Source: Hamiltosporidium tvaerminnensis FI-OER-3-3
Taxonomy: Eukaryota > Fungi > Microsporidia
Reading direction: 5' to 3'
NCBI GenBank assembly: GCA_022605425.2
Contig: CM061255.1
Location: 310,001 to 374,000 of the forward strand
Length of the DNA: 64,000 bases
Shown one piece after another: positions 1 to 64,000 of this stretch. The number at the start of each line of letters is the position of its first letter. Positions within the stretch are counted from its first letter, which is position 1. Made by a program: the position numbers and the translations under genes. Under the pieces are notes generated by a model. That model did not search any database and had not been told where the DNA came from. It worked only from the letters and a program-made list of their open reading frames with translations.

Positions 1-549
1 CAGGTAAGCACTGATCAGTAAGCAATTTACCATTTTTAGGTGCATCTATAACTATTAATGTCATTTTTAATTCTTCACTTTGCTCATTTTTATTTTTATT
101 TCAGCTAGGCTAAGTTTATTTAATCATATCGAAAATCCTGGCAAAATCGAATTGTTTATTGTTATACACAAGAATTATGTTCAGCACTATGAATTCCTGC
201 TGTCTCTGTTCTGTTATGTAAAAAACTATTACATGCTATTCTAGCTGTGGATTCTGTCTAGTCCGTAGCAATTTTAGCCAGTCGAATGTGGCAATAAAGT
301 TATTGCAGAGGCCTGAAATCTTCTGTAATAGATATAAGTAGATATTTCTAATTTCTACATAATTATTTGACCAGGTATATGTTTTGATTCAAACAAACTG
401 ATGTATTTTGGTTTATCTTTTTTTTTCGAGTGATACGATAATAAAATATAGATAAACAAATCTGAATTTCTATTAAAGCCATGTATTATTTTTCTTATTC
501 TAATTGAAAATATATTTTATATTTTCAATTTTTTATAATAAAAGTCGTA

Positions 550-610
550 TATTTCATATTTCATATTTCATATTTCATATTTCATATTTCTTAAATTCTT
601 AAATTCTTAA
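550..610. repeat. Compound microsatellite (ATTTCAT)n followed by (TTCTTAAA)n
   Basis: About 5-6 ATTTCAT units, then about 3 TTCTTAAA units, read directly. Confidence 0.85.
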
Positions 611-809
611 AATATACGCTATAGTCAATCCTTTTATATCTTAGTCTTAAATGAATTTTAAATTTTAATTCCTTCATTCTTCATACTATTTACTCTGCTA
701 GAATCTTATTTTATATCTTATAAATATTTTATGTGTTATTTCCTCCATTTTCTTATTTTAATACAAGTGTTACAAATTTTACTTGTTAAACTCTACAATG
801 CCCTTCTTC

Positions 810-1367
810 ATGTTACTTAAAACATCTTTAGATACTTTAGAAGAAATACCTATTCAGATACAACAAGCACTTACAAAACTTAAAGAAACAGAATCAAAGA
901 TAATGAAATACCAAGAAGAAATAAACAATAAATTATCTAAAATAGAAAATGACACATCTGATACAGATAAAGATTTAAATAAAGTAAACAGTGCATTACT
1001 AAATATTTATAAGCACGAGAAAGATATAGAAGTACATCTCAGTCATCTACATATGGTTTTGGATGAACAAATGTGTAATTTGGAAGAAACATGCGAAAAT
1101 TTTAAAGAAATTGTTTGTAAAACAGCAATACCACTTAAGAATAACAGAATTACTGGTGCTTTTGGAGTTTCACGTACAAATCAATCAGAAAAACAGGATA
1201 TTCCATATTGTTATTGCAGAAAGGGAGCAGAAGGACCAATGGTGGCATGTGACGGGCCAGAGTGTTCTCTTGAATGGTTTCATAATAAATGCGTTGGTCT
1301 TAAAGCACCACCTGTAGGTAAATGGCTGTGTAAAGAGTGTCAAGAAAAAACGGTAAAAGAAAAATAA
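810..1367 (+). CDS. ING-family (Yng/Pho23-like) PHD-finger chromatin protein
   Basis: N-terminal SLDTLEEIP coiled-coil region and C-terminal PHD finger YCYC...MVACDGPECSLEWFHNKCVGLKAPPVGKWLCKEC. ATG at 810 is preferred over the TTG at 783 because it follows CCCTTCTTC. Confidence 0.9.
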   Translation: MLLKTSLDTLEEIPIQIQQALTKLKETESKIMKYQEEINNKLSKIENDTSDTDKDLNKVNSALLNIYKHEKDIEVHLSHLHMVLDEQMCNLEETCENFKEIVCKTAIPLKNNRITGAFGVSRTNQSEKQDIPYCYCRKGAEGPMVACDGPECSLEWFHNKCVGLKAPPVGKWLCKECQEKTVKEK

Positions 1368-2883
1368 TAGTTCTTAATAAAAAAATATTTCTGATCAAAA
1401 ATTGTTTTATTCTTGTATTTAGTACGTCATCTATAAATTTATTTCAGTTCCATTTTTTCGAACTTTTTTTTTACATTTTCTATTTACTTTTTTAATTACT
1501 TTTAACTTTTCTTTTTCTATTTTTTGTAACTTCTATTAAAGCTTTGAGCATAAATTTGTTGGAATGGACAAAAAATGTAAATACTGTTTTAAGAAAATAA
1601 ATAATTCTTTGATACAACAATAAATATAAATGAATATTTGCAATCTTCTAGTATATATCGAGTAATTTCACAAAGATAAACGATAAGAACTCACTTCTAA
1701 ATATTTAATTTTTATAAAAATATAAGAAAACAACCCAGTATTCCGATTAAAACATAAATCTTATTATTTGTTCATAAATATGTCACAACTAACAATAGTT
1801 AGTGAAGTATAATTGGATATAATTTAAAACAATTGATTGGTCAAAAAAAAATATTTGCACTAACAATCTTAAAAAACTGTTCTAAGTTTATTAAATGGCA
1901 AGAATGACTTGAATAAATGATGTTTTTTTAATTCTTTAGGGGTAGGATTATGATTCAATGTAAATGCTTGTTTGGATTTTTTTTCTAAAAATTGATCAAA
2001 CTATAAACTCTAGTAAAGTATAATTAATAATTGAAAACTGTGCCTCTGAATAATTTATTTATATCGCTAAAAATTATTAAAATATTTATGCTTCAAATAA
2101 TATCCTAGAATTTTATATGCGTTTTAAGAAGATATTTGATAAAAAAAACAATAGGAAGTTAGAAAGCTATTCAATTATCAAATAAATTCTGAAAATAATT
2201 TTTTTTCTGACGAAGATACCCTCCATATAAATAAATACCAACGAAAAAAAATAATTTAATAAAAATAGGTGGTTAGCTTAGCAAAACAACATAAAATACT
2301 GAACTAAAGCTAAAATAGTATTAAGCTGTAGATCAGAGTAAGAATTATATGCTATTAAAAAAATCTTGAATTTTTTTGAGAAATAATCAAAGATAGCTAA
2401 AATGCAAATATGAAAGCCAAAAAAATATACGAGCAAACAGAATGGTGAAGTTATAAAAACTATATCGAAATTCGAGAAAAATAGCTCATAAAATGACGAT
2501 TTGAATCAGATGCCTGCAAACCAAAGCCGGCGTAAGCTACTTTAAACAATACTTGCATCTGACCTGTCTCAAGTGTTTTTTTTTAAAAATAACCTAGTAA
2601 AAGATGAATAATACAAAAAAATATAATTATAGATAATTTTCAGCACGAATTTTTAATACAAAGAAAATTTATTTGGTTTTTAACATTTTTTTAAACCATA
2701 AACCCTATTATTTTTCATTTTATACTAAAAAAACAAAATGAAATATTAAAAAACGAATAGCATATTTTATTATTAATGAGATTTATGTAGTTGAATTTAT
2801 GATTTAAATTCACTGGTAGAAATTATCAACAGCAACTCCAATTGCTTATATGTTTATTTGGATTTATAAATATTTTTTTTTGT

Positions 2884-3110
2884 GAGTGGAGGGAAGATAA
2901 CCAGATTAAAACTATCTGCATAGTAATAAATGTGTAGAAACGATATCAAAATCATTGCTTTTATAGTGGTGGAATTTAAACCACACCGAATCTATAAATC
3001 AATCTCCTATAATCCCGAGTTATAACATATTAAAAGAAACATATGGAAAACCTCTATTTGTTCCTCCTCGACACCGTGAAGTAAAAGAGGAATGGAGTAG
3101 AATGTAAGGC
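2884..3110 (+). mobile_element. Short (~227 bp) SINE-like element, family S, diverged copy
   Basis: Colinear with 12314-12541. Flanked by TTTTTTTTGT at 2874-2883 and 3111-3120 (a low-complexity TSD candidate). Confidence 0.7.
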
Positions 3111-3593
3111 TTTTTTTTGTAAATTTCAGTTTAGAGAATGTTTCTTTATACTGATAGGAAGTGCCGAAAGAGGAAATTAAGCCTCGAGAAAATTTATGAA
3201 CGTGATTGAATTAAGTGGCTGAGAGACCCTTATAAAATTTCAGTGATTAAGTTGAATTCTTTGCTTTGAAAATATTGTTAAGATAAAATTTCCCTTTTTT
3301 GAACATCTTATGAAACTTTTAACATTTCATGAGAATATAAATTATAAAAATTTAAGTAATGCTTTTCAGCATTTTAAAACATAAGCTGATGAGTTATTGT
3401 CCCGCGAGACTTTTATAGAAACCAATATGGCTTTTGAGCTAGAAAGTTTGGCAACCATTGCTTTAGATTAATAGCCTACTATATTTTCATTTTTTTTGTT
3501 GAATGTAAAAATTGGTTCGTTCTAAGGGCTTACCAGATGAAGAGAATATTTGGGGTCAAAAAAATATATAAAAATAATTTTTTTTGACTCGAA

Positions 3594-4313
3594 ATCAAGA
3601 AATTCTTGATAATAAGTATGCAGAGATAAGAGTAAACACCGGAATAAAAACTTATGTTAAAATTCGGTGTAATAGACCCGATATATTTATTTTAGATAAA
3701 AAGAAGAATAAGATAACACTCATTGAAGTAGGAATCACTTCCCAAGATTCTCTTCAAATAGTTGAAACTGAAAAACTTAGGAACTACGACTTGTTAGTCA
3801 ATGAGTTGGGTTTTATTTATAAATTTAGTGTTGATATAATCCCTTATGTGATGGATGACCTGGGACAGTATTGTGACAAAATATTATAATTCACACCTTA
3901 AAAGACTAGAAATACCCATGAATGTAGAGGCATGCATTCAGTCTATAGTACCGAAATGAAAGTCGAAACAATTTCTTGCGATCGACGAAGAAGACTTGAG
4001 TTAGAAACAAATGCTGAAGAGAGCTGAGAGAGAGCGTCAATGTGTGTTATTATGAGAGCAGAGATGCATGAGGAACCAACGCATTCTTTAAAGCAAGCAA
4101 GTAGAGAGGAAGATGGTGCAAAAAATTTAAAAGCAAAAAATAGTGCACCCTTTGTTTCAGAAGAAGGAACCACTATAGAGAACCGACGATAAATATAAAT
4201 GAAGGGTCAGATTTGTAATATGAAACAACTGTGGTAAAAGAGGTATAAGAAAATGCAAAAAAAGTGAAAACCTATTTAAACCATTTAAGCCCAGAATTTT
4301 ATTTAATTATATA
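3594..4313 (+). mobile_element. 5'-truncated, decayed non-LTR retrotransposon of restriction-like endonuclease type (R2/R4/NeSL supergroup)
   Basis: ORF 3584-3889 contains NRPDIFILDK...LIEVGI...EKLRNY, the PD-(D/E)xK RLE signature. The downstream reading frame is broken. Flanked by TTGACTCGAA at 3584-3593 and 4314-4323. Confidence 0.75.
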
Positions 4314-4323
4314 TTGACTCGAA

Positions 4324-5061
4324 TGTGGAGGGAGGATAACCACATAAAAAACTTTTTGCTTGGCAATGAGTGTTTGAAACTGGTGTGAGATCATTGTTTG
4401 GATTTTTGTTGGAAAAAAACAAAACTACATCTTCGGTTGTTCCATGGGAGTTGTTATGAGGAAGAGAGGTCTCAGAAATGGGCAAACATTTTCAACAAAT
4501 TTATTTGTAGTTTTTTATGTAACTAGATTGCAGAGCGCAGCTGAACATGTAGGTAATTGCAATGTATAAGCTTGGAAACCTAGCCTTGTTCACTCGGGTT
4601 AGAAGACTTGCACCTGGGAGATATAAAAACAAAAACATTTAAAGCCAGGAAAGCTAAGTAGCAGGTTATACCTATTGGTATGGCATTGCACTGTCTAAGT
4701 GGACTCCATGTAAATCTCTGAAATATATCTTAACTAGAAGTTTATTGAGTTCAAAAAGGGAAGAGTAAGTGGGAAGGCTGCATAGGCTTGGGGAAGCCTA
4801 GGGGGGCTTCGGTCTTCTATTACACTCCATGCAACGGACTTTAAAGAACACCGGGCAACTGACTCGCCTATTAATTGGATTCTACACACCTGGTAAATGA
4901 AAAGCGTTGGGACTTCGGTATCTCAGGGAGTACTGATGGAATGTTGGAGTAGCATTTATTTATGTTAAACCTAGAACTGCGTTAATGTCATGAAAACAAA
5001 TATAACACTTGCCACTGTTTTAAAAAGATGTGATACCTTTAAATAAAGATTTTCCTATTAT
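4324..5061 (+). mobile_element. Long (~735 bp) SINE-like element, family L, copy A
   Basis: Highly similar to 11541-12278 (-) and 20491-21220 (+). 10-bp TSD TTGACTCGAA at 4314-4323 and 5062-5071. No credible ORF. Confidence 0.85.
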
Positions 5062-6094
5062 TTGACTCGAAATTTTAATTAAATAAAACTGAAAATGAAT
5101 TTAAAGAAAGGTAAATAATATTTTTTTATTTAATAATCGTTTTTTACAATATTTAAATTTCTCATAAAATATTGGGTAATAGAAGTAAAATATATATTAT
5201 AATAAAGTACAAACACCATCAAATAAAATTTCGTTCATTTTATACTTCTATTACCAAATATTGATTATCATTTCAAATGGTAAAAAATTGAATTCACTGG
5301 ATAATAGGTCAAAAAAGTTCAACATACTTTCTCTTTCAAATATCACCATTTCTTTTATTATCTTGTACTTCTCGCATATTTTCTATATCTTTTTAAAATA
5401 AATAGTTAGAAAATTAGTCTTTACAAACTTATGTTTTATATTCTAAACTTTCTATTTTAAAATCAATAATGGAATTTTTAAATGGTCTTTTGGATATTTT
5501 TGATATTCTTATATACGAAAACACACTACTTGTTAGTTTAGATAGGAATTACAATGAGTAGATACTATTTTTCTGCATAAATATGTTCCTTTGATATCCG
5601 TTTGATGCTGTATTTCATTATGAATATATTGTATTGTGGTGCAGATATATATGTTAAAATTAAAATCACCATATAGCAATTCTAAGCTCTGAAATAATAA
5701 CTTAATAATCTAGTCTTATACAGATATATTATATAGAATACATATGAATAATATCATTAAAGTGTCACCATTTTTTAGTTTCATTATAGCCTTACCTATT
5801 GAACTAAATTCATATAAGTTGTATTTCTAGGCCTTTTTGTAGATTTGTTTTTATAAAATATCTTTCTTTCGTACTTTGTAATAAGTTTTTTCAAAAGAAT
5901 TGGTTCGTATATTACTTTTTAATTTTTTTTTTTCTAAATAATACATGTTTATTTCATGTATAATATATTTCCAAGTCAGTTTTTTTTAGTTTTGTTATAT
6001 AATCAGTTATTTGATTGTAATTTACCCTTATATAATAAATATGCTTTTTATGGATCTTTCTGTGTTAATAAAAAGTAGAACTTTATACTTTTCA

Positions 6095-6165
6095 TATAGT
6101 TTAGTATAGTTTAGTATGGTTAGTATAGGTTAGTATAGTTTAGTATAATTTCATATAGTTTAGTA
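6095..6165. repeat. Degenerate 10-bp tandem repeat (TAGTTTAGTA)n
   Basis: About 7 imperfect units. Confidence 0.75.
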
Positions 6166-6944
6166 ATTTTAATATCTTTAAAACTTTAATCGGTAGTAAA
6201 GATAGTTAAAATACTACAGTAATGTTTCTATATCTTGAATCCTTATTGTTTTGAAAGAAATACCTTGGTAATATAACAGTCCAATTGATATAAATGTTAT
6301 ATTGTAAGAGAAAAGGAAAAATATGCTTTGATCTTTGTATTTCTCATTATCTTAAGAATTCTTTTTTGATATATCATATAAAATATAAGTCAAAATTTAA
6401 AATTGATTTTTAAAATTCCGTTTTTCTGTTTCTTTAAAAGTACATTTCTTTTTGTAGAGTATTAATAGAATAAAAGTGTCTTTAAGTGTAAATATATCTT
6501 TAAATATGTGTTTTCTTAGAGTTGTTAGATTTAAATAACATATTAATAATAACTATCAGATAAACACAGAAAAATAGACTACCTGATAAAAAAAAATATA
6601 TACGAGTAGATAAATAAGTAGAATATTTTAGATTGTAAAATATATAAATATTCATTTTTTTAAGTGGGTTTATAATATCTTATGTTGAACGTTGTTTCGA
6701 AAAGAGAAAAATATTATTTATCTCTAATATTTTTTTGAAGTCATTTTAATATTTTTCCTTGAACATGTATATCATATGTTCGAGATGATAAAAAACTAAA
6801 TTGTTTTATTTTTTTGCATTTGATTTGTAATATTTTTTCATGTTCTATTAAGAACAGAAAGATATTATTTGTATCTAATATTCTGTTGAGTCGGTTAAAA
6901 TAATTTTTAAAGAATTAAAATTCTAGTATTTTGTATATCTCGGT

Positions 6945-7072
6945 CCGGAACTACTTATTCGTCAGGTTACAAATAACCTGCTTATTTCGTAGTTAATCTT
7001 TTTTCTATGAAAAGATTGTGTCGCTATCCGCCACCTGCGACCCGCCCAGTAGTTGAGACTTACCCTGGGAAA
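6945..7072. ncRNA. Candidate small structured RNA (unidentified)
   Basis: GC-enriched island with four consecutive hairpins: AACTAC..CAGGTT/AACCTG..GTAGTT; AATCTTTT/AAAAGATT; GTCGC/GCGAC; CCCAG/CTGGG. No family recognised. Confidence 0.3.
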
Positions 7073-7804
7073 AACAATAGAACTCATATTTTTATGAATA
7101 GCCTTTTCTAAATTCCAAATCAATAATTTTTATTTATCTAAAAACGACTCTTGTTTATACCTTTAAGAAATACTACTCTTACAAATTTCTAAGTTCCCAA
7201 AATCTATATCTAAAATTTAATATTTCCTTGAGAATTGCTTATTAAAAAACACGTTTAAATAATTTTATAAAATATTATAACAAATAATTTTCCTTTTTCT
7301 TATCTAATTCTTTATATCTATTGGTTACTTAAAGTAATATCTTAAAAGTATTTTAAATATACTCTATTCTATTCGTTTTTTTATACTTTGATGTATCAAT
7401 AAATATTATCATTTAGCATATTAATACTATACAAATTAATCGTTATGAATAACTTTATAAAAGAATATAAGGATAAATAAATAATAAATAATGAATACAA
7501 TAATAATGGAACACAATAATATAGATTAGATTATAAATAATATATTTTTTAAAATTATATCATTATTGGAGAAACCAAAAAAATGATTTTTTAAACTCTT
7601 TCTTCATTATAATTTAAAGACAAATCACATTGTATTGATTAGTTTAGATAAATTGATTTGTATTGTTTAAAATATTGATTATCTTATATCTTATAAGTGG
7701 AATGCGATAACAACAAGTCACTGTTTCGGATGATAAAGAGTGTACCAACCGAAAATCAAAGCTTTGGTTTTTAAAGTATTAACATTTGCTCTTACTAGAT
7801 AATC

Positions 7805-7986
7805 GGTACAAAAAATATATTTTTAAGATAAAACAGATAAAGATCCGTTGTAGGAACATCTGTCTTTTCAATCAAGATTGGTAGAAAAAAAATATATTTT
7901 TAGGATTTAACAAATGAAGATCCATTGTAGGAACATCTGTCTTCTCAATCAAGATTGGTACAAAAAAATATATTTTAAGATAAAAT
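7805..7986. repeat. ~75-bp tandem repeat, ~2.4 copies, directly upstream of the Dre2 gene
   Basis: GGTA(C/G)AAAAAA...ATATATTTT...GATCC(G/A)TTGTAGGAACATCTGTCTT...CAATCAAGATT repeated. Confidence 0.85.
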
Positions 7987-8010
7987 AATTACCGACCCAT
8001 TGTAGTAAAA

Positions 8011-8367
8011 ATGGAAAAAAACGATGATAAAAATAAAGAAAGCAGTGATGAATTGACTGTAGAACAAATGCAAGAAATACTTTCAAAATCCATTAAAAGA
8101 GTTGTGAACAATAAACCAGATGACTTTCTTACAGAAGAAGATAAAACAAACAATAATAAATGTGATATTTCCACAACAAAAAAGAAAAGAACTTGTGCTA
8201 ATTGTACGTGCGGTAGAAAAGATGAAAAAGAATTTAAAAGTAAATGTGGTAGTTGTGGGCTAGGGGATGCATTCAGATGTTCTGATTGTCCTTATAAAGG
8301 ATTTCCACCTTTCAAAGAAGGAGAAGAAGTTTTTTTTAATATGGATGATAATGAAGACAGTAAATAA
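8011..8367 (+). CDS. DRE2: Anamorsin/Dre2 Fe-S assembly protein, reduced to the C-terminal CIAPIN1 domain
   Basis: KCD...[11 protein letters not shown] and [30 protein letters not shown] motifs. CCC lies 15 nt upstream of the ATG. Confidence 0.92.
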
Positions 8368-8698
8368 ATTATAATTGTTATATTTTATAGTTTCGTGACA
8401 TTATTCTGTTGTCACAAATATTTCTCTTTTTAGATCTGTAGGATTTATGAATTTAAATGTTTTTTTATTTCATTTAAAAATAAAATTTATTTCTATTTCA
8501 ACTATTTTAAATTTCTTAGTATTTTATTTCTTCTTATAAAATATTTCTAAATATTTGAAATACATTTATTTCCTCTTGTAATATTTTATTTCTTATTATA
8601 AAATATTTCTAAATATTTAAAATACAGTTATTTTTTCTTTCTATTTTTTCTAACTTTCTAACTATTTTATTTTCTTCTTTTAAGAAACCCTTATTTAA

Positions 8699-9022
8699 AT
8701 GGCAAGAAAGAAGAAAATAGTAGAAGGAATAGCAACAAAACTACCACTGGCTATTAAGACAGGTAAATACACTTTAGGTTATAAATCTGCATTATTATCT
8801 TTATTAAACCAGACAGCTAAAATATTGGTAATTGCATCTAACTTTCCTTCTACGAAAAGAAGATTACTAGAATATTATGCAATGTTGGCAGATAATACAC
8901 CTATTTGCATATATGATGGAAATAATAATGAACTGGCAAAGACATGTGATAAAGGATTTAGAATTGGAGTGGTTTCTGTTTTAGATGTTGGTGAAGCTGA
9001 TATGTTGTTGGCTATGGATTAA
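8699..9022 (+). CDS. RPL30: 60S ribosomal protein eL30
   Basis: KLPLAIKTGKYTLGYK...LEYYAMLA...YDGNNNELAKTC...VVSVLDVGEAD. CCCTTATTTAA precedes the ATG. Confidence 0.95.
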   Translation: MARKKKIVEGIATKLPLAIKTGKYTLGYKSALLSLLNQTAKILVIASNFPSTKRRLLEYYAMLADNTPICIYDGNNNELAKTCDKGFRIGVVSVLDVGEADMLLAMD

Positions 9023-9121
9023 AGAATATTTAATATTTTATTTCTTTCTCTCTTCATAAGAAATTATATTTCCTTTCTATTTTTAATTTTCTTTCTTTTC
9101 AAATTAATCATCGTTAAAAGA

Positions 9122-9340
9122 AATTATATTTTCTTTAAGATTTATAATTTTAATTCTCGTATTTTCTCTTTCTTTATTTTAAAATGCAAGCATATTTTCT
9201 TTAATATTTATAATTTTAATTCTCGTATTTTCTCTTTCTTATTTTTTAAATGCAATTATATTTTATATAATATTTATAATTTTAATTCTCGTATTTTCTC
9301 TTTCATATATTATTTAATGCAATATATTTTATTTAATATC
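9122..9340. repeat. ~64-bp tandem repeat, ~3.5 copies
   Basis: ATTTATAATTTTAATTCTCGTATTTTCTCTTTC occurs three times at ~64-bp spacing. Confidence 0.8.
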
Positions 9341-10034
9341 TTTTTTTTTATATAATTTTTTTTATTTATAATTGTATTACCTTCTTCTAAGTCGTTTATT
9401 TCTTGCTTATAAATAGTTAGGTATTTCAGTCTTTTTGTAAAATGAAATATTTTATGCATATATCTTTTTTAATTTAGTTAATAATTGCATGTTTAAAACA
9501 TTTTTTGTTTAAATTTATTTATTGGAAATCTAAAATAAAATAATCATTATTTCATAATCATTTGAAAAAATTGGAATTTTAATTCATTTAGTTTAACATC
9601 ATAAATACTTTAGATAAAATAGAAAATTAATTGGAATTTTAATTCATTTATATTTTAGATTATAAATATTTCAAATAAAATACAAAATTAATTGGAATTT
9701 TAATTATAATTTTAACAGTCATAATTTTTTTTAGAACTATAAATCATAAACTACCATATTACCAATAATTTTAACAAAAAATCATCAAATAAATTTTTTT
9801 TTTCGTAAAATCAATTATTATAACAAATATAAAGAGAATAATTTAATCTGGTATTTACTAAAAAATACAAATAAGTAATTAAAAAAAATAATTATTAGAG
9901 GAAATAGAAAGGTAATAATCAATCTTAAATTTGTGACAAATCTGACTTATATTTAAAAACTAAACGAGAATAATATATGAAGGTGGAATATTTTAAATTA
10001 AGGAATGAATATTTAATAAAAACTGTGACAGCTA

Positions 10035-10352
10035 TTACTTATGTTTAGAAACCTCTGCAATTCTATCAGTATGTTCTGTTGAGGGAACAGAGTTATAAGG
10101 AAAATGTGTACGTTGTCCAAAAGAATAATCAAATTCTTTTTCAACTACAAACATTATATCATTGGAAGTGATAACATCTGATTGGCGGTGTTTGGTAACC
10201 AAATACGTTCTGTTTAAAATATCGGAAACAAATTTTTCTGAAAATTGTTGTAGATTGTTTAATACGTCTTGGTCTACTTTATTATTTACTTTTATTAATG
10301 AATTTAATGAAAGTATTTTTTGTTTTGGAAGAAAATGTGAATCATTATCCAT
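10035..10352 (-). CDS. TAF12: TFIID subunit TAF12-like histone-fold protein
   Basis: LPKQKI..L...VDQDV...L...EKFVSDI...VTKHRQSDVI...DIMFVVEKEF and C-terminal PSTEHTDRIA. CCCATAAA precedes the ATG. Confidence 0.8.
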   Translation of the reverse strand: MDNDSHFLPKQKILSLNSLIKVNNKVDQDVLNNLQQFSEKFVSDILNRTYLVTKHRQSDVITSNDIMFVVEKEFDYSFGQRTHFPYNSVPSTEHTDRIAEVSKHK

Positions 10353-10440
10353 TTTATGGGTAATCTAATTTCTTCCTGGTTGAAAAATAAAGAAATTGTA
10401 ATTTAAAATTGAATTTTTTTTAATTTTCTAAAATAAGGGT

Positions 10441-11160
10441 GAAGGAGAAAGTGGATAACTATATTTACAACTATCAGTTTGGCAATAAGTATTTGAAATT
10501 AATCTGTAAAATCACGGGTTAAATTTTATGTGGAAAAAAACCCACACTTCATTTTCGGTCGTTCCATGGAAATTTGTATAAAAAGGAGAAGGTCTACGAA
10601 ATAATAAAATATTTTTAACAGACTTACTTTGTAGTTTTTTTATGTAAACGATTGTAGGCCACGATTAAGAATTTAGGAAATTTCAAATAAAACACTGGAA
10701 CATGAAGTTGCTTTCTCGGTTCAAAGACTTGGCGCGTTAGATATTCGCAAAAAAACACATCTTTGAAAATCCGGAAGGCTAAGTAGCAGGTTATAATCGT
10801 TGTTAGGGCATCTAAATGTCAAGATGGTCTCCATATAAATCTCAGAGATATATATTAGTTGAGGGTCTATTGGATTCTAAAGTTGTGGAATGACTAAAAC
10901 TGCAGCTAGTATAGGAGAGCCCAATGTGAATTTCGAGCTGTTATCAGATCACAGATGATCGAAATTGGCGATTAACGGGCAACCACCTGGTCAGTATATA
11001 GGTTTGTCACGTCTTTTACATAAAAAGTCTTGTAAGAGGTATCTAAGGGAAATCAATAAACAGTTTATAAGCAAGTTATCTATGAAATCCTAGAATTTCA
11101 TTAATGTCATGAAAACAATATAATACATGCCGCTTTCATCCATAGATTGAATATATTTAA
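10441..11160 (+). mobile_element. Family L SINE-like element, old diverged copy B
   Basis: Shared blocks TTCCATGG, GCTAAGTAGCAGGTTATA, AAATCTC.GA.ATATAT and TTAATGTCATGAAAACAA in the same order as copy A. Boundaries approximate. Confidence 0.75.
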
Positions 11161-11540
11161 AATGAATAATTTTTGTGTAAGGTTATATATTAGTTGATAT
11201 AAATTCACTTTTTATATAAAAATATAAAAAGATACGAGATATATTAAAATTATAATTTTGATAACGTAGAAGATAAATATTTCAATAATTTTAATTAGAG
11301 ATTACAAATATATTTTTATAAATTTATACTTTTTTAGAGAAGAATTTAGAATATTTTAAATTCAAATTCATATCCTTAAAAGATATACAAATTCTTTTTA
11401 ATTTTAATGGTTTTTAAATTAAACTTAAATCCAAACATTTTCTATGGTTGACTCTATTGTATCTTTTTAAGCCGTTTTGTGTTTTTATGATTATTTTCCA
11501 TTAGATATTTTAAAAATAATATTTGAAAGATATTCAAAGA

Positions 11541-12278
11541 AACTATAAAAAGCTTTATTTAATAGTATCACATCTTTATAAAACCGTGGCAAATGTTATA
11601 TTTTTTCACGACATTAACGCAGTTTTGGGTTTAACATAAATAAATGCTACTCCAACATTCCATCAGTACCCCTGAGATACCTAGGTCCCAAAGCTTTTCA
11701 TTTACCAGGTGTGTAGAATCTAATTAATAGGCGAGTCGGTTGCCTGGTGTTCTTTAAAGTCCGTTGCATGGAGTGTAATAGAAGACCGAAGCCCCCCTAG
11801 GCTTCCCCAAGCCTATGCAGCCTTCCCACTTACTCTTCCCTTTTTGAACTCAATAAACTTCTAGTTAAGATATATTTCAGAGATTTACATGGAGTCTACT
11901 TAGACAGTGCAATGCCATACAAACAGGTGTAACCATATATTTAGCTTTCGCAGCTTTAAATAATTTTCTCTTTATATCTCCCAGGCGCTAAGTCTTCCAA
12001 CCCGCGTGAGCAAAGCTAGGTTTCCATGCTTTTATATGGCAATTACCTACTAGTTCAGCTGCGGTCCGCAATCTGGTTGGATAAAAAACTGCAAATAAAT
12101 TCGTAGAAAAAGTTTCGCCATTTCGTGGGCCTTTCCTCTTCATAACAACTCCATAGAACAACTGAAAATGTAGTGTCGTTTTATCTCCAACAAAAATACA
12201 AACAATGATCTACACACCAGTTTCACACACTCATTGCCAAGCAGAAAGTTTTTTAAGTGGTTATTCTTCCACCACCTC
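11541..12278 (-). mobile_element. Family L SINE-like element, copy C
   Basis: Reverse complement of copies A/D. 9-bp TSD ATTCAAAGA at 11532-11540 and 12279-12287. Confidence 0.85.
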
Positions 12279-12313
12279 ATTCAAAGAGATAATATAATTG
12301 TAATATATTTCTT

Positions 12314-12541
12314 AGTGGAGAGAGGATAAGCACATTAAAAACTATCTGCTTGGCAATGACTGTCAATGAAATGGTGTGAAGATCATTGTTGAGATTTTTG
12401 CGGGATATAAACCACGCTGGATCTATAACCCAATCTCCTATAATCCCGAATTACAACATATTAAAAGACACGGATGAAAAACTTCCATTTGTTCCTCCTA
12501 GGCAACGAGAGGTAAAGAGGAATGGAATAAGTAAGTAAGCA
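12314..12541 (+). mobile_element. Family S short SINE-like element
   Basis: First ~100 nt are homologous to the family L head; the body is different and has a 3' hairpin TTCCA..TTCCTC/GAGGAATGGAA. 13-bp TSD TAATAT(A/C)TTTCTT at 12301-12313 and 12542-12554 (one mismatch). Confidence 0.8.
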
Positions 12542-12883
12542 TAATATCTTTCTTTAATTATACGTGTTTTGACTTTTTGAATGTTTTATGGAAATATTCA
12601 AGCCGTATTTACACTATTTCAAAACATATAAAATATATTTGAACTAAATATAAGAATTTTTAATTAGAAGATGTAATTAATTGCAAAATTGTTAAATAAA
12701 TCATATAGAAATCACTTGTTTGGTTAAAAAACAATTTTTTATAACATCATTATTAACAGGATTGGTTATATTGATTTTTAATTAAACATTAGATATTCTG
12801 TAAGAATTTTTATAATCGATTAATACTTAATTAATCAAGAAAAAAATATTTAATATATAACTTATTCGATCGAATTTCCCTTC

Positions 12884-14191
12884 ATGTTTAAAAAAATTTT
12901 ATTAAATATTGTACTTATAGGTATAAACATAATAAAAAGTGCTAGCTTAGAACAAAAGCCGACGAGTGAAACCGATGTCAATTGTTATTTTGAATTACTC
13001 TGTAGAATAGAAAATTTTGGTTCGAAAGCCTTTAAAAAATATATTTCAATTGTTGGAACTAATGTGAGAAATGATTGTGGAATATTTATTTTTGATCGCG
13101 ATGCTGAAATTCTTGAGTTAACAAGATTTTTTCTAGATATGTTTCCGACCGATAAGAAATATATGTTTCAAACAAATATATTTTTGAAAAACCTTGGCAA
13201 AGAAGAAATTCCACTTGGTGAAATTGCTAAAGAAGCTAAGTTGGTGTATACCGCAACCGTAAACGAATTTAAATCAAGTACCTACACTTTATCTTCGTCA
13301 AAAATTCAGGATACCTTTGAATATGTTGAAAAGGTTGAAATTCTACGACATTTGATTGAAAAGAATACTAAATTACAGAATTTCGATATAGTTGATAATT
13401 TTTGTTTTAACAGAACATTTTCTCCTTCTTTATATCCATGTAAAGGTAAAGAAGACAATATCACAATTATTTTATTAGGTTTGGCATTTTTATTACCCCA
13501 TGAATTAGATGTTTTTGAATTTATTTTTGAAGAATTGTACAGAACATATAATTTATACGGCAAGAATATTTATTTTGCTTTCTTCCCAAATATTAAATCA
13601 AGGCATATGAATGTGTTTGGTCGATATCTTACTTCCTCTGATATATGTAGGTATTACATATTCAATTTTTATGTAGAAAATATCAATATTTTAAATGATT
13701 ATAAGACTTCAAAGGGCATAAAAATTTTGAATTCAAAAAAATATGGTCTTTATCTTACTGGAGAAACATTTACATCAGAAAATGGAAAAGAGCTTACAAA
13801 AAAGTTTGAAAACCTTGATTTTGATAAAGATTTATTAAAACATATCGATGTTGCAAAAATTAAAATTTCTAAAACAAATTTAACCACAACTAGTTTAAAC
13901 AATTCCCACTTTGAATTTAAGGTAAAATTGTTCAACAATAAAAGTATAAATATTGTTTCTACAACACAAAAACTTGAAAGTGGTTTGTATTATGTTTTTT
14001 TGCTGAATTTGTGCGATATAGACGATCAGAAAAAGAATATCTCTGTTATTCTTCATACAAATTTACTCGGTACAAATATGAAGATTGATAAATGTGAATC
14101 ATCGGAACAAATTACGAGCACAGGAGATTTGCTGAAAGCTATCGAACGAAAATTTGAAAATGTTCTTATTTGGGCTACAATAAATACTTAA
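12884..14191 (+). CDS. Hypothetical secreted protein (435 aa, lineage-specific)
   Basis: Long intact ORF in AT-rich DNA. CCCTTC precedes the ATG. MFKKILLNIVLIGINIIKSA resembles a signal peptide. No domain recognised. Confidence 0.8.
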   Translation: MFKKILLNIVLIGINIIKSASLEQKPTSETDVNCYFELLCRIENFGSKAFKKYISIVGTNVRNDCGIFIFDRDAEILELTRFFLDMFPTDKKYMFQTNIFLKNLGKEEIPLGEIAKEAKLVYTATVNEFKSSTYTLSSSKIQDTFEYVEKVEILRHLIEKNTKLQNFDIVDNFCFNRTFSPSLYPCKGKEDNITIILLGLAFLLPHELDVFEFIFEELYRTYNLYGKNIYFAFFPNIKSRHMNVFGRYLTSSDICRYYIFNFYVENINILNDYKTSKGIKILNSKKYGLYLTGETFTSENGKELTKKFENLDFDKDLLKHIDVAKIKISKTNLTTTSLNNSHFEFKVKLFNNKSINIVSTTQKLESGLYYVFLLNLCDIDDQKKNISVILHTNLLGTNMKIDKCESSEQITSTGDLLKAIERKFENVLIWATINT

Positions 14192-14324
14192 AAAGTATTA
14201 AAAATTTATTTTATTTTAATTTCTTCATATAAAGTTTGTCTTTCAAATCATTTATTTACGAAGTCAGTATTTTTAATACTTTTATTGGTTTTTTAGCTCA
14301 AGTAGTCATTTATAATTAAACTAG

Positions 14325-15255
14325 TGGTTAAGCTCGTAGAAACGAACTTTTCTTTACATTCATAAGAAAACAAAATCCCGAAAAAAATCCTAAACTTCAA
14401 GATCCAAGCCATAGTTTCTTACCATTTTTAATATAAATTTTATAGTCTCACCTAGTCTGTTCTTCGTATATTTTTTAGTCTTGCATTTTTGATTATTTGC
14501 CGCTCTTAAGAAATTTCTCAATAAAATTTAGGATATTTTGTAATAGCATATTCTCATCCTTCTATTTTATTTACTTTCAATTTTTCAAAACTTCAGCTCT
14601 GTATTTTATGTCTAGCCTGTTCCCTTTCCACCTATTTTTATTCAATTATGTCTTTTTTCTCGAAGAAATTTATTCAGATGTTGAATTTTCTTTGTTTAAA
14701 ACACTGTTCCTTTAACTATATGCTGTATTATTAAATTTATTTATTCGATTTTTAGTTATTTTTATTAAAACTCTTTTGATTTAATCAAGTATAAAGTTCT
14801 ATATAGCTATTCAGGCAATATTTATGGTGTGCAACTATTATTGAGAATATAAATAAATTGCTGTAAAAACGGCAAAAAACATCATTATTATCATAAAATT
14901 TTTTATATAACTGTAAATTCTTAGAAAATAAATCTTAACCAATTGATTTAAACTTTTTTTAAACGAAATACTTTAGAAAAATGGAAAAAAAAATTATTTG
15001 TTTTTCCTTCCATATTAATACAGTCTAGAGAAGATTTTTACAATTTTTTTTCAAATATTTTTCAACCAATAGAATCTTTTTTATTGTTTTATGGTTAGTT
15101 CTACTCATTATTATTGTTGTGTAGATTTTATGAACAAAAAAAAGCGACATATCTTAATTGGAGCACTCTTGTTAGTGTCTTATATTCTTTTAACCAATTA
15201 AACATTTCGAGGTGAGTGTCGTCGTCGGGACATTACTGAATTATATAAATGATTA
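14325..15255. repeat. Dispersed ~0.9 kb repeat, copy 1 (unclassified)
   Basis: Colinear with 19805-20490 plus 21233-21477 (e.g. GCTCGT.GAAACGAACTTT, CTCACCT.GTC.GTT, GAGCACTCTT, ACATTACTGAATTATATAAATGAT). Confidence 0.7.
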
Positions 15256-18200
15256 GATTTGAGTACAAAGCCCTTAATAGTAAAAAATTATAAATATTTG
15301 CCATGAATATGCTAAATATATTTATAATCAAAGAGATTTGTATTTTTATAGATTGTGCAGGGAAATTTAAATATACAACAAATCCAGATGTTATAAATAC
15401 ATATAAATATTTATATAATGCTGTTATTGATCATTGTAAATTATAATTTTCGGTAAAACCACAGTTTCTGTTTAAAAAACAATATTATATTTAAAGCGGA
15501 ATAATTAATCTCGAAAAATTAACGATTTAGTATATTTTGTTATTTTTTTCTAACTTTATGCATGATTTTACTTTTATATTTGATAGTACATTAGGTTCAA
15601 TTATTTTGCAACAATAAGGAGGCGGATAATCCGATTCTTTGTTTTCCTGGCTTACATTCCACATTAGCATTTAAGTGCAATAAAGATATAAATTTCGTGT
15701 ATATCTCGACTTATTATATGACATCCTTTGTAAAAAATTTACATTTCAAAAATATTTTTTTGTGATTCTATTTTGCTCGAAGATTAAAAAATCTATTTGA
15801 GCTTTTTGAATTACTATGTAAAAAAAAGATCCAAAATAATTTTGTAATAGATTTCTTATAATATTATATATAATTCTATCTCCAACTATCAAAAAATATT
15901 ACTAAATTTCTAAATGTATACAAAAATTAATTTGTGTCAATTATTCATACTTTAAATTGTTATTTTTCTACTTTTTTAAGAGAATTACTGAATGAAATTC
16001 ATACTTCTATATGATTATAAAATTTCTTTAATGATACCAAAACTTTTATGTCTTAAATTTCCGAAAAAAGCTTCATTTTGAAAATTCATCTTGAAAAATA
16101 CAAAAGATTCGAAAAAAATTGATGCAAGTAGATTTTTTTGCTTATAAATTGCTGTGATCATCTTTCTCTATTTTTATGTAACAACTTTTTAAATTTTGAT
16201 CTTTCTATTTTGGACTTCTGCTTCGGGTTTGGTTTTTCATCCACCATTTAGAGTTCTAGAATTCCGATATTTGTTTATTTGAACTTCTCGATAAAAAAAG
16301 ATAAATTAATGGTTTTATCTGTCATTTCATAGATTTCAGTTCATTGTATCCTATCTCTGTATGCTCCTTTCCTATGCCCAAAGATACTTGGTCTTAAAAC
16401 CCTTTCTTTTCACTGATCAAATAAAATCTGTATCATTTTTTGGGATAGTCCAAAGAGTAAAATAAACTTTATTCTTACAAGATATTTAAGTATTTCAAGG
16501 TACAAATTATTGTATTTTGTTCAAATACTATTAAATGTTGCGACATAAGGAATTTTCTAAGCCCAACATCTTTAAACTAAGCGTGATCATAATCTAAAAA
16601 GTTGAGATTTACAAGGTCTTACATTTATTCAATTTGAAGCTCTAGCATGTGAACCAATACGGTGTGAAACACGTTTTTATCAAATTCAAAGGATTATTTA
16701 AACATTTATTGAGTCTTTTTGAGCCAAATTTGATATAAATTCGTAATAAAATTATTATATTTGAATTTACAAATTTCTAGACTTTTCATTTTTGTAGGAT
16801 AGATGATAAATATACATTTTATTTCCAATATATTTATATAGTTTATTTAGAATTTCATTCTCATAATTAGTACAAAATTACGAGCCTGGATTTGAAAAAA
16901 AACGAGATATGTCCGATGACAAGATTATCTTGATCGAATGTCAGAAAGCAGGTTTTCAAAAACTCAAAAAACGATAATAGCAGTTTTCAAGAACGAGATG
17001 GTTTAATGATGTAAATGAACAGCACAAACCTTTAATCAAGCAAAAGAATAAAAATATTAATATAAAAATAGATTTAAGATAGTTTTAATGTACAATTTGA
17101 CTTTAAAGAGGCATAATATTACTAAGGGCTAAACTTATATCTAGATGATGTCAGTAGTTGTATGTTCTATTATTCTTGAGTTCACTTATTCATAGTGCCT
17201 GATAGAATCTCTTTATATTCTTTAATTTTTTAATTATATTGTTTAATAGGTACTTTTTTTAGTTGTTTTCAATATTTTATATCATAGAGTTTTAGCAAAA
17301 AAAAGCTGCTAAAAACAAGAGGATTAAAACAATAAATTTGGGCTCTGAATCAATAATTGTGTTTATTTCCCTGTAAAAAACTCTTTGTAATATTTTCAAT
17401 TTCCAATAATAAATCCAAGTTTAATCAAATTAATAACGAATTATGATATAGATGAAAAAATCAGATTGATAAATTTTTTCAAAACAATATAAAAAAATAT
17501 ATCAAAAGAATCAATTAACATAAAGGTCAAATTATGTTACTATCACTAGCATTTTTTCATATCAAACAAAAAATTTTGATAAAAAGAACAACTTATTCAA
17601 TAAACTAAATATATTATTAGCTACACATGTTACTAGAATCACTCATCTATCATTATCATATCTTTCAATAGCAAATAAGTCAATGTAGATCAAATCATAA
17701 AGCAATTGGTTATATATAAACAGGAATCCGCATCTCGATGTTCATTTAATACAACTGCTTCAAATTATATTCAAGAAGGTTCAGAAATAAATCGTTGAAA
17801 AAACATTTCTTTTTTTTTACAAAATTTTCATGAATCAAAATTGAAATTTTTAATCAGAACTATAAAGCAGAACTCGTAAAACTTGCATATGTAAGAGACG
17901 GAACTATTTTGAAAAAAACACAAAAAAATTGTATTACACTAATAATAAAAAGTGTATTTGTATAGCTTCAAATTACTGATACCTTCCAAAAACTTTATAC
18001 ATATTTATTCTCAATTAAAATGGATTATAAAAACACATTGATTTAAGGTTTGACAAAATAAGGTGTTCTAAAAGCATGATACAGAATAATTTTGGAAAAA
18101 TCAATTTAGAATAATATCTTTAAAAAAATTTAATAAACATTTAATGAAAATTTCTATTCTATCTGTTTTTTGGTTACATTTAATTTTGGAAAAATTAATT

Positions 18201-18488
18201 TTTTAATTATTTAATTTAAAATTTACACTAAAAATTTTATTATTTCTAAAACAATGATATTATTAATATCCGAAAAAAACATTATCTTTATAGAATCATA
18301 CGTTTTTTATTATAATTTACAATTTTCTAAAGCAAATATGACAACAAAAAAGAAGCATTAGTCATAAACACAAATCTTTAATTCAAAAATTTTATTTTTT
18401 TAATATTAATTTATTTATTGATGATAAAATAATTTTTAATTTTTTGAAAAAAACTATTTATTTAAATTAGGAAAAGAAACACCTAAAA

Positions 18489-19331
18489 ATGGAAGAATGT
18501 ATGAAAGAATGTTTTATAGACTTAAAAAATAGTACCTCTATAAATTATTTAGAAAGGTTATTGGGAAGATCAAAAAATGATAAAATTGCAACAATCTGTC
18601 ATCATAACTGTTCCGTACTGTTGAATATCAATGACTATAAACATAATGGAAGATATCCATTTAGATCTATTTTAACTTCAACAGAATTCTTATCTTCTGT
18701 TTTTTCAATGTTTAATTTTATTATGATTTTTATTTGTTATAATCTTATTTTCAGTAATAATAATAAATCTGTATCATTTACAGGATTATACAAACTTCAA
18801 TATATAATATCATTAATATGTTGGATTTCCAGTACTCTTTTTCACATATATGATACATGGTATACAAGATGTATGGATTATTTTACTGGTTATATATTTT
18901 TCATAGTTACTCTATATATTTTTACATTAAGATCTCTATATTTGTTTAAATTCAATCAAAAAAATATTATATTTTTTAGAAATTATATGGTTCCTCTACT
19001 AAGAATATGGACGCTCTTACATATTTTTTATATGTATTACATTGATTTTAACTATGTATTTCATAAAGTATCGTGTATAATTATATACATTATGATCTTG
19101 TGCAATTGGACAGCTTATATTATAAAAATGATCAAATTTATACATACAAGATATTTAATTATTTATATTTTATTTATTTTGAGTGGCGGAATCATAGAAG
19201 TAATGGATTTTCCACCTTTGTTTTATCTTCTTGATTCACATGCAATTTGGCATTTTTTATCAGGCCTTGCTGTACCATTCTATTATTTATTTATAAGTAA
19301 AGATATTGTAAATGAAACTGTTAATCAATGA
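18489..19331 (+). CDS. PER1: Per1/PGAP3 GPI-anchor lipid remodelling protein (CREST superfamily)
   Basis: C..NC, K.NGRYPF, EFLSSVFSMFN, WISSTLFH..DT..T..MDYF and DFPP...LLDSHAIWH motifs; multiple TM segments. Confidence 0.9.
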   Translation: MEECMKECFIDLKNSTSINYLERLLGRSKNDKIATICHHNCSVLLNINDYKHNGRYPFRSILTSTEFLSSVFSMFNFIMIFICYNLIFSNNNKSVSFTGLYKLQYIISLICWISSTLFHIYDTWYTRCMDYFTGYIFFIVTLYIFTLRSLYLFKFNQKNIIFFRNYMVPLLRIWTLLHIFYMYYIDFNYVFHKVSCIIIYIMILCNWTAYIIKMIKFIHTRYLIIYILFILSGGIIEVMDFPPLFYLLDSHAIWHFLSGLAVPFYYLFISKDIVNETVNQ

Positions 19332-19576
19332 CGATTTAATACGATCTAACGTTTGTTATATTTACATTATCAATATGAAACAGGAAAAAAATATAAAAAA
19401 TGTAAATCAAGAATTATCATTATAAACCTATCATTTTAAATAAAACGACTTGGATAAAACCTATATTGTAAACAAATTTATCATAATGAATGTTCTATAT
19501 CCAGTTTTAAATGTAAACCAACTATTGTTTAAAAATGATTAATTTCGAAAATGAAATTGACTTCTATTGCCAATTG

Positions 19577-19672
19577 TTTGGATATAAACCACACTAAATC
19601 TATGGACACATTCTTTATAATTCCGAGTTATAACAGATTAAAATACAAATAGAATAAGAGGGTAAGGTTGGC
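19577..19672 (+). mobile_element. Internal fragment of family S element
   Basis: GGATATAAACCACACTAAATCTAT...TATAATTCCGAGTTATAACA.ATTAAAA matches ~12403-12467 and ~2971-3035. Confidence 0.6.
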
Positions 19673-19804
19673 TTCTATTTAATAATTTCAAATAAAACTC
19701 AATGAAGATTTTAAATATAACGATTTAAATTAATGCAATTTTTCCTAGATATAGTTAATTTTTTTATTTTTTTAAATTTACTGTATTATTTATAAAATTA
19801 TTAG

Positions 19805-21477
19805 CTGTTATGCTCGTTGAAACGAACTTTATTTTACATTTACCAAATAAAAAAAATATCGATTATTATCTTAAAATTCAATATCCGAGCTATATATTAT
19901 AAAATTTTCGATAGGAATTTTAACTCACCTGGTCCGTTTCTCGAATATTGTTTTTAGTCTTTTTTTTCAGAATTATTAGCAGCTTTTGAGCAATTCCCTA
20001 AAAAAAATTTAGGGTTTTCTAACCTGCATATTTCTCTTCCTCTTTAATCGATACTTCTAATTGTTTAGAGCAACTACTCGGCATATTTTGTTAGTCTGTT
20101 CACTTTCCACCTATGTATATTCCATCTCGTCTTCTTTCCCGAAAAAAATTATTCTATTGAAGCGGCTTTTTGTCTAAAGAAATAGTTCTTTTAAACTAAA
20201 TGCTTATTGGTTATTTTATTTATTATATAAATCCAAAACATATATTTACAAATATTTTAATTTAATCAAGTATCAATTTCCATATTTTTCTAATAAAATT
20301 GTTTTATACAATTATTATTGAGGTATAACTAAACTGCGCCTTGAAAAGCCAAACATATATCCTTCTTATCACAACTGTTTATTCATAGTGAAAACTCCTA
20401 GGAATATAAATCCGAATAAATCAATAAATTTTTTTTTCAAAAAACAAAACTTTAGAAAATTAAAAAAAGTTAATTTTTTTTGTATTTCTTATGTGGAGGG
20501 AGGATAACCACATAAAAAACTTTCTGCTTGGCAATGAGTGTGTGAAACTGGTGTGAGATCATTGTTTGGATTTTTGGTAGAAATAAAACCACACTACATC
20601 TTTGGTTGTTCCATGGGAGTTGTTATGAGGAGGAGAGGTCTAAGAAATGGAGAAACTTTTTCTACAAATTTATTTGTAGTTTTTTATGTAACCAGATTGC
20701 AGACCGCAGCTGAACATGTAGGTAATTGCCATGTAAAAGCATGGAAACCTAGCCTTGCTCACTCGGGTTAGAAGACTTAGCGCCTGGGAGATACAAAACA
20801 AAAAACCATTTAAAGCCAGGAAAGCTAAGTAGCAGGTTATACCTGTTGGTATGACATTGCACTGTCTAGGTGGACCCCATGTAAATCTCTGAAATATATC
20901 TTAGCTAGAAGTTTATTGGGTTCAGAAAGTGTAGAGTAAGTGGGAATGCTGCATAGTCTTGGGGGAGCCCAGGGGGGGCTTCGGCCTTCGATCACACTCC
21001 ATGCAACGGACATTAACGAACTCCGGGCAACTGCCTCGCCTATTAATTAGGTTCTACACACCTGGTAGATGAAAGGCTTTGAGACGTAGGTATCGCAGGG
21101 GTTACCGATGGAGTTTTGGGTAGCAGTTATTTATGTTAAACCTAGAACTGCGTTAATGTCATGAAAACAAATATAACACTTGCTACTGTTTTAAAAAAGA
21201 TGTGATACTTTTAAATAAAGTTTGTATTTCTTGATAGAGAATATAATTTAGGAGTAATTTACGAATTTTCTTCCTAATGTTTTTTTGAACAAATAAAATC
21301 TTTTTAGGTGTCTCATGTTCAATTCTACTCACTATTATTGGTTGTGTAAGTTTTATGAACAAGTAAAAAGAGTCAAAGTTTGTTTTGAGCACTCTTATTG
21401 GTGTCTTGTAGTTTTTAACAATTTAAATATTTTGAGGTGAGTCGTCTTCTGAACATTACTGAATTATATAAATGATG
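19805..21477. repeat. Dispersed ~0.9 kb repeat, copy 2, split by family L copy D
   Basis: Homology to 14325-15255 stops at the SINE and resumes after it. Confidence 0.7.
20491..21220 (+). mobile_element. Family L SINE-like element, copy D
   Basis: 12-bp TSD TTTGTATTTCTT at 20479-20490 and 21221-21232. The paralogous empty site is visible near 15000. Confidence 0.88.
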
Positions 21478-21785
21478 ATAGGCAATAAAATAAATATAGA
21501 GCGAAAATAGCGACGATTTTATGTTTAATTGTTTTATTTCTTAGTTGGACAAAAGTACTGTAATATTCATAACTCATCTCTTTTAGGCATTTTTTTGTAA
21601 ATATAAAGTATATTTATTATTATAAATAAACAGAGAAGAGCTTATAGTTAAATTAAATATTTTTTTACCAATTGGGATCTAATAGAATATATTTGGGAAG
21701 TTACATTGGGTTTACAATTAAAATATTTTTTTATTAATGATAGAATTTTTTATTAAAAGTAGAGATTTTTTTGTTAAAAGTTTTA

Positions 21786-23480
21786 TTATTCTAAGTATAA
21801 AATATCATTACCTATGATTTCTCGTATAACCATTGTAGCATATGCAGATTTTGACAAGGAAAATTCTAAATAAATTATATTATTTTCAATAGAAACGGAT
21901 AAATCAGAAGTTTTTTCAATTAATTTTCGATACCCACCTTTTAAACCTCTTTCAACTTTCAAAGGTATAACTACATCGTAAATGGTATGTAAATCTAAAT
22001 TCTCATCCGTTATAGTTTCTATTTTTTCCTCCAAAGTTTCCTTCTCTTCATAAATTTCTTTCTTAGAATCATATAAAATATTATTGAATATATTTTTATC
22101 AAAAATAAAAACTTCAGAATCTAATTTAATATCTTCTAATTTTTTATGGGAATTCGATATATTATCATTGCCTGAAGTGACTTCTTTTGAAGAAATTTTT
22201 GTTCGTTTCAAAACCAAATCACCCACCTGAATATTTTTGCCTCTTTTTATTCTATCGGATGCCATTTTATTAAAAATATAACTTTGATAAGAATGTAAAT
22301 AAATACTTTTAAGTTCTTTTTTAATATTCTCAATACATTTTTTATCGGACAATCCTCTGCTTTTTCCTTTGCATATTGTTTTTTCAGCTATAAAACGTTG
22401 AGGAAACAATTCATACGCATCTTTAAACTTCTCTTCTTTGTATAAATTTCTTGCTTGTGTGATTTGTTCACTTTCATTAGAAATAGGCTCCATTATGATT
22501 TCCACCGCTTCTTTATATTTTTTTGTTACAATCAATTCACCAATAATATGATTATGCATATTTTTTCCAAACCGTTGATTACCATAATAATTTATAAATC
22601 CATTGTTTAAATACATTTTAATTTTTTCCACATCATAATTATTCTGTAAATTTGAATTTTCCGTCAAAGAATTTTCATTTCTATTCTTCGGACGTAAAAT
22701 TATTTTAAATCGATTTCCTTTTAATGTGCCTAACGATATACCCGAGACACAAGTTCGTATTTTATAAATTGAAATACCATTATTTTCTTCGGAAAGTTTT
22801 AAAGCAATTTGATACAAATCATAAAAGGAAATATCAGTAATTGACATTTTCTGATAAGTAACTGCTCTTTTATCTTTATTTCCACAAAATTTGATAGAAT
22901 TATATGAAATTTTTAAATACGATGCGATTATTTGGCATGCATTTAATGTGTCTCTATTTGTTTTTTTCAATACAAATGAATACTTTTTTGAATTATCAGA
23001 GATATAAAAAACCGAAACAATATTGTTGTCTGTTTTTGTCGATATAAGTGGATGGGATTGCAAAAAACCGTGTAAAACACTTCGATACGTTTTATTTGGA
23101 ATGTAGATTTTAAAAAGCAATTTTCTTTGATTATTTTCTACAAAAAAATTATCAAATTTATTATTTTGTATAGTCTCTATATTTTCTATAGTCTCTATAT
23201 TTTCATTCTTTTCATTGTTTAAAAAATATTTTTGTCGGTTTTGATTAATTGCTTTTACTAGATTTTCTAATTTTTCATCAATTATTTCAATTTTTGCAAA
23301 TTCTCTTATAAATTTAAGAACTTTTACAGCGTTTAAAGTATCAAATATATCTGTTTCCTCACATAATTCATTTTCGTGAATTTCTTGAACAATAAAATCA
23401 TTAAAAAATGTCTTAAGTGAATAATTCTCAACAAAAGGATCGGAATTAAAATATTCAATTATATTTACGTTTTCTAACAT
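21786..23480 (-). CDS. PUS7: TruD-family pseudouridine synthase Pus7
   Basis: LK...DFIVQEI, FCGNKDKRAVTYQ (catalytic Asp), LGTLKGNRFKIILR, GFINYYGNQRFG, YLHSYQSYIFN, GGYRKL and FSLSKSAYATMVIRE motifs. Confidence 0.95.
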   Translation of the reverse strand: MLENVNIIEYFNSDPFVENYSLKTFFNDFIVQEIHENELCEETDIFDTLNAVKVLKFIREFAKIEIIDEKLENLVKAINQNRQKYFLNNEKNENIETIENIETIQNNKFDNFFVENNQRKLLFKIYIPNKTYRSVLHGFLQSHPLISTKTDNNIVSVFYISDNSKKYSFVLKKTNRDTLNACQIIASYLKISYNSIKFCGNKDKRAVTYQKMSITDISFYDLYQIALKLSEENNGISIYKIRTCVSGISLGTLKGNRFKIILRPKNRNENSLTENSNLQNNYDVEKIKMYLNNGFINYYGNQRFGKNMHNHIIGELIVTKKYKEAVEIIMEPISNESEQITQARNLYKEEKFKDAYELFPQRFIAEKTICKGKSRGLSDKKCIENIKKELKSIYLHSYQSYIFNKMASDRIKRGKNIQVGDLVLKRTKISSKEVTSGNDNISNSHKKLEDIKLDSEVFIFDKNIFNNILYDSKKEIYEEKETLEEKIETITDENLDLHTIYDVVIPLKVERGLKGGYRKLIEKTSDLSVSIENNIIYLEFSLSKSAYATMVIREIIGNDILYLE

Positions 23481-23966
23481 TTTTTTTTGAAGGGTAAAAC
23501 TCTAATTGTGCACAGGACTTATTTATTATAAGGGCTTAACAATTAAAACTGCAAAAAATGAGTTTGAAATTTTTTAAATAGTTATAAATATAAATTCTTG
23601 AAGAAAATACAAATTAAAAATTCATTTAAAAAAATCACAATTTTAAACAAACAAACTTCATGCATTTAGAATTTCTATTTAATGTTAGAAATTATTGTTG
23701 CATCATATAAATACTTTCTATTGTTCAAATCAGCCAGAAAATATTATGTATGACTTGAATGTGAATATAAAATATTTAAAGAAAATTTATTGCTAATTTG
23801 TTATAAAGTCGTAATGACAAAAACACAATTCAATGAAAAAAAAATATTTTTGAATGTAGAAACTTAAAAATTATGTGTTGAAATCTTAACTTTTTAGATA
23901 TAGAGAAGCGGTTTATAAAGGTTTTTTGGGAGATAAAATAGATTTTTTTGCAAAAAATTAAATAAT

Positions 23967-25124
23967 TTATTTTGAAAAAGCAGTAAATTTATCAATTATT
24001 TCATCTGTTAAATTTTCTCTTGCTTTTCTGTAATTTGATATGAACTTTTGTAAAAGTTGAATACATTTTTTTTTCATTTCTCCAGTAGAAATACTTCCAT
24101 CAAGGTAACCTGTTCTGTATTTTTCTAATTCTTCGTCATTTTCTTCAAAATATTTTAAATAATGAAAAGGAACATCAACATCAATATTTCCACCATATTT
24201 TCTATGCTCTTCTAACGTATCCTTTCCCCCTGAAAATGCATATTTATTGATTTTATTTTTTATAACCGAATCGGAATCCGTTAGATATATCGAACTCTTA
24301 GTATCACTTGCTGACATTTTGGTATTCAATCCTTTTAAATCAGGAAGGAATCCTGAATAAAGAGTTGCTGGTTTAGGCTCTTTTAATATACCAGCTTTGT
24401 CTCTGGCTAATCTAAAATAAGGATCTTGATCTATTGCAGCCGGTATAAGACACATCATATTTTTTTCCAAAAAATCAAATGAAGAAGAGAAACAGGGTGC
24501 TATTTCTTTAGAAGGGAACTCTATCTGACCAATATTAGAGGTAGAATCAAATCCAAACACCTTTGTAGCCTCATTGAGATTAATATGCTTAGAAATTCGT
24601 AACGAATTTTTAATAAATTTATATGAATATTCTATATTTGAAAAAATAAAAGTTTTTTGTGGATTAAATCCAAATGCGATAATATCTTTCATATTTTCCT
24701 TTCCGAATTTAATTGAATCTTCTAATGATAAATCCTTCCATAAATATTTTTCATCATCTGTTATTTGAATTACAAGATGTACATCAAATATGTCTTGAAG
24801 ATATTTACAAAAAAGAAATGGAACAGCGTGTCCTAGATGCATACTTTGACTGCTAGGACCTCTACCTGTGTAAAGATAAAATTTTTTGTTCGTTTCAACC
24901 AAATCCAATATTTTATTAAAATCTCGATGTGCAAAAACCAACAAACGTCTCAATAAATGATGAACAGGTTTCTTAATAATTTTTTCTATTCTTTTAAGAA
25001 TAGCTTCGTCAATTTTTTGACATCCAAAATTTTTAATTATTTTTTCGTAGTCAACTGCCATGTTTTTTCCTTCAACGATTTCACCTGTCACTTCCCATGG
25101 TGTTATTTTTTGTTCTGAATCCAT
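23967..25124 (-). CDS. WRS1: Tryptophanyl-tRNA synthetase, cytoplasmic type
   Basis: ITPWEV, YTGRGPSSQSMHLGH (HIGH), QITDDEK, AIDQDPYFRLARD, KMSAS (KMSKS) and KINKYAFSGG motifs. CCCC precedes the ATG. Confidence 0.97.
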   Translation of the reverse strand: MDSEQKITPWEVTGEIVEGKNMAVDYEKIIKNFGCQKIDEAILKRIEKIIKKPVHHLLRRLLVFAHRDFNKILDLVETNKKFYLYTGRGPSSQSMHLGHAVPFLFCKYLQDIFDVHLVIQITDDEKYLWKDLSLEDSIKFGKENMKDIIAFGFNPQKTFIFSNIEYSYKFIKNSLRISKHINLNEATKVFGFDSTSNIGQIEFPSKEIAPCFSSSFDFLEKNMMCLIPAAIDQDPYFRLARDKAGILKEPKPATLYSGFLPDLKGLNTKMSASDTKSSIYLTDSDSVIKNKINKYAFSGGKDTLEEHRKYGGNIDVDVPFHYLKYFEENDEELEKYRTGYLDGSISTGEMKKKCIQLLQKFISNYRKARENLTDEIIDKFTAFSK

Positions 25125-25839
25125 GGGGTGAAAAGTTCAATAATTATTTTATTTTAATATAAAATTCGAATAATGTAACCTCAAAGTTTGGAGTAAAACC
25201 GATAATTGTTTAATAAAAAATGTATAAAATCTTAAGAATGTACCACATATAAACCTCTTTATATTTGAAGTTTACGTTTTTAAGATTAATAGGATTTCAT
25301 AAATCTGCTCTTAAATTTATAGTATAGCAGCAAAGATACAATTTTTGCTTCAAATCACTGAATAACTTTTTATAGATATTAGAATACAAAAAACAAAATC
25401 ATGAAAATCTATAAACTATAATCAGAAATTTTTAATGGTAGACAATAAATAGCACAAATATACAATTTTATATCCAATCTAAACAATTTTACGCTGTTTT
25501 AAAGATTTAAATTACGAAGTTGATTTGAAATTATATTGTATTTTTCTAATCTTTTAAAGCAGTACCCTCGTTTATTTTTTAAACTAACTATATTAGGTCA
25601 TTCGATTTCGAACGGGTTTCTTACAATTATATTAATTGAATCAAGTTTTTAGAAAGTATTGTTAAATCATTAAATGTGTAGGATTAGAAAATTTTAAATT
25701 CCAAGTGATGTAATCCTTTTTTTAAAACTTAAACATCATACTGCCATGATATTACTTGAACAATTTAAAAGTAATTTAATATTAACAGACTAATTTTTTA
25801 ATAAACTTTTATTCAAAAATAGCAGATATTTTTAAAAAA

Positions 25840-26520
25840 CAGTGACAAATGTTAGATTGTTTTCATGGCATTTACGCAGTTCTAAATTTAGATAAATAAC
25901 TGCTAAAATATCACACTGTCGGTACATCCTACGATACTTATATCTCAAACCTTTTCATCTAAAAGATGTGTAGAACCTAATTAATATGCGAGGCAGTTCC
26001 ACAGTTCGTTCATGTTCGTTTCATGGAGTGTTACCTAGGTTGAAATCAACCCTGAGCTTCCCAAGACTATGCAGAATTTCATCTTCTTACAATTTCCGAA
26101 CCCAAAAAATTTCTAGCTAAGATATATTTCAGAGACTTACATCTGACCACCTAGAAAGTGTAATGTCATACCAACAGATATTATCGCTACTTAACTCTTG
26201 GCATCAAATAATTTTAATTTTATACCTCCCAGACCTTAAGTATTCTAATCCGGATAAGTCTAGTATCTCTTGCTTTTCGATGAAATTACATACAAGCATA
26301 AGCTTGAGTTCTAACTTAGTTACATAAAAAACTGCAAAATAAATTTGTAAAAAAGGGTTCAAGATTATTAGATTTCCTCTTTCTCTTAATAACTCTGATG
26401 AACCAACCGAAAATTTAGTGTGGCTTTATTACCACCAAAAACCCAAACAATCATTTCATATATTAAATCATCTGTTTTTTTCCAAGCAGAAAGTTTTTTT
26501 TTCGGTTATTATCCTTCTCC
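25840..26520 (-). mobile_element. Family L SINE-like element, old diverged copy E
   Basis: Blocks TTTTCATG.CATT.ACGCAGTTCTA, TGTGTAGAACCTAATTAAT, CTAGCTAAGATATATTTCAGAGA and CCAAGCAGAAAGTTTTT are colinear with copy C. Confidence 0.78.
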
Positions 26521-28770
26521 TAAGTTTTTAATAAAAAAACATATTTTTTACAGAAAGATTTCTGTTTTTACATTCTGTAAATAAATTCTTAGGGATTAAG
26601 TTAAAGAAAACGATCTTTATTCAAAGAATCATAATTTTTTTTTATACTTATAAATAACAATAGCGTATTTTCATTTTATTATATGTGAATTCACCCCTTA
26701 AGTCTCTTATTTTGATCTTATATACGAGTCTTCAGTGTATTTCGATAAGATATTCAATACCATATGTTTTATAGATGACCTCTTTTTTTGTTAGTTATGC
26801 TTTTTATATTGAATAAATTAAAAAAAAATATATTATATTTTTTTAGTTTTTGTAAAAGTATGCCAGTTCGGTCACCGTGAGAAAAACAGCGGAGAATTAA
26901 TAATCTAGACCCGTGAAAAATAATTTCAAAAGGAATATATTTAGTAAAATTACCAGATATGTATCGGAAAGTAAGAGAAGACGAGGTTAACATCGAAAAA
27001 GATGTCTAAATAATATGGTAAAGTATCTAATAACTCATTGTGTGGCAAAGGGGAAATACAACGCGCAGTAGGGAAAAACGAAGAATAAATTTAAACAAAA
27101 CTTAGTTCTTCAAGATCCTAAAGTGCTGCGTTTTTTAGTAAAAAATATGCCACGTTCGCACTAAGAATAACATAACTGAAACTTCATATGAATATTAGTT
27201 GAATACTATTATGATTTTATATGTGTAACATCATCTATGTAAATTCAAAACCATTGCTTGCACCGCAGTTGATTCTTATTTAATACTTTGAATAAATATT
27301 TTAACTTATATAATTGCTAAAGAAACCAGAAGAACTCTAGTTAGAAATTTAGATTACCCTACTTTAATTGATTATAATAGTTTTATATAAAAACATTAGA
27401 GATATATTTGATTACAACTGTTTTGAATTAAATAGACAAATATGTTTTAAACGCTTAAATAAAATAATTTTTGTTACTAATCCTATTTCAAAATGGAATA
27501 ATTTTTTTATCAGACATTTGATTGTCTTGTAGTTACATTAACTCTATATCTTTACCGTAATATGATGGAGGCTAAAATACATTTTAAAACCCTCAAAATT
27601 TAATCTAGTATATTCTACAGCAAAGTATCTCAAAATGAAATTTTATTTTCAATTATTTTACGCACGATATTTTCTTGCAATTCAGAAGATCTTTAATTAG
27701 ATCGTAAAATATATGTTTTATAAATAAATTCCAATTTATTTATTCAAAAAGTAATTAATATCATAAGAAATTTTTCTTAACCATTAGTTTAACCATTTTA
27801 TAAGATAATGTATAGGTTCTTATTCTTGTTATATTTACACATTAGATCTTTAGAACTCCGGAAAATTATAAAAATATAAGTGATACGATATCATTCGTGT
27901 TCAATGAAAGTTTGAATATATTGTTTAAAAAATAAAGCCATCTAAAATTGTATTTATTTGCCATCCGCCAACTTTTAGTAATAAATAATTCATTAATGGA
28001 TATTTTTATTCCTAAAAAGAATATCTCGCAAGTTTTTTTAATTTTGTTAGAACTTAAAGACTTCAATCTTCCAAGGCTCATACAATATATATGTATGTTT
28101 ACTGTTTAAAATAAATACAATCTTTATTTATTAACATTCTTGATGATATTAGACATTTCCATTCCATTGACTGCAAACTCTGAAGTATTGATTAAAATAT
28201 ACGTAAATGAAAATTTTAATACCACTGTAGAAAATATTTGAACTTGATAGATTTAAAAACTTTAATTAACTAAATTTTTTTTTCAAAAGTATGTATCTAA
28301 AATTTAAATTTTTTCTTTTAATACTTTTACACATTATTTTTGTCTTCTAAACCCGACTCACCTTCTATGTTTTTTCAAAGGATTTTTTCGAATGGTCACT
28401 GCAGTTAAAACCAACGTTAAGCTATTTTACCTATTTCCCAAAATCTTCTTTGTTTCTTGGTTCTCAGGAATGAAATATTGGTTTTTAATGTCTTTAAAGT
28501 ACATGCATAAGCTTCATTTATGTTTCATCTTAGCACTTTAATAATTTAAACTAATATAAGACATACGTATCGATCAAAATAAATTATTTCGACGTTCTTT
28601 AAATAATATAGTGATTATTTTTATGTATTATATTTATGGGTAATTAAGCTTTAAGATTTATCTAATAATATTTTGCTCAGGCTGTCGCAAATTTTCGGAT
28701 AAGAAATTATCGAACTCCAAACCTATAAATAAGATTTATTTGATCAAAATACTCCTTACTTCTTTAGTTT

Positions 28771-29120
28771 ATTTTTAGTTCGAACTATTTAAAGTACAAA
28801 TGTTTATATTATTTTTAGTTCGAACTATTTAAAGTACAAATGTTTATATTATTTTAGTTCGAACTATTTAAAGTACAAATGTTTATATTATTTTTAGTTC
28901 GAACTATTTAAAGTACAAATGTTTATATTATTTTTAGTTCGAACTATTTAAAGTACAAATGTTTATATTATTTTTAGTTCGAACTATTTAAAGTACAAAT
29001 GTTTATATTATTTTTAGTTCGAACTATTTAAAGTACAAATGTTTATATTATTTTTAGTTCGAACTATTTAAAGTACAAATGTTTATATTATTTTAGTTCG
29101 AACTATTTAAAGTACAAATT
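28771..29120. repeat. 40-bp minisatellite, ~9 near-identical copies, each with the 12-bp palindrome TAGTTCGAACTA
   Basis: Unit ATTTTTAGTTCGAACTATTTAAAGTACAAATGTTTATATT; two units are 1 T shorter; no spacers. Confidence 0.97.
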
Positions 29121-31835
29121 TTTCATAATTCTTTTACTTTAAAAAGTGAAATTTTATTTTTGCTCGATCTAAAATAAATTTATAAGATTCATTGTTCTAC
29201 AGGTTAACATAAACTTGTTTCTTGATATCCAATTTTAATCCACACACTTATGTATCGAGAAATTCTCGAACCGAGTGATTCCCAATTTATTTTTTAAGAC
29301 CGGAACTTCTTTACATTCCAGAATAATAAGTATAGACTTCTAAAAACTGCCTTATGCAGTCATATTTATTCATCTTTAAGCAATTTTGCATATACTTGCT
29401 AAATGCTATATTTTTTTACTTTGCTGATTATCGTAATGATATTTTCCTTCGCACTTCTAATAAAGTTCTACCTTTAATTTTTACATCATTGGAACTGATT
29501 CAAATCTGTTTTATTTGTGTAAATTAATTCTAAAAAAATAGTGATTAAATTTTTGTGGCAATCCTAATGTATAACCTTTACAAAAAAATTATATCAAATT
29601 TAATCTATCATAAACATCATGAGCTTGTATTATCTTCATTTGAAAAAACTATAACAATCAGCCTAGTTTAGAATATTTCTAGTTTAGAAATAAAGTAATA
29701 TTTGCCAAAATTGTGATTGTAATCGATTAGAAGAAGAAATAATGGTTGTTAAAGAGGTAGAAGGAAATTTATAAACATCTACAAAAATTTTAACCAGAAT
29801 TTATTAAATAAAGAAAATTGTAATTGATTATTTGTTGTAAATTTAGAAGATTGCTGATTCTGTATTAGGCGTGAAAACATAATATAAAAACATAGCAGTA
29901 AATTAAAAATGCGTTGCTTTTACACTTAACTTATAAAAAATTTACACAAATAAATTTCACTAATGTTCATAGCAATGGTTACTCTATAAACAACCTAAAA
30001 TAAATTTATTTTTTTGAATCTTTGAATTAATAGTATTAAGCAATTGCATTTTTTAAATTGATATAAAAGCATTGGTGTATTTAGTCAACGTGATCACACC
30101 GATTTTATATTATACTCTTGTATGACATACTTATTACAATCTTTTATCTAAAAAAATCTATGTAAAGATAGTTCTTTATAGAGTTAGGTTTTATATTCTA
30201 ATCAAGTAACAATAATATCTAGTATAAACAAAAAGATTGAAACGGCAGTATAAATATCGATTTGCATGCACCAAAGAAAGTAAAAAATTTAATAATTTTA
30301 AACAAATCGAAACCAAATATATAATATTCTTTCGAACAATTTATTATAAAGTTTTAGAGTTATATGCTTTGAAAAGATCAAAATAGAAATAATCTGATAA
30401 TAAAAAAACAAATTAAAAATTTCAAATCTAACTAGAAGCCTTTCCGAAAATGTAAAGGTGACCTTCGATAATAAATTCAAAAGAATAGAAAAAGTTAGTC
30501 ACAGAAGAAAAAATATTAGAGATAAACAGAAATAAAATCAACATATTCGCCTATAATGTATCATTTGGTTTTCGTATTTTCCAAAACCATAAAATATAAA
30601 TATATATATTCAAAGCAATAAAAAAAACGCATTTGTTTTAATATTAGAAAAATGAATTGTATAAGAAGTAAAAGTTTGTTTGAAAGCTAACGTAACGAGA
30701 GTAAAAGTACCAATTAAATGTTTAAAAGATATTTTACAAAAAAGATTTCTTCAATATTGAAAATTTTAAGGTAGTTTATTTTTTATGATGTAAAAACAAT
30801 AGCAATTTTAATGAATTTCTTAAAATTATTTGTAGAAACAGTGTTTAAAGGTTTCTAGAATAGACCCTAGGAAGATGTTAGAAACTGTATTAATATAGCA
30901 ATATAGATCTTAATTATTTAAGCGACTAAAATCAATGCAAATGCCGAAATTTGAACAAGATCATTATATTGTTTAGAAAAAAACATTTTTTTAATATTTA
31001 TGATATATCAATATCATTCTAAATAAATTTGATTAAAAAAAGATCTTTTGATATTTTTGACATGATAAAATACTTTTTTAATTTATAAAAAAATTCTTAA
31101 CCGTTGTATGTTCGAAGGAAAAACCTGGAAATAGAAAAACAATTTTTTTAAATAGAACATCTTCTTGGAGTTAAATATTAACGAATGTGATATTTATATA
31201 CACAAAGAAAAATTTGATGTTTAGTATTTTTTCTTTTTTAGATATATGATTCGTTAGTAGAGAATGGGTAAGAAAAGAAATTTGAAATAATTTAACATAT
31301 TTAGAATTCTTTATATTAGAAATAAGTTGATTGATTGATTTTATTTTTTATTGGTGTTATATTCTCTAAATATTTTTAAAAAAATTGATTTGGTGTTAAA
31401 ATTACTGTGAAAATTATTTTTTTCGTATATAAAGGATGTTATTTATAGAACTGTTTACCCCAAATCATATGAGAATTAAAATGTCAATAGAAAACACTAA
31501 GAATGAGACAAATCAACCAGAAATTACAATTGCATGTAACCGTAGAAATCAAGTTGATCTAATCAAATTGATCTACAAACGTACTTTCGAATCATTAACT
31601 TAGTTGTTAATTCACGTGATTTAGATCAATGATCAAATCGATATGGTGTTCTAGTTACTTTGACATGTTCAAGTAACAAATTGGTGTTACATATGGTTAC
31701 TGCTCTGATGCAGATTTTGGAGGTTTTCCGTTGTTACTTTGGTTTCTTGTGCTGCTTTATTCATCGGGATTAAGTTATGGACTCAACGAGTCAATTGTGT
31801 GTGATTTGGATGTGACGTGTAATGGTATATTTGTG

Positions 31836-33140
31836 CAACAGGTTGATTCTGCCTGACGAGGATGCTTGTCTCTGGGATTAAGCCATGCAAGTCTGGTGAA
31901 GCGAAAGTGGAACTGCGAACGGCTCAGTAGAACGGTGATTATTTAATCGTGTAGGAAGGATAACCGCGGGAAACTGTGGCTAATAACACGAGTAAGACGC
32001 CGACCCATCAGTTTTATCGTACGGTAAGGGCGTACGATGGCTTTAACGGGTACGGGGGATCAGGGTTTGATTCCGGAGAGGGAGCCTGAGAAACGGCTAC
32101 CAGGTCTAAGGACAGCAGCAGGCGCGAAACTTGCCCAATTGGAGAGAGGCAGTTATGAGACGTATATTTTGTAACCGGGGTAGAATACCGGTGATTGACT
32201 GGAGGGCAAGTCTGGTGCCAGCAGCCGCGGTAATTCCAGCTCCAGGAGTGTCATAGTGCATTGCTGCATTTAAAAGGTCCGTAGTCAGTGTTGACAGGGA
32301 TGCTAGAAGACACTTTCTTCATGGAGTGTATTGGCATTCTAGGTTAGCATGTAGGAGCGGAAGAGGGCGACTGTATTGCGTAGCGAGAGGTGAAAGTTGA
32401 CGACCTACGTAGGACAAACCGAAGCGAAAGCTGTCGTCCAGTACGTTTCCGGTGATCAAGGACGTAAGCCGGAGGAGCAAAGGTGATTAGAGACCCCTGT
32501 AGTTCCGGCCGTAAACTATGCCAACTGGGTGTTACGTAGTGGTACCCACGAGAAATCAAGTATATGGGCTATGGGGATAGTACGATCGCAAGATTGAAAC
32601 TTGAAGAAATTGACGGAAGGACACCACCAGGAGTGGAGTGTGCGGCTTAATTTGACTCAACGCGGGACAACTTACCAGGGCCAGTTGTATGACGAATCTT
32701 TGATGAGTACGACTAAGTGGTGCATGGCCGTTCACAACATGTGAGGTGACTTTTAGGTTTATTGCTGTAATGTGTGAGACCCTCAGCTACGGCGACTGGG
32801 GACTATAAGTTTCAGGAAGGAGGGGGCTATAACAGGTCTGTGATGCCCTTAGATGTTCTGGGCTGCACGCGCACTACAATGTTATTTCTAGAGGTATATT
32901 GTAAAGATAAAGGATAACTCGGTTGGGATTGCGTTCTGTAATGGACGCATGAACCAGGAATTCCTAGTAGTCGCGTGTCACTAACGGGCGACGACTGCGT
33001 CCCTGTTCTTTGTACACACCGCCCGTCGTTATCTAAGATGGTGCTATGTTCGAAGAGGGTTTTCCTTCTGAGGACGTAGGATTAGATTGGATACAAGTCG
33101 TAACAAGGTTGCTGTAGGAGAACCTGCAGCAGGATCAGTG
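31836..33140 (+). rRNA. Small-subunit (16S-like) rRNA, microsporidian type
   Basis: CAGGTTGATTCTGCCTGAC start, GTGCCAGCAGCCGCGGTAAT, GAAATTGACGGAAGG, TGTACACACCGCCCGTC and AAGTCGTAACAAGG...GGATCA end; ~1.3 kb. Confidence 0.98.
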
Positions 33141-33174
33141 ATAGTACTTTTAATGTGTAGTTTTTTCATTTTAA
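33141..33174 (+). other. Single very short ITS (~35 nt)
   Basis: T-rich spacer between the SSU 3' end and the 5.8S-like start ACTCATACAAGGGATCACTTGGCTC. Confidence 0.85.
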
Positions 33175-34847
33175 ACTCATACAAGGGATCACTTGGCTCC
33201 GTATCCGAGGAAGGCCGGAATAGTTTCCGAGAACTAAGGCCGAACGGCATTTGTAAATGCCTGACTACCCCCTGGACTTAAGCATATTATTAAGGGGAGG
33301 AACAAAAACTAACTAGGATTTCTGTAGTAGCGGCGAGCGAACAAGAAATAGCCCCGAATGTAAGCCTCCGGGCATTGTTAAGATCGTCGTAACGAATTAC
33401 CGGGACAGGTAAGCCATAGAGGGTGATAGCCCCGTAGTGACGAGTAATGGGCAGAGTAGGGTTGCTTGGTAATGCAGCCTGAAGAGGTGGTGGGTTCCAT
33501 CTAAGGCTAAATATGAGCGGAGACCGATAGCGTAATAGTACAGCGATGGAAAGGTGAAAAGCTAAAAAGTGCAAAGACGTGAAATTGTATTGAGTATCCT
33601 GATAACAGGACCCGTCTTGAAACACGGACCAAGGAGTGCATCTGCATAGCAAGTTAAAGGGGGGTTTCCTTTAAGCGTAGCGAAAGCAGATATAGCTGTT
33701 CGGATGCGACCCGAAGGGCTGTGAACTACACCTGGCCAGGTTGAAGCCATTCGAAAGGATGGTGGAGGACCTAAACTTGTTCTGACGCGCAAATCGATGG
33801 TTTGAGCTGGGTGTAGGGGCGAAAGACCAATCGAACAGCCGGGTAGCTGGTTCCCATCGAAATGTCTCTCAGGACAGCAGACACAAGTTATTTAGTATTA
33901 TGCGGTAGAGGAACGGCGGGATGAAAGGGGAGCAATCTCCACATACCGACGAACTGCGAACGTGTACGTGTTATTCTTGTACTAAAGAATAGCGATTATA
34001 TATGTGTCTAGTGGGCGCGTTCTGGTAAGCAGGACGTGCGAAGAGGGATCAACCTGACGTACTGATAAGGGGCCTAATCTGGTTTTTCTTAAGGCCGTAG
34101 ATGAATTGTGACAGTAGGGCGGTGGCCATGGAGGTTGGCATCCGGTAAGAAACGTGTTGCAACGTACCTACCGAATTCATGTGCGCCGAAAATGGACGGT
34201 ACAAGGCCAGACCCGATGCAGTACTTATAGGTAGATGGGCGTGGTGTATGTGCAGAAGGTTTACCGTGAGGTAAAGTGGAGCATACACTAGTGCTGATCT
34301 TGGTGGTAGTAGTTACAATTCGTGTGTGAATCGCGAAGGCTTCAGGAGAAGGGTTCTTCTAAGATTTAATAAGGAGAAGGTTAGCCGGTCCTGAGATCTC
34401 GACAGGGAATCGGGTTGATATTCCCGAGCCATCTAGGTATTTGGCAACAGTAAATATGGTGTTTACGTCTTAGGCACGACAACAAGGAGGTACCCATTCC
34501 TTGTAGCAGTACTGTATGTAGCGTGTTGTACAGAGCAATACAGGCATATGCAATTGTCTTAGCTGGGATCCGTGAAAAGATACCTTTATGACCTAGATGA
34601 CCGTACCGACCGCAGCAGGGCTCCGTACGGTGTATACCGGAAGCGATAGGACAAACGTTAGTTAGGGAATTCGGCAAATTAGATCCGTAACCTCGGGAAA
34701 AGGATTAGCTCTAAGGAATTAGAACTTTTAGTTACGGGGAATCCGACTGTTTAATAAAAACATAGCTTTGTGGTGGTGTAGTACGTGGACACAAAGTGAA
34801 TTCTGCCCAGTGCCCAGCTGTTAAGACAGGTCGGGCTGTATACGCAG

Positions 34848-34901
<54 letters not shown>

Positions 34902-34998
34902 CCTAATTAGTGACGCGCACGAAAGGAGCAACGAGATTCCCACTGTCCCGACTAACAACCTGCGAACCCACGAGCCAAGGGAACGGTCTTGGCTATGC

Positions 34999-35035
<37 letters not shown>

Positions 35036-35311
35036 GTGACGCCGGGGTCTTGTGCAGCTGTAGCAAGGTGGGGCAACTGAAAGACCACTAGCTGTGCAAG
35101 CGACCCGTATTTGTCAGATGGGGAGTTTGACTGGGGCGGTACATCTGCTAGACTACAACGCAGATGGCCTAAGGGTGGCTAACTTCGGAGAGAAACCGAG
35201 GGTGTAGTCCAAGGGCAAAAGCCACCCTGACGTATTACTACACGGTAATACGAGGGGAAACCCAGGCCTAGCGATCCCATTGCTTACAGAGCATCTAGCA
35301 ATGGGTGACGT

Positions 35312-35343
<32 letters not shown>

Positions 35344-35447
35344 AGCCGAGCGACCATAGCGACGCTGCTTTTTGATTCTTCGATGTCGGCTCTTCCTATC
35401 ATGGTGCAGCAGAAGGCACCTAGTGTTGGATTGTTCACCCACTAACA

Positions 35448-35485
<38 letters not shown>

Positions 35486-35731
35486 TAGTTTTACACTACT
35501 GCTACGGTACTAAGGGAGCAGATGCTAGTACGAAAGGAACGAATCTGCAGGACCTCTTGTCGTGCCTATATCTGGTAAGGTACGGGCTAAGCAACGTCCT
35601 GGCACGGAAGAGCTGAAGGCCTCTAAGCTTCAACGTGGCCCTACTGTACTATCTAGCATGAAGACGACGTGCTTGGGTGCTGCAGCTGTAATCCACAAGA
35701 TCGCGAGTGGATGAGGCTAGCAAGCACTCAT
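33175..35731 (+). rRNA. Large-subunit rRNA with covalently fused 5.8S (no ITS2)
   Basis: 5.8S motif GGATCACTTGGCTC runs straight into ACCCCCTGGACTTAAGCATAT. Also GACCCGTCTTGAAACACGGACCAAGGAG, CTCTTAAGGTAGCCAAATGCC and the sarcin-ricin loop AGTACGAAAGGAAC. Terminal helix TGGGTGCT (35674-35681) pairs with AGCACTCA (35723-35730). Confidence 0.97.
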
Positions 35732-35789
35732 GACGAGAGATGATCACCACCTCCACGTGGTTCTCGTTGGGTAACGCCAAGAGTGATCA
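35732..35789 (+). ncRNA. Minimal HDV-like self-cleaving ribozyme abutting the LSU 3' end
   Basis: P1 GACGAGA/UCUCGUU with G1-U wobble; P2 UGAUCAC-C/G-(A)-GUGAUCA; P3 ACC/GGU; L3 UCCACGU; P1.1 CC/GG; J4/2 GCCAA with putative catalytic C at 35777; P4 reduced to GUAAC. Confidence 0.88.
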
Positions 35790-37349
35790 AACATCAAAAA
35801 AAATATAAAGGATTAAAAACTAAAAAAACTAAAAAAAAAGTAAACAAAAAAATGATTTCAAAAAAAATTCAAATAGGATAAATATAACGAAAGAAACATT
35901 TTATCACCTTACAAAATTAGGATCTAAGCAAAAACGCATTTGCTTTTTTTACATAATCTATTTGTGTGACATTTAAATAATTTCCACTAATTCTACTTAT
36001 AAGAACACATACCAGATATGTTTTAAAATATCACTTTTTAAAGATTAGAGTCTTTATGTATGCTTGGATATCTCATTACCAATTTGATTTTTAAATACAT
36101 TTCTTCCTTTATATAAGCAAAAACTATTTTAAAAGACAGCATCGAGATTTCTAATTGAGAAAAATTTAGTATCATATCTATTATTTTTTTCATATGCTTC
36201 AAAGTTTTCAATATTTTTAAACTAAGACATGTACTGTAATGTAATATTTTGCCTACCTTTATATATTATTTTATCAGAAACGTAAATTTTTTAATATTCA
36301 CAAATTGTTTTTCATAAAAAAATTAAAGGAATGTTCGAATAACGATAATTTTTTACTTTAACGAATCATATATATTTCCATTAATTTCATATGCTAGAAA
36401 GATTGAAAATTATAACGGTCTAATAGACTACATATTAAATATCCAAATCTGTTAAAATACCATATATAACATCAAAATTTAAATTTATAAAAATATATAA
36501 ATCACGGAATTAATGTATTCATGTTTAGAATATTAAAATGGCCAAGGATCTTAACCTTTTAATCATTTGAATTATAAATTCAAAAAAAAGAATATATTTG
36601 TCAATCTTAGATAACATATAAATAAAAAAAATAATAAATATATGGACATACATTGCTGTAAAACATAATTTATGTACACATTATAGAAAAAATTTCTTAA
36701 CTAGCATCTCTTTGTTCAAATAAAAGATAGACGACGATGCGCGAAAATACTTTAAAGGATATATAAAAAATTTTAACAAAAAAACTTTATGAGATGAATA
36801 AAACAATATACTAGTGGCTTTATTTATTGAACATTAACTAAAATTTGAGATTTTTCTATAGCGTTATAATAATATATTTGCTAAGTTTTGAATTATGAAT
36901 ATAACTGCACAGAAAAGAAAAAGCAAAATATAGAGGCATATTTGCCAATAATAATTTACTCAAAAAAATAATGGTAGATTTAATAATTCAAATGTTTAAA
37001 ATAGATAGACAAGCATCATTTATAAAATTCTAAAATTTTAATTTTTGGATCTCAAATCAGTATCAAGCATAAATTTCTGTTTGGTAATGAATAAAAAATT
37101 TTTTGTTAACCATTGAAAAATTGGATTTTTAAGTTATCACTTAACGGATCTAATATTAAGAAAATTTAGAAAAACAAATATATTAAAATAAAAGAATGAA
37201 TTGAGTGAAATTTTTGTATTATATAAAAATAATAGATTCTTGGCACTACAGAGTTACCAAATTACATTAAAAAGAAATATATACCAGAAATATAAAATTA
37301 ATTCAATAGATTGAACAAAGACAATAAAAATATAAGGTAGATAATAAGC

Positions 37350-37407
37350 GACGAGAGATGATCACCACCTCCACGTGGTTCTCGTTGGGTAACGCTAAGT
37401 GTGATCA
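37350..37407 (+). ncRNA. Minimal HDV-like ribozyme forming the 5' end of the element
   Basis: 56/58 identical to 35732-35789. J4/2 GCUAA with catalytic C at 37395. G1 directly follows the TSD. Confidence 0.9.
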
Positions 37408-38057
37408 AGCAAAACCCCCTTACGGTTTTATGTTACGACGGAATGTACTATAGTTTTACGTGGCGTTAAGCGCCGTTCCAACGGGAACAGCAAGTTGCTC
37501 AATCGGTGAGCATATTTCTTCTGGGGCGATACAAAGAGGTAAATGCGACTGCGACGCAACGAGATTCTCGGTTTACCTAGGCACTTGTCGATGCTAAAAC
37601 CCTTACTTTAACATCAAGATGAGTCTACCTGAATGTGATTGGATCGAAGATTCCATTAGGAATCAAATTGTGTTTGAAATCTTCTTATACTAAGGAAAAG
37701 AAAGGTATAAAAAGTGCTCTTGGAAGGGGAGTGGCAAGCTGCTGGGCTGCAGCAAATTTGTTCGGCACAGTTAAAGACTTAACAAATCAGAAATGATATG
37801 TTGAAGACTTGACGTGCCGGACGTTAATGTGTAAGTGTGGGATTTTAGGGATTTTTATGTGACCTTCTAGAACCGAAGTCCAAATGTGGATATGGTGGCT
37901 GTACACAGCCGGGTCGGTTTTATTGGATTTTTGTTTTTGAGTGTGGTGCATGGTATGGAAATGAATAGCTTAGTTTCCCTTTAAAAACAATACAACGAGT
38001 AGTGCTGAAAACTTTTTATCAATAAAGCCGAATTTTATTTATTTATTTATTTTATTT
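37350..38057 (+). mobile_element. 708-bp non-autonomous, internally deleted LINE derivative with 5' HDV-like ribozyme
   Basis: 15-bp TSD AGGTAGATAATAAGC at 37335-37349 and 38058-38072. (TTTA)n-like tail. Segment TGTTTGAAATCTT...GTGCTCTTGGAAGGGGAGTGGCAAGC (~37672-37739) is homologous to the LINE ORF2 C-terminus at ~47233-47309. Confidence 0.9.
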
Positions 38058-41000
38058 AGGTAGATAATAAGCAAAAGTATTAAATTATAATGATTGAAGT
38101 TTATGCATAATGGTTCAAAAGTTCTATTTTTATCAAAAAAATTAAATTTGAATATGAATTTTAAGTTAGCACAATTCTAAAAATTATGAAAATATACAAT
38201 AATTGAATGATTATACCCTTTTGTCAATAGTAAAAAACCTATTGGATTATCTTTATAAAAATATAGCAAGCAGACAACATGATTTGTCACAAGGAATGCA
38301 TATTTCCTATAATATAATGGGTTTTAAATTGATCTTAGAACAATATATTTTTAATGTTATATTATATAATTTAAAAATCTTAAAAATCCTTATATTTATA
38401 TGAATTTTATGGTAATTAATGCCAAAATGATAAAATAATATTAAGAGATATTAAAATTGGTTTTAAAATGATTAACATATAGTAATATGACTATAAATTA
38501 ATCCAAAAATTTTGTTTTAGTTCAATTAACGGAAAAATTCATAAATATAAACGAAATAAAAAAGACTTTACAACATATATATTTATTAAATCGCGTCACA
38601 GTATATGAACAGCAATTGTTTAAATCGTTTCACAACAGCTAACAACTTATTAAGTAAACCACAATCTTTTATCCCGTAAAAATTGATTTAAGTCGTTTAA
38701 TGAATGTTTCTTAAAACAGAAATTTTTCCAATCAAAATAGTCGTTAAACCATACATAACCTCCTCTTTTTTTTAATTTCGATGAGCTTTATTAATGTTAA
38801 TGCTGCAATATTCTGCAAGAATAAAATAATACACACAATTTTAATCTATATCTTTAATTTTTATGTACTGTTCATACTAAAACTTGACTAAAACTAGTTA
38901 TAATTACAATTTTTAAAGAAAATAAAAATCCACATGCATAGGGAATATGAAGTAAAAACTAAATAAACCGTAAATATACAAACCAGAATTATATAAATTA
39001 TCTTGAGTGAAATTTATTTGAAATTAACGTCTTTAACTATAGAATGAATGTTACTTTTCTTAAATTTACCATTTGCTGAAGTATTTAAATAATAGGTTTT
39101 CGAAATCATAATGGAAGCGTCTATTCCATAAAAAAATATAGAAAACTGCAAATGTAATTATAAAATGTTTCGTAAAATTTTGTTTTGTAATTTATATTGG
39201 TTTTCTATTCAACTTCCATTGAAGCTTACAATTAAATGACCATGATGTGTAGAACCCTATTAAAAAAAACGTACAAAGTATTGTAAGTACAATATAAAAC
39301 CAAATTTCACGTTTCGGTTTGAATAAAAATAATTATAAATAATTTAAGAAGAGGTTAGTTAATGTCTAATTATTTTATATCCAAGAGAAAAAAATTTTGT
39401 TTTATCAAAATAATAAATACGGAAACAATTTTTTCAGAATAAAATAAAGGTATAAAAAATTTAAAACAATAAAGAATTAGAAGAACATTAACAATTTATT
39501 AAAATTTATGCTAATATTTCATGGTCTAAAACGAAAAATTTTTATTTCGTTAATCATAATAATTTTATACTTCAACTAGCAGTAAAGAAGTAAATCACTG
39601 ACTGAAATTTTATAAATTAGAATCGAATTTTCTTCTTTATAAAGTAAGAATAAGATATATTTTCTCTTTAATTTAAAAAAGTTTTTGTGATCTAAATTCA
39701 CTTTGGAATGCCGTTTTTACCAATATTTAAAACACATTCCCAATCATAGCATAAATAAATTGTAACAGAAACCAATAAAGATGACTTATATGCGCCTTGT
39801 ATTAATCAGATATCAGATCGAAAAAGACGGATATTCCGAGATATTAAAAACAAAAAACAATTCAAAATATACAACTTTAAAATTAATAATTTTATAAACA
39901 AAAAGAAATATTTTAATATAAATGTCGTATATTAAGGCTTTTAAAGCCGTTAATAACTAACCAACTATTGTACATTCATCATGGTGTAATTTATCTTATT
40001 CTAACGTATAAGTTTGACATATATACCACAATTTTCAAGGTTTAAAGCCGTATTTCAGGGTGAGAATATTCCTGTACCCTTCTCAAATATATAAAAAATG
40101 AACATTTTAATCAAAGTAAAACAACTGTCTAGCCTATGATTAAGCCATAAAACGGAACATTTTTACTTTAGCATAACTGCATTCAAACTTTATTTATGTT
40201 ACATTCTTTATATTCACTATATATTCGAAATTTTTTTATAAAATTAAAATATAAGAGTAATAAAGGATGGTGTTATTTTATCTATAAATTACATAGATAT
40301 GATCACAATATATAAAAACAAAATATCTTATAGAAAAAAAGTTTTGAGTTGAAATCGAAGGGGCTGAATAGTCAGATAGAAAAATTCTTGTAGATAATAA
40401 TCCTACTGTTTACTTATATACGAAATATACGATCGTGTATATATTATACTACATTTTAATAAAATATCCGAAAACTTTTTTAATTTTGTATATTTGGCAG
40501 TTGTTTATATAAAAGTTATTTGATCTTGTTACAATGTCAGGCTAATAAAATCAATAATTTTGTGAGATTATAGTGTAATTTTGGGTTTTTCACATGTTAG
40601 GTTCTATGTGCATTTAAAAATAACAAGGCGACCGTGTTTCTTTATATAGTACTAGTCATCGGAACGAGATGATTTGATTTGTAAAAAAGGCTTTTAACTA
40701 GATATATTCTCATGTGTGTTAGTTGCACAAGTAATTAAATCTAACATTGTTAAATTAAAAAAGAAGACGTGTGATACCTACTCTATTATGCTATTATCTC
40801 AAAATTTAATCCCTTCATGTTCGATATAATTCTTTCATAGAACAAGATCAAAATATTTAATTTATATTGTGAGCAGTTTCGCATTAGTCAACCAATATCA
40901 TGTGTTATATCATTTTTAAGCATTAGAATTTATAATATAACCAGAGGGCTTTATAATTTTCTTACATTACATGGATTTTTAGTTAATTTCTTGCTTGGCT

Positions 41001-42424
41001 TTTCTAAAGTTCCAAAAAAGAAATATACTATTAATACGTTAAAGTAAAAAAGATTTTTCTGCTCTATTCATTTTTTTGGTCTTTTATGTGATATTTTAAG
41101 CGAGACCTATGATAGAATAACCATTTTGAAACAGCGTCCAGGAATATTCTTTAACTGAATACCTGTTCTTAAATAGCCCCAAAGATAAGTTTATAGTAAA
41201 CGCGAGGATGGTGTAAAACGTATCATAAACGCCTTTTTATTGTATTATTTTTCTCTGCATAAAGTTTTTCTGTAATACCAGAATTTTTTTGATTTTCAAC
41301 TTCAAAGAAATTCAGATTATTTTAAAGATATATGATTCACTAAGATAATGTAGGTCAGCGTTAGTAACTATTATCTCATGCAAATAATATGTATATTATT
41401 AGATATAATATAAATCAATTACATCGTTTTGTAATTTAAAAAATGGAACTCTCTTATATCCTTAATGAGATTCAGAAAACTAAAAGGATTTTCTTTAAAA
41501 AATATATTTTTCTTTAGATTTTTGTTAATCCTAAAACCAGTTTAAATAACCCAGATAATTTAAAAATTTGTTTTTTTAATGGTGTATATGAAAGATTTAT
41601 ATCTTACAGTCCTAAATGTTTTTTATAATTTTGACTAGTTCTAATCTTTTCGAAACGCAGTAATTGTTAAAACAGATTTGAAAAACATTTTTACGACTAA
41701 CATTTTTCTTTAAATACGTTTTTTACTACAAAAATATAATAGATTTATATTTTAAATTCTTGCATTTTATACAATCATCCTTAGGGTTATATATCTGTTA
41801 AATGTTTATTATATTTGTAAGTAATATATTTATTAGATGGAATATAAATACAAGAATAGAAAGAAAAGCACCAAGCACTCAATAAAGTGAGCAAAGAAAT
41901 GTACAAAAAAATTTAAGCAAAATTTAGATGGTAAATATAGATAGGCATACTTGATATTTTTCTCCATATATTCTGTATTTAGATATAATAAACTAAAAAT
42001 ATTTTTAGTATAATAAGAATAAAAAAGAAAAATGCAGGTATACGATCAGAAGAAATAATAAAATAAGAAAATTTTAAAATTTTCTTTTGAAAATAAATCC
42101 GGGAGTAAAAATATATTTATAAATCGAGAAATAGAAACCAAATGTATGACGACTATTGTGTTGTAAGGCGCCCATGGGCAAAAGAAAAATATCGGGAGCG
42201 GTTGAAAATCGCAAAAAATCAAGATGTGAGAATACGGGTGTGAAGAGTAGGAATTTCGACGACTTTGTTTCCAGCTCATCGAGGACTAGCCACCCTCGAG
42301 TTGTGAGCCCAATCGACTGTTTTTTTCGGCGTCTTCGAAACAGGAGGAGTGTGCGGCAGCCACGCACAAGGAGAGTAAAAAGTGTACAGATAATAGGAAT
42401 GTAAAGAGTTTTTTTGGGACAAGC

Positions 42425-43723
42425 ATGCCAAAGCACACACGGGATGTGCCGCTGACCAGCCAGCGAAGTTTCCCGGAGGAGAAAGAGGCACAGACTTTGT
42501 CTGTTCTTTATGCACTTGCTTCTAAGAAAATAACACTACTTGAAAAAAGAGTGGAAAAATTAGAAGAAGAGGAAAAGAGATATAAAAAAACTCTTATGTT
42601 GGCAAAGACCAACTCGATTGCTTTATGGGTACACTTTAAAGGAATTGAGAAGCTACGTAAAGTACCTAAAAGGTCGCGTAGGTGCCGTACTCACAAGTAC
42701 ATGATAACGGCTGTAGCACCTGTTTCCTTGGTTAGGCTAGAGGCAGGAGCCAGAGACCCTCAGGCTAATCCAGCAGCCAGTGAGTTAGTCTGCAATGCTG
42801 CAGAACTAACAGAGAAACCACTCGAGCAGAATTTGGTGGTAAATGAGGCGAAATCTCAGTCTTTCGGGCCAACTTTGGCTGCACGATCTGCATTGGCAAA
42901 AGCTCGATCTTTGGTTAAACAGATCGTGTTAAGGACAGGCATTTTTACTGATCTGACTGCAAATGCTGTTGACTCTCTTGCTGCTGGAATCTGCCCAGTG
43001 GAAGTGCAGATCTGCAACGCAGCAGAATCTCAAGGCTTACAAGCTGAACGTGCAATGAATGTAAGTCATCAAGGGGCAAGGCCTGTTGAATGTGGTACGG
43101 GCAATACCACACTGCCTCCGATAGCAACTCCTCGTTCTATCGAAAAAAATTTACCTGAAAAGACTTCCGTAAGTGCTTCGGGAAAAGGTCTTAAGGATAA
43201 AAATAAGGAATTATTTGAGAGCAAAGCAACTGGTAACCCAGCCAGTAAACCGAGAGCCGTCAAATTGCAGACTGCTAAAAAGCCTTCCTTCGATCGTACT
43301 AAGGCACCTTCGAAGCAGAGTAGAGGGAAAATTAACCTAAACAGAGCACAGTGTGAGGATGTTGTGCAAGGCAAATCACCATTTGTCTTGAATAGGTTTG
43401 TGCTCCTTTACTTAGTTGGAGTTAAAGTGAACAAACCCGCTTATTTAAGAGCAGTCTTGGAGAATGGGGGCGTTTAATCTCACTATGTAAAGCACGTAGG
43501 CTTCACTAAAGAAGGCCTGTTAGAGTTGCTTGTTAATGCTAACAGTGTGGATAAAGTTAAAGCCATTTTTACAGGTTTTAAAGGTGTTAAGACGTTTGAT
43601 AATTATCTTAACAAAGGCAGTTTCGAAGAGATTGGAGAGCGGTTATCTGAACTTAAGCGCAGACTCTCATGGGTCGAGCGATTTAAAGATAACCCGCCGG
43701 TTAGGAGGTTCCTTAGATTATGA
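42425..43723 (+). pseudogene. LINE ORF1-like reading frame with premature stop
   Basis: ORFs 42425-43477 and 43526-43723 are in the same frame, separated by one TAA. Coiled-coil-like LEKRVEKLEEEEKR. Confidence 0.65.
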
Positions 43724-44143
43724 AGCATATTTGCGCTCGGAATGCCTCTCAAGAAGCCTCGAAAATCTTCTACGGATTAGAAGATGTGGTACTTGAGGAG
43801 CCAAAGAGCTCCTCTAGCCTATAGTCAGGACTGTCAGAACTGTTGACACCTGCCAATAGATATAGCCGTGCAAAGCAGGTCCCGCGGTATACTCTGTCTG
43901 GGGTGTACCGCATAGGCATCGTAGTGTTTTTGCTAAAACACTAGAGACGAGAGGATACAAAGGTAAGCCTGTCAAGCGAGTTATACAGCGAGATGGACGT
44001 AAACGACTTGATGTGACTGTTGAGAGTGGGATAGACCCGGAAACAGTGCAAGCTGTGAGTAGGAAACATCTTGGGTACTGCAAAACCCATACACTAGGGA
44101 GAAAAAAGCTGTCAGAATTTGCACGGAATCGTATAGTAATCTT

Positions 44144-47100
44144 AGATTACTTACGCTGAATGTAAATTCCTTTGGATCAAAACGAGAGGAGGTTCTAATG
44201 CTGCCCGGTAAACTCCACCCAGACATTCTATGTCTCCAAGAGACATTACGCTACACAAGGAATTCTCGGAACGTTATTCCGGGATACGAGGTATTTGAAA
44301 GCTTTGCCAAAAAGGAGGAAAAAGATGGTAGAGGACTGATTTTAGCTGTGCGTCGTAAGTTAGATCTTACGTTATCTTCAGTTGAAGTACATCCTAACTT
44401 CTTAGCTGGAATTGTTTGTGGCAAAAAAGCGACTGGTGGCTAGTTAATAATGCTTGTTGTTAACGTGTACATTCCTCCGAAATGTTCACTATATGGCAAC
44501 AGAGCGAAAACGCTCGAAGCTCTAGGATCTTTTCTTGTTAGTAAAAACAAGAAAAACGGTTTGGATGATATTCTAGTCATGGGCGACTGGAATATGACTC
44601 CAGAAGAGGCTGCTAGGTTCCTGGCTGTCAACAACCTCTATTGCACGAATAAATGGTTATTCGAAGCACCGCGAGCTACACGTGCAGCAGCACACGGCGC
44701 CAATAGATGCATTGACTCTGCCTGTATCCGAAAAGAGAGTGGCGGAGGTAGTTGAGGTGCAAAGGAAATGGGATATCTCGGTTCACCTTCCTGCTACTGT
44801 TGACGTTAGGGTGGACACGCTCACACGAGCTGTACGCAAGAAAGCGCTCTTTTTACGCAAGTTTGTGGAGCAGTCACTTGCTGAAAAGCTTATAAGCTGT
44901 CCGACCTGGAACAGTTTCGGTCACAATACGGATCTTGGGATTTATGTTGCAGAAACTGTTAAAGAAGTAGTAAAAAAGTTAGGTCTTGAAGGTACTTTTT
45001 CAGATGGAAATAGTCTTTTTTTGCCTCGGAAGCTTAAAAAATCTATTAAATATAAACGGAGAGTTGCTCCCGAAATGAGAGCCAGCCGAGCTCATCCGAA
45101 CGCCTATGCTGTCCTCAAACGAAAGTGCGAGGAAATGAAGCGTCTATATAGGCGGCAGCTGAGAATAAAGTGGGCGCGAAAAGGTATTGTGGCGGCAACA
45201 AACCGCTGCATGAGAGACGTGTGGCAGTGGACGAGGAGGTCTGCTGGAATGCCCAAATTCTCGGCTGCCAATCGCACGGTTTTGGATGAAAAAGGCCAAA
45301 TTGCTTCGGATGAGACGACAGTGTTGCAGGTCTGGTACAACCACTTTCGTTCCTTAGCAACAATGAATGATGAGTTACAGAGCAAAGACACTTAAATGGA
45401 GTGTCTTATTGAAGATAACGGAACTCATTAGAATCATTTGATTGCTGTGCAAGAGGTTATTTCAGCGCTGCACAAGTCAGCAAGCAACAAAGCATGTGGT
45501 ATAGATGAGGTAACAGTAGAAGCGTACAAAGCTCTACTAATGGATACTCATGGCGTAAGTCTGATGGATTAGCAGATTTTACATGTGCTGAATGACGCCT
45601 GGACAAATAGAATACCTGACAGCTGGAGAGTGTCAGTCATAGTACCGGTACCGAAGAAAGGTGATTTACGAAAGCCTGGAAACTACCGCGGAATATGTCT
45701 GATTAACACCTTTCTTAAACTGCTGTGTAAGGTTGTGGAACGCCGAATGCGTTTGTATGTTGAGAATAATAACCTCTTGTGCCGGGAACAAGCTGGTTTT
45801 CGTACTCGAGAGGAATGTGTTGCTCAGGTGGCAACTCTTTTGGAAATTCAAAGGAGAAGATTCATTCGAGGTAGAGAGACAGTTTGCCTATTTATCGATT
45901 TCGAAAAGGCTTACGATAGAGTTCCTAATGATCTACTCCTCTTGAGACTAAAAGACAAGGCTATTCTGGAAAACTTCTGAGATTCCTTAAAGATCTGTAG
46001 ACTGATCTCCAGGTTGGTGTTAAATTAGGCGATAAAACAACAAGCCTATTCCCATATAATATCGGTCTGCGCCAAGGCTGTCCGTTATCACCACTGTTAT
46101 TCGATCTTTTTATCGATGAAATTTTTAGAGGTGTTAACGGTATAACATGCGAGGGTCTTAATTATAGGGTTCCGGGTCTGTTGTTTGCCGATGACACTGT
46201 CCTGTTCGGTGATGATGTGGCTGCCGTACAACTCAGTATGGATAGATCATGAGGTGGTGTAATACCTGGGGAACGCGTATTAATATAGATAAGTGTAGGT
46301 TGTTACTTCCTCCAGGTCTTACAGGTAACGTAAGGATAGGTGAAAAAGCAGTCCCGGTGGTCGAAACCTACAGATACTTAGGCATTGTTTTGAACCGCAC
46401 GTTTTCTCTAAAAGAAATGCTCAATGGGAGAAAAAAAGCTGTGTTTGCGGTCCGAAAAATGCTATGCCATTCCTCTGAAGGTCAGAAGTTCTGCTTTACT
46501 TTAAACTTCTGATCATAAAGCATGCATTATACCAATTGTAATGTATGGGAGCGAATTGTGGGGAATGAGCAAGGTCAGAATAGTATCTGTAGGTTGCGGC
46601 GTTACACGTTCTTTGGCAGCAGCTTTTGGATGCGAGAGAATTTTGCCCAGCTGGCAGTTTTCAGAGAGTGTGAGATCCAGCCTTCATATGAAAAGGTAGC
46701 TATGTCACGTGTAAGAGGCTTCTTGAAATCGCAAGAAAGCAGAACGATCATCCGGGACTTGCTAAATGGTAAGTTTACAGCAGGAAGAGAACGTGAGTTA
46801 CTCAAAACCGAATCTGGAAGAAAGCTTATACTGGAAGTCCTTTATCGGGTTTGAGTAACAAAAAGAATGGCCCGTAAATTAAAGAGACTATTGTTAAAAG
46901 GCAAGACCGAGCCGATAAGTCAGTTATAGGTGGCTTACGTAAAAACTTCGGTCTTAATAGTTGATATAAGTGGATATAAGTGGATCTACGCAGAGCTAAA
47001 TAACAGGGTGTTAGCTAGAAGTATGAGGATACTGCGTAGATTCAGAATAGGACTGGTTAAATTTAGTCCGCAACTGGCAGCTTTAGGAAGTTTGCCGATT

Positions 47101-47322
47101 AGGTATAGGGAACGCTGTCTATGTTGCGAGGAACCAGTCCGAGAAACTGTAAGCCATCTAGTGTTCGTGTATAAGAGGTGGAAAGTGGAGCGATGGATGT
47201 TTACGGCTCAGGTTACGAGAAGAGTTGTAAAATGTTTGAAATCTTTTGATGCTGTGGGGAATTTAGGATTGAAAGCGTTAGGAGTGCTCTTGGAAAGGGA
47301 GTGGCAAGCGCCGCAGTTCTAA
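44144..47322 (+). pseudogene. LINE ORF2 (AP endonuclease + reverse transcriptase + CCHC-like), multiple stops and frameshifts
   Basis: APE motifs LLTLNVNS, DILCLQET, VNVYIPP, VMGDWN, RCID, ISVHLP. RT motifs KACGID, NYRGICLI, EQAGFR, FIDFEKAYDRV, GLRQGCPLSPLLF, LFADD, YRYLG. Knuckle CLCCEEPVRETVSHLVF. Confidence 0.93.
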
Positions 47323-47459
47323 ACAACGAATTGTCATACCTGAAGATCTCCAATCGGTCAATATACCAAATAGAAAATAAGTATAAAATAGAAAGTTTTG
47401 ATATTATTTATATCACAAAAATATAATATTTTTATTCTATATTTAAAAACAAAAAAAAG

Positions 47460-47970
47460 GGGTATGCCATCATGAATAAAATTAATCAAGACGATTATTC
47501 TACTATAAATATACTTCTTTACCAATAGCATTGGAACAGTGAGCAGGAAGATATCTCCTTGTTGGAGATGTACTTCAAACTTAGCTGCCTTCCCGAAAAT
47601 TACGGGAAAAGGCTAATATTTATTGTATCACAACAATAATGTTCTTTATTTTTCAAACGTTCTAAGGTCTTTCAAAATAAATCAAATTTTCTAAAATTTA
47701 TAAATATAGAAATAAATGCAAACAAGAGAAGAAGTTTTGAGAATGACATGATGAAATTAATCGACAGGTAACCACAGGAAAGGCGTCAATGACAAATATT
47801 CACAAAATTAACTAGATATCACTTCAATATTAGCCAGAAATGGTTTTTTAATTAAAAATATTCTTAGCAAGAATGCAATCTCTTTAAACAGAACGTACTT
47901 CTAATTCAGCTTTCTATCAAAAAAATAACGTTCATCAATTTTATTTTCTGCAAATTTTACAGGATGGTAT
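47460..47970 (+). pseudogene. Possible highly decayed IS630/Tc1-like DDE transposase remnant
   Basis: Fragmentary translations NIYCITT..VLYF, NIHK, FLIKNILSK and IQLSIKKI fall in the order expected for the DDE_3 C-terminal half. Weak. Confidence 0.25.
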
Positions 47971-48997
47971 GGCAAAAATAAAAAATCCGAGACTTTCAAA
48001 AACATTTTTCGATTGCAAAAATACTTGGTACTTATAGATCAAACACAGATTGTTAGCTGTGTTAAGAATTAGCAGGTTATAAGCATTATAAAGCGGGATT
48101 GAACATAATTCGTTCTTAAAATGGTATCAAGGAAGTTAAGAAAAATATAGAAGCATACAAAGAATAAAAAATGTGAGTAAAGGAGCACAAGACATAATTT
48201 AAAGAAAAAAACGAGCGGCTTAGACATTACCTATAGAGGTTCGTTCCGAGGGTTTATTTTCACCGCTAGGAATTAAAATACTTTTCCGAAGTCATTCGTA
48301 CGTTATTATTGAGCTAATTTGAAAAAAAATTAATAGATCTACACATGAGCAGTAAAATAATATTCTAACCAGAGAAATCTAAGAAAGAATTTGAGCAATA
48401 CAACCCAGTTAATACAGAATGTGTCGCTAGACAGCCAGCTTAGTTTTATGTGAATCAGTAAATGTTTTTTTTTTTCAAAACATCATCCCTTTTATATTGC
48501 TACCTTTATTTTACACAAATACTAAAACTAAAAAATTATCTAAAAAAACGTATAGACTCAATTAAAACCATTGTAAACATTTATACTATAAAATAAAATA
48601 AATTTCTATTTTTCGGCGTATCTGTGTCTTTTAGTTGTATTTTAATAAAAATTATATTTTTATAGAATAAATTGAATAACTGTTTTTTATGGTATTCTTG
48701 GATGCCAGGATTTGCGAAAAGTACCAGTATTATACAAAAAATAAAATATATTAAGCCTAATGTCATAAATTTCTATTGCATAACATCTTTTTTTGTTCCA
48801 TTATGTATAGCATATTAAAATTTTATAGTGCAAAAATATAATATTATAGGATTTTATAACATTTTTACAATATCAATTAGAATCATCTCTAAATAAAAAT
48901 GCAAAAGAACTGAAAAGCGCAATAGACACAAAAAACATTTGTTTGTATTATATAATTAACTATTTTTCTAGAAAAACCAAACGAAATAATCTTAAGG

Positions 48998-49204
48998 ATG
49001 ATTCATATTCGTATAAAAGTCATTAAACTAATAATCGGAACAGAATATAAGAATGAACACAATTCCACCATAAATAAAATTGCTTTAACAAACAAAAAAT
49101 ACTGTGGAATGCATCCAGCGGCTGTAAAAGATTATGTAAATATATGTGGTAGGTGCGGAAATTTGCTCTTAAATAAATTTAAAGTACCAAATCGGATCCT
49201 ATAA
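48998..49204 (+). pseudogene. Integrase zinc-binding (HHCC/H2C2)-like remnant
   Basis: EHNSTINK...NKKYCGMHPAAVKDYVNICGRC resembles H..G.NK...KY.G....VK.YV..C..C. Confidence 0.45.
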
Positions 49205-52200
49205 ATTTCGCTTATAATTATGAAAACATTAGATAAAAATGATTTTAACTCTATTCCTATGACTCCACAAAATTCTTTTGACAGATTTTCTGATGATGAA
49301 ACATATATTTAATAAATTTTATTGCGTTGCCTAACTATACTATGTTAATAGTCGAAAAAATGCGAAAAAAAAAAACAGATTTAAATAAAGAGTTTAAAAG
49401 AATAGGATAATGATTTTTATTATTATTCAAACATCTTATTGATAATCTTATTTTATTATTTAACATCTAATTTTCTTTTGCTTTTATTTTTTAAATATTA
49501 TTTTTATACATACATTGCCAATCAATTACCAGCCAAAATTCCTAACATACTCTTTCCCGCAAAAAAATGTATAAATACATTCATTTCAAATTAACTTCAT
49601 CTTAATTAGCACGCAGAAAATTTCTGCGTTTCTTTAGCATTGGTTAATGGTAAAGCAAAATATAAGAGGCGGAATGGGAAAGATACATTTTTAAATACGA
49701 CTGTACATGAAAAAAACATATAGAAACATCTACTTTGTTCAAAAAAATGGACACCTTAAAATATGTTTTTAAATTTTAGGATCACTCTTAAAAACATTCA
49801 TGTGTAGTAATAACTAAATTAATTGTTCCATTCTTCTTAAGAGAAGATTAGAAACTAGTAATTTTATAAGTTATTCTGAAAGATGCTCTGATAACAAGTG
49901 TGTTGTAACAGCTGTTGTCGCGTCTTCTTGTATCGGATACATATTATGGCATTACCCTTCGTGTAAACGACATACACCAATTTAAAGTTTCAACACAGCG
50001 AATAGCTTCGATATACAAAGCAATAAACAATGGCTTAAGTATATATGTAGATCTATTAAGTTATAGAAAATTTTATTTTAGCAAAAAAAGCATTGCTAAA
50101 AGGCTCGGAATGCTAACTATAAAAGCTTGCAGAATAATTTTCATGTCTAAATGTAAAATTCTGAATATGATTAACAGGTTATAAACGATTTCCTCCTTAA
50201 AGTTTCAACTTTTTTCGATGTTAATATTATCTCGGAAGTTTATCAAACAACATACTTATAATAAATTTTTCAATTAATAATTACAAACGAACGATGTTTT
50301 AGAAAACAAGAAAAATATTATAAAAGCTAAGCGTTTTATTTTAATGTTCTTTTAAAGAATTACTAAAAAAAATGGCTCTATAAAAAAAAGCTAATTTTTC
50401 GTATTAATTTCTATGAATATTCAAATTATTTCAATATTAGTAAATTAATAATTTTTATTATTGCCAGTCAGAGATTTTAATTTATGAATCTACAATTTTT
50501 TTTATTTATATTTCTACAGTAGTTAAATGTGAAGCTTAAAACTGAAATTTTTATTTTTTATTTTCATGGTTCGTTCATATAATGAACGATTTTAAAAAGT
50601 CATTATTGTTCTATTACAGAAATATTTTTATTAGAAGAGTCTATTGATTCCTTGGGTTCTTTGTATCATATATTCGAAATATTCTTTTTAATATAAATTT
50701 TATTTAATAGTTATAACATGAATATAGACAACATTAGCGTTATTTTACAGTTATTTGTAACGAAATTAAGAATAATAAATTTTTCCTATCTTACAACATT
50801 CAAGGAACTTAAATGATACCCGTGCTAATACTAGAGCACAATAAATTTAGTGATGTTTAATTAAAGAACTTTGAAGCCTTTAGATATGGCTTTTATATTT
50901 TTATTTTCTTTTTTTTAACAATACTATCATTCAAGTTAAGATAAAAATTAATCCTTGGATCGAGCAAATAAGAAATATTCTCAATAGAATCAATGAAGAA
51001 TCATTATTTTATGTTTATAATGAAGATTCAATATCAACTTTTGAAATCCCTTTTATTCTGTAACTAGTAATATCTTTAAAATAACTATAACAAAATTTCG
51101 GTTATTTTCCTATATCTTCTCGAAGTTAGCTTATAAATATTCTTATCTTCTTTAAATTTTTAGTGTGAAAAAACAAATCTTTTGTGAAACAAAAAGAATT
51201 TGATTAAAATATATAATTGCAAATGTTAGAACAATAAAAAAAAATAACGAAATTTATTGAATATGTGTAAAGGTTTGGGGTATATATTTTTTCAGCATAA
51301 AATTTTCGAGAATTCATTGTAAGGAACTATATTTAAAATTATAGACATATTTTAAAAATTAGTGTTACATGATTTGAATAATATATTTAGTTAAATAGCT
51401 GCTCAAAAGTTTTTTTTAACAAACAAAATAAAAAAGTTAGAAGTAATACATTAGTTCTAGATTGCTGTTTAAAAATCTATTTTTGTTTATATAATGAACA
51501 TAGACACGTTAACGTCTTATGGATATATAATTCAAGAAAAGTTATGATCGAAATCATCTTGTAACGTTTTTTTAAAAAATTCGAATTATTATTTTTAAAA
51601 ATTATGTATAAATCAAAAAAGCATAATTCGAAGTTAGAAATAGATTATTCCATGAAATCGGCTGAACTTTAAATGAAAATGAATAGCCATAGGCTCGCGC
51701 CACGCCGAGATATAATATACGAACTGTATAAAATGTTGAAATAGATTTACATGTTTTTCTATATGTGGCGTATTCTAATTCAGAAAAAGAAAGGGTTTCT
51801 GTGGAAGTGCTTTAATCTTATTCTGTGAGAAAAATGGCGATAGTATTTGTATGATGATTCGTTTTATAATATGTAATAAGCAACGGCATATAAATTTTTA
51901 ATTCTGATTTCTCGACTTTTATTTGTAACTTTAAAACGAATCTTTATAAATATCATATAGGTGTATCAATCAGAAGAAGGGTGGAGCAAGGATAACGATT
52001 GCTTTTCTGACGATAACAGATTTTCAGAAATTTTATTACAAAATTAAAGCGCTATTAATTTTTTTTCTTTTGAATTATCGAATTAATTTTAAAAAAATTT
52101 AATTTAAAACTAGTCTTTTCACTCCGGCATTTCTACCAAAAAGCTATTTATACCCAATCTAATTAACAAAGCATTGAAAAATATAAATTAATTATAAATA

Positions 52201-55200
52201 AAAATATTTTACATGTATGGTTTGCGGGGAAACCAATGGGTTATCTAAGCATGTTATTTTTATGTTTCCAAATAAATTAGTACAAAAATCTAGATTTTTT
52301 CTTGTACAAGAATTCTTCAAATAAATAATAAAATATATTTAAGCAATAAAACAAACTAGGAAAAATCTTAAAAACTAGTCTATCGTGAAAATATCTGGTA
52401 AAACAACTTTCTAAAACTTAAAATATTTTATGCGAAGTTCCAATGTCCCGTAACTATCTTAAAGTTGCTAGTTTTGTCCATGTTTGCAATACTACAAATA
52501 TTAATAAAAAATATGATATCAGTCATCAACAAAAAAAAATATCGGAGATTTTCTCCTATTTATTTGTATTTTCTGAGCTAAAGTATGTGATTTTAAAATT
52601 GTTTACGGTGTTTTAGTAAAGTTTGCAACCACAAGATGCATGTTTGGAAAGATTGCCACTGCCACACCCAATTTAGTTTCATTCATAATGAAAAACATTT
52701 GCATATGAAAAACCAATGATAATGTATAAAATGTGGTCTGGTATCATCAATACCGTTAGCAGTTGGATTTTTATTCTGCAAAGAAAAATAAATGGCTTTG
52801 AAACTAAAGCTTTTTAAAGCCTTACTTATAAAAATAATCATTTATTTACTGAAGTGCATCAGAATATTGTAAATGTGTAAATTTTCTTTTAAAAAAGAAA
52901 TTTTATAGCTCCAATATTGTTTGAAAACCATATTAATAATATTTAATAGGGAAAGCTGAAAATCTCCTTTAAAACTGTAAGAGTCAAAGAAAGTAATATA
53001 AATCAATAAAGCTTCTCTTTTTATCTAGTAAAAAAACTCTATTTCAATAAATTTCGTGTATTATGAAAACGAAGAGCGTATTCTCCTTATGATATGCAAA
53101 TATATCTTCTATTATGTGCAAGAAAATTTAAAAAAGAACATTAATATATTTTTAAACACTTCAAAAACAATAACGGCAAGAAATTCCAACATACAAATTT
53201 TTGAACAATTATTTTTTTACAAAGAATGAGCTTTTATCAGAATTTCTTTGAATTTTTAAAAGCAATCAAATCTTTCTTTCGAATTCAAAGATTTACCAAC
53301 GGATTTTTTAGTTTTTAAAACCTCGTTATTTACTTAAAATACATTTCTGTGGTTATATGCTACTCTATTTCTGGAAATACGCAGAGTAGGTATGGTTTTT
53401 TAGAGAAAAATTTGTATTCCATAAGTATAGTTATTGTTCATAGCTAATATTTCTCATGAAACATCTAAAAACCAAAACATAATCGAGAAGGCAGATAAAA
53501 ATATAAGAAGCATCAAAATATCTAGTAAAAACCAGACACCTATTTGCGATATAAAAATAACACAGAGTATTTAAAAAAAAGTATCTGGGAATCGCATTAG
53601 TAATTTATTTAGTTCTTTCTTTTGATACTTGAAATTAATAGAATATTTCTTTTTCCATCTATAATCTGTCTTAATGATTTAGACAATTGGATTGTACTTC
53701 AGGTAAGAACTTGGTTGGGGTTAAATCTAGAAAAGAAATTTGATATGAAAGATGCTACGCGTAAAAAGATTCGAGATAAAAACGAGGCAAAAATAAAAGA
53801 AATAGACAAAGATTACATAAATTGAATTTGTTAAAGATATTTAAACCAGATTAAAACCTAAAACATAATTTGAATATATATTTAAACAAGATTGAAACTT
53901 ATAACATAATTCGACTAAATATTCTTAGTATAACCATATGTGATAGAACACGCTATCGTGATATAAAAATCTTATTTAGTCTTTTAAAAAAAATTTGTCA
54001 TTTATTTTTACATTATGATGAATGTGAAAAAAGTAAAATACAAATAATGAAGTTTAGCACACATTCGTAAAAAATATTTTCTAAGCTGAAAAATGTTCTA
54101 AAAAATGGTCTAATTAAAGACAAATATATTTTTGGTTAACAATCTATGCAATTACTTCACTATAATAAAACAAAAACCTAACTAGTAAGTTTATAAATAA
54201 TCTATTTAAGAAAATCCAAATTGATCGTAATCGTTGACTTTTGAAATTTAATCTTCTATGAACTCTGCTTTTAATATTTTGTAATAGATAGTTCAATAAA
54301 TCCAGTATATTTTCAACGATTTTAATATTTTGAACATATAGATAAATTAATATTTTAATCATTATTTTTTCAGTGAAATCTGCGGACAACTTTCTAAACA
54401 AAATTTTTTTGTGCATTGTAGTATTCTACTACATAATTATGGGTTATCGAAATTCTCTTATGAAATATGAAATTATATTTTATTAAAACTTTATTGGTTG
54501 AAGAAAGAAAAACAAAGAATTGAAATAATAAATTAAATAAACCATTTTATTAATAAAAACAACTCTTTATCTACACGGATAAAAAAACCTTCACTTCGAA
54601 TGATAGAGCTGCTTCTATCAAAGATACCTTTTATCTGGGTGCCTCGAGAGAGATTACGACAGGCATATTTACTAAAATTTAATACGCATTGATGTAGCAT
54701 AAAATTTCATAAAATTGCTCGAGGCTGAAAAGCAAAAATATTTGACAAAAATAAAAAAATAACAGGAAAATATATGTACCCAAATGTATGTCTTATAACC
54801 AATTTATGACCTTTTAATCGTGTCGAAATTTATAATATTTGCTAGTTTAAAACAATTAAGAATTTTCAAAGAGGGGTGTGCATAGTATTTTTAACAAATA
54901 TATATTTTGACTTATAAAATAAGCCAACAATTTCTCTTAAATTTCTCCATCAAAATATAAGATTGGAAACATTTTAATATTATTTTTTTTTAAACCTGAA
55001 TTTTAAACAATCATTAAGAATAATGTTAAAGTAATCTTGTAATGAATAAGTCCTCTTTTTTTATTTGTCTTGTATATACCTTTTTGAGGCGCATTAGAAA
55101 AAAAATACAATGTTGAGAATACACTTAAATATAAATTCAATTAATAAATAATTTTTTGTTCATCGGTGAAGAAAACTCTTTGAAGCAAAGAAACTGGCTA

Positions 55201-58200
55201 ATATAAATCTAGAAACAGCCGTTTAATGTAATAATAAGCTTAAAAATTAAAAGGCGAAATCAACTACAAATAAAATGTGTTGTGAAAATATTGTTACTTT
55301 TTTTAGTGTAGTATGCACCGCAAATACTCTGAAATGATCAAAGATGCCAGCATAATTAATTATTTGGTTTATTTATGAATCCGAATGCAAAGTTATGCAA
55401 ATTTTTAAACAAATTTTATGCAAATTTATCAAAAAAGCTATTTTCTTTAATTGATGAACCTTTAATGTGGTTAATTAAATATCCAATTAAATTACTCTAA
55501 ATATGACTAGATTTTCATTAAGTTTAGTTCATGCGTTTGTGTATATGCGATAAATAAAATGCGAATCAGATTGGGAGGAAAGTGGTATACATGTCCATTC
55601 TTTGAACCTGCAAAATAAATTCTTAGTGCTAATTTTTGGAGCAAACATACAATTCTGCTATGCCAGATCCTTCATAAGGAAATATATCAATGTTCCAAAA
55701 TAACGCAGTATAAAAAATAGAATCTGCCAGGAATCCAGGTAAACTAAACGAAAAGCCTTATTCAGGTTTATCAAAACTATAGGAGGAGATAAAAATGAAA
55801 ATAAAATCAGTCTATTTAACGATTCATATAATATAAAAATAAAATAGAAACTTCATTTAAAGTTTAATTGCTAGAAAAAACGATCGTTAAGCTGGTTTAC
55901 TTAATCATACAATGAAAAGAAATAAAAAGACATTTATTTGCTAAACTGTTTTCTAGTATTGGTGGGGAAAATGTAGTTATGGTAGAAAAAAAAAGTATCA
56001 TCATTAAACAACTATATTTGCTAAGATTTAACAAACAACACGTCTATTTTTGCAGTTAATTTGTTCGCTCCGAACATCTTGTCTTTTTAAACGAATATAA
56101 ATGAATTTTTAAAACTAATACATTACCTCTGCTTCTAAAAATTATTGAAATTACTCAAACAAAAACCTACGTTTGGGAAAACTAAAAGAGGTGTAAATTC
56201 GAAATAAACCACATGATGTTTTTTAACATGCGAAAAACTGCGCATACTTACACTCCCCGAAGCTGCAATTTAATTTCTTCGGAGATGATCCCTTCAGATT
56301 TCAACTTTAAAAATCCAAAAAGCCAAGACCTTTTCTAAAGAGTCACATTTTTACTTGATGTAGTACCGAAATAATTTTGTGTATTTATTTGGCAAGTTAT
56401 TGTGACAAAAACCATAAAGTATATAGGATGAAGATTATAACACATAAAGACTGGAAGAATTTGTATAATCGATGATCGCAAAAAAAAATATAAATTTAAC
56501 TATAGTTGAGTAATTTATATCACCGTGTAAGAACAAACTTAAAAGATACTTAAAAACTAGCATATCTGAAACCCCTGAATTAGCCAACAATATACGTGAA
56601 ACAAAAATGCTTTGATCCGAAAAAAATCGTAAAATAAGAAGGTGCTCAGATAACTAAAAATAAATTTCCCTATCTTAAGAGTTGTATCATAGAATCATGG
56701 ATATTTACAGCGAAATTTTAAATTTCAAGATAAATATCTAGCTAAAGATGGTGGTTAAGATTATGTGGGCTTACTATCGAAAAATGAAGTAACGAAGCCA
56801 GATTTTTCGTGAACAAAGTTTTTGGTTCATATTTTTTTTCTATTTTCGACTTCTTGATATTCAATATTTTAATAAAGCAGCTAGAAAATGTTTAGACAAA
56901 ATCATTTAAACTTAAAATTTACATATGTGTTTAAATACGACTACTTGTTTATTTAACAACGCAACATGGTGTATAAAATTTTGATTTTTTATTTCCTAAT
57001 TTTTATGCATCTATTTTCGCTAGTTTTTATTACAGGGAAATTTTAAATAAAATCATACTCATTCATTTTTATTTTGTGAGTAATTGCATTTTTTCGGCAG
57101 TAATATCTTATTTTACTTAATTCTAGCAAAAGAGTACAAATTGTCAAGAGAAAAACCAATATTCTAAATTCATTTTTAAGAATTTTTTATCTAAATCATT
57201 TTACTATAGGGATATTTCTTAGTTATTTAAAAAAGCTTCTTGTATTTTACATTCTATTTGTTCTAATCCATATAGTATATCTATAATACTATAAAACAAA
57301 CATTAGATAGATTATATTACTAGTGAATGTTGCTAACGAATTCTAGAGTCTATGATAAAATAATCATGACTTTATTTTTTTATGAAAATCGCTATAAAGT
57401 AAAACCATTTAGGTTTAAAAATTGTCTATTTAAAACCATCTCAACAAATATAGCGTTTAAAGATAGCTTTGACCTCGTAACTACCATTTAAAGAATTTAG
57501 CAACATATTTTCCTTATATGCCATATAGAAAACAAAGCTACAAAATATTCAAGGAATTTTTAATGGTTTTGGAGGCATTATATGAATTTAAAGAGAAGAT
57601 TAATTTTAAAAGCAATCCGGTTTAACTTTTTGAATCTTATAAGATCAGCTTATATTGTTATATGCTTCAAATTACAGAATTTTGAATTTATGTAATTTCC
57701 ACCTCAATTATATACAAAGTATATGCCCGAAATAATGCTGAATCAATGTTACTGCTCGCTTTGTTTTGATAATAATTTTTTAAATACCTCTCACTGTCTC
57801 TTTAAATTAGAAGGACGAGAAAGTTCTGGTTCGATGAAAATGTTTACATATATAGAAAAAAAAAGAAGTAAAGATGTCCAACATGTTCAAACACCGTTAT
57901 ATGTTAATTCGAACTTGTAATGCATAATTTTAAGCTGATAAAATCGGTTCGTAGAATATTTTCGGCATTGTTCTGATAGAATTATTCTATCATACCCCTC
58001 TTTTATAACTGCTCAAAATTTGCCAACAAAATGCGCATATAATGTCTATATTTAGTTATTAAAGAAGTATATAGTAGATTTTATCAATTAAAACTTGATA
58101 GTAACTCAGCGAAGCATTTACAAACAATACAGGTAGTGCAAAAAATTATCTCAATTCTTAGAGAAGTATTGGGTTATACTACTCTAATAAATAAAAGATT

Positions 58201-61026
58201 GTTTTATTGGGTCAAAGGCCTGAACTTCTCTCAATATAAATTAAATATTTAGATTTTTGCTGGATTATAGAGTTATATAAAATCAAGAGGTATCATTATA
58301 TGTTAATTCAGCAATTCCGATTAAGATAATAAAAGAGTTCTGCAGGCGAATACTACTGCTGTCTAAAAAGATTGTCAACGTGTCTAACACTCATGAGAAT
58401 ATATCTGGTTTGAAGCTATTTTTACAAATCAAATCATCTCGTTCCGATGACTAGTACTATATAAAGAAACACGGTCGCCTTGTTATTTTTAAATGCACAT
58501 AGAACCTAACATGTGAAAAACCCAAAATTACACTATAATCTCACAAAATTATTGATTTTATTAGCCTGACATTGTAACAAGATCAAATAACTTTTATATA
58601 AACAACTGCCAAATATACAAAATTAAAAAAGTTTTCGGATATTTTATTAAAATGTAGTATAATATATACACGATCGTATATTTCGTATATAAGTAAACAG
58701 TAGGATTATTATCTACAAGAATTTTTCTATCTGACTATTCAGCCCCTTCGATTTCAACCAAAACTATTTATTCTATAAGATATTTTGCTTTTATATATTG
58801 TGATCATATCTATGTAATTTATAGATAAAATAACACCATCCATAATTACTCTTATATTTTAATTTTATAAAAAAATTTCGAATATATAGTGAATATAAAG
58901 AATGTAACATAAATAAAGTTTGAATGCAGTTATGCTAAAGTAAAAATGTTCCGTTTTATGGCTTAATCATAGGCTAGACAGTTGTTTTACTTCGATTAAA
59001 ATGTTCATTTTTTATATATTTGAGAAGGTACAGGAATATTCTCACCATGAAATACGGCTTTAAACCTTGAAAATTGTGGTATATATGTAAACTTATACGT
59101 TAGAATAAGATAAATTACACCATGATGAATGTACAATATTTAGTTATTAAGGGCTTTATAGCCTTAATATACGACATTTATATTAAAATATTTTTTTTTG
59201 TTTATAAAATTATTAATTTTAAAGTTGTATATTTTGAATTGTTTTTTGTTCTTAATATCTCGGAATATCCGTCTTTTTCGATCTGATATCTGATTAATAC
59301 AAGGCGCATATAAGTCATCTTTATTGGTTTCTGTTACAATTTATTTATGCTATGATTGGGAATGTGTTTTAAATTTTGGTAAAAACGGCATTCCAAAGTG
59401 AATTTAGATCACAAAAACTTTTTTAAATTAAAGAGAAAATATATCTTATTCTTACTTTATAAAGAAGAAAATTCGATTCTAATTTATAAAATTTCAGTCA
59501 GTGATTTACTTCTTTACTGCTAGTTGAAGTATAAAATTATTATGATTAACGAAATAAAAATTTTTCGTTTTTGACCATGTAATATTTTATAAATTGTTAA
59601 TGTTCTTCTAATTCTTTATTGTTTTAAATTTTTTATACCTTTATTTTATTCTGAAAAAATTGTTTCCGTATTTATTATTTTGATGAAACAAAATTTTTTT
59701 CGCTTGGATATAATATAATAGACATTTACTAACCTATTCTTAAATTATTTATAATTATTATTATTATTCAAACCGAAACGTGAAATTTGGTTTTATATTG
59801 TACTTACAATACTTTGTACGTTTTTTTTAATAGGGTTCTACACATCATGGTCATTTAATTGTAAGCTTCAATGGAAGTTGAATAGAAAACCAATATAAAT
59901 TACAAAACAAAATTTTACGAAACATTTTATAATTACATTTGCAGTTTTCTATATTTTTTTTATGGAATAAACGATTCCATTATGATTCAAAAACCTATTA
60001 TTTAAATACTTCAGCTACTGGTAAATTTAAGAAAAGCAACATTCATTTTATAGTTAAAGACGTTTATTTCTAATATATTTGATTTGAAATATTTTATATA
60101 ATTCTGGTTTGTATATATTTACGGTTTATTTAGCTTGTACTTCATATTCCTTATGCATGTTGATTTATATTTTTGTAAAAATTTGTAATTTAACTAACTT
60201 TATTCAAGTTTTAGTATGAATATCACATAAAAATTAAAGATATAGATTAAAAATTGTGTGTATTATTTTATTCTTGCAGAATATTGCAGAATTAACATTA
60301 ATAAAGCTCATCGAAGTTAAAAAAAGAGGAGGTTATATATGGGTTAACATCTATTTAGATTGGAAAAATTTTCTGTTTTAAGAAACATTCACACAATGAC
60401 TTAAATTCGAATGTAGTGGAATAAAAGATTGTGGTTTACGCAAAAAATTGCTACCAGTTGTGAAATGATTAAAACAGTGGCTGTTCATATACTGTGACGC
60501 GATTTAATAAATATATATGTTGTAAAGTCTTTTTTATTTCGTTTATATTTATGAATTTTTCCGTTAATTGAACTAAAACAAAATTTTTGGATTAATTTAT
60601 AGTCATATTACTATATGTTAATCATTTTAAAACCAATTTTAATATCTCTTAATATTATTTTATCATTTTGGCATTAATTACCATAAAATTCATATAAATA
60701 TAAGGATTTTTAAATTATATAATATAACATTAAAAATATATTGTTCTAAGATCAATTTAAAACCCATTATATTATAGGAAATATGCATTCCTTGTGACAA
60801 ATCATGTTGTCTGCTTGCTATATTTTTATAAAGATAATCCAATAGGTTTTTTACTATTGACAAAAGGGTATAATCATTCAATTATTGTATATTTTCATAA
60901 TTTTTAGAATTGTGCTAACTTAAAATTCATATTCAAATTTAATTTTTTTGATAAAAATAGAACTTTTGAACCATTATGCATAAACTTCAATCATTATAAT
61001 TTAATACTTTTGCTTATTATCTACCT

Positions 61027-61734
61027 AAATAAAATAAATAAATAAATAAAATTCGGCTTTATTGATAAAAAGTTTTCAGCACTACTCGTTGTATTGTTTT
61101 TAAAGGGAAACTAAGCTATTCATTTCCATACCATGCACCACACTCAAAAACAAAAATCCAATAAAACCGACCCGGCTGTGTACAGCCACCATATCCACAT
61201 TTGGACTTCGGTTCTAGAAGGTCACATAAAAATCCCTAAAATCCCACACTTACACATTAACGTCCGGCACGTCAAGTCTTCAACATATCATTTCTGATTT
61301 GTTAAGTCTTTAACTGTGCCGAACAAATTTGCTGCAGCCCAGCAGCTTGCCACTCCCCTTCCAAGAGCACTTTTTATACCTTTCTTTTCCTTAGTATAAG
61401 AAGATTTCAAACACAATTTGATTCCTAATGGAATCTTCGATCCAATCACATTCAGGTAGACTCATCTTGATGTTAAAGTAAGGGTTTTAGCATCGACAAG
61501 TGCCTAGGTAAACCGAGAATCTCGTTGCGTCGCAGTCGCATTTACCTCTTTGTATCGCCCCAGAAGAAATATGCTCACCGATTGAGCAACTTGCTGTTCC
61601 CGTTGGAACGGCGCTTAACGCCACGTAAAACTATAGTACATTCCGTCGTAACATAAAACCGTAAGGGGGTTTTGCTTGATCACACTTAGCGTTACCCAAC
61701 GAGAACCACGTGGAGGTGGTGATCATCTCTCGTC
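61027..61734 (-). mobile_element. Mirror copy of the 708-bp ribozyme-headed element
   Basis: TSD GCTTATTATCTACCT at 61012-61026 and 61735-61749. Same flanks as 37350-38057, so it was copied with the arm and is not an independent insertion. Confidence 0.9.
61677..61734 (-). ncRNA. Minimal HDV-like ribozyme (element copy, mirror arm)
   Basis: Exact reverse complement of 37350-37407. Confidence 0.9.
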
Positions 61735-63295
61735 GCTTATTATCTACCTTATATTTTTATTGTCTTTGTTCAATCTATTGAATTAATTTTATATTTCTGG
61801 TATATATTTCTTTTTAATGTAATTTGGTAACTCTGTAGTGCCAAGAATCTATTATTTTTATATAATACAAAAATTTCACTCAATTCATTCTTTTATTTTA
61901 ATATATTTGTTTTTCTAAATTTTCTTAATATTAGATCCGTTAAGTGATAACTTAAAAATCCAATTTTTCAATGGTTAACAAAAAATTTTTTATTCATTAC
62001 CAAACAGAAATTTATGCTTGATACTGATTTGAGATCCAAAAATTAAAATTTTAGAATTTTATAAATGATGCTTGTCTATCTATTTTAAACATTTGAATTA
62101 TTAAATCTACCATTATTTTTTTGAGTAAATTATTATTGGCAAATATGCCTCTATATTTTGCTTTTTCTTTTCTGTGCAGTTATATTCATAATTCAAAACT
62201 TAGCAAATATATTATTATAACGCTATAGAAAAATCTCAAATTTTAGTTAATGTTCAATAAATAAAGCCACTAGTATATTGTTTTATTCATCTCATAAAGT
62301 TTTTTTGTTAAAATTTTTTATATATCCTTTAAAGTATTTTCGCGCATCGTCGTCTATCTTTTATTTGAACAAAGAGATGCTAGTTAAGAAATTTTTTCTA
62401 TAATGTGTACATAAATTATGTTTTACAGCAATGTATGTCCATATATTTATTATTTTTTTTATTTATATGTTATCTAAGATTGACAAATATATTCTTTTTT
62501 TTGAATTTATAATTCAAATGATTAAAAGGTTAAGATCCTTGGCCATTTTAATATTCTAAACATGAATACATTAATTCCGTGATTTATATATTTTTATAAA
62601 TTTAAATTTTGATGTTATATATGGTATTTTAACAGATTTGGATATTTAATATGTAGTCTATTAGACCGTTATAATTTTCAATCTTTCTAGCATCTAGAAA
62701 TTAATGGAAATATATATAATTCGTTAAAGTAAAAAATTATCGTTATTCGAACATTCCTTTAATTTTTTTATGAAAAACAATTTGTGAATATTAAAAAGTT
62801 TGCGTTTCTGATAAAATAATATATAAAGGTAGGCAAAATATTACATTACAGTACATGTCTTAGTTTAAAAATATTGAAAACTTTGAAGCATATGAAAAAA
62901 ATAATAGATATGATACTAAATTTTTCTCAATTAGAAATCTCGATGCTGTCTTTTAAAATAGTTTTTGCTTATATAAAGGAAGAAATGTATTTAAAAATCA
63001 AATTGGTAATGAGATATCCAAGCATACATAAAGACTCTAATCTTTAAAAAGTGATATTTTAAAACATATCTGGTATGTGTTCTTATAAGTAGAATTAGTG
63101 GAAATTATTTAAATGTCACACAAATAGATTATGTAAAAAAAGCAAATGCGTTTTTGCTTAGATCCTAATTTTGTAAGGTGATAAAATGTTTCTTTCGTTA
63201 TATTTATCCTATTTGAATTTTTTTTGAAATCATTTTTTTGTTTACTTTTTTTTTAGTTTTATTAGTTTTTAATCCTTTATATTTTTTTTGATGTT

Positions 63296-63353
63296 TGATC
63301 ACTCTTGGCGTTATCCAACGAGAACCACGTGGAGGTGGTGATCATCTCTCGTC
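63296..63353 (-). ncRNA. Minimal HDV-like ribozyme abutting the 3' end of the second LSU
   Basis: Reverse complement of 35732-35789 except G40 to A (window 63314), just after P1.1. Confidence 0.87.
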
Positions 63354-63599
63354 ATGAGTGCTTGCTAGCCTCATCCACTCGCGATCTTGTGGATTACAGC
63401 TGCAGCACCCAAGCACGTCGTCTTCATGCTAGATAGTACAGTAGGGCCACGTTGAAGCTTAGAGGCCTTCAGCTCTTCCGTGCCAGGACGTTGCTTAGCC
63501 CGTACCTTACCAGATATAGGCACGACAAGAGGTCCTGCAGATTCGTTCCTTTCGTACTAGCATCTGCTCCCTTAGTACCGTAGCAGTAGTGTAAAACTA

Positions 63600-63637
<38 letters not shown>

Positions 63638-63741
63638 TGTTAGTGGGTGAACAATCCAACACTAGGTGCCTTCTGCTGCACCATGATAGGAAGAGCCGAC
63701 ATCGAAGAATCAAAAAGCAGCGTCGCTATGGTCGCTCGGCT

Positions 63742-63773
<32 letters not shown>

Positions 63774-64000
63774 ACGTCACCCATTGCTAGATGCTCTGTA
63801 AGCAATGGGATCGCTAGGCCTGGGTTTCCCCTCGTATTACCGTGTAGTAATACGTCAGGGTGGCTTTTGCCCTTGGACTACACCCTCGGTTTCTCTCCGA
63901 AGTTAGCCACCCTTAGGCCATCTGCGTTGTAGTCTAGCAGATGTACCGCCCCAGTCAAACTCCCCATCTGACAAATACGGGTCGCTTGCACAGCTAGTGG
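63354..64000 (-). rRNA. LSU rRNA, 3' part of second rDNA unit (truncated by window end)
   Basis: Reverse complement of 35085-35731. Confidence 0.97.

Follow-up and report, generated by a model that had tools for sequence, protein, structure and literature searches.

A candidate HDV-like self-cleaving ribozyme at the 3' end of the large-subunit rRNA genes of the microsporidian Hamiltosporidium tvaerminnensis

Few cellular jobs have been assigned to small self-cleaving ribozymes. Several described systems come close to the locus reported here. Theta ribozymes of gut phages (PMC10879173) lack P4, have G1 directly behind a structured RNA, and make the 3' end of that RNA by their cut; they are encoded in phage genomes, behind tRNAs. 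R2 elements possess a 5' ribozyme of HDV-like fold that lies in a Pol I rRNA co-transcript and releases the retroelement RNA (PMC3774820, PMC6765202). The rRNA often gives the 5' strand of P1 in these ribozymes, and P4 is sometimes absent (PMC3774820). R2 itself sits at an internal site in some of the 28S genes, which it thereby inactivates, and its ribozyme stays on the element (PMC3774820, PMC6765202). Many non-LTR elements carry an HDV-like ribozyme at the 5' end (PMC6765202), and R2 SIDE (PMC3414825) and L1Tc/NARTc (PMC3383444) are reported to join a ribozyme head to 3'-terminal sequence of a partner LINE. [quoted passage not shown] When a hammerhead takes the place of the Rnt1 site, termination of Pol I is almost as efficient (PMC3045592). 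Microsporidia have lost approximately half of the yeast ribosome-biogenesis factors (PMC3919561).

We examined the genome of H. tvaerminnensis (21,638,905 bases, 17 contigs), which has been described as 21.64 Mb in 17 contigs with ten rRNA operons, in five pairs whose members face each other tail to tail and enclose specific LINE repeats (PMC12449221). All coordinates given below without a contig or accession refer to the window, the whole stretch of 64,000 nucleotides that was analysed. Rfam models placed two converging rDNA units in it, the first on the forward strand and the end of the second on the reverse strand. The SSU rRNA gene of the first unit spans 31836-33140 (+; RF02542, 1206 bits). 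Its LSU rRNA gene spans 33245-35731 (+) up to a predicted cut at 35731|35732, a site derived from HDV geometry; the RF02543 match covers the whole model and runs from 33245 to 35733. In the second unit, the LSU gene is represented by its 3' part at 63354-64000 (-; RF02543). Helix 101 (H101; 35674-35730, +) is the last LSU helix before the ribozyme fold, and most of its pairs had probabilities near 1. Behind the fold is an A-rich trailer (35790-36120, +), whose gap-free columns differ between the ten units right from its start.

Positions 35732-35789 (+) match a minimal, P4-less HDV-like ribozyme fold with G1 at 35732 and a candidate catalytic C at 35777, as judged by pairings, descriptor, Rfam models, and folding. 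P1 pairs 35732-35738 with 35762-35768 (7 bp, a G1-U wobble and six Watson-Crick pairs), and P3 pairs 35749-35751 with 35759-35761 (3 bp, as the HDV-like class requires). L3 (35752-35758, 7 nt) is of the consensus U-C-C-N-C-G-Y type, and P1.1 forms 2 bp between L3 and the bases after P1 (C35753/C35754 with G35769/G35770). P2 pairs 35741-35747 with 35783-35789 (7 bp) and is extended past a bulged A35782 by C35748-G35781. J4/2 carries C35777 followed by A35779/A35780, unchanged in 15 of 15 intact copies, and six bases in place of P4 separate P1.1 from the candidate catalytic C. All sequence and structure features of the HDV-like class were thus present: P1 (6-7 bp in the class, with G1 paired to U or C), P3/L3, P1.1, P2 (5 bp or more in the class), and the C and A of J4/2. 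The earlier note, which first proposed a nested double pseudoknot of HDV/CPEB3 type here and again in the second unit, was accurate on both points. Every pairing that it named was verified at its position, and the counterpart fold where the second unit's LSU ends (63296-63353, -), identified by sequence match and descriptor, has a single G-to-A change after P1.1 relative to the first.

Four sites in the window satisfied the HDV descriptor, against 0 in 3.17 Mb of dinucleotide-shuffled rDNA, and a chance match was rejected on that basis. Three Rfam models, HDV_ribozyme RF00094, HDV-F-prausnitzii RF02682, and drz-agam-1 RF01787, matched the same 60 nt (E 0.012, 0.072, and 5.3, respectively), with P1, P3, L3, and J4/2 aligned. 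Bit scores were below the gathering score in each case (26.4/50, 24.9/44, and 13.6/37), and membership in these families was rejected by score. In the folding model, the minimum-energy fold of the isolated 58-mer was non-native and nested, which counts against the cleavage reading; P1 and P3 formed once the LSU end was attached and the whole ribozyme was present. HDV-like ribozymes without P4 are active (PMC10879173; PMC3774820). By all sequence criteria, 35732-35789 is an HDV-like ribozyme, and we consider it very likely to cleave.

The locus resembles the theta ribozymes in lacking P4 and in the position of G1 directly behind a structured RNA whose 3' end the cut would make. In contrast to them, it lies in a nuclear genome and behind LSU rRNA. 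Membership in the theta group was rejected because the neighbor is a microsporidian LSU rRNA and the exact ribozyme core was absent from the viral contigs searched. The likeness to R2 extends to the rRNA-derived strand of P1 and the missing P4. However, the H. tvaerminnensis ribozyme sits at the gene end in every unit, where a plain trailer follows instead of an element body, and the LINE of its spacers has two ORFs and an APE-type endonuclease where R2 has a single ORF and a restriction-like endonuclease. Membership in R2 was rejected because the site is not the internal 28S site and the type of LINE differs. We also rejected loss of P4 as new for eukaryotes, since the silkmoth R2 ribozyme and an abalone ribozyme are also without it (PMC3774820).

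The earlier note had stated that its proposal would fail if most rDNA copies in the genome lacked the motif; it was found at the LSU end in 10 of 10 rDNA units. Across these units, 1 of 58 columns varied in the ribozyme and 1 of 119 in the last LSU stretch, compared to 106 of 297 gap-free columns in the trailer (14 in the first 46 and 92 in the next 251). The difference between ribozyme and trailer had a Fisher p of 4e-9, a value that overstates the case, given that the ten units were not sampled independently of one another and that the trailer, rich in A, mutates readily. Conservation ended exactly at the last base of P2, and several trailer haplotypes began directly behind it. The 15 intact copies of the ribozyme differed by four substitutions, which fell on the junction that follows P1.1, on J4/2 beside the catalytic C, and on the bulge; no helix was broken and the catalytic C was spared. 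One reading of this pattern is that the fold is a relic, the inactive or irrelevant head of a retroelement that gene conversion recently carried to all units along with the LSU. The spacers do show extensive conversion between units, yet a conversion tract would also have homogenised the first trailer bases, where several haplotypes begin right after P2, and inactivating changes were found in 0 of 15 intact copies. We consider this reading improbable. Fixed differences persist between the copies of the ribozyme in the rDNA and those at the head of a SINE-like element (below); homogenisation of the rDNA copies is therefore not due to the SINE. Because gene conversion from the LSU would not halt at the last P2 base, we infer that selection acts on the ribozyme fold at the LSU end.

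The boundary between LSU and ribozyme is not a clean one. The earlier note took the helix formed by 35674-35681 and 35723-35730 for the last of the LSU. These segments do pair with high probability, as the base of H101; however, helix 99 (H99) closes after it in the conserved LSU fold. The 5' strand of H99 is at 35650-35655 (+), as placed by alignment to the archaeal LSU model and by the pattern of four prokaryotic LSU ends, and its partner would be 35733-35738, within the 5' strand of P1. In the LSU-model alignment, G35732 fell at the last conserved LSU positions and the 3' strand of H99 fell on 35733-35738. The pairing of the two strands repeats the pattern of the four prokaryotic LSU ends (an outer pair, A-G, two pairs), with a probability of approximately 0.03 by chance. 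The 5' strand of P1 is therefore probably rRNA sequence, and a cut at G1 would remove the strand that closes H99 and shorten the canonical LSU end, with H99 and P1 predicted to compete. Either the cut yields an LSU without H99, or H99 keeps the ribozyme off in ribosome-bound transcripts. P1 plus P3 was far more stable than H99 in the folding model, and a five-pair version of H99 formed when the ribozyme was incomplete. The base of H101 is longer in this LSU than in the prokaryotic model, and it is a matter of speculation that this could compensate for a lost H99. The complementarity of H99 appears to have been kept, as would be expected if the mature LSU retains this strand, and this argues against a mature end made by the ribozyme.

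A near-identical ribozyme, which the earlier note does not mention, as it also does not mention the overlap of P1 with H99, heads a retroelement in the spacer. This non-coding element of 708 nt (37350-38057, +) starts at G1 of its ribozyme (37350-37407), ends in an AT-rich tail, and is flanked by a 15-bp target duplication (37335-37349 and 38058-38072); the empty site is present in a unit on contig C1. A mirror copy lies at 61027-61734 (-), with its ribozyme at 61677-61734, identified by sequence match and descriptor. We found five full copies of the approximately 700-nt element at three independent sites, all in rDNA trailers and 0.5 to 1.6 kb behind LSU ends, as well as truncated copies. All three insertions begin exactly at G1, and 2 of 3 have exact 15-bp target duplications. 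Repeated insertions with this start indicate that RNA with a 5' end at G1 was reverse-transcribed more than once, and they are the best available, if indirect, sign of cleavage in vivo. A degenerate copy at C14:914048-914700 (-) has a ribozyme head with many small deletions and no intact core, from either decay or assembly error.

The SINE-like element has 3' segments in common with a LINE family of the rDNA spacers. One decayed copy of this LINE, identified by sequence comparison and domain match, is at approximately 42100-47330 (+). The family has two ORFs, with an exonuclease/endonuclease/phosphatase (APE-type) domain before the RT; 7 of 7 long copies are in rDNA spacers, and among LINE proteins with a named source the closest are those of H. 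tvaerminnensis. All insertions of LINE and SINE have the same orientation as the rDNA unit nearer to them. Two LINE copies begin approximately 370 nt behind G1. The spacer LINE copies had no ribozyme head of their own at the 5' end. Homology of the 5' body of the SINE to the LINE was rejected, as the score was within those of shuffles. The combination of a ribozyme head and partner-LINE 3' end is that reported for R2 SIDE and L1Tc/NARTc, here in a new host group and LINE clade; the likeness covers the SINE, not the copy fixed in the rDNA.

These elements bear upon the main rival to our preferred reading (below), in which the ribozyme is active but is an R2-like passenger that mainly serves retroelements. 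H99 and assembly proteins would hold the P1 strand in most transcripts, proteins would trim the LSU to approximately 35738-35742, and a minority of transcripts cut at G1 would feed the LINE and SINE of the spacer. Consistent with this are the kept H99 pattern and the five-pair H99 formed with an incomplete ribozyme, the restriction of a LINE family with no ribozyme of its own to rDNA spacers in sense orientation, and the LSU-like P1 strand borne by the SINE head. However, a purely selfish role poorly explains purifying conservation in 10 of 10 units, whose rDNA copies are not themselves retrotransposed, and the greater stability of P1 and P3 relative to H99 also speaks against it. Such a role is somewhat unlikely in our estimation.

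In a tree, relatives of the spacer LINE grouped apart from the other LINEs of the genome (support 98/96), although the rows were picked as top matches, a choice that favors this outcome to some extent. One member of the group is found in tandem units in Trachipleistophora hominis, and the next unit is headed by a full HDV-like ribozyme with P4 (JH993876.1:4394-4486). Its P3/L3 and the bulged A in P2 are the same, its P1 is compensated, and the junction that follows P1.1 is similar. Approximately 27 nt of P4 are duplicated just 5' of G1 (JH993876.1:4370-4490), and this ribozyme is apparently undescribed. A complete HDV-like ribozyme with a long P4 was also found in ENA ERZ25039523:9114-9225 (G1 at 9114), on a contig with a related LINE. 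Both ribozymes head units of the LINE clade away from any rDNA. The P3/L3 core is common among HDV-like ribozymes, and sharing it does not prove descent. Since a ribozyme with the same core is linked to the same LINE group in T. hominis, a retroelement source is the simplest reading for the rDNA ribozyme, and the comparison points to one. The rDNA ribozyme probably came from, and still serves, retroelements.

The opposite history, with the same function, would be an old 3'-end ribozyme of microsporidian rRNA that was later borrowed by LINEs and SINEs seeking rDNA. The first seven bases of the SINE match the position of the LSU H99 strand, and its head is probably rDNA-derived; in addition, tail-to-tail rDNA pairs around specific LINEs are also present in G. 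vavrai (PMC12449221). Against this order of events, ribozymes of the subfamily that bear P4 head LINE-clade units off the rDNA in T. hominis and ERZ25039523, and the wide distribution of 5' HDV-like ribozymes in non-LTR elements (PMC6765202) points the same way. We consider it very unlikely.

The earlier note had asked whether such a ribozyme goes along with the presence or absence of Rnt1 or another RNase III. In this genome, no Rnt1-type enzyme was found; the only two RNase III domains are both in a 1241-aa protein of the Dicer type, and no dsRNA-binding domain (dsRBD) was found. A Rnt1-type RNase III thus appears to be missing, and only a very diverged orthologue could escape. Loss of Rnt1 may be general in microsporidia, so its absence alone does not require a ribozyme. 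Most eukaryotes have two XRN-family genes. One was found in this genome (C2:555186-555992, open frame of 672 aa), together with at least one gene for a Clp1-family kinase; with both present, a trailer with a 5'-OH could be phosphorylated and degraded.

Our preferred reading, to which we give a probability of approximately 0.55, is that a ribozyme domesticated from a retroelement makes the 3' cut of the pre-rRNA, in an LSU-end arrangement known here from one species. The ribozyme would belong permanently to the rDNA transcription unit. Once Pol I has moved beyond 35789, the RNA would fold into its nested double pseudoknot and cut 5' of G35732 in most transcripts, leaving a pre-LSU that ends one base after helix 101 with a 2',3'-cyclic phosphate, and a trailer with a 5'-OH. 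This cut, which would be or lead to the mature end, would take over the job of Rnt1 in yeast. Degradation of the trailer would then be a route to Pol I termination; alternatively, Pol I may read on, and the trailer would provide RNA for the sense-oriented LINE and SINE copies. The proposal is similar to the yeast system (PMC3045592) in its co-transcriptional 3' cut and exonuclease entry; it differs in that the cut would be made by RNA, at or inside the end rather than downstream of it, and would leave a 5'-OH rather than a 5'-phosphate. A broader version, in which the pre-rRNA makes its own LSU 3' end by a retrotransposon ribozyme that replaces the RNase III step, and in which this is common to the microsporidia with tail-to-tail rDNA pairs, such as those reported around specific LINEs in G. 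vavrai (PMC12449221), is one that we put forward tentatively and with more doubt than confidence.

The interpretation in the earlier note was supported in part, namely for the fold, its presence and conservation in all ten units, the lack of an Rnt1-type enzyme, and the yeast precedent for a ribozyme in place of the Rnt1 cut. In the literature searched, in which few subscription journals were covered, we found no published HDV-like ribozyme in microsporidia and no natural one at an rRNA 3' end, and neither of the H. tvaerminnensis genome papers mentions a ribozyme. The ribozyme class itself is known; the rDNA context and the likely job are new. If the preferred reading is true, this would be the first natural ribozyme in rRNA maturation as far as our searches reach, and it would clearly exemplify the domestication of a transposon component for a core process. 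The question of how microsporidia assemble ribosomes after the loss of factors, posed as open in PMC3919561, would gain one concrete answer, and the confinement of the LINE family between rDNA pairs could be explained as well.

Searches of other sequence collections gave mixed results. In a metagenome scan with a loose core pattern, which was saturated by chance matches, no microsporidian LSU was among the matches listed. A search for prokaryotic 23S ends followed by the ribozyme core, with one core pattern, gave five matches, none of which folds as HDV. One LSU reading-frame bait was without matches, and the other led to an rDNA contig that ends before the LSU end. The word shares of runs X15-X18 were 0.89-0.90, which is compatible with the ribozyme being present or absent. 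In Logan SRR27489474 (630-850), a relative of the spacer LINE lies approximately 130 nt behind a microsporidian-type SSU 3' end; this position suggests that the LINE group seeks rDNA in other microsporidia as well. An HDV-like core in SRR27489474 was not counted as a ribozyme, as its P1 was imperfect and it had no canonical P1/P1.1. In Logan SRR26809236 (60-300), the 5' UTR of a LINE relative has a tandem structured motif that the HDV descriptor rejects and that could be another type of ribozyme.

Other observations concern the rDNA and its surroundings. Approximately ten 40-bp units are arrayed at 28693-29171, 2.7 kb 5' of the SSU, and may be a Pol I enhancer or promoter repeat. A dispersed repeat family of 700 nt, unrelated to the ribozyme element, is present in both orientations at 4323-5026, 11597-12275, and 20491-21197. 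In a contig C1 unit ending near 1234010, the part of the LSU equal to window positions 35350-35500 differs at many positions and resembles a conventional eukaryotic 28S there, possibly from host reads polished into the assembly.

Follow-up and report, generated by a model that had tools for sequence, protein, structure and literature searches.

The window, by which we mean the whole 64-kb stretch of microsporidian DNA that was analysed, contains two convergent LSU rRNA genes, each followed directly by a predicted ribozyme of the HDV type, and the same ribozyme recurs at the head of a retroelement in the spacer beyond. The features are listed below.

33161-35731 (+): LSU rRNA gene with a fused 5.8S-like part, ending ...GCACUCAU, two bases past the last helix
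35732-35790 (+): predicted minimal (P4-less) HDV-like ribozyme of 59 nt abutting the rDNA; predicted cleavage site between 35731 and 35732
35791-37335 (+): AT-rich spacer downstream of the rDNA, target of retroelement insertions, homologous but divergent among loci
37336-37349 (+): left target-site duplication GGTAGATAATAAGC, 14 bp, exact at both flanks
37350-38058 (+): non-coding, non-autonomous non-LTR retroelement, SINE/SIDE-like, 709 bp, with a ribozyme head, a GC-richer body and a (TTTA)n tail
37350-37408 (+): predicted ribozyme head of the retroelement
37713-37739 (+): 27-nt segment common to the element and the end of LINE ORF2 (26/27; LINE side 47283-47309)
38059-38072 (+): right target-site duplication
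42100-47460 (+): degenerate LINE in rDNA orientation, reverse transcriptase (RT) frameshifted (RVT_1, E = 9e-12), ORFs fragmented
61026-61734 (-): mirror-image retroelement copy, in the opposite arm of an inverted duplication (ribozyme 61676-61734; duplications 61012-61025 and 61735-61748)
63295-63353 (-): mirror rDNA-abutting predicted ribozyme, carrying G40A, the only variant among 10 rDNA copies
63354-64000 (-): second, convergent LSU rRNA gene, 3' part, cut by the window end (Rfam match 63352-64000 (-), 490 bits)

The Rfam model LSU_rRNA_eukarya matches 33245-35733 with 1743 bits, and the bacterial LSU model places the 5' end of the LSU near 33161. In the Rfam alignment both strands of the eukaryotic model's terminal 5-bp helix are deleted in this LSU, which fits an rRNA ending at the ribozyme junction. 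A search for a terminal 5'/3' helix of the LSU, by which the mature rRNA could reach into the ribozyme, gave only complementarities of 4-5 bp, at chance level.

Four copies of the ribozyme are present in the window, at 35732-35790 (+), 37350-37408 (+), 61676-61734 (-) and 63295-63353 (-), as a first-pass annotation of this DNA had claimed; the number of matches to the ribozyme pattern expected in shuffled sequence is 0. The four copies represent two sites, each doubled through an inverted duplication of about 5 kb with arms that are 97-100% identical. When all copies in the genome were collected there were 15, ten adjoining LSU rRNA 3' ends and five heading the retroelement. A search of the genome with RF02682 returned the same 15 sites and no further HDV-like ribozyme, and by that search no LINE, and no element other than this retroelement, bears this or any other detectable HDV-like ribozyme in the genome. 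All LSU rRNA genes of the genome (10/10) have the ribozyme directly at their 3' ends, so the rDNA copy is not a rare truncated insertion, the alternative against which the first-pass annotation had set its proposal.

Similarity between the rDNA and element copies is confined to a block of 59-62 nt, running from G1 to just past P2 (base 59), and these are the limits already described. Homology had been said to stop at the ribozyme, and it does: element body, tail and target-site duplication are absent beside the rDNA copies, where there is A-rich spacer that differs among loci. The base differences previously noted among the window's four copies were also correct, and comprise position 47 (C/U), position 51 (A/U) and position 40 (G/A, in a single rDNA copy). 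All are unpaired, none falling within a base pair, and the genome as a whole adds one more, a C/U at position 44 in three element copies. The element ribozyme at 37350-37408 is distinguished from the rDNA copy by U47 and U51, and the ancestor of the young element ribozymes would have differed from the rDNA version by a single base, at position 47.

The assignment to the HDV type is borne out by the presence of all helices and conserved core bases of the HDV-like fold. P1 (1-7/31-37) has 7 bp, GACGAGA with UCUCGUU, and closes with the G1.U37 wobble at the predicted cleavage site; P2 (10-16/52-58) also has 7 bp, P3 (18-20/28-30) pairs ACC with GGU, and P1.1 is formed by C22C23 and G38G39, between L3 (UCC) and the GG that follows P1. 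The catalytic C is C46, within GC(C/U)AA at 45-49 (J4/2). The HDV and F. prausnitzii models both align with this segment and with GGGUAA at 38-43, the GNAA stretch that follows P1.1. Under nested folding one copy formed P2+P3 and the other P1+P3, which is the behaviour expected of a pseudoknot. The segment 35732-35790 scores 26.4 bits with HDV_ribozyme and 24.9 bits with HDV-F-prausnitzii, aligned end to end with P4 absent. The copies, at 24.9-27.3 bits, fall short of the gathering thresholds of 44-50 bits that Rfam sets for RF00094 and RF02682. This is due to the absence of P4, which is part of both models. To our knowledge, Rfam has no model for the P4-less subclass. Judged by its sequence, the 59-nt module is a genuine minimal, P4-less HDV-like fold.

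Covariation in P1, P2 and P3 was drawn from a wider metagenomic class, not from orthologues of the rDNA locus. The pattern used for the metagenome search fixed core bases only; 99 stretches were returned and 82 matches were read. As the core bases were preset in the pattern, the identity of the core with that of the metagenomic class, in which 21 core positions are near-invariant, exists by construction. Covariation was counted by script, the MAFFT alignment being out of register in P1 and P2 because the length of J1/2 varies. A perfect 7-bp P1 was present in 75 of the 82 matches, and all but one of these 75 had a P2 of 5-9 bp. The fully paired P1 helices were of 58 different sequences, and each position was occupied by 3-6 types of pair; the first pair was G.U in 35, G-C in 21 and A-U in 2, and the outer P3 pair was AU, GC or CG. 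Several of the metagenomic matches abut tRNAs, and the core-pattern scan found none beside an rRNA gene or a LINE RT.

P4-less minimal HDV-like ribozymes have been described, and one subfamily was proposed to cut phage tRNA 3' trailers (PMC10879173). The ribozyme described here shares with the theta ribozymes and drz-Mtgn (PMC10879173) a P4-less double pseudoknot with a nearly identical core, and a position directly after a stable RNA gene such that cleavage would make the 3' end of that RNA. Those ribozymes occur in phages and metagenomes, after tRNAs, whereas the present one is eukaryotic and nuclear, follows LSU rRNA and is shared with a retroelement. A theta ribozyme proper (3' of a tRNA, in Caudoviricetes) was considered and rejected, the upstream gene here being a microsporidian LSU rRNA; only the architecture and the logic of the placement are common to both.

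Among the 10 rDNA units, mean pairwise identity reaches 0.996 over the 3'-terminal 100 nt of the LSU and 0.997 over the ribozyme; the ribozymes at the 10 LSU 3' ends are identical but for one substitution (G40A). Spacer identity is 0.673 in the 20 nt after the ribozyme and 0.81-0.87 further on, and the homogeneous tract stops within 1-2 nt of the ribozyme's last base at all five loci. Conservation of the rDNA ribozyme could be due to concerted evolution with the rRNA genes instead of selection on the ribozyme itself. Concerted evolution alone is disfavoured by the sharpness of the boundary, which is the sole argument against it.

The element had been taken for a LINE, an identification that we correct: it is 709 bp long, non-coding (longest ORF at most 66 aa) and SINE/SIDE-like, and the degenerate LINE sits apart at approximately 42.1-47.4 kb. 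The C1, C10 and C17 copies are 98-99% identical and element tails are (TTTA)n or (TTTTA)n. The C1 and C17 copies have their own 5' flanks, and C10 and C17 have perfect target-site duplications of 14-15 bp, the 15-bp duplication of C17 also being its own. In the paralogous unit C14+ the matching site is empty and the 14-mer is single there. The duplications, simple-repeat tail, empty site and near-identical copies together indicate a real retro-insertion with its 5' end at G1. Intact ribozyme-headed elements are found at 5 of the 10 rDNA units, representing three insertion events; C14+, C1b+ and the two C1a units have none, and in C14- an old copy, about 0.5 kb past the rDNA unit, has largely lost its ribozyme, its body being at 88% identity. 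That decay implies that position in the spacer is not in itself sufficient to preserve a ribozyme.

The insertions in C10, C17 and C1b- and the old copy in C14- are four independent events at different positions in the spacer, each with its first base at G1, and their common start is indirect evidence that the ribozyme may cleave site-specifically 5' of G1 in vivo. No insertion is further than 1.7 kb downstream from an LSU 3' end (0.47-1.6 kb), the copies and fragments inside rDNA loci, from five independent events, are all in rDNA orientation, and in 21.6 Mb there is no full-length copy outside rDNA flanks. No promoter is visible in the element. The earlier proposal of expression through Pol I read-through fits this distribution, and the position of every insertion, downstream of an LSU gene and in rDNA orientation, is indirect evidence that the element may be expressed in that way.

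Within the genome, the first 800 bp of the LINE are confined to rDNA loci. No ribozyme is visible at its 5' end, and an exact-protein look-up with its ORF1 gave no identical protein on record. The host genes of the window are all more than 10 kb away from the LSU 3' end. The 27-nt block common to the LINE and the element has a local alignment score of 49, against a maximum of 31 in 100 shuffles; beyond it, no alignment of the element with the 5' and 3' parts of the LINE rises above shuffle level, and the two 3' tails differ. The LINE is possibly a relative of the element's autonomous partner. RNase III is represented in the genome by a single detected gene, a Dicer-like ORF of 1245 aa with two domains, and no Rnt1-like gene was detected.

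Our main reading, to which we assign a probability of roughly 70%, is that every rRNA transcription unit has the ribozyme as a fixed component and that the same module heads a retroelement transcribed by read-through. As the ribozyme begins at the first base after the LSU rRNA, a Pol I transcript extending at least 59 nt beyond the LSU would cut itself at the junction. From the chemistry known for the family, the LSU would end in a 2',3'-cyclic phosphate after the cut, and the RNA downstream of it would begin with a 5'-OH. The element would be transcribed by Pol I read-through, its RNA would be freed by self-cleavage at its own G1, and that RNA would be returned to nearby spacer by target-primed reverse transcription with a LINE enzyme. 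The rDNA and element ribozymes would then be linked by exchange of a discrete module, the limits of which are those of the ribozyme itself.

In yeast, Rnt1 (an RNase III) cuts the 3' ETS, followed by Rat1 'torpedo' termination of Pol I. The process proposed here is similar in that a co-transcriptional endonucleolytic cut would be made just past the LSU rRNA. It differs in that Rnt1 is a protein enzyme whose cut needs trimming, whereas here a ribozyme would act in cis with a predicted cut no more than about 2 nt from the mature end; the end chemistry would also differ, with a 5'-OH and a cyclic phosphate in the present case. Rat1-type exonucleases do not act directly on a 5'-OH end, and a link between the ribozyme and Pol I termination is for that reason speculative.

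The closest parallels for the element are R2 and the R2/R1 hybrid SIDEs of Drosophila (PMC3414825, PMC3774820), in which there is Pol I co-transcription with rRNA, as proposed for the present element, and an HDV-like ribozyme that sets the 5' end. R2 ribozymes process 28S co-transcripts, the hybrid SIDEs demonstrate that ribozyme modules move between elements, and the R2 reverse transcriptase template-jumps onto other RNAs in vivo (PMC3414825). The R2 SIDEs are also short non-coding derivatives that keep the ribozyme and the 3' end, with target-site duplications of about 14 bp. R2 itself lies inside the 28S gene and not in the spacer downstream of the LSU; the ribozyme here, in contrast, is P4-less, 59 nt long and also an element-free fixture at every LSU 3' end, and no autonomous partner bearing the ribozyme was found in the genome. 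A site-specific element of the R2 clade was rejected as a candidate, the insertions being in the spacer at varied positions 0.47-1.6 kb past the LSU and not inside the LSU gene. In trypanosomes, the Pr77 ribozyme of L1Tc/NARTc (PMC3185411, PMC3383444) is a 5' HDV-like ribozyme that frees element RNA from co-transcripts, as proposed here, and is shared by an autonomous and a non-autonomous partner. Pr77 is an internal promoter too and is dispersed genome-wide, whereas the present element is confined to rDNA flanks and has no visible promoter. No paper found in the literature search connects microsporidia, or the 3' processing or termination of pre-rRNA, with HDV-like ribozymes.

As to the direction of exchange, we slightly favour a capture, in which the element acquired the rDNA ribozyme RNA by a template jump of the RT, over domestication of an element's ribozyme, and we hold capture at about even weight. 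Domestication would require that a ribozyme-headed non-LTR element inserted with its G1 exactly at the LSU 3' end, that its body was deleted, and that the head was spread to all rDNA units by concerted evolution, possibly for the sake of a clean LSU 3' end. It is a serious contender, although the less probable of the two. Non-LTR elements such as R2 and L1Tc/NARTc are known to have HDV-like ribozymes at their 5' ends, and no precedent at an rRNA 3' flank was found in the literature; the rDNA spacer is a hot spot at which both this element family and a LINE have inserted, the decayed C14- copy indicates that the family's ribozyme head is old, and internal deletions of the SIDE type are documented. 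Against this, no remnant of body, tail or target-site duplication accompanies any of the ten rDNA copies, the deletion must have ended exactly at base 59, and the genome holds no element other than the 709-bp one with a detectable HDV-like ribozyme, and no such LINE.

The capture reading in its most complete form is tentative, and with all its steps taken together we consider it rather unlikely. The host, in which no Rnt1-type RNase III is apparent, would use a cis-acting HDV-like ribozyme to make the LSU 3' end; a SINE-like element would have taken up the module by a template jump of the RT onto the exonuclease-resistant ribozyme RNA left by cleavage, and would now excise itself from Pol I read-through transcripts.

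It is less probable again that the rDNA ribozyme is an inert passenger, a neutral remnant hitch-hiking on rDNA homogenisation. Such a remnant may cut read-through RNA, but conventional nucleases would make the LSU 3' end and the host would gain nothing. The near-equal identities of LSU and ribozyme (0.996 and 0.997) are as if conversion tracts spanned both, and G40A persists in one rDNA copy with no sign of removal. The end of the homogeneous tract so close to the ribozyme's last base at five loci is nevertheless hard to obtain by unselected conversion, an unselected ribozyme in the same spacer has decayed, and a ribozyme active at this position would necessarily fix the 3' end of every read-through transcript.

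The first-pass annotation had also suggested that the downstream element acts as a second, fail-safe cut site, recruited by the host for Pol I read-through. At three loci the element does lie in rDNA orientation 0.5-1.6 kb past the LSU, but we regard this as very unlikely: the element is missing at half of the units, only 5/10 having an intact ribozyme-headed copy, the C14+ site is empty and the C14- ribozyme has decayed. Its position in the spacer varies by locus, and this, together with the target-site duplications and the empty site, is the mark of recent transposition and not of a conserved host feature. Convergence, in which the two ribozymes would be alike only because a minimal core with 21 near-invariant positions in the metagenomic class leaves few positions free, can be dismissed, since P1 and P2 (28 nt, free to vary across the class) are identical in rDNA and element copies, which requires common descent or gene conversion.

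Few host functions have been proven for self-cleaving ribozymes of the eukaryotic nucleus. If the proposal is correct, an HDV-like ribozyme would perform a core housekeeping task, the formation of the rRNA 3' end, for a eukaryote whose RNA-processing toolkit is reduced. On the capture reading in its complete form, it would also be the first rRNA-processing ribozyme of a host to have been taken over by a mobile element. With its 59 nt, it would be among the smallest natural HDV-like ribozymes for which there is indirect evidence of activity in vivo. At this locus a ribozyme module appears to have moved between host gene and retroelement, its boundaries being exactly those of the folded RNA, and the origin and fate of retroelement ribozymes, a long-standing question, would be directly testable at the rDNA locus.

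The assembly searched contains 21,638,905 bases in 17 contigs. These figures match the near-chromosome assembly of H. tvaerminnensis (21.64 Mb, 17 contigs) published in a paper whose text does not mention rDNA (PMC10542269). The assembly has ten LSU 3' ends, which belong to five pairs of convergent rDNA units spread over four contigs. The pairs are chromosome-internal and arranged tail-to-tail with their units 26-40 kb apart (two loci on contig C1, one each on C10, C14 and C17; in the window, 31836-35790 and 63295-64000). Each locus forms a large palindrome around a unique central segment, and downstream of the units there is 90-94% homology among loci over more than 7 kb. The rRNA genes assigned by Rfam in the window are:

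31836-33140, microsporidian SSU rRNA
33245-35733, LSU rRNA
63352-64000, minus strand, 3' part of a second, convergent LSU gene

The SSU gene is preceded, 2.7 kb upstream, by a homogeneous tandem array (28693-29171) of repeats with an approximately 40-bp period. When the window LSU is aligned to the eukaryotic LSU model of Rfam, the model's terminal helix is missing on both strands. LSU homology ends two bases past the last helix, ie at the cleavage site expected for a 59-nt P4-less HDV-like ribozyme whose first base, G1, directly follows the LSU.

Direct reading of the 59 nt places P1 at 1-7 with 31-37 (including a G1.U37 wobble), P2 at 10-16 with 52-58, P3 at 18-20 with 28-30, and P1.1 at C22C23 with G38G39. 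The motifs GGGUAA and GC(C/U)AA are present, C46 is the catalytic base and a single base takes the place of P4. The Rfam HDV and F. prausnitzii models both align from end to end with 25-27 bits; these scores fall short of the 44-50-bit thresholds because P4 is part of both models. Nested folding gave P2 and P3 in one copy and P1 and P3 in the other, the pattern expected of a pseudoknot.

As an independent test of the fold, metagenome contigs were scanned with a pattern which fixed only the core. This recovered 99 stretches, compared to a rough expectation of about two. A perfect 7-bp P1 was found upstream in 75 of the 82 matches read, and all but one of those 75 had a P2 of 5-9 bp. There were 58 distinct P1 helices, with three to six pair types per position, and the outer P3 pair was A-U, G-C or C-G. 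Core identity between these matches and the microsporidian ribozyme follows from the construction of the pattern, but the pairing in P1 and P2 does not. Helices so paired and varied indicate that the microsporidian sequence belongs to a real class of minimal HDV-like ribozymes whose helices covary. Such ribozymes without P4 have been described, among them theta ribozymes, proposed to cut tRNA 3' trailers (PMC10879173); several of the metagenome matches lie directly after tRNA genes, as do the theta ribozymes of gut phages. Some metagenome contigs, L133 and L071 among them, carry two minimal HDV-like ribozymes apiece. Those in L133 (732-789 and 1602-1659) are identical, follow the same 12 nt and lie 870 nt apart; they may represent tandem repetition or a circular-RNA-like repeat.

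A 46-nt probe matched the window at 35732(+), 37350(+), 61734(-) and 63353(-), and gave no matches in shuffled sequence. These four copies represent two sites, both present twice because of an inverted duplication. Its arms, which are 97-100% identical, begin within the LSU and extend about 5 kb downstream. The rDNA and downstream copies share a block of 59-62 nt beginning at G1. Alignment confirmed the differences listed in the first-pass annotation, at positions 47 (C/U), 51 (A/U) and 40 (G/A, in a single rDNA copy), all outside the helices. There are 15 copies in the genome, and no other HDV-like ribozymes were detected genome-wide. The ribozyme lies directly 3' of the LSU at 10/10 LSU ends, which within this genome disposes of the concern that the rDNA copy might be a rare, truncated insertion missing from other rDNA loci.

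Mean pairwise identity over the ten rDNA units, by segment relative to G1
Last 100 nt of LSU: 0.996
Ribozyme, 1-59: 0.997
+60 to +79: 0.673
Further spacer: 0.81-0.87

In all loci the homogeneous stretch extends to the ribozyme's final base and no further. Identity among the units could be explained by concerted evolution with the rRNA genes; the sharp, consistently placed boundary suggests that the ribozyme is part of the selected unit.

The remaining five copies each head a non-coding sequence of 702-709 bp, 98-99% identical among C10, C1 and C17. In the window this element (37350-38058) ends in (TTTA)n and has the exact 14-mer GGTAGATAATAAGC on either side, at 37336-37349 and 38059-38072, an arrangement mirrored in the other arm of the duplication. 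The paralogous plus unit of C14 has an uninterrupted target with a single 14-mer. The C17 element occupies a separate spacer position with its own 15-bp duplication, and the C1 element a third. The duplications, tail, empty site and varied positions point to retrotransposition by a target-primed mechanism. As the insertions begin at G1, the element RNA would begin there too, which is indirect in-vivo evidence of ribozyme cleavage at the predicted site. A fourth, older insertion, in the minus unit of C14, has a body 88% identical and still starts GA..GATCACCACC, with its ribozyme riddled with deletions. It follows that copies away from the LSU end are free to decay, even 0.5 kb from an rDNA unit. 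In the minus unit of the second C1 locus (L059, oriented position about 1283) a different sequence, CCGGGACTTGCTCAATGG..., follows the (TTTA)n tail where a target-site duplication is expected, suggesting a nested insertion or composite retroposon.

The element had initially been taken for a LINE, a reading rejected because it has no ORF >66 aa; it is SINE/SIDE-like. A separate LINE at about 42.1-47.4 kb (42100-47460), degenerate and with its RT domain frameshifted, shares with the element a single 27-nt block (37713-37739 and 47283-47309, respectively; score 49, shuffle maximum 31). The first 800 bp of this LINE are confined to rDNA loci; every locus has one copy of them, in the same place, and the LINE may belong to an rDNA-flank-specific lineage. 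At the first C1 locus two further 5'-truncated copies of those 800 bp have inserted 0.37 kb downstream of the LSU. The window has more SINE-like repeat families (4323-5026, 11597-12363 and 20491-21197; about 700 bp, several direct and inverted copies, 84-95% identity), all unrelated to the ribozyme-headed element.

All full-length element copies, and all fragments in rDNA loci, lie downstream of the LSU gene in rDNA orientation (five independent events). Outside these loci the 21.6 Mb contain only short, old fragments. Since rDNA spacers make up <0.1% of the genome, regional specificity is strong. This range is consistent with an element that lacks its own promoter, depends for transcription on presumed Pol I read-through and is then freed by its ribozyme, much as R2 is from 28S co-transcripts (PMC3414825). 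A role for the element as a fail-safe second cut site, also proposed initially, is unsupported, the element being a polymorphic, recent insertion at half of the units.

P1 and P2 are identical between rDNA and element copies although they vary freely across the metagenome class. This identity rules out convergence and argues that the two ribozymes are related by descent or conversion. Only position 47 separates the rDNA version from the ancestor inferred for the young copies of the element. Capture of the ribozyme from rDNA by the element is given a probability of about 0.5. No LINE or other element of the genome has an HDV-like ribozyme, and the copy in the rDNA has sharp limits and is fixed. 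The shared block coincides with the folded RNA, as expected if compact, nuclease-resistant ribozyme RNA accepted a template jump by reverse transcriptase, of the kind documented for R2 (PMC3414825). Domestication of the element's ribozyme by the rDNA is somewhat less probable; ribozyme heads are typical of non-LTR elements, no rRNA-flank precedent was found in the literature searched, the element's ribozyme head is old, and the spacer is an insertion hot spot. Other routes of exchange are unlikely.

Yeast uses the RNase III Rnt1 for the cut corresponding to the LSU 3' end. Searches of this genome revealed no Rnt1-like gene; the sole RNase III gene detected is a Dicer-like 1245-aa ORF with two domains (C12:1624642-1625682). 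This gene content is circumstantial support for an LSU 3' end made by the ribozyme. Because the element copies indicate, indirectly, that the ribozyme sequence is active in vivo, and the rDNA ribozymes differ from theirs at variable positions only, self-cleavage of the rDNA copy is expected. A transcript reaching 59 nt past the LSU would cut itself at 35731/35732. No protein endonuclease would then be needed to form the LSU 3' end, or a precursor end lying no more than about two bases away.

Follow-up and report, generated by a model that had tools for sequence, protein, structure and literature searches.

A low-copy non-LTR element of Hamiltosporidium tvaerminnensis with a predicted HDV-like ribozyme at its head and a LINE 3' end, inserted beside the rRNA genes

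The window analyzed here, a stretch of 64,000 nucleotides of the H. tvaerminnensis genome, contains the flanks of two facing rDNA units, two copies of a short retroelement and an old LINE. Its features are as follows, the ribozymes being predicted ones throughout.

35732-35789, plus strand: rDNA ribozyme, 95% identical to that of the element, directly after the LSU rRNA 3' end and followed by AT-rich spacer, not by element body
36495-36508, plus strand: unoccupied paralogous site of the insertion on contig C17, from a comparison of rDNA flanks
37335-37349, plus strand: left copy of the target-site duplication (15 bp), an exact repeat of 38058-38072
37350-37407, plus strand: minimal (P4-less) HDV-like ribozyme, G1 at 37350 and putative catalytic C at 37395, from Rfam models, pairing and a descriptor scan
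37408-37670, plus strand: 5' body specific to the element (about nt 59-321), richer in GC than the sequence around it, matching only element copies
37671-37760, plus strand: frameshifted remnant of the last ORF2 codons (CLKSS...VLLEGEWQAAGLQQ), from tblastn to the uninterrupted ORF2 frame
37826-37961, plus strand: 3'-UTR domain with stem-loops, common to the LINE at ∼78-83% identity, from alignment and folding
38031-38057, plus strand: 3' end and (TTTA)n tail, with the same end motif as the LINE, from sequence comparison
38058-38072, plus strand: right copy of the target-site duplication, an exact repeat of 37335-37349
42174-47309, plus strand: old, broken APE+RT LINE copy lacking a 3' UTR and tail of its own, orthologous in H. 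magnivora; its family supplies the 3' end of the element
61012-61749, minus strand: second, identical element copy, flanked by the same duplication, on the opposite arm of an inverted repeat (element part 61027-61734)
63296-63353, minus strand: rDNA-flank ribozyme of the facing rDNA unit, from a sequence match

The element spans 708 bp (37350-38057) between two copies of the 15-mer AGGTAGATAATAAGC. As the initial annotation had stated, this 15-mer is a perfect target-site duplication bracketing the element, with a chance expectation of zero matches, and the tail described there as (TTTA)n-like is found at the element end as ATTTTATTTATTTATTTATTTTATTT. The longest ORF comprises 53 amino acids, so that the element has no coding capacity of its own. 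The target site of the window element is present as a single copy in the paralogs on contig C14, and the empty sites that the annotation had proposed to look for are indeed unoccupied in the paralogous rDNA flanks, as well as in the DNA contigs of run X1. Together with the independent copies described below, duplication and empty sites fit target-primed reverse transcription. In line with the initial proposal, the 708-bp insertion is a genuine mobile, non-autonomous non-LTR retroelement.

Correcting an earlier note, we observed that the 15-mer and the element recur on the minus strand at 61012-61749. This copy sits in a 99% identical inverted repeat and is a segmental duplicate, not a separate insertion event; likewise, the two copies on C17 are segmental duplicates with identical duplications in inverted arms. 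Three independent insertions start at G1, each at a different site, namely those on C10 (the window), C17 and C1. The prediction that other copies would begin at G1 with different duplications is borne out by the C17 copy, which has its own 15-bp duplication ATATACAATCATAGA, and the C1 copy, too, begins with G1, at yet another site and with no recognisable duplication. On C14, an apparent gradient of deletions is seen at 914049-914640, and the 5' end of the copy is too decayed for certain placement at G1. The C10, C17, C1 and C14 copies occupy four different positions in the same paralogous spacer, each of which is empty in the other loci. It could be argued that all copies stem from segmental duplication of rDNA flanks alone, without any retrotransposition, as the two window copies and the two C17 copies are in fact such duplicates; however, the different sites with their empty paralogs, and the separate 15-bp duplications of the C10 and C17 copies, led us to reject this as the sole origin, and we assign it next to no probability.

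The four long copies are all sense-oriented relative to an LSU gene upstream of them, and begin 474-1618 bp from G1 of the rDNA ribozyme, or 0.5-1.6 kb beyond the LSU gene. This location and orientation are compatible with an element that is co-transcribed with rRNA, cleaves itself out and is mobilised in trans. Copies with 5' truncations, typical of target-primed reverse transcription, are found inside and outside rDNA loci, and as short fragments are located outside these loci on C2, C4 and C17, the rDNA spacer is a preferred but not an exclusive target. The family is of low copy number, its four known insertions all being located beside rDNA.

The first base of the element is G1 of a 58-nt HDV-like fold lacking P4. 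The start at G1 claimed in the initial annotation is reproduced to the base by both Rfam HDV models, RF02682 (25.7 bits, E 0.019) and RF00094 (26.3 bits, E 0.17), which put the cleavage-site G at 37350. Scores for RF02682 (25.7-27.3 bits, gathering cut-off 44) and RF00094 (26.3 bits, cut-off 50) are both below threshold because the P4 helix is missing: each model aligns over its full length with P4 deleted, the P4 segments (30 and 15 positions) being reduced to one base. Absence of P4 is the defining property of the 'minimal' HDV-like subclass (10.1101/2023.06.13.544163). In all variants, 19 of 19 pairs in P1 (7 bp), P2, P3 (3 bp) and P1.1 (2 bp) are standard, while sliding the partners along as a control lowers pairing to 30-53%. 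A G1-U37 wobble closes P1, and C46-N-A48-A49, containing the J4/2 cytosine equivalent to C75, aligns with the GCuAA of the models; C46, A48 and A49 are invariant in 15 of 15 ribozyme copies. Variation among the copies is confined to sites 40, 44, 47 and 51 and to nt 60, which follows the fold on its 3' side; none of these five affects a helix or C46. For five variable sites to miss all 39 core positions by chance, we calculate a probability of C(22,5)/C(61,5) = 0.004. No covariation was found in the ribozyme, as paired positions never vary among copies. On these sequence features, the head motif is best described as a putatively active HDV-like ribozyme of the minimal subclass.

The only other copies of this ribozyme in the genome adjoin the 3' ends of the LSU rRNA genes, and do so at 10 of 10 genes. 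When the ten rDNA units are aligned, one of the 57 columns of the ribozyme is variable, compared to 29 of 58 just downstream, and the edge of rDNA conservation coincides exactly with the end of the motif. Outside this genome, no relative was obtained when the ORF that runs across the LSU end and the ribozyme was used in a protein search, nor when metagenome contigs were scanned for exact matches to the ribozyme core. LINE proteins led to contigs of H. magnivora and of an older H. tvaerminnensis assembly, which contain just the old LINE copy and no rDNA flank. In three RNA runs carrying the same-species label (probably from the host), 0, 0 and 5 partial reads fell on 35600-38150, and none of the runs contained reads from H. 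tvaerminnensis itself.

Two alternative views of the head motif were considered. According to the first, the HDV-like motif is fortuitous, the element being an ordinary short element that depends on a LINE and has its 5' end defined in another way. The scores under the gathering cut-offs and the lack of compensatory changes would agree with this, but we regard it as very improbable in view of the complete pairing, the G-U wobble, the P1.1 pairs and the C-N-A-A junction. Moreover, a generic HDV-like descriptor matched only the four ribozyme copies in the 64-kb window and nothing in 30 shuffles of it, the 15 top matches of RF02682 in the 21.6-Mb genome (best E 0.048) consist solely of the 10 rDNA and 5 element copies, and the conservation edge of the rDNA falls exactly at the motif end. 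RF00094 gave no genome-wide match at E ≤ 10. The second view takes G1 as the point at which transcription initiates from an internal promoter, the fold being incidental or secondary. Both roles can coincide, as the first 77 nt of L1Tc/NARTc are internal promoter as well as ribozyme (PMC3383444). Nevertheless, a boundary lying to the base at the cleavage site of two covariance models, the retention of all catalytic-core features, and the presence of the motif at a point where cleavage would generate the LSU 3' end, which is senseless for a promoter, render this explanation improbable. Cleavage 5' of G1 in vivo is suggested by the fold and by three independent insertion boundaries at the predicted cut site, which is about the best support that sequence by itself can provide.

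Downstream of the ribozyme, the element changes character. Its nt 58-321 have no other match in the genome at the DNA or peptide level and no similarity to the LINE, the 5' body matching only the six element copies. No tRNA was detected in the 5' body and no Rfam family other than HDV in the element, arguing against the tRNA-, 7SL- or 5S-derived head, with a Pol III promoter, of a classical SINE; the fold of the 5' body (z-score −0.74) is no better than that of shuffles. A sigma-70 promoter scan, irrelevant to a eukaryote, likewise matched shuffles.

The 3' part, on the other hand, has a clear relative. The initial annotation had noted homology to the ORF2 C-terminus of a LINE, which is real but short: nt 322-411 match ORF2 amino acids 1139-1169 in tblastn, and at the DNA level identity to younger LINE copies (C1) is 93-100% over 44-56 nt. 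Common to element and LINE are the ORF2 end, the 3'-UTR domain and the (TTTA)n tail, while element nt 412-476 and ∼613-683 have no LINE counterpart. The consensus fold of the 3'-UTR domain includes a few compensatory changes, and the 3' 318 nt of the element fold with z = −2.48.

The LINE family has seven copies in the 21.6-Mb genome, nearly confined to its five tail-to-tail rDNA pairs. In Pfam, its domains are APE (Exo_endo_phos) and RT (RVT_1) only, ORF1 being without a family. One copy keeps an uninterrupted ORF2 frame of 1195 codons. Target-site duplications are of ∼16 bp, with ∼26 bp in one copy. A young copy with its own duplication begins at the ORF1 ATG; it, too, follows an LSU gene in the sense direction and starts 366 bp from G1 of the rDNA ribozyme. 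None of the seven copies carries the ribozyme or element nt 58-321; an Rfam search of 41600-42500 detected no ribozyme at the 5' end of the window LINE, and the descriptor found nothing further in the window. The LINE at 42-47 kb, which is old, broken, devoid of a 3' UTR and orthologous in H. magnivora, was rejected as the source of the element. The derivation from an APE-LINE proposed initially thus holds insofar as the 3' end is common to an APE+RT LINE, but not with respect to this particular copy. The actual helper could be another, unseen subfamily.

The initial annotation had further viewed the element as probably an internally deleted derivative and had suggested searching for a full-length LINE sharing both of its ends. 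None exists among the seven copies, so that in this genome the two ends are not found together in one full-length LINE, as those of a SIDE in the strict sense would be; the LINE derivation stands for the 3' part, while the deletion is unproven. It is conceivable, though in our estimation rather unlikely, that the element is an internally deleted copy (SIDE) of a ribozyme-headed full-length LINE that has since been lost, the rDNA-flank ribozymes being leftovers of its insertions at the LSU 3' end. Several LINE clades are headed by HDV-like ribozymes (PMC3185411, PMC3414825), the layout can be read as ribozyme, 5' UTR, ATG at 37619, junction, ORF2 end and 3' UTR, and the element 3' UTR differs by ∼17-22% from that of extant LINEs, as expected of a sister subfamily. 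Yet the 21.6-Mb assembly holds no LINE with the ribozyme or nt 58-321, and the 24-codon ORF at 37619 resembles no ORF1. In addition, target-primed insertion leaves 3' ends rather than lone 5' heads, and therefore ribozyme-only remnants at ten LSU ends would need later deletion and homogenisation.

Because both the ribozyme and nt 58-321 are missing from every LINE copy, and because the only relatives of the ribozyme adjoin LSU genes, we favor a hybrid, SIDE-like element over a plain internal deletion; judged from sequence, a hybrid origin appears at least as likely. Our main reading, to which we assign a probability of roughly 75%, is that of a low-copy, two-module non-LTR element of H. tvaerminnensis with the following cycle. 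The head would be the 58-nt P4-less ribozyme homologous to that of the LSU flank, followed by ∼260 nt of element-specific sequence, and the 3' part the end of an APE+RT LINE with its last ORF2 codons, structured 3'-UTR domain and (TTTA)n tail. Copies downstream of an LSU gene would be transcribed within a longer RNA, most simply by rDNA read-through. Judging by the fold and the three insertion boundaries, the ribozyme would then cut 5' of G1, yielding an element RNA that starts with G1. The ORF2 protein of the LINE, as the presumed partner, would recognise the common 3' end in trans, nick AT-rich DNA and reverse transcribe to the very first base of the RNA, leaving the ∼15-bp duplication that is observed among the insertion marks. 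New copies would then insert into the spacer beyond the rDNA once more.

A more tentative extension, which we think may well be wrong, is that the head ribozyme is native to the rDNA, where it would self-cleave to form the LSU rRNA 3' end, and that the element originated from a LINE reverse transcriptase copying an RNA that started at the cut. If so, a working ribozyme was exchanged between the rRNA operon of the host and a mobile element, and the family lives off rDNA read-through. No less novel would be the reverse direction, in which a retroelement ribozyme was domesticated to form rRNA 3' ends. The presence of the ribozyme at every LSU 3' end raises the questions of whether a eukaryote finishes its large rRNA by means of a self-cleaving RNA, and whether the mobile element borrowed or donated its ribozyme. 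The rDNA link turns a routine transposon annotation into testable questions.

In H. tvaerminnensis, ten rRNA operons were recently described at five places, tail to tail, around specific LINEs that are predominantly found there (Genome Biol Evol 2025, PMC12449221). We found this arrangement independently, and the proposed cycle offers a mechanism for the published clustering. In that paper, the passages on rDNA and rRNA mention neither a ribozyme nor a non-autonomous element, and our literature search found no report of ribozyme-headed LINE parasites in microsporidia or other fungi. The design itself is known from insects and trypanosomes (Drosophila rDNA, trypanosomatids), and is, as far as this search shows, new in microsporidia.

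The closest parallels are the R2 SIDEs and R2/R1 hybrid SIDEs of Drosophila (Eickbush and Eickbush 2012, PMC3414825), which are likewise short and non-coding, combine a 5' HDV-like ribozyme with a LINE 3' end, and reside in rDNA loci. In the hybrid SIDEs, ribozyme and 3' end come from different sources, and duplications are of 14 bp (PMC3414825). The 5' end of R2 SIDEs results from self-cleavage of a co-transcript and mobilisation occurs in trans (PMC3414825), both of which we infer for the H. tvaerminnensis element. In contrast to R2 SIDEs, the helper here would be an APE-type LINE without a ribozyme in any extant copy, the ribozyme is P4-less with its only relatives flanking an rRNA gene, and the host is a microsporidian. 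Moreover, instead of the single, fixed site inside the 28S rRNA gene and the restriction-like endonuclease that characterize R2-type elements, we found variable AT-rich sites in the spacer downstream of LSU and an APE partner.

L1Tc/NARTc and Pr77 of the trypanosomatid ingi clade (PMC3185411, PMC3383444, PMC4035085) resemble the present system in comprising non-autonomous elements that have an HDV-like ribozyme in their first bases and depend on an APE+RT LINE. However, the NARTc head is common to its autonomous partner, whereas the H. tvaerminnensis partner LINE lacks the head. Pr77 is also a promoter in trypanosomatids, and these families are high-copy and dispersed, unlike the four insertions beside rDNA known here.

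The predicted ribozyme, finally, compares to the minimal HDV-like ribozymes, including theta (bioRxiv 10.1101/2023.06.13.544163), having the same P1, P1.1, P2, P3 and J4/2 cytosine and no P4. In initial motif searches, minimal forms were encountered only in phage genomes from human gut metagenomes (10.1101/2023.06.13.544163), while the present motif occurs in a eukaryotic nuclear genome, beside rRNA genes and at the head of a retroelement. Theta ribozymes adjoin phage tRNA genes, where G1 is placed at the 3' end of the structural RNA lying upstream, as in the rDNA copies of H. tvaerminnensis.

The 15-mer AGGTAGATAATAAGC stands on both sides of the 708-bp segment 37350-38057 (+) of the window, a match for which no chance occurrence is expected, and a (TTTA)n-like tail closes the segment. 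The perfect 15-bp target site duplication (TSD) that the initial annotation had placed around a ribozyme-headed element with such a tail is thereby confirmed, and 37350-38057 proves to be a genuine non-autonomous retroelement with a ribozyme at its head and its limits correctly drawn; it is numbered here from its first base, G1 (37350). AGGTAGATAATAAGC and the element are found again, 100% identical, at 61012-61749 (-) in the other arm of an inverted repeat (35085-40722 vs 58384-64000, identity up to 99-100%), and this copy arose by segmental duplication rather than by a further insertion. The repeat lies downstream of two microsporidian rDNA units that face each other:

31836-33140 (+), SSU rRNA gene
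33245-35733 (+), LSU rRNA gene
35732-35789 (+), ribozyme at the LSU 3' end (rDNA ribozyme)
63296-63353 (-), rDNA ribozyme of the second unit
63352-64000 (-), end of the second LSU rRNA gene

Upstream of the SSU gene, at a distance of ∼2.7 kb, 40-bp tandem units occupy 28693-29171.

Searches of the whole assembly (21,638,905 bp, 17 contigs), in which the window is C10:310001-374000, combined with inspection of flanks revealed four insertions of the element, each at its own position in one and the same paralogous spacer that follows LSU genes.

Insertions of the element by contig, with distances from rDNA ribozyme G1 to element G1
C10 (the window): 1618 bp; 5' end at G1; TSD AGGTAGATAATAAGC, 15 bp
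C17, both arms: 776 bp; 5' end at G1; TSD ATATACAATCATAGA, 15 bp
C1:1233k: 474 bp; 5' end at G1; TSD unrecognisable, tail abutting a truncated LINE fragment
C14:914k: ∼540 bp; 5' end too decayed to place; TSD unrecognisable

As had been anticipated, other copies thus begin at G1 with different TSDs, the C17 copy being flanked by ATATACAATCATAGA and the C1 copy occupying a third site, and the searches and flank inspection revealed no copy that reaches upstream of G1. Pairwise identity among the C10, C1, and C17 copies is 97-99%. Empty sites are also present: the counterpart of the C17 site is unoccupied at ∼36495-36508 of the window, no other locus is occupied at the C10 site, the C14 arms holding a single AAGTAGATAATAAGC, and a DNA sequencing run (X1) contains a contig end with an empty site. 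5'-truncated pieces are present, too, in the C1 spacer, where 185 bp remain, and on C2.

At C14:914049-914640 (-), ∼115 bases, 66 of them T, are deleted relative to the other copies, with no insertions and four substitutions; the deletions follow a gradient, the 3' 220 nt being free of them and the 5' end densely packed with them, reflecting either an assembly artefact or very error-prone reverse transcription. At C1:1232252-1233533 (-), the (TTTA)n tail lies directly against a 5'-truncated 620-bp LINE 3' fragment with nothing between them, a TSD is absent and ∼150 bp of the target are missing, an arrangement that looks like a template jump within a single insertion or two nested insertions. 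Across paralogs, 400 bp of spacer (36090-36520) form an insertion hot spot, holding, in window-equivalent positions, a LINE (36111), elements (36208, ∼36271, and ∼36500), the 185-bp fragment (36267), and LINE fragments (∼36360), all in sense relative to the rDNA.

The head of the element was aligned full-length (37348/37350 to 37406/37408) by the Rfam models HDV_ribozyme (26.3 bits) and HDV-F-prausnitzii (25.7 bits), both of which place the cleavage-site G at 37350; both scores fall under the gathering cut-off because a single base stands in for the P4 helices of the models. The predicted fold, in element coordinates, is as follows:

P1: nt 1-7 with 31-37, including a G1-U37 wobble
P2: nt 10-16 with 52-58
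P3: nt 18-20 with 28-30
P1.1: C22-C23 with G38-G39

The junction G45-C46-U47-A48-A49 agrees with the catalytic GCNAA. Standard pairing holds at 19 of 19 pairs in every variant, and the positions that differ (40, 44, 47, 51, and 60) all lie outside the helices and C46; the pairs being invariant, they provide no covariation evidence. A generic HDV-like descriptor matched only the four ribozyme copies of the window and had no match in 30 dinucleotide shuffles, a result that is supportive only, since the descriptor was composed after the sequence was seen. Genome-wide, HDV-F-prausnitzii (RF02682) gave 15 matches at E ≤ 10 (best E 0.048), all of them to this motif.

The only kin of this ribozyme outside the element copies are found in the rDNA itself. 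Ten relatives, two in the window, four on C1, and two each on C14 and C17, start at the base after the predicted last LSU base and are followed by AT-rich spacer; the genome holds none beyond these LSU flanks. Homology between the rDNA and element ribozymes fades a few bases beyond P2. When the ten rDNA units are compared, variable columns number 8 in the final 300 of the LSU, 1 in the 57 of the ribozyme, and 29 in the 58 that follow, so that conservation ends exactly at the ribozyme 3' end. On sequence grounds, the P4-less HDV-like motif is a candidate for forming the LSU 3' end by self-cleavage, and its kinship with the element ribozyme is the more interesting question raised by the element. 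A literature search yielded no paper joining 'HDV-like ribozyme' with microsporidia, and the two papers naming microsporidia and 'self-cleaving ribozyme' concern, by title and abstract, unrelated subjects. Minimal P4-less HDV-like ribozymes have been described in gut phages and metagenomes, some of them placing G1 where a tRNA ends (10.1101/2023.06.13.544163).

The 3' part of the element matches a LINE family of which seven long copies exist, none of them outside the five tail-to-tail rDNA pairs:

window 42174-47309 (+), broken into many ORFs, lacking the 3' UTR
C1:586483-591925, younger insertion
C1:620406-625328
C1:597272
C1:1212306
C17:614347
C14:894373

One copy per locus occupies a paralogous position ∼6 kb downstream of one rDNA unit, common to H. 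magnivora. The window copy is orthologous there (90% identity, flank included) and therefore old. This distribution agrees with PMC12449221, according to which each rRNA operon pair encloses specific LINEs. The younger insertion has its own TSD (∼16 bp), begins exactly at the ATG of ORF1 (550 aa) without a 5' UTR, carries one stop in ORF2, and retains a complete 3' UTR and (TTTA)n tail; in its twin in the other arm, the ORF2 frame runs without interruption for 1195 codons and includes APE and RT domains, the nearest solved relatives being L1 ORF2p and R2 proteins.

All four long element copies are found downstream of an LSU gene and in sense with it, a placement that extends to the young LINE copy, the 185-bp fragment, and the spacer LINE fragments. 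As the ten LSU-downstream spacers amount to roughly 0.1% of the genome, this points to local or targeted insertion. Outside rDNA loci, C4 and C17 hold short LINE 3' fragments with TSDs of 16 and ∼26 bp, indicating that targeting is strong, not absolute. Alongside the observed anatomy, insertion marks, copy independence, shared 3' end, location, and orientation, a pathway can be proposed in which the element would be co-transcribed with rRNA, its ribozyme would cleave itself at G1, and the LINE ORF2 protein would mobilise it.

Regarding origin, the element had been viewed as a probable internally deleted LINE derivative. Its 3' end is common to the LINE: nt 322-411 match the last ORF2 codons (93-100% DNA identity over 44-56 nt), in line with the homology to the ORF2 C-terminus already noted, nt 477-612 resemble the LINE 3'-UTR domain (∼78-83% identity), whose stems carry some compensatory changes between LINE families, and the terminal motif CCGAATTTTATTTA... 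is present in both. An ∼80-nt 3'-UTR domain (TTCTAGAACC...GGTCGGTTT) is conserved in the tails of other repeat families (63-82% identity; C13:360.2k, C2:701.2k) and may serve the reverse transcriptases of several LINE lineages as a shared handle. The remainder of the element does not fit internal deletion, as the predicted full-length LINE sharing both ends is absent from the genome: neither the ribozyme nor nt 58-321 was found in any LINE copy, and nt 58-321 have no match in the genome beyond element copies. Because the head resembles only the LSU-flank ribozymes and nt 58-321 are absent from LINEs, the element is, judged from its sequence, best described as a hybrid in which an rDNA-type ribozyme head is joined to an orphan body and a LINE tail. 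The R2/R1 hybrid SIDEs of Drosophila (PMC3414825) have a similar make-up.
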